Origin: Candidatus Saccharimonadota bacterium
GTDB lineage: Archaea; Micrarchaeota; Micrarchaeia; Micrarchaeales; Micrarchaeaceae
Length of the DNA stretch: 32,000 nucleotides
Direction of reading: 5' to 3'
NCBI GenBank assembly: GCA_963705375.1
Contig: OY970071.1
Location: 510,001-542,000, forward strand
In this document: in pieces, positions 1 to 32,000 of the stretch
Layout of the letters: every line of letters starts with the position of its first letter
Position numbering within the stretch: the first letter of the stretch is position 1
Notes under the pieces: generated by a model
Told to the model about the DNA's origin: nothing
The model's database searches: none
Seen by the model: only the letters and a program-made list of their open reading frames with translations
Made by a program: the position numbers and the translations under genes

Positions 1-35
1 AACCAGAACTGCCGGCGTATGCCGCGGCGTACTTG

Positions 36-80
36 ATAATGAAGCGGCTTGCGACGCTGCTGTGAAAGGGACATACGACA
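36..80. repeat. copy 1 of an approximately 45-nt repeat (core GGCTTGCGACGCTGCT)
   Basis: TGATAATGAAGCGGCTTGCGACGCTGCTGTGAAAGGGACATACGA aligns with 738-782 (GCTACTGAAGAGGCTTGCGACGCTGCTATGAAAAGAGACGAGTGA), and 16 consecutive nt are identical. Confidence 0.6.
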
Positions 81-152
81 TTCCAGACAGCCAATCTGGT
101 TTTCTTAGTTTTATTATGGAGTTCGTCCATTTTGGGGCGTTGTGGCACTATT

Positions 153-674
153 CTACCCTCCCATAATATAGAATTCAGCCATACGAGCGCCAACTATCGT
201 GAGCGTTGTCTCGGCAAACTCTTTGAACCGCCCATCCTTCTTGGCTTGCGTAATTTGTTCCTTAAACGCTTCATACCTTACTTTCACTGCATCTTCCACG
301 TCTTTAGAAGTACCCAGACCTGCCCGAGTGGCAGCTTTGCACATATTATCGAGCGCCCTACCCATTTCCGCACGCATTTTGATATTCGGTGCATCAAGGA
401 GCGTCAGCAGAATAGCTTCACCCCAATAATCATTTGCGACACCACGTAAAAGAATTTTTTTGGCGTCACCTTCAAATTTCGAACTAAGACCCATCATGTC
501 GTCTGCAGCCGTCTTGAGCGCATCGGCAATGACATTGATGCGTTCTTCCAGCTTGAATGTTCCGAACGCAGCCACAGTAGCATCAGACATTGTGCTTGTG
601 CTCTGTGCATTTCGGCCAGTGGAGGGATTCGTCTGACTCTCAGGCTCCGCAGCGACTGCAGATTTTGGATGCAT
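153..674 (-). CDS. hypothetical protein, 173 aa, no recognisable family
   Basis: This is the longest ORF in the region. The ATG at 674 lies 29 nt downstream of an AT-rich TATA-like box (minus strand CTAGAAAGTAATAAAT, 705-720), which is leaderless-type spacing. I can assign no catalytic or family motif. Confidence 0.6.
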   Translation of the reverse strand: MHPKSAVAAEPESQTNPSTGRNAQSTSTMSDATVAAFGTFKLEERINVIADALKTAADDMMGLSSKFEGDAKKILLRGVANDYWGEAILLTLLDAPNIKMRAEMGRALDNMCKAATRAGLGTSKDVEDAVKVRYEAFKEQITQAKKDGRFKEFAETTLTIVGARMAEFYIMGG

Positions 675-704
675 ATGATCACATTAAGGTTTGTTGAGCA
701 GAAG

Positions 705-720
705 ATTTATTACTTTCTAG
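705..720 (-). promoter_or_regulatory. putative BRE/TATA promoter of the 153-674 gene
   Basis: The minus strand reads CTAGAAAGTAATAAAT, followed by 29 nt to the ATG. The 12-mer CTAGAAAGTAAT recurs at the same relative position upstream of the 20040-20618 gene. Confidence 0.45.
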
Positions 721-737
721 CAGGAAAATATTTATCA

Positions 738-782
738 GCTACTGAAGAGGCTTGCGACGCTGCTATGAAAAGAGACGAGTGA
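738..782. repeat. copy 2 of an approximately 45-nt repeat (core GGCTTGCGACGCTGCT)
   Basis: See copy 1. This copy lies just upstream (minus-strand sense) of the TATA-like box of the 153-674 gene. Confidence 0.6.
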
Positions 783-853
783 GGCCTCACACATTTCAAA
801 AGATTGCCGGCGAAACGCTCACTTTTCTGGGATCGACGTGCCAAAAGACAAGC

Positions 854-861
854 TTTTTATT
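854..861 (+). promoter_or_regulatory. putative TATA box of the DUF373 gene
   Basis: CTTTTTATTC lies about 28 nt upstream of the ATG at 890, with no Shine-Dalgarno sequence, giving a leaderless-type architecture. Confidence 0.45.
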
Positions 862-889
862 CTGCTGGTCTTCATACTATTGAGAATGC

Positions 890-2110
890 ATGGGAGAAAG
901 GATTCTTGTACTGGATGTCGATTCCGACAATGACCTCTATAAGAAGGCGAAAATAGCAGGCCCTGTGATCGGCAGAGGAGAGAACCTTAGGGCAGCTTCA
1001 AAGCTTGCGCTTGCTGACCCGCAAGACCCTGATGCTAACGCGATGTTCGAGGCCGTGCGCAAGTATGACGAGCTTAAGAAGAAAGGCTATTCTGTTTCAG
1101 TCGCAACAATAACCGGAGCAGAAAAGGAGGGCTATGTTGCGGACAGGGAGCTCTCAAGGCAGATAGATACGGTGATCGACAGGCTGAAGAGCGATGTCTG
1201 TGTGCTTGTGACGGACGGCACCAGCGACTCGAGAGTAGTGCCGCTGCTCAAGAACAGGATAAAGCTAAACAGCGTAGACCTGGTGCGCATGAAGCAGGCA
1301 GAGCAATTGGAGAACACATACTTCACCGTGCTTGAAAAACTCAAGGAGCCGCACTACGCGAGGATCGTGTTCGGCATACCTGCGATTCTCCTTTTGCTAT
1401 TCGCACTTAGCTATTACCTGAAACTAGGATGGGAGTTTCCAGTGGCGCTCATCGGCATATACTTGATATTCCAAGGCTTCGGCCTGATGGACGCGCTGTC
1501 TGAGTCGTTCAGAGGCCTCGGGTTCAGCGTGGAGAGGCTCAGCTTCGTGTTCTATGTCGGAGCGATGCTGTTCTTCGTTATCAGCCTTATTGTGGCTTAC
1601 GGGTCGTACGCCAATGCGGCAGCAACCACTACGAACGGGCTGGTCACCGGCGCAAGCTTTGTGGAAGGATTCCTGATACTGTTCCCTGTGAGCCTTGTGC
1701 TCTACCTTGTCGGCAGGGTCATAGACCTGCGCAACAAACGCATGCGATACAGAGCCATAACACAAGGAGCCTACATAGGCTACACGATAGTCGCTGTTGC
1801 GCTCATGGGCCTGGCATCAGCATGGATAGTCGGCCAGTTGTACTTCTGGGAATTCCTGCTCTTCGGAGCGGCAGGAATAGCGGCAGGCTACGGCGTCTCT
1901 GCTTTCAGCACGTTCCTGCGCGTGAGCGCACTGAGGAAAGCGAAGATGAAGGACAAAGCAGTCATCAACGAGATAGGCGCGCGCATAGGCAAGATAACGA
2001 ACGTCGATCCAAAGCACGGAATCATATTCGTGAAGACAGAGTACGGCAGCGTTCTGCGCTACGATGTCGATAGGATAACTGGAGTCTCAGACAGGGTAAC
2101 GATAAGATAA
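890..2110 (+). CDS. DUF373-family archaeal integral membrane protein
   Basis: The N-terminal soluble domain (ILVLDVDSDNDL...GPVIGRGENLRAASKLALADPQDPDANAMFEAV...VTDGTSDSRV) matches my recollection of the conserved DUF373 N-terminus. It is followed by about 7 hydrophobic spans and a short C-terminal beta-rich tail. Confidence 0.75.
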   Translation: MGERILVLDVDSDNDLYKKAKIAGPVIGRGENLRAASKLALADPQDPDANAMFEAVRKYDELKKKGYSVSVATITGAEKEGYVADRELSRQIDTVIDRLKSDVCVLVTDGTSDSRVVPLLKNRIKLNSVDLVRMKQAEQLENTYFTVLEKLKEPHYARIVFGIPAILLLLFALSYYLKLGWEFPVALIGIYLIFQGFGLMDALSESFRGLGFSVERLSFVFYVGAMLFFVISLIVAYGSYANAAATTTNGLVTGASFVEGFLILFPVSLVLYLVGRVIDLRNKRMRYRAITQGAYIGYTIVAVALMGLASAWIVGQLYFWEFLLFGAAGIAAGYGVSAFSTFLRVSALRKAKMKDKAVINEIGARIGKITNVDPKHGIIFVKTEYGSVLRYDVDRITGVSDRVTIR

Positions 2111-2122
2111 ACAGATGCCTCT

Positions 2123-2638
2123 TTAGTTGCGGCCCTTACGGATAAGGCCCTTATTGGATTGCGCATCTATGGTTTGCGCATCCTCGCAATACAGGCTCGC
2201 GAACGCAGTATCTTTTTCGGTGAACGCGCACACGGTGCCGCATCTGGTAAGCACGACATGTTTAACGCCGTTATGCACCATGTTTGGTATCATGTCTCGG
2301 ATGCTGCCAGGCTTCGCGAGTATCTCGGGGTCCAAGTTCTTTAATTTTGTTGTTATTTGGCCCAAGGTCATTATCTTGCCCGCATAATATGTGCCGGAAT
2401 TGTTGATTCTTTTTCCTATGGACATTCGTGCCTCGGATTTATCCTGACTCTTCGCATCAAAGAACCTGAAACCTACCGCATTTGTGGGCAGGTTATTCAG
2501 AGCCCATTGTACATCCCTTCCGACCACCTCTTTCGGAGCACCTGGCTCTAGACTGAGGCAAACCGGATAAAGATATTCTATGTAGGTTTTAACTTCATTT
2601 TTTGTTTTTGTTTCTGAAGGCATCCGTACCACGGGCAT
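2123..2638 (-). CDS. hypothetical protein, paralogue A of a tandem pair (171 aa)
   Basis: It shares with the neighbouring ORF the blocks MP..KTK..V.TY..YLYP, APK.V..RDV..AL.N.P..A.GFRFFDA, SG.YY.G..M.L.Q and VVLTR.G. A TATA-like box lies 26 nt upstream of the ATG. Confidence 0.7.
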   Translation of the reverse strand: MPVVRMPSETKTKNEVKTYIEYLYPVCLSLEPGAPKEVVGRDVQWALNNLPTNAVGFRFFDAKSQDKSEARMSIGKRINNSGTYYAGKIMTLGQITTKLKNLDPEILAKPGSIRDMIPNMVHNGVKHVVLTRCGTVCAFTEKDTAFASLYCEDAQTIDAQSNKGLIRKGRN

Positions 2639-2664
2639 AATAATAGGTTGTGAGATATTGTGAG

Positions 2665-2680
2665 ATATATAGATATTTTT
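2665..2680 (-). promoter_or_regulatory. putative TATA box of paralogue A
   Basis: The minus strand reads AAAAATATCTATATAT about 26 nt upstream of the ATG at 2638. It is homologous to the box upstream of paralogue B. Confidence 0.45.
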
Positions 2681-2801
2681 GCCATTCGACAGTTGCCGGT
2701 TTTAACAAACGAAGGCACAGATGCCAATTAATTACAAAATAGCTCAATAGTAGTCGACCCGGGCCAAAGGACATCACAGAACTCATTAAGATAAGGCGCG
2801 C

Positions 2802-3311
2802 TCACCTGTCGTCTCCGCGCATGAAGCACTCCTTGTATTGCTGCGTCTCATTGGTCGCGTGCACGTCTCTTTTGGATGGAGCTTCAAGAACTGTATCGCA
2901 CTCCGTAAGGACATACAGGCCATTCCCTCTTGTCAATACGACTTTGTCCTCTTCGTTTGCACCATCAGCAATCATGCGGGCTGCTGCAAATAGCGGCTTA
3001 GTTGTCGCAGTCTTAAAGGGCAGGGCTTCCATTGCTTGTTTTAAGGACATCGCCTCGCCAACATAATAACTGCCAGAAATATTGAAGGCGCTAGGAAAAA
3101 GCTTCCCTGTTTCTGGCTCTACTGCATCGAAAAACCTAAACCCTATCGCATCTCCAGGCATATTCTTGAGAGCAGCGTTCACATCCCTTTCGTATACCTT
3201 CTTCGGGGCGCAAACCCCTTGAGACGCCGGGTCAAATAGAGTGGACTCATTTGGATATAAATACACTAAATAGGTTCTGACGTCATCCTTTGTTTTCGAT
3301 CCGGAAGGCAT
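2802..3311 (-). CDS. hypothetical protein, paralogue B of a tandem pair (169 aa)
   Basis: It carries the same conserved blocks as 2123-2638 (see that entry). A TATA-like box lies about 30 nt upstream. Confidence 0.7.
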   Translation of the reverse strand: MPSGSKTKDDVRTYLVYLYPNESTLFDPASQGVCAPKKVYERDVNAALKNMPGDAIGFRFFDAVEPETGKLFPSAFNISGSYYVGEAMSLKQAMEALPFKTATTKPLFAAARMIADGANEEDKVVLTRGNGLYVLTECDTVLEAPSKRDVHATNETQQYKECFMRGDDR

Positions 3312-3340
3312 TCTATCACAAATCTAATCCGCGCCTGGAG

Positions 3341-3356
3341 ATATATATTTTTATCG
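3341..3356 (-). promoter_or_regulatory. putative TATA box of paralogue B
   Basis: The minus strand reads CGATAAAAATATATAT about 30 nt upstream of the ATG at 3311. Confidence 0.45.
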
Positions 3357-3478
3357 TTTGGCAACTGCGATTCAAATAGCAAAGGCATAAATGCTTAATA
3401 ATTGTGAAAACTGTTTGGTAGGCAGTGCGTTTTGAGCAGAGTTTAGAGTAAAACCGGATAGCGCAAAGGTTTAAATCT

Positions 3479-3772
3479 ATGAGCTACAATAACAAGAGCA
3501 TAGTATTGCATGAGCTCATCGGCTTAGATGCAGAAGTCGTGAACTGCAGCGATCGCTCACAGATAGGCGTCAAAGGCAGAGTTATAAACGAAACAAAGAA
3601 TCTGCTGCTTATCAATTGCGACGGTGTGACGAAGAAAATCGTCAAAAAGAGCTGCGTGTTTAAGTTCCGCCACAATGGGCAGAGCTTTGTGGTAGGCGGC
3701 GAAGAGATAGACTTCAGGCCCCACGAGCGCATCGAGAAAAGCATGAAGTACTACAAAAAGAGGAAATTATAG
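3479..3772 (+). CDS. rnp1: ribonuclease P protein component 1 (Rpp29/Pop4)
   Basis: The HELIGLDAEVVNCSDRSQIGVKGRVINETKNLLLI pattern is typical of archaeal Rpp29. The position immediately upstream of S17 is the canonical archaeal arrangement. Confidence 0.85.
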   Translation: MSYNNKSIVLHELIGLDAEVVNCSDRSQIGVKGRVINETKNLLLINCDGVTKKIVKKSCVFKFRHNGQSFVVGGEEIDFRPHERIEKSMKYYKKRKL

Positions 3773-3780
3773 GTGCAGAA

Positions 3781-4077
3781 ATGGAATGTAACGATGTGAA
3801 GTGCCCTATCCATGGGCAGCTAAAAACGCACGGTATGGTGCTGGAAGGCATAGTTGTCAGCGATAAGGCCAAGAAGACCGCTGTGATTGAAAGGTCTTAC
3901 ACCATATACCTGCACAAGTACGAGCGTTCGCTCAGAAGAACTTCAAGGATAGCGGCGTACAGCCCTGAGTGCATAGGAGCAAAGACAGGGGACACCGTGC
4001 GCATAGCAGGCACTAGAAGGTTGAGCAAGATGAAATCGTTTGTCGTTACGGAGATAGTCAAAAAGGCGAGCCAATGA
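3781..4077 (+). CDS. rps17: 30S ribosomal protein S17 (uS17)
   Basis: Sequence similarity (GIVVSDKAKKTAVIE...YLHKYERS...GDTVRIAGTRRLSK) and operon position support the call. A GGTG Shine-Dalgarno-like element lies upstream. Confidence 0.93.
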   Translation: MECNDVKCPIHGQLKTHGMVLEGIVVSDKAKKTAVIERSYTIYLHKYERSLRRTSRIAAYSPECIGAKTGDTVRIAGTRRLSKMKSFVVTEIVKKASQ

Positions 4078-4475
4078 AATCACTTTCTTCAAAAATAACT
4101 AAAGGGTTGGTGCCAACCAGCACAATAACGTGCGCAGACAACAGCGGAGCGCACACACTCATGCTCATAGGCGTGATCGGAAGGAGCGCGGCAAGGAAAG
4201 GAAGAATGCCAAAGGCAGGTGTAGGGGATATTATAATTGCAAGTGTGAAGACAGGCACACCCCAGATGGTCAAGAAGAAAGTGCGTGCGGTCATAATAAG
4301 ACAGAGGCAGACGATAAGAAGGCCCAATGGCATTCGCGTCAGATTCGAGGACAATGCAGGCGTCCTTGTGACTGATGCAGATATAGCAGTAGGCACTGAG
4401 ATCAAGGGAGCGATGGCAAGGGAGGTCGTGGAGCGCTACATCAAGCTTGCAGGCATAGCATCAAGAGTGGTATGA
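4074..4475 (+). CDS. rpl14: 50S ribosomal protein L14 (uL14)
   Basis: The motifs ITCADNSGA...GDIIIASVK...IRFEDNAGV are present. The ATGA start/stop overlaps S17. Confidence 0.95.
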   Translation: MKSLSSKITKGLVPTSTITCADNSGAHTLMLIGVIGRSAARKGRMPKAGVGDIIIASVKTGTPQMVKKKVRAVIIRQRQTIRRPNGIRVRFEDNAGVLVTDADIAVGTEIKGAMAREVVERYIKLAGIASRVV

Positions 4476-4889
4476 ATGGTTGGAGGACAGGCTAGAAAAC
4501 AAAGATTATTCAGATTCACTGCACCGCTTCACGCGAGGCGCGGCTTTGTGCATGCACACATAGACAAAGCTACGAAGCAGAAACTGGGGATAAAGAAGAA
4601 TAGCACGCAGGTGCGTAGAGGGGACACAGTGAAGGTCATGGCAGGAAGCAACAAAGGAAAGAGCGGCAAGGTCACAAACGTTAACCTGCGCACAAGCAAG
4701 ATTACGATAAACTCTGTAACAAGGAAGAACGCGCGCGGAAAGGAGTATGGGATACCGATCAGCGCAAACAACGTTTATATCACGGAGCTCAATCTCGATG
4801 ATAAGCTTCGCGTAAAGAAGCTCATGCCTGCACAGGGCACCGACACGACAACGAAAGCGGCGTCGAAAGAGGCAGCTTCCAAGAAGTGA
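4476..4889 (+). CDS. rpl24: 50S ribosomal protein L24 (uL24)
   Basis: A KOW-type motif (VRRGDTVKVMAGSNKGKSGKV) is present, and the operon order is consistent. Confidence 0.93.
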   Translation: MVGGQARKQRLFRFTAPLHARRGFVHAHIDKATKQKLGIKKNSTQVRRGDTVKVMAGSNKGKSGKVTNVNLRTSKITINSVTRKNARGKEYGIPISANNVYITELNLDDKLRVKKLMPAQGTDTTTKAASKEAASKK

Positions 4890-4894
4890 TATTG

Positions 4895-5578
4895 ATGGGG
4901 AAGAAAGGAAACTCAAGACACATGAAAAGCCTGAATGCGCCAAAGTTTTTCGGCGTGCACAGAAAGGAGTGCAAGTATGTCGCGAAGCCTCATGCGGGCA
5001 GGCACACACTGGAAAGGGCAGCATCTCTGGCACTGGTGCTTGAGAAGACTGCAGTTGCGAAGAGCATGGGCGAAGCAAAGCGTATGCTGGTCGCCAGAAG
5101 CATTCTGGTCAACGGAAAGACAATAACAGACAGCAAGTATGCTGTCGGCCTTAACGACGTGGTTGAGATAACAACGGAAGGCAAGCGCTACAAGATAGAC
5201 ATAAACAGACAGGGCCACATGGTGCCTGTGCAGATGGAAAAGGCGGAGAGCTCTAACACTTACAAAGTCCTCGGAAAGTACAAGATCAAGAAAGGAGTCC
5301 TGATGCTGAGACTGCACGACGGTAGCGTGATAGCGGGCAATGCAGAAATAAACGTCAGCGATTCGATCCAGGTAGACCATTCAAGAAAGATAGTATCGCA
5401 ATTGAAGATGGGCGAAGGCGCCCAGTGCAGGGTCATAGACGGCGCGCACGTCGGTGCGCATGGCACGATCAAAGAACTCGTGAAAGGCGGCATGAACAGG
5501 GCAAGCGCAGTGATAATTGCGCAGACGGACGGCAGCACATTCCAGACGCCGGTAAGGAACATAATGGTCATCAAGTGA
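4895..5578 (+). CDS. rps4e: 30S ribosomal protein S4e (eS4)
   Basis: The N-terminus MGKKGNSRHMKSLNAP and overall similarity fit S4e. The ORF track starts at a GTG at 4886 that overlaps the L24 stop; I prefer the ATG at 4895. Confidence 0.92.
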   Translation: MGKKGNSRHMKSLNAPKFFGVHRKECKYVAKPHAGRHTLERAASLALVLEKTAVAKSMGEAKRMLVARSILVNGKTITDSKYAVGLNDVVEITTEGKRYKIDINRQGHMVPVQMEKAESSNTYKVLGKYKIKKGVLMLRLHDGSVIAGNAEINVSDSIQVDHSRKIVSQLKMGEGAQCRVIDGAHVGAHGTIKELVKGGMNRASAVIIAQTDGSTFQTPVRNIMVIK

Positions 5579-5582
5579 TTAT

Positions 5583-6125
5583 TTGGAAGACAATCCAATG
5601 CGTGCAATAAGGCTTGACAAGGTAGTGGTCAACATAGGCACGGGCGTAGACCAGCAGCAGCACGCGAATGCGCGCAAGCTTCTGGAGCTGATAACAGCAA
5701 GGAAGCCTGCCGACGAGATTTCAAAGAAGCGCATACCAGGCTACAAGACCTCGAAGGGCCAGAAGATAGGCACTTTTGTAACGCTAAGAGGCCAAGATGC
5801 CAAGGCGCTTGCGATAAGGCTGTTCGACGCGGTCAACGACACGCTAGGCACAAGGGCGGTCACGAACAATAGCATAAGCTTTGGAATAAAGGAATACATA
5901 GACATTTCAGGAATCAAGTACGATCCTAAGATCGGCATGATGGGCATGAACGTCAACATTGCGTTCAGGCGTGCAGGTCTGCGCGTGGAATTGAAGAAGA
6001 GGCACAGCGGCAGGGTGCCAAAGTACCACAAGATCATAAATGCTGATGAGCTGCGAGAGTACATAAAGAAGGAATTCAACGTGAGCTGCACCACGACCGA
6101 AGCAGGCAGCGCAGGGAGTCCATGA
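5583..6125 (+). CDS. rpl5: 50S ribosomal protein L5 (uL5)
   Basis: The N-terminus [16 protein letters not shown] is conserved and includes residues upstream of the first ATG, so I keep the TTG start at 5583. Confidence 0.92.
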
Positions 6126-6280
6126 AGGTTAGACAAGAAGAGAAATTCAAGGGCAGAGACGCCAGGAAGTGCAGGTTCTGCGGCACAGCGAGAGGTCTCA
6201 TAAGGGCGCATGGCCTGCAGATCTGCAGAAGATGCTTCCGTGAAGTGGCCAAAGGGCTAGGCTTTGAAAAATACGGTTGA
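6122..6280 (+). CDS. rps14: 30S ribosomal protein S14 type Z (uS14, zinc-binding), 52 aa
   Basis: This gene is absent from the ORF track because it is under 60 aa. My translation is [52 protein letters not shown], with CxxC...CxxC. The ATGA overlaps the L5 stop, and the position between L5 and S8 is canonical. Confidence 0.9.
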
Positions 6281-6284
6281 TGCT

Positions 6285-6665
6285 ATGGACAAGTTTGCTG
6301 ATGCAATAAACAAGATAAAGACTAACGAGCGCATAGGCAGGGGCGAGTGCGTCATAGACTCGACGAAACTCATGCGGACAGTGCTTGACCTGCTCAAGCG
6401 TGAGGCGTACATAGACGGCTACGAGGAGTTTGTCGATAAGAAATTCAAGATGCTGCGGATAAAGCTGGCCAACAAGATAAACAACATCGGCGTCATAAAG
6501 CCGCGCTATGCCGTTCAGTGCGTAGAAATACAGAAATATGAGATGAGGTACATACCCAGCGAGAACTTCGGTGTGCTGATACTGTCAACGCCGAAAGGCA
6601 TAATGACAAACAGGCAGGCCAAGGAGAACAGCACAGGAGGCAGGCTGCTGGCGTACGTATATTGA
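6285..6665 (+). CDS. rps8: 30S ribosomal protein S8 (uS8)
   Basis: The sequence MDKFADAINKIKTNE...GVLILSTPKGIMT...GGRLLAYVY fits S8. The ORF track begins at a TTG at 6264 that overlaps S14 by 17 nt; the in-frame ATG at 6285 is more plausible. Confidence 0.92.
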   Translation: MDKFADAINKIKTNERIGRGECVIDSTKLMRTVLDLLKREAYIDGYEEFVDKKFKMLRIKLANKINNIGVIKPRYAVQCVEIQKYEMRYIPSENFGVLILSTPKGIMTNRQAKENSTGGRLLAYVY

Positions 6666-6672
6666 TGAGAGC

Positions 6673-7191
6673 ATGATCATACAAATACCAACCGGCGTGA
6701 CCGTCGAAGTCAATGACAACGTGATCACAACAAAGGGCAGCTTGGGCACAAACACCAGATCTGCCAACTCCAAGTTTCTGACAGTTTCGAAGAAGGACAA
6801 CACGGTCGTGATAGAGCCCGTCAAGAACGAAAAGCTCGCGAAGAAAGCGATGGAGGCGGAGATGTCAATGGCGAAGGAGATACAGAACGACATGCTCGGC
6901 GTGACCAAGAACTTCGAGATAAAGATGAAAGCGGTCTTCGCCCACTTCCCGATGAGCATAGAGATCAGGGGGGACAAGGTGCTGGTAAACAACCTTATAG
7001 GAGAGCGCAGCCCGCGCGTTGCCAACATACGCACAAATTCGAAGGTAGAGGCGAAGGGGCAGGACGTCAGGGTGTACGGCATAAGCAAGGACGCTGTGTC
7101 GCAGACCGCGGCAAACATAAAGCTTTCGTGCAAGATACGCAAGAAGGACGACAGGGCGTTCCAGGACGGCGTGTACTACGAGATTGAGTGA
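6673..7191 (+). CDS. rpl6: 50S ribosomal protein L6 (uL6)
   Basis: Similarity (IPTGVTVEVNDNVITTKG...FAHFPMSIEIRGDKVLVNNLIGER) and operon order support the call. Confidence 0.93.
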   Translation: MIIQIPTGVTVEVNDNVITTKGSLGTNTRSANSKFLTVSKKDNTVVIEPVKNEKLAKKAMEAEMSMAKEIQNDMLGVTKNFEIKMKAVFAHFPMSIEIRGDKVLVNNLIGERSPRVANIRTNSKVEAKGQDVRVYGISKDAVSQTAANIKLSCKIRKKDDRAFQDGVYYEIE

Positions 7192-7574
7192 TTATTGTGC
7201 AGAAGAAACAACATCCAAAGTTTAACATTCCGAACTTCGGAACATATGGCAGAGGACGCGTAAAGGCCAGATGGCGCAAGCAGCGCGGAATAGACAACAA
7301 GAAGCGCATCAAGAAGGCGCACATGGGCGCATCTCCAAGCATAGGCTACAGAAACCCGGCGCAGCTGCGCGGCCTGAAAAGCGACAACACGAGAGCAATG
7401 CTCGTCCACAACATGAAGGATCTGCAGGCCCTTGTTGAAAGAAAAGACATGAAGGAAGAGGTTGTTGCGACGATCGCAAGCAGGGTAGCAACAAAGAAGC
7501 GCTTAGAGATGACGAAGTTTGCCACGCAGCACAGCCTGCGCGTCACGAATGGTGTGTACAAATGGGTAAAGTGA
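7188..7574 (+). CDS. rpl32e: 50S ribosomal protein L32e (eL32)
   Basis: The motif RWRKQRGIDNKKR...GYRNP is present. The GTG start overlaps the L6 stop (GTGA). Confidence 0.9.
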   Translation: MIIVQKKQHPKFNIPNFGTYGRGRVKARWRKQRGIDNKKRIKKAHMGASPSIGYRNPAQLRGLKSDNTRAMLVHNMKDLQALVERKDMKEEVVATIASRVATKKRLEMTKFATQHSLRVTNGVYKWVK

Positions 7575-8041
7575 AACTCGTAAGAAGGATGGCCGGCCAG
7601 ATCATGGGCAGAGGCCAGAGCAACATCAGGATAAAGCCGAGCGCAATGGAAGACGTTAAGAACGTGCTTACAAGGGACGATGTGCGTGCGCTTGTAAAGG
7701 ATGGAAAGGTATACGCCGAGAAAGAAAAGCACAACTTAAGCCTGTACGGCAAAAAGCTCAGGGAAAAGAGAAAGGAAGGCAGAGGCCGTGGCGCAGGCAG
7801 AAGGAGAGGAAGCGCGAAGTCAAGGATGGGCAACATGGACCACAAGAAAAGGGTCAGGGCCCAGAGGCGCCTGCTCAAGATGCTCAAAGAGGAGAAGACC
7901 ATAAACAACGAGCAGTTCAAGAAGCTCTACGCGCTCGTAAGCGGCGGCACATTCAACAGCAAGGTATCGCTGCTCACCAAGATAAAGAGCACTGGAATCG
8001 AGCTCTCTGATGAGAAGTACGAGAAACTGAGGCATATTTGA
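7562..8041 (+). CDS. rpl19e: 50S ribosomal protein L19e (eL19)
   Basis: The basic repeat region GRGRGAGRRRG and the N-terminus VKLVRRMAGQIMGRGQSNIRI fit L19e, and the operon order is consistent. Confidence 0.92.
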   Translation: MGKVKLVRRMAGQIMGRGQSNIRIKPSAMEDVKNVLTRDDVRALVKDGKVYAEKEKHNLSLYGKKLREKRKEGRGRGAGRRRGSAKSRMGNMDHKKRVRAQRRLLKMLKEEKTINNEQFKKLYALVSGGTFNSKVSLLTKIKSTGIELSDEKYEKLRHI

Positions 8042-8580
8042 TGAGAATCATAAGAGCCAGAAGGAGCAACGCAAGCACGAACTACGCGAAGCGGATAGCT
8101 ATGCTTAAGAGCGGCATGCCCAGAGTAGTGGTCAGGAGAAGCAACAGGCAGGTGCTTGTCCAGCTGATCGGCTACAAGGAGAACGGCGACGTAGTCCTTG
8201 CAAGCGCAAGCTCGAAGGAGCTCAAGACGCTAGGCTGGGAGCCGAGGTGCAACATACCGACAGCATACCTCACAGGCATGCTGCTTGCGAAAAAGGCCAA
8301 GAAGCTTGCAGAGAAAGGAAGCATACTAGACATAGGGCTTTTCAGGCCCGTACAGGGCTCTGTAGAGTTTGCTGCTGCGAAGGGCTCGAAGGATGGCGGC
8401 ATGGCCGTTAAGTTCAATTCGGAATTCGACCCGAACAGGATAAACGGCGCGCACATCGCACGCTATGCAGCTGCGAAGCCAAAGGGAGCGCAGTTCTCGC
8501 TCTATTCCAAATCCGGCTTCGATGTCGCAAAGATCAGTGAAGTGTTTGAGATTGTAAAGAAGAAAATATCGAGTGATTGA
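8041..8580 (+). CDS. rpl18: 50S ribosomal protein L18 (uL18/L5e)
   Basis: The sequence RRSNASTNYAKRIAMLKSGMPRVVVRRSNRQVLVQLI fits L18. The ATG at 8041 overlaps the L19e stop by 1 nt; the ORF track uses a TTG at 8038. Confidence 0.92.
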   Translation: MRIIRARRSNASTNYAKRIAMLKSGMPRVVVRRSNRQVLVQLIGYKENGDVVLASASSKELKTLGWEPRCNIPTAYLTGMLLAKKAKKLAEKGSILDIGLFRPVQGSVEFAAAKGSKDGGMAVKFNSEFDPNRINGAHIARYAAAKPKGAQFSLYSKSGFDVAKISEVFEIVKKKISSD

Positions 8581-9243
8581 TTGCCGTTCAAAAAAAGAGA
8601 CTACAGAGAGCGCGAAAGAGAGACGTTCAACATTGAGGCCTGGGAGCCGAAGACGCAACTTGGGCGAGACGTCAAGTCGCACAAGATAACCAGCGTTGAG
8701 GAGATATTCCACATGGGCAAGCCCATACAGGAGCCAGCCATGATCGATGCGCTTCTGCCAAAGATGGAAAGCGAAGTCATAGAGATAGCGAGCACGCAGC
8801 GTGCGACAAGGAACGGCAGGAAGCAGAAGTTCAGGGCAACAGTGATAGTCGGAGATGGCAACGGCCACGTCGGAGTGGGCGCAGGCAAGGACATAGAAGT
8901 CAAGGCAGCGATCACAAGCGCAGTGATAAGCGCTAAGAGACACATCATTCCCGTTATGCTGGGTTGCGGATCATGGCAGTGCATGTGCGGCACAAAACAC
9001 AGCATGCCGTTCAAGATAGAGGGCAGGTGTGGAAGCGTCGAGGTGATGCTCAAGCCGGCACCAAGAGGCGTAGGCATAGTCGCAAGCGCGCCTGTCAGGA
9101 AGCTCCTGACATTGGCTGGCGTGAAAGACGCGTGGAGCTTCTCAAGGGGCAGGACAAAGGCCAAGTACAACACGATGATAGCAGTCTACGATGCGCTCAA
9201 GAGCATGAACAGGATGAAGAACATTTCAGAGATAAAGAAATGA
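8581..9243 (+). CDS. rps5: 30S ribosomal protein S5 (uS5)
   Basis: The motifs WEPKTQLGRDV...RKQKFRATVIVGDGNGHVGVGAGKDIEVKAAI are present. The start is a TTG, because no in-frame ATG lies near the conserved N-terminus. Confidence 0.92.
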   Translation: MPFKKRDYRERERETFNIEAWEPKTQLGRDVKSHKITSVEEIFHMGKPIQEPAMIDALLPKMESEVIEIASTQRATRNGRKQKFRATVIVGDGNGHVGVGAGKDIEVKAAITSAVISAKRHIIPVMLGCGSWQCMCGTKHSMPFKIEGRCGSVEVMLKPAPRGVGIVASAPVRKLLTLAGVKDAWSFSRGRTKAKYNTMIAVYDALKSMNRMKNISEIKK

Positions 9244-9247
9244 TAGC

Positions 9248-9874
9248 ATGAAAGAGAACGACATAGTGGTTCCAGGAGAAAGGCTTGCTGCGGAAGAGGA
9301 GTACATGCACGGCAGCAACACATACGTGGAGAACAGCAGCATATATTCAAGGCTTCTCGGCAGAGTTGTGATGAATAACGGCAGCATAGAAGTAACGCCG
9401 ATTGCAAGAGAACTGCACGAGATAGACAAAGGCATGATCGTAGTCGGCAGCGTCACAGACTACATGAAGAGCGTCATATTCATAAAGCTCGATACCATAA
9501 GGTCCGGGAACAAGGAGTTCGTCGCACTTAAGGATGGGAAGATAGTGCTGCCGAAGCCCAGACGGCCGGACTTCAGGCACGACAGGATGCAGAGGGGTCC
9601 CCCAATGCGCAGGCCTCAATTCGAGGAGGAGAAGCCGTGCAAGGTTGGCGACACGATGATAGCGATTGTGGCATACAACGACAAAGACGCTTATACGCTT
9701 AACATACAGGCGCCTGAAGCAGGCGTGGCGCATTCAAACTGCGAGATCTGCGGCGGCGAGATGATGCTTGCGGACATGGGACTGCTCGAATGCGAGGTGT
9801 GCAAGCACAGGGAGCGCAGGAAGGTCAGCAGCCACTACGGCAAGCCAGAAGAGATAAGAAAAATGTTTGTGTGA
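9248..9874 (+). CDS. csl4: exosome complex RNA-binding protein Csl4
   Basis: The N-terminus VVPGERLAAEEEY..G..TY, an S1-like middle region, and a C-terminal zinc ribbon (CEICGGEMM...LECEVCKHRERRKVSSHYGK) match archaeal Csl4. Confidence 0.85.
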   Translation: MKENDIVVPGERLAAEEEYMHGSNTYVENSSIYSRLLGRVVMNNGSIEVTPIARELHEIDKGMIVVGSVTDYMKSVIFIKLDTIRSGNKEFVALKDGKIVLPKPRRPDFRHDRMQRGPPMRRPQFEEEKPCKVGDTMIAIVAYNDKDAYTLNIQAPEAGVAHSNCEICGGEMMLADMGLLECEVCKHRERRKVSSHYGKPEEIRKMFV

Positions 9875-9878
9875 TGCG

Positions 9879-10145
9879 ATGGCGAAGTTTATCAAGAACG
9901 AAACGAAGGAACTTCAGCTAGAGTTTGAGAACGGGGACCTTACGATTCCTGACCTGCTAGCAGCAGAGCTGCGCGAGAACGACGGCGTCGAGTTCGCCGG
10001 CGTGACGAAGGACCATCCCGAGACGGGAAAGCCTTTGCTTGTGATAAAAAGCAAGAAAAGCGCGAAGAGCGACCTGGCCAAAGCGATAGAGAAGCTAGAC
10101 AAAGAGTTCGAGGATCTTAAGGACCAGCTCTCAAAGAAGAAATAG
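9879..10145 (+). CDS. rpoL: DNA-directed RNA polymerase subunit L (Rpo11)
   Basis: The pattern LQLEFENGDLTIPDLLAAELRENDGVEFAGVTKDHPETGKPLLVIKS matches the RpoL/Rpb11 fold signature. I prefer the ATG at 9879 to the ORF-track TTG at 9867. Confidence 0.85.
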   Translation: MAKFIKNETKELQLEFENGDLTIPDLLAAELRENDGVEFAGVTKDHPETGKPLLVIKSKKSAKSDLAKAIEKLDKEFEDLKDQLSKKK

Positions 10146-10146
10146 C

Positions 10147-10701
10147 ATGAAGAGCGGATCAAGACTTATCGCAATAGCAACAGGCCCGATACAGGAAAGG
10201 AAGCGCACTATTCTTGTTGGCGTAGTGGCCAGAGATAATAAAATAGAGGGCATACTCTCTGGCAGCATCACAGTGAACGGCGATGACGCCACACAGAACA
10301 TAATCAGAATGATATCAAAGACTAGATTCAAGGAGCAGATAAGGATCATCGCGCTCAACGGGGTCGCAATAGCAGGGCTGAACGTCATAGACGTCCAGAG
10401 ACTGGAGAAAGAGCTTGGAGTCGAAACAATAGTGTTCACCAGAGCGAGGCCCGATCCTAAAAAGCTAATCTACGCGCTGAACGCATTCGCAAAAAAGAAC
10501 GGAATCGATCCAAATGAGAGGATAGCGCTGGTGAGGGCACAGGCCAGAAGGAAGCCGGAGCGAGTTGAAGGCTTCCACATCCAATGCCTGCTGAAGAAGT
10601 ACGAGCTCAAAGCCTTTGCAGGGCAGAGCTATGAGATGCTGCGCATAGCTCATCTCATAGCGAGCGGCGTCGACACAGGGGAATCAAGGGGCAGGATATG
10701 A
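10147..10701 (+). CDS. DUF99/UPF0215 family protein (endonuclease V-like fold)
   Basis: The sequence IAIATGP...LVGVVARDNKIEGILSGSITVNGDDATQNIIRMI...IRIIALNGVAIAGLNVIDVQRL fits the UPF0215 pattern, which is commonly found next to csl4/rpoL in archaea. Confidence 0.75.
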   Translation: MKSGSRLIAIATGPIQERKRTILVGVVARDNKIEGILSGSITVNGDDATQNIIRMISKTRFKEQIRIIALNGVAIAGLNVIDVQRLEKELGVETIVFTRARPDPKKLIYALNAFAKKNGIDPNERIALVRAQARRKPERVEGFHIQCLLKKYELKAFAGQSYEMLRIAHLIASGVDTGESRGRI

Positions 10702-11237
10702 ACAAAACGGCAGAAGCCAGAACGCAAATGCCATCAGGGAAAAAGGCAAGAGCTGCGGCCATAATTTTGTGCGTGATGATTGTTTCTGCTGCGGTCATAG
10801 TGTCGCTTCACATGCAGGGTCTGCTGTTTTCCGGTCCTGCGCCAACTATCCAGATAACCATACTTAACAAAAACGGGGAGCAGCACTACAGTGTATTCCA
10901 TGCAACAACACCACCTCAATTGACAGAAGGCCTGATGAACTACACATTCCATAATTGCACACATAACCCGACATTATGCGCTAACGATATCGTAGGTGAG
11001 CTATTCTCTTTTGGCTACACCGCCAACCAATGCTTCTGGATGAAGAACACTCCAGAAGAACTGATTCAGGCATGGATTTCTGAGAACGGAACAGTGACAT
11101 ACACATACGATGGAATACCGTACAGCACTAATATTATCTGCGCAAATGGCTCTGCTGTTCTTGAGCTAGGAAAGAATCTCGGCATCCCACTCCAAACGGG
11201 AGATGTAGTAAGGCCAGAACCGACTGCTCACACATAG
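10698..11237 (+). CDS. DUF192 (COG1430) family protein with an N-terminal membrane anchor
   Basis: One N-terminal TM helix (AAAIILCVMIVSAAVIVSL) is followed by DUF192-like blocks (ATTPPQLTEGLMN, CFWMKNTPEELIQAWISENG, AVLELGKNLGIPLQTGDVV). The ATGA overlaps the DUF99 stop. Confidence 0.65.
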   Translation: MNKTAEARTQMPSGKKARAAAIILCVMIVSAAVIVSLHMQGLLFSGPAPTIQITILNKNGEQHYSVFHATTPPQLTEGLMNYTFHNCTHNPTLCANDIVGELFSFGYTANQCFWMKNTPEELIQAWISENGTVTYTYDGIPYSTNIICANGSAVLELGKNLGIPLQTGDVVRPEPTAHT

Positions 11238-11284
11238 GCTTAGTATCATTCAAACTCACAGTGGCTGATGCTCCCTAGCTAGGC

Positions 11285-11292
11285 TTTTATAA
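11285..11292 (+). promoter_or_regulatory. putative TATA box of the SRP RNA gene
   Basis: TTTTATAA lies about 25-30 nt upstream of the predicted 5' end (about 11314). Confidence 0.45.
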
Positions 11293-11313
11293 TTTGAGAT
11301 GCACAGCATATAT

Positions 11314-11575
11314 GTGGCAGATAGGCGGGAAGCCAAGGGTCTCCCATCCGCAAATCCCTTTTGGCGGGCCAATGCTGACAGCGTGCATCCGTGCGCTTGC
11401 AGAACTGTACTTAAGCGTTGAGGTTCTGCCTTAGGTGATGGCATATTATGCGAACCAGGCCAGGCCGGAAGGAGCAACCTTAAACACAATTTTGCCATGC
11501 TCTTAAGATACAGGACTAAGCAGATGTGCAGCACTTTGCATGCGTTAGGCTGTGCAATGCCAGCTTCTGCCACAT
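11314..11575 (+). ncRNA. signal recognition particle RNA (7S/SRP RNA), about 260 nt
   Basis: The conserved helix-8 core CCAGGCCGGAAGGAGCAACC (11461-11480) is present with a GGAA tetraloop at 11467-11470. The 5' GTGGCAGA (11314-11321) pairs perfectly with the 3' TCTGCCAC (11566-11573), closing the molecule. The 5' GGCGGG...CCGC is an Alu-domain-like hairpin. The ends are approximate (+/-10 nt). Confidence 0.8.
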
Positions 11576-11582
11576 TTAAAAG
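11574..11582 (+). promoter_or_regulatory. putative TATA box of the tRNA gene
   Basis: ATTTAAAAG ends 26 nt before tRNA position 1 (11608). Confidence 0.4.
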
Positions 11583-11607
11583 CATTGCAGCACAAACCAA
11601 TACACAT

Positions 11608-11733
11608 GCTGGAGTCGCCTAGTGGTAAACTCTTAGGAGGCACGTAGCAACCTGAAGCTCACTAAAGGGCGGCAGCCCGCTAAGCTGTTTGGCCCGTATA
11701 GGGCCTCCGTGGGTTCGATTCCCACCTCCAGCG
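11608..11733 (+). tRNA. intron-containing type-II tRNA, best read as tRNA-Ser(GCU); predicted 39-nt intron in the D-loop (11627-11665)
   Basis: - The acceptor stem GCTGGAG/CTCCAGC is perfect, the discriminator is G, and no CCA is encoded.
- The T-arm is GTGGG-TTCGATT-CCCAC.
- A long variable arm GGCCC-GTATA-GGGCC is present.
- After removing 11627-11665 the D-arm becomes GCCT-AGTGGTA-GGGC.
- The anticodon arm is GCAGC-CCGCTAA-GCTGT, with the anticodon GCT at 11679-11681.
- The mature length would be 87 nt.
- Caveat: position 33 would be C rather than the near-universal U. Confidence 0.7.
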
Positions 11734-11781
11734 CTCATGCTTAACAATGACAGTATCCGGCTAGGTCAGGTGGAGTTCCAA
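11723..11781. repeat. direct repeat copy 1: tRNA 3' end core (CACCTCCAGCGCTCATGCTTA) plus the shared right arm
   Basis: 11723-11743 matches 13212-13231 and 13929-13948 apart from a 1-nt indel. 11744-11781 (AACAAT...AGTATCCGGCTAGGTCAGGTGGAGTTCCAA) matches 13232-13276. Confidence 0.85.
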
Positions 11782-13231
11782 GTGAGTTTCGGAGAGCAGG
11801 CACATCGGTACGACACCACCCATGCACTACATTAGCAAAGACGACAATGAGCGCTACAATAACATATACTATGCCTTCGGAAGCCAGCTAGCAAGTTTGA
11901 AGAAGGCGTTGGCAGAGCCACAAAATGGGCCTGCCCGATACGACACTATACGCCTACACATACCTTATATTCGCAGTATTTCTTTTAGTTTATCTGCCAG
12001 TGCGTCTCTTGCAGCTATCGTCGCATCGATATCTTCTTGCTCCACTGCGATTGGACCGTAACTGTTATTGCGGTTATTAGGCAGTCTTATTTCCATTCTC
12101 AATACTGGCTGACCCGCTACAACAAATCCGTCGGGTATGGTAACTTGCTTATCAGCACTATCCCAGTAGTATCTTGATCCCCATTCAGTGGCTCCGGACA
12201 TCAGCATATCCTTTGTTACTAATAGAGGAGTATAACGAGTGTGTGAGTCTGAACCACCTTTTAAATCATAGTTGGACCCTACTGAATTAATTTTGAATGA
12301 TACTTCGAAGATTCGGCCATTATACGTGAATGACGGAGGGGGCTGCAATGTATTATACTCTAACGTAGTATTGAATGTCTCGAATATTTGCGCATAAGGC
12401 GTAAGATCTATGTTGAACCAAAGCGAATCTACATTTGTGTATGTTACATAAACGATTGCACTATACAAAGCAGCGTGAGTATCCATAGACGTGCTCACCT
12501 CAGCCTCCACTTCATTTCCTACGTATGCTTGATTTATGCCAAGCACGTATTTTTCGTCGCATTTGGTGATATTAATACTTGTCTTGAAGAAGCTTGTCCC
12601 TAATGCTTCATATTCAAACCCACCGTCGAACAGCCGGGGGCTCCCATCGTTTTCTGCCTTACGCGCCTTTTCCATGATCATTGATGTGAGACTAGGTTTG
12701 TTTCTTGCATTAGCATCTGCACCTAACATCGCCACTGCCAAACCCATAATGCCATGTTCTTTAACAGTTTCGTCAAACAATTTCTCTGTAGGCTTCTCAG
12801 AACCAGCCAGTGTTCCGGTTTCAAACTTTCTTAATGCCGCGTCTACAGCGTCCAAGGTATCTAACACCACACCACCACTATGTTCGCTGGTGTGCAGCTC
12901 AAGCGGCCGCGATACTTCAGTAAAAGATTCCGGCATCTTTGAAGGTCGCTCTACAAATGTTTTCTGAGTGCTTGTCATTAAATCCACTAAGTAAATATTA
13001 GCACATTTCCAGATACTTATGCGCTTTGTTTTTGAGCAATTTATTTGCGAAAACTTGTGAAAATGTAACCTACCTCCGTCCGCCCAGTACGTGCGCTTCG
13101 CTTACGCAGGCGCAACAGCAACAACAGCACCATGAAGCTCAAAAAAGCATGGCACGATACAGACCGTCATAGTGCGATAGCGTCAGGGCACGGCGATTTA
13201 GCGTCGGTGTTCACCTCCAGCGCCATGCTTA
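11744..13231. mobile_element. cassette A: putative integrated, integrase-less element (about 1.5 kb) carrying one 340-aa ORF
   Basis: It is bounded by core copies 1 and 2. It starts with the shared right-arm sequence, ends with the shared about 140-nt left-arm sequence, and is lower in GC than the flanking core genes. Confidence 0.55.
11965..12987 (-). CDS. hypothetical protein, 340 aa, orphan (helical N-terminal third, beta-rich aromatic/Ser-Thr-rich C-terminal part)
   Basis: This is a long uninterrupted ORF in an AT-richer segment and the only substantial ORF between att-like cores 1 and 2. I recognise no family motif. Confidence 0.65.
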   Translation of the reverse strand: MDLMTSTQKTFVERPSKMPESFTEVSRPLELHTSEHSGGVVLDTLDAVDAALRKFETGTLAGSEKPTEKLFDETVKEHGIMGLAVAMLGADANARNKPSLTSMIMEKARKAENDGSPRLFDGGFEYEALGTSFFKTSINITKCDEKYVLGINQAYVGNEVEAEVSTSMDTHAALYSAIVYVTYTNVDSLWFNIDLTPYAQIFETFNTTLEYNTLQPPPSFTYNGRIFEVSFKINSVGSNYDLKGGSDSHTRYTPLLVTKDMLMSGATEWGSRYYWDSADKQVTIPDGFVVAGQPVLRMEIRLPNNRNNSYGPIAVEQEDIDATIAARDALADKLKEILRI

Positions 13232-13276
13232 ACAATATCTGATGATAGTATTCGGCTAGGTCAGATGGAGTTCCAA
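13074..13276. repeat. direct repeat copy 2: shared left arm, core, and shared right arm
   Basis: 13074-13231 aligns with 13790-13948; the last 66 nt (13166-13231 versus 13883-13948) are identical by eye, and the remainder is about 75% identical with indels. 13212-13276 aligns with 11723-11781. Confidence 0.85.
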
Positions 13277-13278
13277 AT

Positions 13279-13542
13279 TTACTTATAAGCTTGGCCACGC
13301 CACGATATGTCTGTTATCTCTATGCTCTCAGAATTCCAGAAAACTGCATAGAGTATGCGTATGTCTCCTATCCGCACCCTATATTCGCCCTCCCTTCCTT
13401 CCAACTTCTTGATGTCGTATAGCTCTGTAGGAACGGCATCTTCTTCAAGGGCCTTCAGCAACGCCTTCACACGTTTCTGATAATGAGAAGGCATCTTCAA
13501 TACAGACTTCTCAGCCCTTTTGGCGACTTTTATCAGATACAA
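13279..13542 (-). CDS. relE: type II toxin, RelE/ParE superfamily (87 aa)
   Basis: The sequence EGEYRVRIGDIRILYAVFWNSESIEITDISWRGQAY matches the RelE/ParE pattern Y.R.R.GDYR..Y.........I..I.HR..AY. The size fits, and the gene lies 4 nt downstream of a small partner ORF. Confidence 0.8.
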   Translation of the reverse strand: MYLIKVAKRAEKSVLKMPSHYQKRVKALLKALEEDAVPTELYDIKKLEGREGEYRVRIGDIRILYAVFWNSESIEITDISWRGQAYK

Positions 13543-13546
13543 AAGA

Positions 13547-13744
13547 TCAGCCCATCTTAGCTGTCAAATCCCTTCCACTTACCCACTTGCCTTTTGATAT
13601 CTCCTTCTTCCCCGCTTCCATTGCCTTGATATCCCTCTTAGTGGGTTTAACCGTAGACAAGACCATGGCCTTAAGCTTCTGGATCTCAACTTCTATCTGG
13701 CTGAGCTTCTTTAGCATGACCGTCTGCTGCTTTGAGAACACCAT
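13547..13744 (-). CDS. putative antitoxin (archaeal RelB-like, 65 aa)
   Basis: It sits immediately upstream of the RelE-like gene on the same strand. It is a small protein with a coiled-coil N-terminus, and its C-terminus (EAGKKEISKGKWVSGRDLTAKMG) resembles archaeal RelB-type antitoxins. Confidence 0.65.
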   Translation of the reverse strand: MVFSKQQTVMLKKLSQIEVEIQKLKAMVLSTVKPTKRDIKAMEAGKKEISKGKWVSGRDLTAKMG

Positions 13745-13789
13745 GATTACATAGCGACTCTTAAAGATATTAATTGTTTGCTTTTAACT

Positions 13790-13948
13790 CTCCTTCACGC
13801 CCAGCACGTGCGTTCGCTTGCGCAGACACAACAGCAGCCTGCAGCATCATGAAGCTCAAGAGAGCATAGCAAGATACAGACTGTCATAGTGCGATAGCGT
13901 CAGGGCACGGCGATTTAGCGTCGGTGTTCACCTCCAGCGCCATGCTTA
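13790..13948. repeat. direct repeat copy 3: shared left arm plus core (CACCTCCAGCGCCATGCTTA at 13929-13948)
   Basis: See copy 2. The sequence to the right of 13948 (TAGAACCGTTCC...) is unrelated to the right arm, as expected for a chromosomal flank or a different element. Confidence 0.85.
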
Positions 13949-14230
13949 TAGAACCGTTCCAGCACAGAAAGATACTGAAGATGAGTCGAGAGGGTGTCAA
14001 ACACTACAGCGTTTTTACCATATTCAGTACTCACAGTTAAGAAATTCTTCTGGAATTCACCCTCGAAATTATGCCATTTGTTACATTTGAGACAAATATA
14101 GGGCAATATGTATCATTTGTATAATAATGCTAATATACTTCATCGTGCAAAATATAATTTGACGAGAAATGAATATGCAGATTGAGTGCTAAAAGGATTA
14201 GATTAGCGCAACTTAGTTATCAGTGAAAAT

Positions 14231-15610
14231 ATGCAATTCGACAATAAGGACTTCCAAACCAATAACATTCAACCGCATTCGCTACTAAGGACAGGATCCG
14301 CATCAGATCTGAGCACTATTATTTCAGAAAAAATATGCTTTGAGATGCCTGTAGGTGTAAATTTCGAATCGAGTTCGTGGAAAGGAAGGCGCACGGCCCA
14401 GCAGTGGGATTTACAGAATGAAAAAGCAAAAACCTTGGGTATTCTTGTTGAAAAGGGATGGTTGGCAGCAGAGCCATTGGACGGCGACAGCATAGTGTAT
14501 CCTTCCAGGCAAGACGTCTTTAGGGGCGTGAATATCACAGTGCCTGGAACAGAAAATCCTGTCAAACAGTATCTTCTTGCGCGCACAATAGGCAAACCAA
14601 AGGCTGCTGCATATGAAAATAACGAAGGGGAAATCCCGCTAGTTACAGGATTGTGCCTATTCAGTAAATGCATGGCCTCCGCAATTACTGAGGATGATGA
14701 GACAGAATCCCTGGTGCTTTCATCTTCGCCAATAACAAAAAGAGTATCGCACATTGAAGTTAATAAGAATCCGTCCCTTTACGAGCTAGTAAGCGTTGCC
14801 CAGTTAGCATCTCTTATACTTGATATTGCAGACAACAACAAGGTCTCTGTGCACTTCAGCATACCTCGTGTTGAATACTACTTCTACATTTTGGATGCAG
14901 TGAAAGACGGCTACATGAGTAAGGAACAGGCTTCAGAGTGGTTCAAGTGCGTGGATGAGAGGCATGCCACTGTTGAGAGCATGCTTGTGAATACCATATG
15001 CAAAGTGAATAGCGAGGTAAACTTTGTTCACTGGGATCCTCTTGCGAAGTTGGGTGATTACATAGCCAATAGTGTCGAGGAGTGCAAGCAACCAGACATA
15101 GATGAGGCATTAGATATACTTGCCGATGGCGACAACGACAGCATATGGCGCTCCGCTGCAGTGAAAGAGACGATTATGGCGGGCAAATCTCCATGGATTG
15201 CGCTTGCCGACGTAAGCTGGACGATCCCATATATGGAGATAGGCACTGGTGACAAATTAGGTCTTGCAGTTGAGACTTATGATGAACAGCGACTATTAAC
15301 CGATGCAGCATCCCTGTCCAAGAAGATTCTAGCTGAGATGAATGTTGAGAAAAAGCTGAAGATGGCAGCAATATACAGCCATCCGTCTGTTGCGACAATC
15401 ACAGATGATGGAGGGAATAATCTGAAGTATAACCCAAGGTTATATCGTTCTGATGTGGATGTTACCGATCCATCCGAGATACGTGAGGTAATAAATAAGC
15501 TGTCTGTGCTTTACGGTGTAGAAGTAGTCCTGGATGGCCCTTCACAATCAGAAACAGTCTTGAAGGATCCTTCAGCCTACCAGGCGCTGTTGAGGAAAGG
15601 AGAAGACTAG
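14231..15610 (+). CDS. hypothetical protein, 459 aa, orphan; first gene of a two-gene unit with DUF917
   Basis: This is a long ORF in the lower-GC island. Its stop (TAG, 15608-15610) is 1 nt before the ATG of the next gene. I could assign no motif, and it has no TM segment or signal peptide. Confidence 0.7.
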   Translation: MQFDNKDFQTNNIQPHSLLRTGSASDLSTIISEKICFEMPVGVNFESSSWKGRRTAQQWDLQNEKAKTLGILVEKGWLAAEPLDGDSIVYPSRQDVFRGVNITVPGTENPVKQYLLARTIGKPKAAAYENNEGEIPLVTGLCLFSKCMASAITEDDETESLVLSSSPITKRVSHIEVNKNPSLYELVSVAQLASLILDIADNNKVSVHFSIPRVEYYFYILDAVKDGYMSKEQASEWFKCVDERHATVESMLVNTICKVNSEVNFVHWDPLAKLGDYIANSVEECKQPDIDEALDILADGDNDSIWRSAAVKETIMAGKSPWIALADVSWTIPYMEIGTGDKLGLAVETYDEQRLLTDAASLSKKILAEMNVEKKLKMAAIYSHPSVATITDDGGNNLKYNPRLYRSDVDVTDPSEIREVINKLSVLYGVEVVLDGPSQSETVLKDPSAYQALLRKGED

Positions 15611-15611
15611 C

Positions 15612-16649
15612 ATGAAAATCCGTTTGACAAACGACATTCTGGCAGATATGATAGTTGGCTCTTCAATATATTCCACGGGCGGCGGCACTGAGTTATCTTT
15701 GCAACGAAAGCTGCTGCAGGGGTTGAAAGGCAACGCCAAGCCAAAGCTTATTTCGATAGACGAGCTGAAGGATAGTGATTATATCTGTACGGCATATAGT
15801 GTCGGAGCAACTGCAAACACAGGCACAGATATTACGCTCGTGCTAAGGAGCGCGATGGAAGAGATAGAGTCGCTCGTAAATAAAAAAATGTCAGCAATAT
15901 TTGCAGGCGAAACCAACATAGACGCACGAGTGTTTTTATTGGCAAGCAGTATGCGACTTCCGGTAGTGGATGGTGATGCTACTGGAGGGAGGGCAGTGCC
16001 CCTGATCCAAATCGATAACTTCAATGTGCTCGGAAAAAAATCCCTTCCACTGTGTGCCGTAAACTCGGATAATGAGAGAATTATTCTGAAGGATGGCAAC
16101 TTCGACGATGCAGAAAATGAGGTAACGAAGCTTGCAGCCAAATCAAAGGGCTCAGTAGGCGTAGTAGATCATTCTGTAAGCGTAGCAGATGCGAAGAAAG
16201 CGTTGACTCTTGGTATCTTCAAGCGTTCATTGGAAACTGGAAAGTTCATAAGAGAAAATCGGAAGAAGCTAGAAAAAGATGTATCGCCTTTAGTAACGCG
16301 CATAAAAGGAAGAGTTGTCATAGAAGGCACTGTGTCTGACGTTTCATTAAGCAGATCTGCGCGATTTCTGGAAGGACACTACACAATCCAGGGCAATAAT
16401 GGCAAACAACTCAAGGTCTATGTCCAGAATGAGAATATTGCGTGCTGGTTGGATGGTAGGATGGTCATAGCACCGCCGGATTCTATAATAACAATAGACT
16501 TGAACGAACTGATAGGGGTGCACAACAGCAAAATCTATAAAGGGGAGAAAGTGTGCGTTGTGGGCAAAAGGGCCTCTAAACTCTGGAGGACCGCTACGGG
16601 CATTAAAGTGTTCGGCCCAAAAACATTCAAATTGAAAAGTTCACTCTGA
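15612..16649 (+). CDS. DUF917 family protein
   Basis: DUF917 hallmarks are present: STGGG near the N-terminus, LPVVDGDATGGRAVP (compare PVVDxDxxGRAFP), and C-terminal YVQNENIACWLDGRMVIAPPDSI...VCVVGKRASKLWRTATGIKVFGPKTF. Confidence 0.8.
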   Translation: MKIRLTNDILADMIVGSSIYSTGGGTELSLQRKLLQGLKGNAKPKLISIDELKDSDYICTAYSVGATANTGTDITLVLRSAMEEIESLVNKKMSAIFAGETNIDARVFLLASSMRLPVVDGDATGGRAVPLIQIDNFNVLGKKSLPLCAVNSDNERIILKDGNFDDAENEVTKLAAKSKGSVGVVDHSVSVADAKKALTLGIFKRSLETGKFIRENRKKLEKDVSPLVTRIKGRVVIEGTVSDVSLSRSARFLEGHYTIQGNNGKQLKVYVQNENIACWLDGRMVIAPPDSIITIDLNELIGVHNSKIYKGEKVCVVGKRASKLWRTATGIKVFGPKTFKLKSSL

Positions 16650-16746
16650 ACACCGGTTGGCGATAAGACCTGACTCATGTGAGCGTAAACGTAACTTAAA
16701 GTACTGTAGGTCTGAGGAATACGTGAGCCAGAAGCAGCTAGACGAA

Positions 16747-17604
16747 TCATACGAAAGACCGCAGTTTTTTTGCCACTGCGTTTTCCTGGCGACCTATGTC
16801 CTCCCTGACCTTTTTCGTAACGACAGATATGCCCTTCTCTACCTTGTCCCACACCTGCACAAGTTCGTCCAACATCTTGCCGTTCTCCACGAGCTTTGCG
16901 ATCGCGGCTTCTTCCTTTTCGCTTTTTAGCATATTGCGGTTTATCGCGGAGAGCTTTTTGATCCTCTTTCCATAGCTCTTGAAGTTGCCAAAAGTCGCAC
17001 GCTCGACTTTATCGAATCTCCAGTTCCAGTTGCACACGTCCTCTATTGCTGATGCAAGCACATCCCGCCGCAACGGCACAGAGGTTATGTCTTTGAATTC
17101 ATCGAAATCCTTTGCGCGCGCATCGGAGTATATCCTAAACAGCTCTCGGGATATGCACTTGGCAGCGTCAGCTCCGATATAGCTCTCACCCTTGAATGAG
17201 CTGCGGTCATACTCTTCTCTGAGCTTGCTGTCCCTCAGCACAGCATACGCCTCGTTTATCTTTTTTGTCCGTTCTTCAGCGCCAGCTTCCTTGCTAACGT
17301 CAGGATGATACTTCTTGACGAGCCCGTGGTATGCCTCTTTTATAGCAGAGATGTCTGCATTGTACTTTATGCCTAGAATCGCGTAGTAGTTGCCGGTCTT
17401 GGGCCTTCGTAGCTCTATTCCGAACCTTTTCGCTTCCGCTTCGAGCTTGCTCTCTGATTCCTTGCTGCTGGCCAACAGTTTTTCCAAGTTTCTCCTGCGC
17501 CTGGAAGCGTTGAATTCCCTGAATGCGCCAGCAATATCCCCGAATATCTTTGCGGAAGGCATGCGATCATATGGTTTGTGTATGCATCTGCCAACACCGT
17601 GCAT
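16747..17604 (-). CDS. J-domain-containing protein (DnaJ-like, no zinc-finger or C-terminal DnaJ domains)
   Basis: The central J-domain is NYYAILGIKYNADISAIKEAYHGLVKKYHPDVSKEAGAEERTKKINEAYAVLRDSKLREEYDR, with the HPD motif. The flanking regions are unassignable. A TATA-like TGATATATAC lies about 35 nt upstream of the ATG at 17604. Confidence 0.8.
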   Translation of the reverse strand: MHGVGRCIHKPYDRMPSAKIFGDIAGAFREFNASRRRRNLEKLLASSKESESKLEAEAKRFGIELRRPKTGNYYAILGIKYNADISAIKEAYHGLVKKYHPDVSKEAGAEERTKKINEAYAVLRDSKLREEYDRSSFKGESYIGADAAKCISRELFRIYSDARAKDFDEFKDITSVPLRRDVLASAIEDVCNWNWRFDKVERATFGNFKSYGKRIKKLSAINRNMLKSEKEEAAIAKLVENGKMLDELVQVWDKVEKGISVVTKKVREDIGRQENAVAKKLRSFV

Positions 17605-17689
17605 TATACACTATTCGGCCGGAAAGCCAAAGCAGCAAGTATATATCAGAAAGGGCTTTAATATCTGCACGTGAAGGTAAAATGATGCC

Positions 17690-18769
17690 ATGGATGAAAA
17701 TGAACGCATGATAAACTACCTAAAAGAAAGAGTAGTCCTTGTAAACAAGAAGCTAGAGGAATCGGTGAGAGTGAAGTCTTCTGACAAGTACATATCGAAC
17801 CTGCTTGGAAAAAGCGGGTACGTTTACCATCACAAGGCGATAGATAAGGGCATACTCGATCCTGCAAACTACTTGCTCGGAATGGGAGGGAAAAGAGTGC
17901 GCGCAGTCCTGATGCTGTCAGTTATAGAGGCGTTCGGCAAGAACCCCAACGACTATGTCGAATTCGCCCTAGTTCCTGAAGTCATACATAATGGAACGCT
18001 GATTCACGATGACATAGAGGACAGTAGCAACATGAGAAGGGGCAGCGAGGCAGTTCACATCAAATATGGTTTGGACATCGGTGTTAATCTGGGAGATTTC
18101 CTATTCTTCTTCCCGATGGTTGCGCTGATAGACAGCAAGAAGCTTTCAATCAAGACCAAGAACAGGGCAGTTTCGATGTATGTCAAAGAGATGCTGAAGC
18201 TCGCATTAGGTCAGGCAATCGACCTGGCGTGGCACAACCAGAGTGTTGAGCTAGAAAGCATAACAGAAAAGCAGTATCTTCAGACCGCGGCAAACAAGAC
18301 AGGCTGCACATTCAGCATGGCTGCTCAGCTTGGGGGCATTGTTGCTGGCGCAGACGACAGAACCGTGAGGGCGCTGGACAGGTTTGGAAAGGCTCTTGGC
18401 ATAGCGTTCCAGCTCCAAGACGATGCGTTGAATATATCGGAGAGCATCCTTGCAGAAAACAAGGGAGGGATAGGAGACGACATAAAGGAAGGCAAGATCA
18501 CTCTCATGGTCGTACACACGCTGAAAGTTGCAAGTGAAAAAGACAAAAAACGGCTTATAGAAATATTAAGAATGCACACTAGCGACAGAAAGGTCATAGA
18601 AGAGTGTGTGGCCATATTAAAGAAATATGGTGCGGGAGAGTATGCCAAAAAACAGGCAGATGGATTGGCAAGAGAGGCATGGCTCTCTGTAAAAGGAGTA
18701 CTGCCAAAGTCAGAAGCCACGAATTGGATAGAATGGCTCACTAAGTATGCAGTATCTAGAAATGTGTAA
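17690..18769 (+). CDS. idsA: polyprenyl (geranylgeranyl) diphosphate synthase
   Basis: The first Asp-rich motif is LIHDDIEDSSNMRRG and the second is FQLQDDALNI. The length is typical of trans-prenyltransferases. Confidence 0.88.
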   Translation: MDENERMINYLKERVVLVNKKLEESVRVKSSDKYISNLLGKSGYVYHHKAIDKGILDPANYLLGMGGKRVRAVLMLSVIEAFGKNPNDYVEFALVPEVIHNGTLIHDDIEDSSNMRRGSEAVHIKYGLDIGVNLGDFLFFFPMVALIDSKKLSIKTKNRAVSMYVKEMLKLALGQAIDLAWHNQSVELESITEKQYLQTAANKTGCTFSMAAQLGGIVAGADDRTVRALDRFGKALGIAFQLQDDALNISESILAENKGGIGDDIKEGKITLMVVHTLKVASEKDKKRLIEILRMHTSDRKVIEECVAILKKYGAGEYAKKQADGLAREAWLSVKGVLPKSEATNWIEWLTKYAVSRNV

Positions 18770-18795
18770 CATACACCATGGTTTGATATATCCGA

Positions 18796-19791
18796 GTGAC
18801 TCGAATGCCGCTTCGTGTTATAGAGCTTAGGCAGCTACTCCAGATACTTGCCATGTTCACGATCGTCCAGTTTTTCGGCCTGCTTCTTGCGACACAGCTG
18901 TTCACAGGCGTAGCGTACCAGCAGGTGCAGAGCGTACAGGTGATATCGACATATTCTGACAATCTGATATTCTATGTCGCGTACATCGTGGTGGTTTCGC
19001 TCATAATGCTGCTAGTTTTTAAGGTTTATCGCGGCAAGCGCCTGTTCACGGTGTTTGAAGCAGTTGTTGTGTTCATACCTGCATTTTATGTGTTCCTTAT
19101 AGGCATAGCGTCGATATTCGGCGATGCGTATGGTACGCTGTTCTATGGCACGAATGCGACTGCGTATGTGATTGCGCTTGCGCTCGCCGCGCTCCTGGTG
19201 ATAGCAAAGAACAAGATCCCTAGCCTCAGGAACGTGACTGCGCTGATAGCGAGTGTTGGCGTAGGGTTGATACTTGGCATAACGTTTGGCTTCTTTGCGG
19301 CATACGTGTTCATGGTGCTGCTGGCAGTGTACGATTTCGTTGCGGTGTTCATCACCAAGCACATGGTCGCGCTTGCGAACGTTGCCATGGAAAACAACTT
19401 ATCGCTTATGATCATGGTGAACGAAGCGAAGGCCGTTCCGGCGAGCAGCCTCAACAAGAGAGAGCTGGCAGAGTACAGGAAAGAAAAGCCTGTTTTGGAG
19501 AAACACGCAGGCATAATGAAAGAGCTTGCTGAGAAAGACATGGTGCCGGTCGCTGCGCGCTCCGCACTCGGGACAGGAGATCTGGCAGTCCCGTTGATGC
19601 TGGCTGTAGCCGCATACAAGATAAATCTCAGTTTCACGCCAAGCCTTGTGGTCGTTATGGGCAGCATGCTAGGCATTACACTCAACATGCTGGTACTGCG
19701 CCGCTACAAGAGGGCACTACCGGCCATTCCGCTACTGCTCTTGGGAATAAGCATCGCTCTTGGAATCTATTTTGCAGCCATGAGACTCTGA
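18796..19791 (+). CDS. presenilin/signal-peptide-peptidase-like intramembrane aspartyl protease (A22 family)
   Basis: It is a polytopic membrane protein with the YD motif (AVYDFVAVF), the GxGD motif (LGTGDLAVP) and a PAL-like motif (ALPAIP). The ORF-track start is a GTG; an in-frame ATG at 18805 is an alternative start. Confidence 0.85.
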   Translation: MTRMPLRVIELRQLLQILAMFTIVQFFGLLLATQLFTGVAYQQVQSVQVISTYSDNLIFYVAYIVVVSLIMLLVFKVYRGKRLFTVFEAVVVFIPAFYVFLIGIASIFGDAYGTLFYGTNATAYVIALALAALLVIAKNKIPSLRNVTALIASVGVGLILGITFGFFAAYVFMVLLAVYDFVAVFITKHMVALANVAMENNLSLMIMVNEAKAVPASSLNKRELAEYRKEKPVLEKHAGIMKELAEKDMVPVAARSALGTGDLAVPLMLAVAAYKINLSFTPSLVVVMGSMLGITLNMLVLRRYKRALPAIPLLLLGISIALGIYFAAMRL

Positions 19792-20039
19792 GAAGCTGGC
19801 AAGCGGCGAACTTTGGTCAATAACTATCAAGCACTAGGTTGTGGATAGGAAGTGTGTAAATAAGATACGACGTTCTACACCTTATTCTGAAAATGAACTG
19901 TAACATGCGTAGAAAAGGGCGGTGCAGTAGTTCAGGCGTGCTGTGTAAATGCGATAGAAAAGATAACATACCGAACTAGGGAGCGCACTCGATGCAGCCC
20001 ATCAGGTTTCTAGACACTGCCAAGGCACCTAGGCAGATC

Positions 20040-20618
20040 CTAGCCAGATTGTGCTTCTGGCATTTGTGCCTCGGGCATAAGTGAGGCGAGTTTTACTATC
20101 TTTGAAGCTATATCTGTCTCTGGAAGTTTTTCTATCTCTGACTCTCTATATGTTATCGTAAGTTGATTTCTCGCACGTAGGTATAGTGCGGATGCTTTTG
20201 TGAGCTCTGTTGTTGCATTAGTCACCGCATGGACCTTATTAGGATCAAAAAGATTGAGAATCGCCAGTGCAAAATGCGCTTCCGCTGCCTGCTTGCACAT
20301 TGTGACATAATTCTGTGGGGAGCGAGGAGCTGCTTCCGCGCAAAGAGCCGCAAACCGCTCGTATGCCAAAAACGTTGGAGACATCCTTGATTTATCTTTT
20401 AAATCTAACAACTCGTAGAGCCGTACTTTATGCTCTTCCATATAGACTGCTTTAGCGTATGTTGGTGCTGCTATCCGCGCGCGTTCTACGGGCGCCCGTC
20501 CTCTGGCAGCATCAGCCTCCTGCTTGTAGTCTTGTGCCCAGTCCGACACAACTCTGTGTATAGTAGTAGTCCATTCATCCGTCCGCCCTTCCGTAGTTCT
20601 TGACGCAGGCCTATGCAT
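20040..20618 (-). CDS. hypothetical protein, 192 aa
   Basis: The ATG lies 29 nt downstream of CTAGAAAGTAATATATATT (leaderless-type spacing). The protein looks helical and ends in the tandem repeat MPEAQMPEAQ. I recognise no family. Confidence 0.55.
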   Translation of the reverse strand: MHRPASRTTEGRTDEWTTTIHRVVSDWAQDYKQEADAARGRAPVERARIAAPTYAKAVYMEEHKVRLYELLDLKDKSRMSPTFLAYERFAALCAEAAPRSPQNYVTMCKQAAEAHFALAILNLFDPNKVHAVTNATTELTKASALYLRARNQLTITYRESEIEKLPETDIASKIVKLASLMPEAQMPEAQSG

Positions 20619-20657
20619 ATAATCACATCGATATTTGCATCGTACATAATATATATT

Positions 20658-20673
20658 ACTTTCTAGAATGAGA
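20658..20673 (-). promoter_or_regulatory. putative BRE/TATA promoter of the 20040-20618 gene
   Basis: The minus strand reads CTAGAAAGTAATATATATT. The 12-mer CTAGAAAGTAAT is identical to the one at 709-720. Confidence 0.45.
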
Positions 20674-20743
20674 CGCGGGAATAGAGTAAACCATACCTCG
20701 TCCCGAACAAGTTGTAAGGCCCGTCGGTAAGATTTTTATACGT

Positions 20744-22597
20744 ATGCGGGTCAATATGCTTGATTCAATGCGTCACTGCTTTTTAGTCATTCCAATATTA
20801 GCATTTCTGCTAATTAATCTTGTAGGGTCAACAACAGTAGGAGTTGCAACGATACGCGCGCCCGCAGTGATAGTCGGCAACAACACTGGCGCGCTGACCA
20901 GGATAAACCTGACAGTGACATACGGCAGTGGCAAGGTCGACGTGATCGGACCTGCAGAGATCGGAAACTCAACGTCACAATCGGCACAGGCTGCTGCGCA
21001 CTATGCGGCAAGCTATCTCAACGTCAGCTTCCAAAACTATAATTTTACCTACAACATAACAGATGCAGGAGCCAATGTTTCCGGACCTAGCGCAGGTGCG
21101 GCGATGACATTGCTCGCGATATCGGCGCTATCGCACAAACAGCTTAGACCAGACTTCACGATCACAGGAACAATATCAAGCACAGGATACGTAGGTGTTG
21201 TCGGAGGAGTGTACAATAAGGTGGGCGCAGCGTCGGGCGACGGCATGTCTCTGATGCTCGTACCTAGCGTAGGGGCAGGCAGTGAAGAGGACATGCTGTA
21301 CCTGCTCGCGCAGGCAAACTTCAACATACCCCTTGTGCAAGTCTCAAACATAAGCGGCGCGTCGCTCTACGCGTTCAACAAGAACATAAGCGGCACAACA
21401 AACGAAACGAAGTACAACTTCTATACAAACTATAACACGAATGAATTGCATGATGCTACGCTTGCCTGCAGAGACTGCAACGCTTCCGCATTCAGGCACC
21501 TCGCAAGCTCTACGTTAAACTACACAGCCCAACAGATAAGGGTTCTGAACTCCGATCCGAATTTCAAAGGAGTCGCCGCGCAGCTAAGCAGCGTCCTCAA
21601 CGAAAGCAAGTGGGCGATTCAGCACAATTACCTTTACGTTGGATCAAACATCGCATTCCTAGATTATATAGATGCGTTTTATTTCAGCAACCATGACGCA
21701 AACATCAGCAGAGGTTTGCAGGTGTTGCTGAGCGCACGCAAATACTGCAATGAGCTGGTTCCGCCAACAATGACAAACGGCAATTATGAATACGTACTTG
21801 GGGCCGAACTCAGGCAATTGTGGGCAAATTACACAATAAACACAACGATAGCAGCGTACAACATCACCAACATGGATAGCGATGATATGCTCAGCAGCAT
21901 ATACAGCGCAGGACAGGCCAATGGATGGTGCAAGGCAGCAGGCACGGTATACGCTACGCAGCAACCAGGCAGCTCGGACGTGCAGGTGCAGCCTTCGCGA
22001 TTGCTGAACGCGGTTGCGCTGGAAAAGATAAGCAGAGCGCAGGGATACGGCCCCAGCATGTACCTAAATACGGCACAGCTCGCATACAAGCAAGGCAACT
22101 ATCCAGTGGCGATATTGGACGCAGACTACGCCTACGCGCTGCTAGGCGTTTCTTCCAACACGGACAACATGACAAGCAATCAAATCGCCAGCGCGGCCAG
22201 CGCTTTGCTCGCAGGAAACGCAACATACGGGGTGTGGGCCACCGAATTCTCGAAAGAAACACTATTCTACATCAACGAGTCAAAATTAGCATCGAATTCT
22301 ACGCAGACGCGCGCGTACGCCCTGCAGGCATACTCTGCGGCATCGCTCGCCCAAAACATAGGTACAGACATGCTGCTAATATACCAGAGCCTTGCACCTT
22401 CAAGCGGGAGCATGCAAAACCTCAGCACAGTGACTGCAGAGGTCACCAGGCTGAGCAACATGATATTTATATTGCTTGCCGTACTTATACTAATAGCAGT
22501 TCTGGTTTCAGTGAACATAGTGCTGCTTGCGCTATCCTTGAAGGGGCAGCGCAGCATGGCGCGCCGGAACAGAAGTCAAAGACGGTCGCGCAGATAA
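20744..22597 (+). CDS. secreted, membrane-anchored S16 (Lon C-terminal-like) serine protease with a large sequon-rich extracellular domain
   Basis: - It has an N-terminal signal/TM segment.
- The Lon-type catalytic Ser motif is NVSGPSAGAAMTLLAISAL, and a downstream VGGVYNKVGAA supplies the candidate Lys.
- It ends in a C-terminal TM helix plus a basic tail (RRNRSQRRSRR).
- The TATA box TTTTTATA at 20734-20741 abuts the first ATG, so the true start may be the in-frame ATG at 20756 or 20768. Confidence 0.8.
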   Translation: MRVNMLDSMRHCFLVIPILAFLLINLVGSTTVGVATIRAPAVIVGNNTGALTRINLTVTYGSGKVDVIGPAEIGNSTSQSAQAAAHYAASYLNVSFQNYNFTYNITDAGANVSGPSAGAAMTLLAISALSHKQLRPDFTITGTISSTGYVGVVGGVYNKVGAASGDGMSLMLVPSVGAGSEEDMLYLLAQANFNIPLVQVSNISGASLYAFNKNISGTTNETKYNFYTNYNTNELHDATLACRDCNASAFRHLASSTLNYTAQQIRVLNSDPNFKGVAAQLSSVLNESKWAIQHNYLYVGSNIAFLDYIDAFYFSNHDANISRGLQVLLSARKYCNELVPPTMTNGNYEYVLGAELRQLWANYTINTTIAAYNITNMDSDDMLSSIYSAGQANGWCKAAGTVYATQQPGSSDVQVQPSRLLNAVALEKISRAQGYGPSMYLNTAQLAYKQGNYPVAILDADYAYALLGVSSNTDNMTSNQIASAASALLAGNATYGVWATEFSKETLFYINESKLASNSTQTRAYALQAYSAASLAQNIGTDMLLIYQSLAPSSGSMQNLSTVTAEVTRLSNMIFILLAVLILIAVLVSVNIVLLALSLKGQRSMARRNRSQRRSRR

Positions 22598-22622
22598 CCA
22601 ATGCGATTAACTCAGTGATACA

Positions 22623-22790
22623 ATGGGAATATTATCAGGAAAGGTATGCATCTCGTGCGGTCGGCTCTCAAGCGAGTACACCGAATTCAAGTGCCCACAA
22701 TGCGGAGAAGGGGACATAATACGTGATGTGCACTGCAGGGAGATATCCAACATATACAAATGCACCAAGTGCGGCTTCGAGGGACCCTGA
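22623..22790 (+). CDS. small zinc-ribbon protein (55 aa; COG2888-like)
   Basis: This gene is absent from the ORF track. My translation is MGILSGKVCISCGRLSSEYTEFKCPQCGEGDIIRDVHCREISNIYKCTKCGFEGP, with four CxxC pairs. Its TGA overlaps the ATG of aEF-1beta, which is a conserved archaeal gene pair. Confidence 0.8.
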   Translation: MGILSGKVCISCGRLSSEYTEFKCPQCGEGDIIRDVHCREISNIYKCTKCGFEGP

Positions 22791-23038
22791 TGTCGACAGT
22801 AGCAGTTCTTTTCAGGATCTACCCGAAAGAAGGCATGCTCGAAAAGGTCATGCAGAACATAGGAGACGCGCTCAAGCCAGTAGGCATGCAGATGGAAGAC
22901 ATAGCATTCGGCATAAAGACAGTGAAAGCACTCTTCAAGTTCGACGACGAAAAGACAGGCTCTTCGAACATAGAGCAATCACTGAAGGAAGTTGAGGGCG
23001 TTGAAGAAGTCGAAGTGCTGGAAGAGAGCCTCTTATAA
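22790..23038 (+). CDS. ef1b: translation elongation factor aEF-1 beta
   Basis: The sequence MSTVAVLFRIYPKEG...EDIAFGIKTVKALFKFDDEKTGSSNIEQSLKEVEGVEEVEVLEESLL fits archaeal EF-1beta in length and pattern. The ORF-track start at 22760 would overlap the zinc-ribbon gene; the ATG at 22790 fits. Confidence 0.85.
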   Translation: MSTVAVLFRIYPKEGMLEKVMQNIGDALKPVGMQMEDIAFGIKTVKALFKFDDEKTGSSNIEQSLKEVEGVEEVEVLEESLL

Positions 23039-23178
23039 CGCATTTTGAGAGAAATCTGAAGATTTCGCGGTTTTTGACGCGCCGTAAGAGAAGCGGCATA
23101 GAGCAGGAATGCGCCTTAGCTTTTATACTTTGCAAACAAAGCATTCGCGTACGGCGTGCATGACGCGGGTGGTGCGGC

Positions 23179-25479
23179 ATGATTGAATACATAGAGCTTA
23201 CAAACTGGAAGACGCACAGGCACACTGTGATGAACTTCCAGAGCGGCGTGAATGTGCTCATAGGGGTGATGGGCGCAGGCAAGAGCTCTGTGATGGATGC
23301 TATTTCGTTCGCGCTTTTTGGCACGTTCCCGGCACTCTCGCACAGACGTACAAGCATAGAAAACGTCATCTCAAGCAGGCCTGAACGCGAAAATTCTTCT
23401 GAGATAAAACTCCGCTTCGTAGCCGATGGGAACAGCTACACGATAACGAGAGGCATAAGCAGGAACGGCGGCACCACTGCCAGGCTTGAAAAGAACGGAA
23501 GCTATATGCAGGCCCAGCCAGAGAGGGTCAATGAAGAGATAGCGAACCTGCTGAAAGTGGACTATGACACGTTCTCAAGAGCAGTATACTCTGAACAGAA
23601 CAAGCTGGCATACTTCCTGGAGCTTGCAAAGGGCGAACGCAAAAAGCAGATAGACCATATGCTAGGCCTCGACAGTTTCGCTAAGGCCGAAGAGAACTGC
23701 ATATCGCTGGTGAACAGCATAAAGAGCATGGTGATTGATGAAGAGAAGGTCCTTTCAGGCATAGACGCAGAAGAGCTTAAGCGGCAGATCGTGAAGCTCT
23801 CTGCCGAAAAGCAGAGGCTGAGGGACGAGCAGGAAAGGCTCGCTGCAGGATCAAAAGGCGTAAAGGACAGCATAGCGCAGCTCACCAAGGAGCTTTCCGC
23901 GCTCAAGGAGGAGCATGATGCAAAAAGGAAGTTGGTCAACGAGATCTCCGCACTGCAAAGCAGAACATCGACGCTTAAGGAGCAACTGGACAAGCTCGTA
24001 GTTCATGAGAATGACGAGAAGCTGGTGAAGCAGAAACTTGCGGAATCCAAGAAGCTCACCGAATCCGCAGACTCAGACCTCAGAAAGTTAAGGAGCGAGT
24101 GCAGCACTCTGGAAGGAAAGATTGGCAGCACAGGAACGGCACTCAGAGCCGAAAGGAAGAGCAAGGAAGAGAAGGACATGCTTGTTAGTAGGTTGAAGAG
24201 CACGCCAGAGGCACTGAAGGAAGAGTGCGCCAAAATTGAAAGTGCGCTGGGAGAGTGCGTCAGCAGGAACGCTGCGCTCAAGGCCGGAAGGGCCGAACTC
24301 GTGTCATGGATAAAAGAGCTCGGTAAAGACCATACAAAATGCCCTGTGTGCGAGAGAGACCTTGATCTGGAATTCAGGAAGGCACTTCTTGACAATAAGA
24401 GCGCGGCGCTGCAGGCGCTCGAGGCGTCGACAGCGAAGAGCGATGGTGAGCTCGCCGATATGAAGCGCAAGGAGAAGGATGCAGTAGAGTGGTACAACAC
24501 GGCAAGGAATGATTCTGAAAAGATCAACAGGTACAAGGATGTCGAGGCAAACATCGAATCGCTGGCAACACAGGAAGTGCAGGCGAAGGAGCGTTTGAAG
24601 ACACTCACAACAAACATAGACAATGCAGAAGAAGTGAAAGAGAAGGCAAACAAGGATCTTCATGAAATCGAGAAGGAGCTGGATGCGATAGTGAAAAAGG
24701 CTGCATATGAAAAAGAAATCGCACAGACCACAGCCACGATCGAGAAAAAGGAATCCGAGCTTGGCGCATTGAAAGTCGATGACAAAGAGATCGACGTGGT
24801 GCAGGATTCGCTCAGGAAGGAGAGCAGCACGCTTGGAGACATCAATGCCAAACTGGAGAGCAGCACGCGCATCATGTCGGAGATAGACACGCAGCTTGCA
24901 GACAAGACCAAGCAGGCAGCGAATGCAGAGGCTATGCAGGCACACATAGCGCAAAGACGCACACAGGCAAGCAATCTCACCAAGTTCAAGGACGCGTTGA
25001 TAGAAACTGAGGCACTTTTGAGGAACCAGTTAGTCACGTCGATAAATAACATGATGCAGAACGTGTGGCGCGAACTCTATCCTTATTCGGACTACACTGC
25101 AATACGGTTGAACGCGACCAAAGAGGACTATGCGCTTGAAGTATGCACAGGCACCACCGGCAGCGGCGCCTGGTCAGAGCTCGATGCCATGGCCAGCGGA
25201 GGAGAGCGCAGCATCGCCTGCCTTGCAATGCGCATAGCAATGGCGATGGTGACTGTTCCGAACCTGCGCTGGCTCATACTCGACGAGCCTACCCACAACA
25301 TCGACGAGAGGGGCATATCGAACATCATCGAGATATTCGGAAGCACACTTCCTAAGGTCGTAGAGCAGATTTTCATAATAACCCACGATCCTGACTTGAA
25401 GAACATAGCCTCTGCAAAAGTGTACCAACTGGAGAAAGACAAAGACAGAAACGAGCCCACAAAGGTCAGCACACTCTGA
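23179..25479 (+). CDS. rad50: Rad50-type SMC ATPase (DNA double-strand break repair)
   Basis: It has Walker A (GVMGAGKSS), a long K/E-rich coiled coil with a central zinc-hook CPVC, the signature motif SGGERSIACLAMRIAMA, and Walker B (LILDEPTHNID). Confidence 0.88.
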   Translation: MIEYIELTNWKTHRHTVMNFQSGVNVLIGVMGAGKSSVMDAISFALFGTFPALSHRRTSIENVISSRPERENSSEIKLRFVADGNSYTITRGISRNGGTTARLEKNGSYMQAQPERVNEEIANLLKVDYDTFSRAVYSEQNKLAYFLELAKGERKKQIDHMLGLDSFAKAEENCISLVNSIKSMVIDEEKVLSGIDAEELKRQIVKLSAEKQRLRDEQERLAAGSKGVKDSIAQLTKELSALKEEHDAKRKLVNEISALQSRTSTLKEQLDKLVVHENDEKLVKQKLAESKKLTESADSDLRKLRSECSTLEGKIGSTGTALRAERKSKEEKDMLVSRLKSTPEALKEECAKIESALGECVSRNAALKAGRAELVSWIKELGKDHTKCPVCERDLDLEFRKALLDNKSAALQALEASTAKSDGELADMKRKEKDAVEWYNTARNDSEKINRYKDVEANIESLATQEVQAKERLKTLTTNIDNAEEVKEKANKDLHEIEKELDAIVKKAAYEKEIAQTTATIEKKESELGALKVDDKEIDVVQDSLRKESSTLGDINAKLESSTRIMSEIDTQLADKTKQAANAEAMQAHIAQRRTQASNLTKFKDALIETEALLRNQLVTSINNMMQNVWRELYPYSDYTAIRLNATKEDYALEVCTGTTGSGAWSELDAMASGGERSIACLAMRIAMAMVTVPNLRWLILDEPTHNIDERGISNIIEIFGSTLPKVVEQIFIITHDPDLKNIASAKVYQLEKDKDRNEPTKVSTL

Positions 25480-25482
25480 CTG

Positions 25483-26544
25483 TCATAGGCTCTCTAGACC
25501 CAGAGAACTGCCGCCTTCTTCTTTTTTCGAAGCTTCGCCGAGGATCTGCGGACTCCTGACTCCTGTGAATATGGATATGACCTCGATTCTGCCGTTGTAT
25601 GCAGGGTCTATCCTTGCGCCCCATATGACATTGGCGTTCGGCGCAGACATCTCGGTAAGCCGTCTTCCGACCTCATTTGCCTCGCCAAGCGTCATATCCT
25701 CTCCGCCACGTATGTGCAGCAGTATTCCTGTAGCGCCTTCGTAATCAACATCGAGCAGTTTGTTTTTAAGCGCGTTTGAAACGGCATCCTCGACCTTGTT
25801 GCTGCCCTGCCCTTCTCCGACGCTTATCATCGCGATGCCGCCGTTCTTCATTATGTTCCTTATGTCGGCAAAGTCGATGTTTATCAGGCTTGGCGTGTTT
25901 ATCGTCTCGGTTATGCCGCGAACGGCCCTTGAGGCGACCTCATCTGCGACTTTGAATGCCTGTTCGATTGCGAGATTAGGGTATACATCAACAAGGCGCT
26001 GGTTGTCTATGACTATCAGCGTGTCGACATGCTTTCTCAGCTCTTCGATGCCTTTCCTCGCGATGTTTATCCTCACGCGCTCCAGCATGAACGGGAAGGT
26101 TACGATGCCTATGACTATGCCGCCGTTGCTCTTTGCTATGTCGGCCACAAGAGGCGCAGCGCCTGTGCCTGTGCCGCCGCCCATGCCGGCAGTAACGAAA
26201 AGAAGGTTGCTGTCCTGCAGTGCCGCTTCAATGTCGCGCCTGGAATATTCGGCTGCTTTTGCACCCATCTCTGGGAAGCCCCCGGCTCCGAGGCCGCGCG
26301 TAAGCGTCCCTCCGATAAGTATTCGCCTTATGCTTGCGTCAAGGCTGCCGAGATGCCTGCCATCAGTGTTCACAGCTACTAGGTTTGCACCGTGTACGCC
26401 AATCTTGCTCAATCTCTGCACAGTGTTGGACCCTCCGCCACCAACACCACAAACAGCTATGTTTGTCCTGAAGATTTCTTCCCCGTTTTCTGGCGCAGTA
26501 ACGCTTTCTTCTATGTCTATGCAAACACCAACCAAGTAACACAT
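25483..26544 (-). CDS. ftsZ: cell division GTPase FtsZ
   Basis: The motifs GVGGGGSNTV and the tubulin signature GMGGGTGTGAAP are present. The ORF-track GTG at 26589 lies only about 5 nt from a TATA-like box (AAGTATAAAAGG), so I prefer the in-frame ATG at 26544; the start remains uncertain. Confidence 0.9.
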   Translation of the reverse strand: MCYLVGVCIDIEESVTAPENGEEIFRTNIAVCGVGGGGSNTVQRLSKIGVHGANLVAVNTDGRHLGSLDASIRRILIGGTLTRGLGAGGFPEMGAKAAEYSRRDIEAALQDSNLLFVTAGMGGGTGTGAAPLVADIAKSNGGIVIGIVTFPFMLERVRINIARKGIEELRKHVDTLIVIDNQRLVDVYPNLAIEQAFKVADEVASRAVRGITETINTPSLINIDFADIRNIMKNGGIAMISVGEGQGSNKVEDAVSNALKNKLLDVDYEGATGILLHIRGGEDMTLGEANEVGRRLTEMSAPNANVIWGARIDPAYNGRIEVISIFTGVRSPQILGEASKKEEGGSSLGLESL

Positions 26545-26657
26545 AGAAGTTATAAAAATGTGAGCATACGGCGGCGTACCACGAGACACGTAGCCTTTTA
26601 TACTTTAATGCGAAACCATATAACGCGAATTCTGTATATTCGACAGTATGTGATGTT

Positions 26658-27176
26658 ATGGCAAGGCTTAGACCCGCAAGAACGTGCAGAAGAGTGAATT
26701 CACAGGCATGGGCAAGGTACTCTCTCAGAAAGCCCAAGAAGAATTACATAAGAGCAAGGCCGCACACAAGCCTGAATGTGTTCAAGATGGGCGCGGAGAA
26801 CCCTGATTTTGACGTGAAAATGACGCTTGAATCACAGCAGGACGTGCAGTTGCGCTCTAACGCACTTGAAGCGGCAAGGCAGAACGCAAACAAGCACCTG
26901 GAAAAAACGATACCGGAAGGCTATATCTTCAGAGTGCTCGTCTATCCGCACAATGTGATAAGAGAGCACAGAATGGCCGTGGGTGCAGGCGCTGACAGAA
27001 TATCACAGGGTATGGCCCATTCGTATGGCAGGCCGGTCTCGGTTGCAGCAAGGATAAGGAAAAATCAGGCAATATTCCTCATAAAGACGAAGAAAGAGAA
27101 CGTCCCTGTAGCGCACAAAGCCTTCATAAGGGCGATGTCAAAGCTGTCCGGAGCCTACAAGATAAGAACGTCGTAA
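26658..27176 (+). CDS. rpl10e: 50S ribosomal protein L10e (uL16)
   Basis: The sequence MARLRPARTCRR...YPHNVIREHRMAVGAGADRISQGM fits L10e. Confidence 0.92.
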   Translation: MARLRPARTCRRVNSQAWARYSLRKPKKNYIRARPHTSLNVFKMGAENPDFDVKMTLESQQDVQLRSNALEAARQNANKHLEKTIPEGYIFRVLVYPHNVIREHRMAVGAGADRISQGMAHSYGRPVSVAARIRKNQAIFLIKTKKENVPVAHKAFIRAMSKLSGAYKIRTS

Positions 27177-27182
27177 GATTAG

Positions 27183-28106
27183 ATGCGAATTATTCTGCAG
27201 TTTCCAGAGGGACTGAAGCAGAAGGCCCTCGAGCATGCCAAAGCGCTGGAAAAGCAAGGCCATGAGGTATTCGTCTCCGCTTCTCCTATGTTTGGCGCGT
27301 GCGATCTGGCCGTAGCGGAAGCAAAAGAGATCGGCGCAGACAAGATAGTGCACTTCGGCCACAACGAATTCAAGCATGTCGACTTCAACGTAGAGTACGT
27401 GCCTTACAGCATAGACGCACCGTTGGATGTGCTTGAAGTCTCAATGAAGCATCTCCAGGACTACGGGACACTTGGCATTGTGACCACAGTCCAGCATGTG
27501 CACCAGCTGGATGCGATAAAAACCTTCTACGAGAAGAGAGAGAAGCGCGTCATCATAGGCAAGCCGTACGGTTCTTCGAAGGTGCCAGGCCAGATACTCG
27601 GCTGTGATGCAGGCAGTGCCGCAAACATAGACGCACAAGTCGATGCGCACATATATTTCGGTGGTGGAAGATTCCATCCGCTTGGCGCACTCCTTGCGAC
27701 AACGAAGCCTTTCTTTGTGGTCGATCCTTTCGGCAAGGAAGTGGAGTGCATCGACAAATACAGGAAGATCTACAGCCAGAAAAGCAGAGGCAAGGTCCTG
27801 AGCTCGCTTGATGCGAAGAGCTTTGCGATAATGGTCAGCACGAAGAGCGGCCAGTTCAACATGGACCTTGCGAAAGTGCTTAAGAAAAAGATAGACGACA
27901 GCGGCCTTGATGCGCAGATAGTCGTGGCGAACACCTTTGATTTCGAGGCGCTGAACAACATGCGCTGCTTCGATGCCTTCGTCAATACCGCGTGCCCTAG
28001 GATGGCCATGGATGACACTGACAGGCTTATGAAGCCACTCCTTAGCGCGAAGGAGCTTGTCGAAGTCCTCACTATGAAGAAGGAGCTAGACGCTATCAAA
28101 AAGTAA
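27183..28106 (+). CDS. dph2: diphthamide biosynthesis protein Dph2 (2-(3-amino-3-carboxypropyl)histidine synthase)
   Basis: The sequence ILQFPEGLKQKALE...GACDLAVAEAKEIGADKIVHFGH, a three-domain length, and conserved Cys residues fit Dph2. The gene follows L10e by 6 nt. Confidence 0.8.
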   Translation: MRIILQFPEGLKQKALEHAKALEKQGHEVFVSASPMFGACDLAVAEAKEIGADKIVHFGHNEFKHVDFNVEYVPYSIDAPLDVLEVSMKHLQDYGTLGIVTTVQHVHQLDAIKTFYEKREKRVIIGKPYGSSKVPGQILGCDAGSAANIDAQVDAHIYFGGGRFHPLGALLATTKPFFVVDPFGKEVECIDKYRKIYSQKSRGKVLSSLDAKSFAIMVSTKSGQFNMDLAKVLKKKIDDSGLDAQIVVANTFDFEALNNMRCFDAFVNTACPRMAMDDTDRLMKPLLSAKELVEVLTMKKELDAIKK

Positions 28107-28114
28107 AGGAAATA

Positions 28115-28160
28115 AAAGAATGAAAGAAAGAGGAAAAGAAAGGCAACTGTTCAAGTTGCC
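28115..28160 (-). terminator. hairpin plus T-rich tract terminating pilin gene 1
   Basis: On the mRNA, GGCAAC-UUGAACA-GUUGCC (28142-28160) carries the stop codon UGA in the loop. It is followed by UUUCUUUUCCUCUUUCUUUC. Confidence 0.55.
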
Positions 28161-28627
28161 TTCACACTGAGCGAAGCAAGTTGCACGCACAAGCCGTTCA
28201 CTGTTGCTGTGTTGTAGCCCGCCCATAATGTCCCGCTAAAAGATGCACCAACAGTTGTCGGTAGTCCTTGAAACCTTGTTGGACCCGAACCGCCTGATGC
28301 GATAGGTAAGGGAGATGGAGGTATGCTATTCACCGCCGAAGCACAGCCAGTCGTACCTGTCGGATCGAGATAGAGACCAGTAAGTAGCCATGCTTGTCCC
28401 GTGGCCTGACCTATCTCGACTATCGTCAGATTGCCGTTGTGCAACACCGGACCGGAGCACGTGAACCCAGCGAGAGGTATGCACGCTGTGCTCAGAGATG
28501 CCCCTGAGTTGAACACTCCCAACGAGAACAGGGACGCTAGTACCACGGCAATTATCAGAATGGCCCATCCATAGGTCATCAGATATTCCATGGCCGATTG
28601 TGCCTTTAACTGCATTCTGGCGGACAT
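28151..28627 (-). CDS. archaeal type IV pilin-like protein with a class III signal peptide (158 aa)
   Basis: The N-terminus MSARMQLKAQSAMEYLMTYGWAILIIAVVLASLF has the class III signal pattern (a basic region, then Q.S.EYL plus a hydrophobic helix). It is a paralogue of 28772-29236. Confidence 0.85.
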   Translation of the reverse strand: MSARMQLKAQSAMEYLMTYGWAILIIAVVLASLFSLGVFNSGASLSTACIPLAGFTCSGPVLHNGNLTIVEIGQATGQAWLLTGLYLDPTGTTGCASAVNSIPPSPLPIASGGSGPTRFQGLPTTVGASFSGTLWAGYNTATVNGLCVQLASLSVKAT

Positions 28628-28654
28628 GTAAATCGGTTATATAGCAGTGCCAAG

Positions 28655-28662
28655 GTTTAAAT
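28655..28662 (-). promoter_or_regulatory. putative TATA box of pilin gene 1
   Basis: The minus strand reads CATTTAAACC about 27-36 nt upstream of the ATG at 28627. It is conserved upstream of pilin gene 2. Confidence 0.45.
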
Positions 28663-28721
28663 GATTAGTGTCAGTTGGAGTTCGAAATCTGGCGCGATAA
28701 ACCTATCACACAGTGAGGGTA

Positions 28722-28781
28722 TGAGAAATAAAAAAGGAAAAGAGGAAAAGAAAGAAAGGAAAGGCAACTGTTCAGGTTGCC
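28722..28781 (-). terminator. hairpin plus T-rich tract terminating pilin gene 2
   Basis: GGCAAC-CUGAACA-GUUGCC (28763-28781) carries the stop codon in the loop and is followed by a long U/C-rich tract. It is homologous to the element at 28115-28160. Confidence 0.55.
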
Positions 28782-29236
28782 TTCAGGCTGAGTGAAGCCA
28801 TCTGCACGCACAAGCCGTTCACTGTTTGCGTGTTGTAGCTAGCCCATATTGTTCCGCTGTCGGATGCACCTATAGATGAGGGTAGTCCTCCGAATAATGC
28901 TGATTCAGAACCACCAGATGCAAGGTCTGCGATAGAATCGTTTGCAGTAGAGGCGCAGCCTGTTGAACCTGTCGGGTCAAAATATGCGGTAATGCCCGTC
29001 CATGCACTGCCTGTAGCCTGACCTACGGTTATTGTCAAGTTACCCTGGTGCAACACAGGCCCGTAGCATGTGAACCCCGCGAGAGGTATGCACGAAGTGC
29101 TTAGAGAAGCCCCTGAGTTGAACACTCCCAACGCGAACAGGGACGCTAGTACCACGGCAATTATCAGAATGGCCCATCCATAGGTCATCAGATATTCCAT
29201 GGCCGATTGTGCCTTTAACTGCATTCTTATGGACAT
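28772..29236 (-). CDS. archaeal type IV pilin-like protein with a class III signal peptide (154 aa)
   Basis: The N-terminus MSIRMQLKAQSAMEYLMTYGWAILIIAVVLASLF is present. The first about 60 aa and the last about 20 aa are nearly identical to the protein encoded at 28151-28627. Confidence 0.85.
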   Translation of the reverse strand: MSIRMQLKAQSAMEYLMTYGWAILIIAVVLASLFALGVFNSGASLSTSCIPLAGFTCYGPVLHQGNLTITVGQATGSAWTGITAYFDPTGSTGCASTANDSIADLASGGSESALFGGLPSSIGASDSGTIWASYNTQTVNGLCVQMASLSLKAT

Positions 29237-29263
29237 GTAAATCGTCCATATAGCTATACTAAG

Positions 29264-29272
29264 ATTTAAATA
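29264..29272 (-). promoter_or_regulatory. putative TATA box of pilin gene 2
   Basis: The minus strand reads TATTTAAAT about 28-36 nt upstream of the ATG at 29236. Confidence 0.45.
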
Positions 29273-29508
29273 CCCATTGCATTATTGACGTTTAGCGGAC
29301 GTTTAAGATTTTTTACCTCTTTATTCTTCTGAGAGACCGTACTGACTTTTGACAAAGACAAAAAAAGTGATGCACATTATCGTAGCCTCCAGAGAAACTG
29401 CCCGGAGCGCAGGCGTATTTCAGAGCGTGCGACAGTGCTTTTCTGTAAGCACAACTCAGCCCATAATTGGCATTTCTTGCAAACCATTCAGGAAAAATTC
29501 AACAGGTA

Positions 29509-29518
29509 TTTTATATAT
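29509..29518 (+). promoter_or_regulatory. putative TATA box of gdhA
   Basis: TTTTATATAT lies 27 nt upstream of the ATG at 29546, which is leaderless-type spacing. Confidence 0.5.
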
Positions 29519-29545
29519 TCGCTTGTTTACTCTACTCGTGATTCG

Positions 29546-30811
29546 ATGCCAGAGGAACTTAATCCTTTCAAGATAGTGCAAAGACAATTAGAGGACACGG
29601 CAGACATCATGCACATTGACAGCGACGCATTGGCCATGCTGAAAGAGCCCATGCAGAGCGTGACTGTGAACGTGCCGGTCAGAATGCGAGATGGCAAGAC
29701 CAAGACGTTCACAGGTTTCAGGGTGCTGTACAACAATGCAAGGGGCCCAGGAAAGGGAGGAATACGATTTCATCCTGGAGAGAATATCGATACAGTGAAG
29801 GCGCTTGCAGCATGGATGACGTGGAAGTGCTCGCTTGCCAATATTCCTTATGGAGGGGCAAAGGGAGGAGTTATCTGCGACACCAAGACTATGAACGAAC
29901 AGGAATTGGAGAGCTTGTCACGAAGCTACATAAGGTCGGTAGGCAGATTCATAGGCCCGGATATAGATGTTCCGGCACCTGACGTCTACACCACCCCGCA
30001 GATCATGGCATGGATGATGGATGAGTACAGCAAGATGATGGGCAAGAACTGCTTCGGCGTGATAACCGGCAAGCCCATCGAGGTATGGGGCTCGCAAGGC
30101 AGAGGCGATGCGACAGCAATGGGAGGCATGTACGTCCTCAGAGAGGCGGCAAAGGAGAAAGGTATCAACCTCAAGAATGCCACGATAGCGATACAAGGAT
30201 TCGGCAACGCAGGCAACTTCGCCTTCGCACTTTCCAGAAAGCTGTTCGGCAGCAAGGTCGTCGCGGTGAGCGATTCTGCCGGAGGGATATACAACAAACA
30301 GGGGCTTGACTATGACAAGTGCGTCGAGGCAAAGCAGAAGGCAGGCAGCGTTCAGTCATATGGGAAAGGAGAAAAGATAACGAACGCGGAACTGTTGGAG
30401 CTCGACGTCGACGTGCTGATACCCGCAGCGATAGAGAACCAGATAACAGGCAGCAATGCCGATAGGATAAACACGAAGATACTTCTTGAGCTGGCAAACG
30501 GGCCGGTCACCCCTGAAGCAGACAGGATACTTGCGGAGAAGAAGATCTTCAACCTGCCGGACTTCTTGGTGAACTCAGGCGGAGTGATAGTCTCTTACTT
30601 CGAGTGGGTGCAGAACATGCAGGGCTATTACTGGACTGCAGACGAGGTCTACAAGCGCCTCGACACAATAATGACGCGCTCTTTCAAAGACGTCATGGAA
30701 ACGCAGAAAGCCTATGAAAAGAAGGGCACAAAGATGAATGCAAGGAATGCGGCATATGTGATTGCGGTCGACAGGGTCCTGAAGGCTATGAAGTATCGTG
30801 GCTGGTACTGA
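29546..30811 (+). CDS. gdhA: glutamate dehydrogenase (NAD(P)+)
   Basis: The motifs GPGKGGIRFHP and PYGGAKGG and the Rossmann motif IQGFGNAGN are present. The ORF-track start at 29435 adds 37 non-conserved residues that run through the TATA box; the ATG at 29546 (MPEELNPFKIVQRQL) fits the family N-terminus. Confidence 0.92.
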   Translation: MPEELNPFKIVQRQLEDTADIMHIDSDALAMLKEPMQSVTVNVPVRMRDGKTKTFTGFRVLYNNARGPGKGGIRFHPGENIDTVKALAAWMTWKCSLANIPYGGAKGGVICDTKTMNEQELESLSRSYIRSVGRFIGPDIDVPAPDVYTTPQIMAWMMDEYSKMMGKNCFGVITGKPIEVWGSQGRGDATAMGGMYVLREAAKEKGINLKNATIAIQGFGNAGNFAFALSRKLFGSKVVAVSDSAGGIYNKQGLDYDKCVEAKQKAGSVQSYGKGEKITNAELLELDVDVLIPAAIENQITGSNADRINTKILLELANGPVTPEADRILAEKKIFNLPDFLVNSGGVIVSYFEWVQNMQGYYWTADEVYKRLDTIMTRSFKDVMETQKAYEKKGTKMNARNAAYVIAVDRVLKAMKYRGWY

Positions 30812-30860
30812 ACAGTATCACAACACACATTGCACTTGCACGCGAAGCTTAGGATACGGC

Positions 30861-32000
30861 TTATTCAGTGTCGTGCCTTACTAACTTGACCACGCCTGAT
30901 CGCGGCCGGAAGATGTCGCCGCTGCGCTCGAGCTCGTTTATGTACTTGTTCGTGGTCGTCTCATCGATGCCATCCTTGATGGCTTCCTCTACGACGCGGG
31001 GTATGCGCGCCATGCCTTCTTCTGCCTCGAGCTTGCTTATCACAGCAAGCACCGTGTTCATCTTATCGACCTTCTCCCTTGGCATGCCGGTGAGCAGTAT
31101 GTCAACGTCACGGCGCCCTCCGCGGTCTATCGCAAGGGTCTTGAGCATGAACTCACTGAGCTTGATCGCTTTCTCGGCATCCGAGACTTCCACCATATGT
31201 GAGAGACGGGTCTTTGCACTGGCTTCCGACATGCGCACAAGGCCCTCTATTTGCCTGGGGGTTATAGGCACAGTGCCCATCCTAGAACCGATCTTCCTTA
31301 GCTCTATATAGTAGTCCTGTATTTTGCTTGCTGCCTCGTCACCAAGCCTCGGCAGTATGTTTTTCTTGGCGTATGCGATGTACTTCCTGAGAAGCTCTGT
31401 GCCTATAGGTGGCCTTTCCACTTGAGCATATTCCTTGACAGATGCGAGCTGCGCGCCCGCAGCGGTGTGCTGTGTAAGTATGTGCCTTGCTATGTTTCTG
31501 TCAAGTTCGTCGTCAAGGATGTCCTTTATCGGGAATATCAGGTCGAATCTGCTGAGCAGCGTAGGGGGTATGTCAAACTGTTCTGCAGGATATATGTTGG
31601 GGTCGAACCTTCCATAGCGCGGGTTGGCAGCGGCAAGGACTGCGGTCTTCGCCAGGAACCTCGCAACTATGCCTGCTTTCGCTATGCTTATCGACTGCGA
31701 CTCCAGAGCTTCGTGCAAGGAGCTTCTGTCTTCGGAATCAATCTTGTCGAATTCGTCTATGCAGCATATACCGCCACTAGCCAGCACCAAGGCACCTGCC
31801 CTGAGGGTCCACCCATACTCTGCAAACTCGTCCCTTTCTGCGACTGCAGTCATGCCTCCGCCTGTGACGGATTTGCCACTGACGTATATTCCTTTAGGGA
31901 CTAAGCTGGAGACAGTCTGCAGTATCCTTGTCTTTGCGCTGCCAGGATCGCCTATGAGCAGGATGTGCATGTCGCCTCTTATGACACCGCCATCAACGAG
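30861..32000 (-). CDS. mcm: minichromosome maintenance (MCM) replicative helicase, C-terminal part (partial; the N-terminus lies beyond the window)
   Basis: Walker A is LLIGDPGSAKT, Walker B is CCIDEFDK, the arginine finger region is SRFDLIF, and there is a C-terminal winged-helix-like tail. The reading frame stays open to position 32000 (...LVDGGVIRGDMHILL). Confidence 0.9.
   Translation of the reverse strand, partial: LVDGGVIRGDMHILLIGDPGSAKTRILQTVSSLVPKGIYVSGKSVTGGGMTAVAERDEFAEYGWTLRAGALVLASGGICCIDEFDKIDSEDRSSLHEALESQSISIAKAGIVARFLAKTAVLAAANPRYGRFDPNIYPAEQFDIPPTLLSRFDLIFPIKDILDDELDRNIARHILTQHTAAGAQLASVKEYAQVERPPIGTELLRKYIAYAKKNILPRLGDEAASKIQDYYIELRKIGSRMGTVPITPRQIEGLVRMSEASAKTRLSHMVEVSDAEKAIKLSEFMLKTLAIDRGGRRDVDILLTGMPREKVDKMNTVLAVISKLEAEEGMARIPRVVEEAIKDGIDETTTNKYINELERSGDIFRPRSGVVKLVRHDTE

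Follow-up and report, generated by a model that had tools for sequence, protein, structure and literature searches.

The 3' end of a tRNA-Ser(GCU) gene as a probable integration hotspot in a Micrarchaeota chromosome: two small units bounded by att-like repeats

The window, by which we mean the whole 32 kb stretch of DNA that was analysed, contains an archaeal SRP RNA gene followed by a tRNA-Ser(GCU) gene, behind which lie two small units of 1,489 bp (unit 1) and 717 bp (unit 2). Three direct copies of a 20–21-nt core bound the units. The order proposed in the initial annotation, namely tRNA and core, right arm, cargo and left arm of unit 1, core, right arm, RelE/antitoxin pair and left arm of unit 2, core and unrelated flank, was borne out. 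The features are as follows.

11312–11575, plus strand: archaeal SRP RNA, given for context, as it marks where conserved chromosome flanks the locus
11608–11733, plus strand: tRNA-Ser(GCU) gene, the putative integration target (ARAGORN after deletion in the D-loop; predicted fold; ortholog in L003)
11723–11743, plus strand: core copy 1, attL-like, CACCTCCAGCGC-T-CATGCTTA (last 11 nt of the tRNA plus trailer)
11744–11797, plus strand: right arm of unit 1 (11744–11781 common to unit 2; 11764–11797 common also to a third unit in L006)
11965–12987, minus strand: cargo of unit 1, an orphan ORF (340 aa) with no assigned function (homologs P0002 and P0009)
13066–13211, plus strand: left arm of unit 1 (aligns to 13790–13928)
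13212–13231, plus strand: core copy 2, CACCTCCAGCG-CCA-TGCTTA (exact match; shuffles)
13232–13276, plus strand: right arm of unit 2 (aligns to 11744–11781)
13279–13542, minus strand: RelE/ParE-family toxin, archaeal RelE type (Pfam, PHROG and PDB matches)
13547–13744, minus strand: putative antitoxin, 65 aa, immediately upstream of the toxin (position and size)
13790–13928, plus strand: left arm of unit 2 (aligns to the left arm of unit 1)
13929–13948, plus strand: core copy 3, attR-like (exact match; shuffles), followed by unrelated TAGAACC...
13949–16745, no strand: variable low-GC segment from the array to a conserved DnaJ gene (synteny, GC and Pfam)

The SRP RNA scores 83.7 bits against Rfam Archaea_SRP (E 1.7e-18), which is under the gathering score, and contains a Bacteria_small_SRP match at 11422–11519; it is 93–94% identical in the relatives L006 and L003. 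The tRNA-Ser(GCU) gene holds an insertion of about 38 nt in the D-arm, at about 11630–11667, which is either a non-canonical intron or an expanded D-arm. Owing to this insertion neither ARAGORN nor Rfam at the gathering threshold finds a tRNA in the unmodified window, and ARAGORN calls tRNA-Ser(gct) at 11608–11733 only once the segment has been deleted. The minimum-free-energy fold displays acceptor, anticodon, long variable and T arms, and in L003 the orthologous gene clears the threshold of the Rfam tRNA model with 42.7 bits. The 3' end of the gene (11733) is complete up to the discriminator base. Homology to L003 stops at window position 11735, two bases further on.

The window contains three copies of CACCTCCAGCGC and no more (starting at 11723, 13212 and 13929, as the initial annotation had it), each followed by (T)CATGCTTA. 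Such a 20-mer is expected zero times in dinucleotide shuffles. The core consists of the last 11 nt of the tRNA, CCA or CTCA, and TGCTTA; the element-borne copies have CCA-TGCTTA after the tRNA-derived part. A tRNA share of 12 nt had been claimed and has to be shortened by one, while the repeat itself stands. Core length differs by 1–3 nt among the copies. The left boundary is common to all three; rightward, junctions 1 and 2 run into ACAAT and junction 3 runs into TAGAACC.

A right arm of about 40–45 nt is common to junctions 1 and 2 (35 of 38 positions match between 11744–11781 and 13232–13276, with one 7-nt indel), in agreement with the earlier reading. The left arm, of about 140–165 nt, is shared by junctions 2 and 3: together with the core, 13066–13231 and 13790–13948 agree in 143 of the 159 positions aligned. 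They are identical over the last 66 nt, as had been noted for an arm of about 140 nt, and the distal part is about 83% identical rather than the 75% first given. Matches to a 23-nt motif of the right arm and a 32-nt motif of the left arm are again expected zero times each in dinucleotide shuffles. Both left arms of the window carry the internal direct repeat that had been described (GCGATAGCGTCAG and GCGATTTAGCGTCGG at 13174/13193 and 13891/13910); the arm of the relative keeps it only loosely, as GCTACAGTGTCAG and GCAATTTAGCTTCGG. Core 2 with both of its arms (13066–13276) forms an internal junction of about 210 nt that is attP-like.

The arms might have nothing to do with recombination and be a functional noncoding RNA, a decayed copy of the tRNA or, in the manner of SSV-type elements, fragments of a partitioned integrase. 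A 22-nt motif present in both left arms does resemble part of the D-arm insertion of the tRNA at a similar distance from the core (p about 0.005), and a 63-aa ORF (13915–14106, minus strand) crosses core 3. However, the global similarity between arm and tRNA is not significant (z about 1.5), and the left arms have no Rfam match and RNA fold z-scores of −0.4 to +0.4 on both strands. The plus-strand ORF of the first arm is broken by a stop in the second, no ORF was found by eye to be conserved between the two left arm copies, and since the core varies in length by 1–3 nt no reading frame is conserved across it. We regard this reading as extremely improbable.

The cargo of unit 2 is an archaeal RelE/RelB pair. 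The toxin matches Pfam ParE_toxin (E 2.2e-7), a RelE-like PHROG (E 4e-14) and, in the PDB, P. horikoshii PHS013 (1wmi_A; E 5.8e-13). The antitoxin weakly resembles 1wmi_B, the partner chain (E 0.27). A gap of 4 nt separates the two genes, which have the type II RelE/ParE arrangement, and toxin and 65-aa partner are like the P. horikoshii PHS013/PHS014 RelE–RelB pair (1wmi) with no notable difference, a likeness that concerns the cargo only. About 25–31 nt upstream of the antitoxin ATG, in unit-specific DNA, is the AT-rich sequence TTAATAT, which is kept in L006; the unit therefore appears to carry its own TATA-like promoter. Unit 2 is apparently a complete and functional toxin–antitoxin operon.

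The 340-aa ORF of unit 1 has no match in Pfam, PHROGs, PADLOC or NCBIfam, and an AF2 model (pLDDT 42.8) was unusable. The sole homologs, P0002 and P0009 (487 and 516 aa; 48–51% identity), sit in ordinary chromosomal contexts without arms. The ORF lacks about 165 N-terminal residues that are present in these homologs, which hints at a deletion.

Beyond core 3 the segment 13949–16745 holds a 459-aa orphan gene, the product of which matches nothing but itself, and an S-Me-THD-like gene (Pfam). The relative L006 has other genes there, its synteny with the window restarting only at 16745. An nhmmer profile scan for arms gave no core or arm copy at the distal end of this segment. The GC content is 0.45–0.46 in the units and 0.44 in the segment, against 0.49–0.51 in the flanks.

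We compared the locus with a related species, represented by six syntenic contigs from six samples (L006 and L009–L013), and with a more distant relative (L003). In all six contigs the toxin–antitoxin unit stands directly behind the tRNA core and unit 1 is absent. The same unit thus has two left neighbours at one core position: the tRNA in the relative and the left arm of unit 1 in the window. The 79 nt at 13212–13290, comprising core 2, the right arm and the first bases beyond, are 86% identical to the end of the L006 tRNA and the sequence just downstream. L006 also contains a third cargo, a 176-aa ORF in the opposite orientation, between a right arm like that of unit 1 (91–93% identity between 11764–11797 and L006 9673–9643) and a left arm with core; the proximal 55 nt or so of the unit 1 left arm match the terminal arm of L006 at 89% identity. 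Left arm and core have been lost from one internal junction in the relative. The arrangement is the same in the six contigs and no polymorphism within the population was seen. In L003 there are no units at tRNA-Ser(GCU).

At third codon positions the window and L006 are 91.9% identical in RelE and 84.8% in the antitoxin, against 52–68% in eight flanking housekeeping genes. Identity so far above that of the flanks means that the toxin–antitoxin unit arrived after the lineages split. Divergence at synonymous sites far below that of the surrounding chromosome points to an independent or recent acquisition at the same site.

These comparisons bear on whether a site-specific recombinase is needed at all. 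Local duplication and unequal crossing-over could have produced the repeats, with units swapped homologously through the SRP RNA/tRNA flank and the arms. The 66 identical nucleotides of the left arms within one genome suggest gene conversion, and the SRP RNA and tRNA, 93–97% identical between the lineages, offer a possible homology anchor. But this identity is equally high to L003, which has no units, and is therefore better ascribed to functional constraint than to a recombination tract. Duplication could not yield units with unrelated cargo, the toxin–antitoxin unit is bounded exactly at the 20-nt core in two left contexts, and the triplicated segment begins within the tRNA in the style of an att site. 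The initial annotation had itself named local segmental duplication as the outcome that would overturn it; the separable modules of the relative and the third-codon identity of the toxin–antitoxin genes argue against a purely segmental origin. We hold this explanation to be very unlikely.

On our best reading the 3' end of tRNA-Ser(GCU) in this Micrarchaeota (DPANN) chromosome is an integration hotspot, behind which two tiny foreign units have settled. We think it somewhat more probable than its negation that elements integrated serially and site-specifically at the att site of a tRNA and left non-autonomous, att-flanked mini-elements resembling bacterial cis-mobilizable elements (CIMEs). The units would have been inserted one after another by site-specific recombination, with the last 11 nt of the tRNA and about 9 further nt serving as att core. 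Each would have brought its own attP-like site, made up of a left arm of roughly 60–165 nt, the core and a right arm of about 40–45 nt, which would be why the core is triplicated and why 13066–13276 resembles an intact attP. The successive integrations proposed at the outset are in keeping with an anatomy of tandem accretion and with modules that are separable in the relative. In favour of serial integration, the core starts inside a genuine tRNA-Ser(GCU); against it, the block of tRNA identity is only 11–12 nt, short for an attP that targets a tRNA, and the arms have neither obvious dyad symmetry nor conserved repeated arm-type sites.

Since the units lack a recombinase, they would be non-autonomous att-flanked elements, an archaeal counterpart of CIMEs, and further movement would require an integrase from a related autonomous element, a virus, a plasmid or some other region of the genome. 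That they encode no recombinase had been claimed, and indeed Pfam gave no recombinase domain in the ORFs of the units, nor in the main ORFs of the 32 kb with 110 aa or more outside the ribosomal-protein operon. In 20 kb of the relative the sole integrase-type domain belongs to an unrelated IS transposase with 29-nt inverted repeats of its own. The arms are long and asymmetric, and a tyrosine recombinase that binds arm sites is for that reason the most likely type. The repeat anatomy, the lack of a recombinase in the 32 kb, the differing unit content of the related species and the arrival of the toxin–antitoxin unit after the split are shown by the sequences; the class of recombinase, mobilization in trans, circular intermediates and mobility at the present day are inferred only.

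Scans for exact patterns in genome, metagenome and viral collections, together with BLAST searches of phage and plasmid sequences, gave no real match to core or arms away from this locus, and the further copies sought on the strength of the earlier proposal did not materialize. Core and arms were found only at this locus, in two lineages. No helper integrase, circular junction or empty-site allele, the last also looked for on that proposal, was found. Neither was an autonomous relative in the viral, phage, plasmid, genome and metagenome scans, which used exact patterns and collections without this lineage.

Such results also fit a view of the units as immobile fossils, that is, remnants of a once much larger integrated virus, plasmid or island from which the integrase and most of the genes have been deleted, leaving two att ends and an accidental gene; species differences would then reflect differential decay and occasional homologous exchange. 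Besides the failure to find a helper or free form, the truncated unit 1 ORF, the core-less junction of the relative and the arrangement fixed in six contigs speak for it, and tRNA-linked islands often contain degenerate elements together with scattered partial tRNAs (bioRxiv 10.1101/2020.12.28.424599). On the other side, each of three independent units would need to have been pared down to a single module and its arms, with both arms still about 90% intact, the toxin–antitoxin unit is younger than the split of the lineages, and unit 2 is an apparently functional, complete operon with the TATA-like sequence upstream. For the locus as a whole we consider this possible though rather unlikely. The truncated cargo and the incomplete junction nevertheless imply that the array is at least partly fossil, and some units are probably already decaying.

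Another reading, in line with the initial annotation, is a dedicated cassette platform, in which the units are true gene cassettes, routinely cut out as small circles and re-inserted at the tRNA site by a dedicated trans-acting integrase. It would be an analogue of the integron in function, but one that works through a tRNA att core and arm sites in double-stranded DNA. Three unrelated cargos share the same arms and core in two species, with differing order and content; the units have the size of a single module; and the internal junction resembles attP. Yet there are just three unit types at one locus, no integrase is found beside the array or in the 32 kb, there is no attC-like palindrome (fold z-scores about 0), cargo orientation is mixed and the toxin–antitoxin unit at least appears to have its own promoter. 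The shortened unit 1 cargo and the core-less junction are signs of decay and not of a tidy platform. We judge this reading improbable. It is correspondingly doubtful that Micrarchaeota, and perhaps other DPANN, possess at tRNA-Ser(GCU) a tRNA-anchored platform of promoter-bearing, single-module mini-elements of about 0.7–1.5 kb, and there is likewise only a small chance that such a platform works with a conserved arm-core-arm site of about 120–230 bp and an integrase encoded elsewhere.

The locus is of interest in that DPANN archaea, host-dependent organisms with genomes of about 1 Mb, acquire accessory genes by routes that are little understood. Here a tRNA-linked hotspot is seen at base-pair resolution, with single-module units added and swapped between related lineages. 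Standard island finders miss recombinase-less elements of this kind because they require an integrase. Should the cognate integrase be found, the arm-core-arm junction of about 210 nt would provide a substrate for testing archaeal site-specific recombination and would help in recognizing more miniature recombinase-less elements; should none be found, the locus would represent ordinary island decay. A tRNA-anchored platform, if real, would mean integron-like shuffling of accessory genes in genomes of about 1 Mb without obvious gene-transfer machinery.

Among known systems several invite comparison. She et al. reportedly described in 2001 the SSV-type integration of archaea, a form of 'gene capture' in which the integrase gene is split by integration into a tRNA. 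The archaeal tRNA target, the direct repeats of part of the tRNA that flank the insert and the inability of captured elements to excise are points of likeness. A partitioned integrase was rejected: no long ORF spans the arms, the short ORFs are not conserved and the core varies in length by 1–3 nt. IMEX elements exploit the host Xer at dif, and have a dif-like dyad site of about 28 bp. They too were set aside, as the target here is the 3' end of a tRNA and no dyad of the dif type surrounds the core.

Integron gene cassettes have been reported in archaeal metagenome-assembled genomes (PMC9668308). Our units resemble them in being tandem, single-module, recombinase-less units of 0.5–1.5 kb between repeated recombination sites, and in carrying toxin–antitoxin cargo. 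However, the hallmarks are missing, and the initial annotation had already noted this for IntI and attC. No IntI, attI or Pc adjoins the array, which abuts tRNA and SRP RNA in 32 kb without an integrase. The junctions have no conserved inverted repeat of attC type (fold z-scores about 0 on both strands) and the units are bounded instead by a direct repeat taken from the tRNA, with asymmetric arms. Nor does the locus follow the rule of mostly promoterless, uniformly oriented cassettes, given the TATA-like box inside the toxin–antitoxin unit and the opposite orientation of the third cargo in L006.

Islander-type tDNA islands (PMC4383910) and the tycheposons of Prochlorococcus islands, where partial tRNAs lie between tandem and degenerate elements (bioRxiv 10.1101/2020.12.28.424599), form a further comparison. 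Elements are stacked at one tRNA with only a partial tRNA copy between them, older remnants lie deeper in a variable low-GC island, and the host has a small genome and few classical routes of gene transfer. As in tDNA islands, the tRNA is intact, a fragment of it recurs distally, and presence is variable and composition foreign (absence of unit 1, L003, third codons and GC); no integrase lies inside the element. Tycheposons differ in having a tyrosine, rarely a serine, recombinase, often replication genes, and a size of 10–20 kb, while our units have no mobility gene and their conserved parts are arms of about 40–165 nt.

The parallel drawn above is with CIMEs, and with the tandem accretion that the ICESt1/ICESt3 family shows at att sites in tRNA genes (PMC5704250). 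There, as here, attL and attR flanks enclose elements without integration or transfer genes, arrayed in tandem at a tRNA 3' end, and a newcomer integrates into the att site of the resident and so builds an array. The differences are the DPANN host, the far smaller units (0.7–1.5 kb, one module each) and the lack of a known related autonomous element or integrase. The suggestion of a different cassette system was unwarranted, since the anatomy fits known tandem accretion and att-flanked recombinase-less derivatives. We see the locus as a small hotspot for gene swapping, already known in its general type, and not as a new cassette system.

Across the 32 kb window, CACCTCCAGCGC is found exactly three times, each time on the + strand (positions 11723, 13212 and 13929) and directly followed by (T)CATGCTTA. 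This 20–21 nt core comprises the last 11 nt of the tRNA, followed by CCA-TGCTTA in the element-borne copies. The layout described in the initial annotation, three cores with shared flanking arms on the right and on the left, is present at the positions given there. A right arm is common to junctions 1 and 2 (11744–11781 versus 13232–13276; 35/38 matches plus a 7 nt indel), and a left arm to junctions 2 and 3 (13066–13211 versus 13790–13928). The left arm and core of the latter pair match at 143 of 159 aligned positions and the final 66 nt are identical. From this layout the units measure, core to core, 1,489 bp (unit 1, which carries a 340-residue ORF) and 717 bp (unit 2, the toxin–antitoxin or TA unit). 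Dinucleotide shuffles gave a chance expectation of 0 for the 20-mer core, for a 23 nt right-arm motif and for a 32 nt left-arm motif. The locus is a real, cleanly delimited feature. The internal junction is attP-like in form, being composed of about 165 nt, 20 nt and 45 nt, and is comparable in size to lambda-type attP sites.

A profile scan with nhmmer of the window and about 120 kb of related loci found no cores or arms, even degenerate ones, beyond the known copies. A candidate degenerate arm to the right of core 3 (13961–13978) was rejected: its similarity reached p of about 0.03 with one arm only, the other giving no match. A 63-residue ORF with a CxxC motif (13915–14106, minus strand) starts in the right flank, runs through the third core and stops inside the left arm, 14 nt past that core; it matches no known family and probably arose by chance.

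The first core lies at the end of a tRNA gene, which is preceded by an SRP RNA and a ribosomal-protein operon.

Window 11312–11575: divergent archaeal SRP RNA, upstream of the tRNA.
Window 11608–11733: tRNA-Ser(GCU), with an insertion at about 11630–11667.
L003 (a more distant relative lacking the units) 11422–11545: tRNA-Ser(GCU).
L006 (a contig of a syntenic relative) 10394–10271, minus strand: tRNA-Ser(GCU).

No tRNA in the window was called by ARAGORN or by Rfam at the gathering threshold. Manual inspection of 11608–11733 recognizes a GCU anticodon loop and a 7 bp acceptor stem, together with T and long variable arms, and the minimum-free-energy fold keeps all arms. Once about 38 nt of the D loop had been deleted, ARAGORN returned tRNA-Ser(gct) in hundreds of deletion variants, and the L003 ortholog passed the Rfam tRNA model with 42.7 bits. 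Since the deletion-variant calls, the L003 score and the fold agree, we identify the integration target as a tRNA-Ser(GCU) whose D arm contains a non-canonical insertion or intron. The insertion, of about 38 nt, is kept in three Micrarchaeota lineages and most sequence changes fall within it, with its helix UUAGG/CCUGA (CCUAA in L003) remaining paired across lineages; it may be a bulge–helix–bulge intron or a permanent D-arm expansion. The SRP RNA scored 83.7 bits against the Rfam archaeal model, below the gathering threshold of 96.5, but reached the bacterial small or large SRP models. An overlapping ORF (11256–11600, minus strand) is almost certainly spurious.

We considered what else the arms might represent. 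Structured RNA was rejected, with fold z-scores of −0.36 to +0.39 over both strands and no Rfam match even at E ≤ 1, as were fragments of SSV-type integrase genes, there being no ORF conserved between the copies. The possibility raised at the outset, that the arms are a conserved structured ncRNA or gene fragment, was not borne out. A decayed tRNA copy as the source of the left arm was likewise rejected: only a 22 nt motif matches (p about 0.005) and the global z is about 1.5. The motif AGCAnCnTGAAGCTCA(nnAAAG), at 11646–11667, 13126–13147 and 13843–13858, recurs in the D-arm insertion of the tRNA and in each left arm; it is collinear, lies about equally far from the core (77 versus 86 nt), is marginally significant and is absent from the terminal arm of L006.

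The att sequences of this lineage are absent from the public collections scanned. The core pattern gave zero matches in the genome, metagenome and viral collections and the tRNA 3′-end pattern gave zero in the metagenome and viral collections. In viral contigs the arm patterns gave nothing, or one chance match within a phage ORF, and a BLAST search of phage and plasmid collections with the attP-like junction gave no match.

The cargo differs from unit to unit. That of unit 1 is the 340-residue ORF, on the minus strand, the only homologs of which are 487–516 residues long (48–51% identity), carry about 165 additional N-terminal residues and occupy ordinary chromosomal neighbourhoods without arms. 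The AF2 model of this ORF (pLDDT 42.8) was too poor for a structure search, and no viral relatives of it were found. Unit 2 encodes a RelE/ParE toxin and a 65-residue upstream partner, with the aRelE–aRelB pair of P. horikoshii as closest match; its viral relatives are distant RelE genes only. A TATA-like AT-rich box lies about 25–31 nt upstream of the antitoxin ATG, within unit-specific DNA, and is kept in L006. The interval from the tRNA to the conserved DnaJ gene (11734–16745) is variable throughout, with a GC content of 0.44–0.46 versus 0.49–0.51 in the flanks.

L016 9236–10786 and L002 1693–3156: full-length (about 500-residue) homologs of the unit 1 cargo, adjoining nuo genes, TBP and SRP54.
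Window 13949–16745: low-GC segment (0.44) with a 459-residue ORF and an S-Me-THD-like (DUF917-type) gene, tightly coupled.

In L016, which is from the same sample as L006, the homolog is split into pieces of 235 and 261 residues and several neighbours are also fragmented; this looks like assembly frameshift noise. The segment 13949–16745 is probably older island material, and no att remnant was found at its distal end. L006 has a Metallophos_2 gene and a 210-residue ORF in place of its content. The 340- and 459-residue proteins, and the 176-residue cargo of a third unit in L006, had zero matches in Pfam, PHROGs, PADLOC, NCBIfam and PDB sequence searches; the sole database match of the 459-residue ORF is itself.

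Comparison with relatives is informative. The source organism is a Micrarchaeota relative, and L003 is from a MAG labelled Candidatus Micrarchaeota. L003 is about 77% identical to window 9000–11735 and homology stops at the tRNA 3′ end, past which there are unrelated genes and CATGCTTA is absent. L006, located via its RelE homolog, is syntenic on both sides (78% identity over window 3701–11217, 76% over 16745–19797). In window orientation it presents the SRP RNA, tRNA-Ser and the core CACCTCCAGCG-CCA-TGCTTA, after which come a right arm and the RelE and antitoxin genes, with 90% identity to window 13212–13806. Of the left arm, just the initial ~13 nt follow, joined straight to a unit-1-type right arm (91%, window 11764–11797), the 176-residue ORF in opposite orientation, the proximal left arm (89% over 55 nt) and the core CACCTCCAGCGC-TTA-ATGCTTA; unrelated genes and then DnaJ lie beyond. 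Five further contigs from other samples (L009–L013) share the tRNA-to-TA-unit junction of L006. Unit 1 is thus missing from this relative, which has the third unit type, and the TA unit occupies one core position with two different left neighbours.

The internal junction in L006 that joins the TA unit to the next unit (about 9725–9700, read on the minus strand; compare window 13785–13806) lacks the left arm and core. Its right breakpoint coincides precisely with the boundary between core and right arm, and the CTCTCCGTTCGCCCA that is left is loosely core-like. It could be a deletion or the product of recombination at a pseudo-core. Sequencing run ERR11594402 gave two contigs identical to the window, L001 and L008. 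The unitig L008 corresponds to window 11705–13195; its right end at 13195 is explained by the identical 66 nt repeat. From its left end a branch in the assembly graph can be deduced immediately past the tRNA, just beyond 11734; a relative that co-occurs with this organism, or a variant of the junction, could account for it.

Sequence divergence places the entry of the TA unit into the two lineages, or its exchange between them, long after their split. At third codon positions the window and L006 are 52–68% identical in eight flanking housekeeping genes, 91.9% in RelE and 84.8% in the antitoxin. The SRP RNA and tRNA are 93–97% identical, but equally so to the unit-free L003, and we therefore ascribe this to functional constraint rather than to a recombination tract.

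A recombinase domain was detected neither in the units nor among the main ORFs (110 residues or longer) that lie outside the ribosomal-protein operon. The original structural reading and its description of the units as integrase-less and modular hold, and are strengthened by the comparison with relatives. An rve gene near the L006 array was rejected as the mobilizing enzyme; it belongs to an ordinary insertion sequence with its own inverted repeats, which is missing from the window.

L006 11566–12584: insertion sequence of about 1 kb encoding an rve-domain transposase (309 residues); the counterpart window interval, 11217–11275, lacks it.

This element is bounded by 29 nt terminal inverted repeats and a perfect 16 nt direct repeat. 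In the relative alone, it and an adjacent 233-residue ORF separate the DUF192 gene from the SRP RNA.

Serial site-specific integration at the tRNA att site would explain the stacked units. We favour this because the repeat starts in the tRNA, the junction between the units resembles an attP site, unit boundaries stay the same from one context to another, unit content varies between species and one unit arrived late. Since no unit has a recombinase, the units are non-autonomous and att-flanked. They would have originated through a tyrosine integrase supplied in trans, an activity that we regard, with moderate confidence, as the most likely mechanism. The truncated unit 1 ORF, the core-less L006 junction and the arrangement fixed in six contigs all fit partial fossilization. 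An integron-like dedicated platform is a less likely alternative that is not required by the data, which amount to three unit types at one locus, and the arms have no attC-like palindromes. The distinct cassette system proposed earlier is not supported.

Among the classes described so far, the cis-mobilizable element (CIME) of bacteria comes closest, together with the tandem-accretion model (PMC5704250); it resembles the present locus in having att-flanked, recombinase-less units. The closest ecological parallel is provided by the tRNA-linked islands of Prochlorococcus, in which elements pile up with partial tRNAs between them and later decay (bioRxiv 10.1101/2020.12.28.424599).

Follow-up and report, generated by a model that had tools for sequence, protein, structure and literature searches.

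Stand-alone enzymes derived from aminoacyl-tRNA synthetases (aaRSs), among them the cyclodipeptide synthases (CDPSs), are rare and have been a rich source of new chemistry. CDPSs such as AlbC, Rv2275 and YvmC are built on a stand-alone class Ic aaRS scaffold that lacks the HIGH and KMSKS motifs, and they take the aminoacyl group from aminoacyl-tRNA through a Ser. DUF917 genes are usually described beside ATP-dependent partners of the hydantoinase/oxoprolinase type. The only named enzyme models found for DUF917 are those of NCBIfam for thiohydantoin desulfurases. A comparative analysis found DUF917 genes to be enriched in cyclodipeptide-oxidase clusters without a CDPS, and it suggested that DUF917 members are hydantoinase-like (bioRxiv 10.1101/2023.09.25.559410). 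Our literature search, confined to a limited collection, found nothing on aaRS-like proteins in CPR, on S-Me-THD, on thiohydantoin desulfurase or on ergothioneine catabolism.

We analyzed a stretch of 32,000 nucleotides, here called the window, in which a gene for a protein with a predicted aaRS-like fold (X) is followed by a DUF917 gene (D). The genes and their junction are located as follows.

14231..15610, forward strand: gene X, 459 aa, ATG start, from the ORF call
15596..15611, forward strand: X/D junction, with the Shine-Dalgarno-like GGAAAGGAGAAG, the X stop codon TAG and a 1-nt spacer
15612..16649, forward strand: gene D, 345 aa, ATG start, DUF917/S-Me-THD-like

The ORF list and the sequence bear out the pair reported in the initial annotation, with a 1-nt gap after the stop. 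The X stop codon TAG occupies positions 15608-15610, a single c follows, and the ATG of D lies at 15612. The purine-rich, Shine-Dalgarno-like stretch is located just 5' of the D start. Translational coupling, which the initial annotation had also proposed, is plausible and recurrent, with a 4-nt overlap of X and D in six of 11 adjacent pairs at homologous loci. A public gene call places the start of X at Met39 (nt 14345), giving a protein of 421 aa, and residues 1-28 are predicted to be disordered; the start of X may be at 14231 (459 aa) or at Met39. X and D have complementary charges in the window, X being acidic (pI 4.8 vs 9.4 for D).

The 459-aa protein had been labeled an orphan. Instead, it belongs to a family with 186 cluster representatives at 50% clustering (E<=1e-3; 69 at E<=1e-10), which only an exhaustive HMMER search revealed. 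A word-indexed homology search, with X alone or with a 65-sequence alignment, returned only X itself and one member. X has no sequence match in Pfam, NCBIfam or PDB, and a profile built from its alignment had no significant hit in PDB. Pfam matched none of 65 family members and none of 10 unusually long members, and thus revealed no informative fusion domain. Pattern scans yielded five loci in GTDB genomes and three in metagenomes, a low yield explained by the lack of long conserved peptides in the family. As judged by sequence, family X is large, with at least 186 clusters, and was previously unannotated.

Identity across the family is only ~20-25%, with ~20 near-invariant positions. Cys142 and Glu185 are invariant in 92 sequences (alignments A2/A3). 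Cys142 sits in a G140-x-C-L-F144 motif that comes after a predicted strand (134-139), and Glu185 is preceded by a conserved Tyr. The highly conserved positions include Y184, P212, Y216, W237, V241, R244, E352 and Y405. Aromatic residues account for nine of the 24 most conserved columns, and two conserved Arg residues join the Cys, Glu and aromatics in the core. The 92 members have no conserved His or Lys column, and by regular expression only two carry a HIGH-like motif and one a KMSKS-like motif. Some strongly conserved residues are replaced in the protein of the window (R191Q, Y330W relative to the family consensus). The median pI of the family is 6.3; together with the acidic X of the window, this leaves tRNA binding unsupported.

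A confident AF2 model of X reached a pLDDT of 84.5 and a pTM of 0.86 (pLDDT 31 from the single sequence). The structural search suggested in the initial annotation was made with Foldseek on this model and pointed to a class Ic aaRS-like protein. All top 50 matches listed in PDB are TyrRS or TrpRS (prob 0.66-1.0, mostly >0.9). In the independent BFVD library, giant-virus TyrRSs occupy ranks 1-2 (prob 0.99), and a phage cyclodileucine synthase, a CDPS, is third (prob 0.75). The TM-scores are low and the rmsd is 8-9 Å, indicating that the similarity is partial or that domains are rearranged. The predicted structure of X appears to resemble the class Ic aaRS/cyclodipeptide-synthase scaffold, at TM-scores of only 0.25-0.40. 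Profile comparisons by hhalign were non-significant for the X profile against M. jannaschii TyrRS and a four-sequence class Ic mini-profile (E=0.18 and 0.61), and for X alignment A3 against a four-sequence CDPS alignment, A5 (E=0.54). The two aaRS alignments place the G-x-C-L-F motif in differing registers. Because of this disagreement, we dropped the idea that Cys142 takes the place of the initial His in HIGH or of the Lys in KMSKS, and the alignments do not fix Cys142 at HIGH, at KMSKS or in the amino-acid pocket.

In its predicted fold, X appears to share with the CDPSs a stand-alone class Ic scaffold devoid of HIGH and KMSKS, and a phage CDPS is its third-best BFVD match. The CDPS core has a small nucleophile in G-x-S and a conserved Tyr/Glu (alignment A5), and X has G-x-C with an invariant Glu and a conserved Tyr, a possible counterpart. 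Enrichment of DUF917 genes near cyclodipeptide oxidases has been reported as well (bioRxiv 10.1101/2023.09.25.559410). However, X is about 400 aa in length, compared with about 230-290 aa for CDPSs, its candidate nucleophile is Cys instead of Ser, and the spacing of the conserved residues is unlike that of CDPSs. The sequence relationship is undetectable, both by hhalign and by the Pfam CDPS model. TyrRS and TrpRS (Pfam tRNA-synt_1b) are the best and the sole consistent fold matches in the two libraries, among the matches listed, and the loci of family X include one in a trp operon and one with a TrpRS gene. X differs from them in having neither HIGH nor KMSKS and no Pfam or profile match, and in the low TM-scores.

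Gene D is a clear member of the DUF917 superfamily, as the initial annotation had it. Both Pfam domains, S-Me-THD_N (PF06032; 3e-20, 73.3 bits) and S-Me-THD_C (PF20906; 4e-35, 121.3 bits), match near full length and well above their cut-offs of 27 bits. All 14 superfamily-invariant columns of a 43-sequence alignment (A6) are kept: G23-G-G25, G65, E100, D120, R127, A128, P130, G210, G239, N273, E274 and P289. The D profile matches PDB 2o3i at 7e-33, the sole solved relative, which is titled 'hypothetical protein'. The view that DUF917 has no established role is outdated at the superfamily level, where Pfam uses the name S-Me-THD-like and NCBIfam holds desulfurase equivalogs. D itself scores far below the cut-offs of these models, with 77.9 of 450 bits for NF058532 (S-methyl thiohydantoin desulfurase) and 69.5 of 440 bits for NF058529 (thiohydantoin desulfurase), and an assignment as either desulfurase was rejected. 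D falls into a distinct subfamily with 36-48% identity inside and 21-31% to other DUF917 proteins; its best DUF917 match is a Micrarchaeota MAG protein, which suggests that the window comes from an archaeon that is probably DPANN/Micrarchaeota-like. This subfamily is defined by its aaRS-like partner X.

The initial annotation had asked whether a homologue of the 459-aa protein recurs next to DUF917 homologues, and it does. X lies directly 5' of a D-subfamily gene in 11 of 16 distinct loci, which span CPR bacteria, Micrarchaeota and one other archaeon. One more locus has both genes inside 3 kb, not adjacent, and four have X without D. In all four loci reached from DUF917 homologues, the gene directly 5' of the DUF917 gene is an X homologue. 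Across CPR bacteria and DPANN archaea, X keeps a fixed genomic association with a single DUF917 subfamily. Like the pairs of DUF917 with ASKHA hydantoinases or oxoprolinases, this pair couples DUF917 to a larger, possibly nucleotide-binding partner, but X has neither the motif nor the fold of an ASKHA protein. DxGG[TS] is absent from the 459-aa protein, in agreement with the earlier reading, and no ASKHA fold was found among the top 50 matches listed in PDB or BFVD. The suggestion of a different DUF917 partnership is upheld, with a predicted class Ic aaRS-like fold in place of an ASKHA hydantoinase; an aaRS-like family is no known companion of DUF917.

The neighborhoods of X and D contain further genes of amino-acid and peptide metabolism. 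An M20 metallohydrolase gene, PepT-like or ArgE/DapE-like, is linked in five loci. Three of these M20 genes, all PepT-like (TIGR01883) and orthologous to one another at 50-60% identity, come immediately 3' of D; in two loci they overlap the end of D, and in the third a gap of 15 nt separates the two genes. More than half of the loci, the window among them, lack an M20 gene. A Peribacteria genome has the gene order trpC-trpF-trpB-trpA-X-trpR-like, and another locus (L019) has the order X-D-M20-TrpRS. The TrpRS in L019 is canonical, with both HIGH and KMSKS, which implies that X is not the TrpRS of that cell. The tryptophan link of the family rests on these two loci, and the proximity of aaRS genes, which are common neighbors in small genomes, may be due to chance. 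Genes for an ACT-domain protein and an aminotransferase are neighbors in L018, a Ddl-like ATP-grasp gene is one in L020, and EamA exporter genes are nearby in L013 and L017. The CPR pairs are surrounded by housekeeping genes, for example for aaRSs, MurB and FtsH.

Upstream of the pair, the window contains a probable tRNA gene and two cassettes.

About 11608..11733, forward strand: probable intron-containing type II tRNA, from manual sequence reading, a 27-bit Rfam match and a repeated 3' end
11746..13948, no strand assigned: two tandem cassettes, A and B, each ending in a duplicated tRNA 3' end
11965-12987, reverse strand: cassette A gene, an orphan of 340 aa
13279-13542, reverse strand: cassette B ParE, by Pfam match
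13547-13744, reverse strand: cassette B antitoxin-like ORF

The putative tRNA has an acceptor stem GCUGGAG/CUCCAGC, a T arm GUGGG-UUCGAUU-CCCAC and a long variable arm. Its Rfam match is weak and of the tRNA-Sec type (E=0.035). ARAGORN, with and without intron mode, and Rfam at the gathering threshold found no tRNA in the window. Copies of the tRNA 3' end close the cassettes at 13212-13231 and 13929-13948; the exact 20-mer CACCTCCAGCGCCATGCTTA occurs in two copies, with 0 expected by chance, and a 12-mer of the 3' end in three, including that of the tRNA itself. The cassettes also share repeats of 107 nt and 35 nt. The tRNA-linked cassettes of the initial annotation are therefore real, with the tRNA 3' end repeated at the close of each cassette, and the tRNA is their probable integration target. 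The 3'-end copies occur only at 11723, 13212 and 13929 and none lies past D, so that X-D, which starts 283 nt past the last copy, is unbracketed. The placement of X-D inside a tRNA-bracketed island was rejected, since only cassettes A and B are bracketed and the pair is just outside the last repeat.

The low-GC island described earlier is also real, but it is only moderately atypical: X and D have a GC content of 0.45 and a GC3 of 0.46-0.47, compared with a GC3 of 0.59-0.69 for core genes. A comparison of gene tables showed that a close relative is syntenic up to DUF192; past the SRP RNA/tRNA gap it has other genes, and X-D is missing there. The pair is thus not universally conserved at this locus, and three archaeal X-D loci have differing neighborhoods. 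The atypical GC3, the adjoining tRNA-integrated cassettes, the differing archaeal neighborhoods and the absence in the relative agree with the accessory, horizontal origin proposed at the outset. The pair is an accessory insertion, probably gained by horizontal transfer, next to a tRNA hotspot of integration.

Taken together, these data suggest that the X-D operon encodes a pathway of amino-acid or peptide metabolism that has not been described so far. We infer that X is an aaRS-derived acyl- or aminoacyl-transfer enzyme and that D is a DUF917 ring amidohydrolase. X would no longer adenylate an amino acid; instead, Cys142 would act as a nucleophile and hold an aminoacyl or acyl moiety in thioester linkage. 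The donor would be an aminoacyl-tRNA or another activated compound, and the substrate may be aromatic or related to tryptophan. D, in which all DUF917-invariant acidic and Arg residues are retained, would then close or open an amide- or ureide-type ring on the intermediate or product of X. Where it is encoded, the PepT-like or ArgE/DapE-like M20 enzyme would cleave the last amide bond. We favor, with somewhat less than even confidence, a conserved two-enzyme module, joined by M20 in many genomes, whose substrate is a small molecule derived from an amino acid or peptide, with X supplying the Cys nucleophile and D acting on the ring.

Alternatively, X could be an ATP-dependent, adenylating aaRS-like ligase with degenerate motifs that supplies energy coupling to DUF917, as the ASKHA hydantoinase-A-type ATPases do. 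Class I aaRS scaffolds bind nucleotides, which the predicted fold would make relevant here, the usual partners of DUF917 are ATP-dependent, and a gene for a Ddl-like ATP-grasp ligase adjoins the D-less X in L020. Nevertheless, the near-complete loss of HIGH and KMSKS and the lack of a conserved His or Lys column make this explanation unlikely, and Cys and Glu, the invariant residues, are not phosphate-binding. The same loss of signature motifs would fit a catalytically dead pseudoenzyme with a scaffolding or regulatory role toward D, for instance as a sensor of tryptophan or uncharged tRNA, which would be in keeping with the trp-operon and TrpRS links and with the complementary charges of X and D in the window. 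We regard it as improbable, given that an invariant Cys/Glu and so many near-invariant positions at such low identity look active-site-like, and that X occurs without D in four loci.

The M20 genes could instead reflect a salvage or catabolic module, in which D would be a ring-opening enzyme for substrates of the hydantoin, diketopiperazine or lactam type and M20 would free an amino acid for auxotrophic symbionts, with X as a substrate-binding, isomerizing (Cys/Glu acid-base) or specificity subunit. The small genomes of the CPR and DPANN hosts and the desulfurase annotations and suggested hydantoinase-like character of DUF917 members are consistent with such a module. It would leave an obligatory aaRS-derived partner with an invariant Cys unexplained, however, and the M20 gene is missing from most loci and is best matched by a tripeptidase-like model, not a carbamoylase; we consider this explanation rather unlikely. 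A defense or toxin-type accessory system is suggested by the upstream ParE cassette in the window, a PIN/RHH pair upstream of X-D in L015 and a BglII endonuclease gene downstream of it in L005. It is highly improbable, as PADLOC gave no match for X, D or their neighbors, the CPR loci lie among housekeeping genes, and the M20, trp and aminotransferase links point to metabolism.

A more specific form of the favored transfer-enzyme reading is a speculative one, to which we assign a low probability. Family X would be a second, independently evolved aaRS-derived lineage that is ATP-independent and uses aminoacyl-tRNA, possibly Trp-tRNA, through a Cys thioester, with a dedicated DUF917 enzyme that cyclizes or ring-processes its product, in a new tRNA-dependent pathway to a small molecule or peptide that is typical of CPR and DPANN organisms and exchanged between the domains.

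With a predicted fold, a fixed partner and, in Cys142/Glu185, a candidate active site, family X and its at least 186 clusters become directly testable. DUF917 gains a handle in the compact two- or three-gene X-D-M20 module, which is heterologously expressible. Another aaRS-derived lineage of this type, concentrated in the metabolically minimal CPR/DPANN symbionts and apparently mobile across the two domains, would inform our view of how such symbionts supply or modify their amino acids and peptides.

The protein X is encoded directly upstream of D, a DUF917 (S-Me-THD-like) gene, and the coordinates and spacing of the two open reading frames are as initially described, with a DUF917 frame beginning one nucleotide after the stop codon of X:

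14231-15610, plus strand: X, 459-aa open reading frame, ATG start
15612-16649, plus strand: D, 345-aa open reading frame, ATG start

The TAG of X (15608-15610) is followed by a 1-nt spacer and then by the ATG of D, and the purine-rich GGAAAGGAGAAG lies just 5' of this start codon. A public gene call begins X at Met39, giving 421 aa. Since X residues 1-28 are predicted to be disordered and homology to the family begins only at about residue 65, either Met1 or Met39 is possible. The X of the window has a pI of 4.8 and a net charge of -23, strongly acidic, and its D is basic (pI 9.4). With family medians of 6.3 for X and 7.6 for D, such complementary charges are particular to the window genome.

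The pairing recurs in other genomes. In each of the four contigs examined for D relatives, the gene just 5' of the D relative, in the same orientation, encodes 395-486 aa, has no Pfam match and is an X homologue (BLASTP E 3e-34, 5e-20). The neighborhood survey covered 16 distinct loci bearing an X homologue, where L numbers denote loci from other genomes:

X immediately 5' of a D-subfamily gene in the same orientation: 11 loci (window, L001, L003, L004, L005, L007, L013, L014, L015, L016, L019)
X and D in the same orientation, separated by 2.7 kb: L018
X lacking a D partner: L009, L010, L017, L020

X is tightly linked to one DUF917 subfamily. An X homologue does recur beside DUF917 genes: X lies directly 5' of D in 11 of 16 loci, and in six of these the two genes overlap by 4 nt. 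No description of the pairing was found in the searchable literature. Where the host has a name, it is a CPR bacterium (Pacebacteria, Levyibacteriota or Peribacteria) or, for one MAG, a member of the Micrarchaeota. Another archaeal contig, L015, encodes aRF1, and two MAGs are labelled Bacteroidota. In a rough neighbor-joining tree of X, the high-GC, partner-less L017 and L020 form the outgroup. L009 and L010 nest inside the D-linked clade, which suggests a secondary loss of D. The three archaeal X proteins are scattered rather than clustered, which hints at repeated inter-domain transfer, although the branches are long. At L015 (6305-7331), the DUF917 gene 3' of X is broken into overlapping frames of 265 and 92 aa, which reflects a frameshift or pseudogene, or else a fault of the assembly.

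X has no sequence match in Pfam, NCBIfam or the PDB and lacks a DxGG[TS] motif, in agreement with the initial annotation, which saw neither a recognizable family motif nor an ASKHA-type DxGGT motif. The protein is no orphan, as had been claimed: when 1.84 billion cluster representatives were scanned exhaustively with HMMER, 186 relatives passed E<=1e-3 and 69 of these passed E<=1e-10, mostly of about 400 aa and aligning to X residues ~130-400. Sensitive profile searches assigned no known enzyme family, with Pfam, PDB and profile-profile results all non-significant; no family member has a Pfam match, and a PDB sequence search with the family profile gave nothing significant. In an alignment of 92 sequences, about 20-25% identical to the window X, the conserved core is rich in aromatic residues and has an invariant Cys and Glu (C142, E185), with G140, L143, F144, Y184, R191, P212, Y216, W237, V241, R244, Y330, E352 and Y405 conserved in at least 90%. 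The window X is a divergent member, with Gln at the R191 position and Trp at the Y330 position. Some X-family proteins have N-terminal extensions of 250-500 aa without a Pfam match, the long members being P0091 (883 aa), P0157 (695 aa) and P0100 (655 aa; see also L016, 598-3249).

A single-sequence AlphaFold2 model of X was useless. The model built from the 92-sequence alignment has a mean pLDDT of 84.5 and a pTM of 0.86, with pLDDT mostly above 90 in the core (about residues 60 to 430). The Foldseek comparison proposed at the outset returned class I aminoacyl-tRNA synthetase (aaRS)-like folds: each of the 50 best PDB matches is a TyrRS or TrpRS (probabilities 0.66-1.0, mostly >0.9), led by A. 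pernix TrpRS (3a04, E=2e-4). In the independent BFVD library, two giant-virus TyrRS (probability 0.99) were followed by a phage cyclodileucine synthase, a cyclodipeptide synthase (CDPS; probability 0.75). However, the TM-scores are only 0.25-0.40 with an rmsd of 8-9 A, so the relation is distant or partial and the whole chains do not superpose. Profile-profile comparisons of X with TyrRS/TrpRS and with CDPS were non-significant. HIGH-like strings occur in two and KMSKS-like strings in one of the 92 members, and the alignment has no conserved His or Lys column. The modeled X appears to have an aaRS-like scaffold without ATP motifs; it would share this scaffold with TyrRS/TrpRS and CDPS, but lacks the motifs and profile of the former and differs from CDPS in profile and size. 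The G-x-C-L-F motif was considered as the replacement of one particular aaRS element, and this was dropped because the two X-aaRS profile alignments differ in register.

D matches PF06032 (3e-20) and PF20906 (4e-35), both near full length, which confirms its DUF917 assignment; its relatives are 36-48% identical. In an alignment of 43 sequences of the subfamily and distant DUF917 proteins, D retains 14 of 14 invariant residues (GGG, G65, E100, D120, R127-A128, P130, G210, G239, N273-E274, P289) and is therefore probably catalytically competent. The view that DUF917 lacks an established role no longer fully holds for the superfamily, named S-Me-THD-like in Pfam, for which NCBIfam has equivalog models of thiohydantoin and S-methyl-thiohydantoin desulfurases. 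With these models D reaches only 78 bits (cut-off 450) and 70 bits (cut-off 440), and it was rejected as either desulfurase; it is a superfamily member of another kind. The only solved relative, 2o3i, entered the PDB under the title of hypothetical protein. One paper reports an enrichment of DUF917 genes in cyclodipeptide-oxidase clusters without CDPS and suggests hydantoinase-like ring hydrolysis (bioRxiv 10.1101/2023.09.25.559410).

The X-D pair is frequently linked to an M20 metallohydrolase, in five loci:

L013 and L016 (both overlapping the D end), L019 (starting 15 nt after D): PepT-like M20 immediately 3' of D
L003: ArgE/DapE-like M20, one copy 3' of D
L004: ArgE/DapE-like M20, four tandem copies upstream

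The PepT-like proteins are orthologous (50-60% mutual identity), and for two of the three the TIGR01883 model (cut-off 274) gives 264 and 282 bits. At L019 (1-5258; GCA_030646805.1), the next gene after X-D-M20 encodes a canonical TrpRS, in which GKLHLGH and KMSKS are present; X is here 695 aa with a long N-terminal extension. At L010 (360-5272; Peribacteria MAG CAYWJU010000003.1), the order is trpC-trpF-trpB-trpA-X and then a Trp-repressor-like gene, with no DUF917 partner. ACT-domain and aminotransferase genes are neighbors at L018, and EamA exporters are further recurring neighbors. The recurring amino-acid and Trp-related genes point to amino-acid metabolism. Distant, DUF917-less X genes lie beside a Ddl-like ATP-grasp ligase (L020, 400-3145) and beside genes for a chorismate-lyase-like protein and for EamA and MFS transporters (L017, 4418-7243, GC 71%); these loci of high-GC bacteria look like small biosynthetic clusters.

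The window, part of a 1.21-Mb contig, encodes an S4e-type ribosomal operon, diphthamide synthase, Rad50, FtsZ, a presenilin-type SPP and an archaeal SRP RNA, and its host is an archaeon. The GC3 of X and D is 0.46-0.47, compared with 0.59-0.69 in window core genes; an orphan 340-aa gene (0.40) and orf63 (0.42) nearby are similar to the pair. Upstream lie the following features:

11312-11575, plus strand: divergent archaeal SRP RNA (RF01857, 83.7 bits, E=4e-18)
~11608-11733, plus strand: probable type II tRNA with an intron, recognized by reading the sequence
11746-13948: two tandem cassettes (~1.5 and ~0.7 kb), both ending in a copy of the tRNA 3' end and trailer

The SRP RNA scores below the RF01857 gathering score (96.5), and at that threshold only a 98-nt piece (11422-11519) appears, as 'Bacteria_small_SRP' (40.7 bits). 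In the ~125-nt tRNA, the acceptor stem, the T arm and a long variable arm are clear. It is possibly a tRNA-Ser, and its ~35-40 extra nucleotides are apparently a non-canonical intron. Rfam gave only a weak tRNA-Sec-type match, and ARAGORN missed it with and without intron mode. Its 3' end and trailer recur at 13212-13231 and 13929-13948 as an exact 20-mer, with none expected by chance. One cassette carries the orphan 340-aa gene, the other ParE and an antitoxin-like frame. The cassettes have in common a terminal stretch of 107 nt (13125-13231 and 13842-13948, 94%) and an initial one of 35 nt (11747-11781 and 13242-13276, 91%), and contain no integrase gene. X-D does adjoin these cassettes with atypical GC3, as the initial annotation held, but no further tRNA 3'-end copy lies 3' of D, which places the pair just outside the bracketed region. 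Either X-D was inserted earlier and its boundary has since decayed, or it simply adjoins the hotspot.

The proposed accessory status is upheld. A close relative, with ribosomal protein S5 at least 90% identical, matches the window in gene order from DUF373, across the ribosomal operon, as far as Endo_dU and DUF192; there follow a ~530-nt gap and then genes for a ParA-like ATPase, a CARDB/lactonase-like protein (701 aa) and a further protein of 511 aa. X, D, ParE and DnaJ genes are absent from this locus. Other archaeal neighborhoods differ, and BglII endonuclease (L005, downstream) and PIN/RHH (L015, upstream) genes flank the pair elsewhere. The pair is thus accessory in the window lineage. 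Elsewhere in the window, 28133-29271 holds two tandem repeat units of ~600 nt (78-89% identical), which are two paralogous minus-strand genes (28151-28627 and 28772-29236).

An overall picture, possible though somewhat short of probable, is that X would follow CDPS-like logic, carrying an aminoacyl or acyl group on Cys142 from aminoacyl-tRNA or another activated donor, that D would close or open a ring on the X product, and that M20 would hydrolyze a terminal amide. Alternatively, X may retain ATP-dependent adenylation on its aaRS-like scaffold, act as the binding or isomerizing subunit of a salvage route, or be a pseudoenzyme regulator. A defence system is unlikely; PADLOC models gave no match. 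X-D would belong with the aaRS-derived stand-alone enzymes and with the DUF917 two-component modules.
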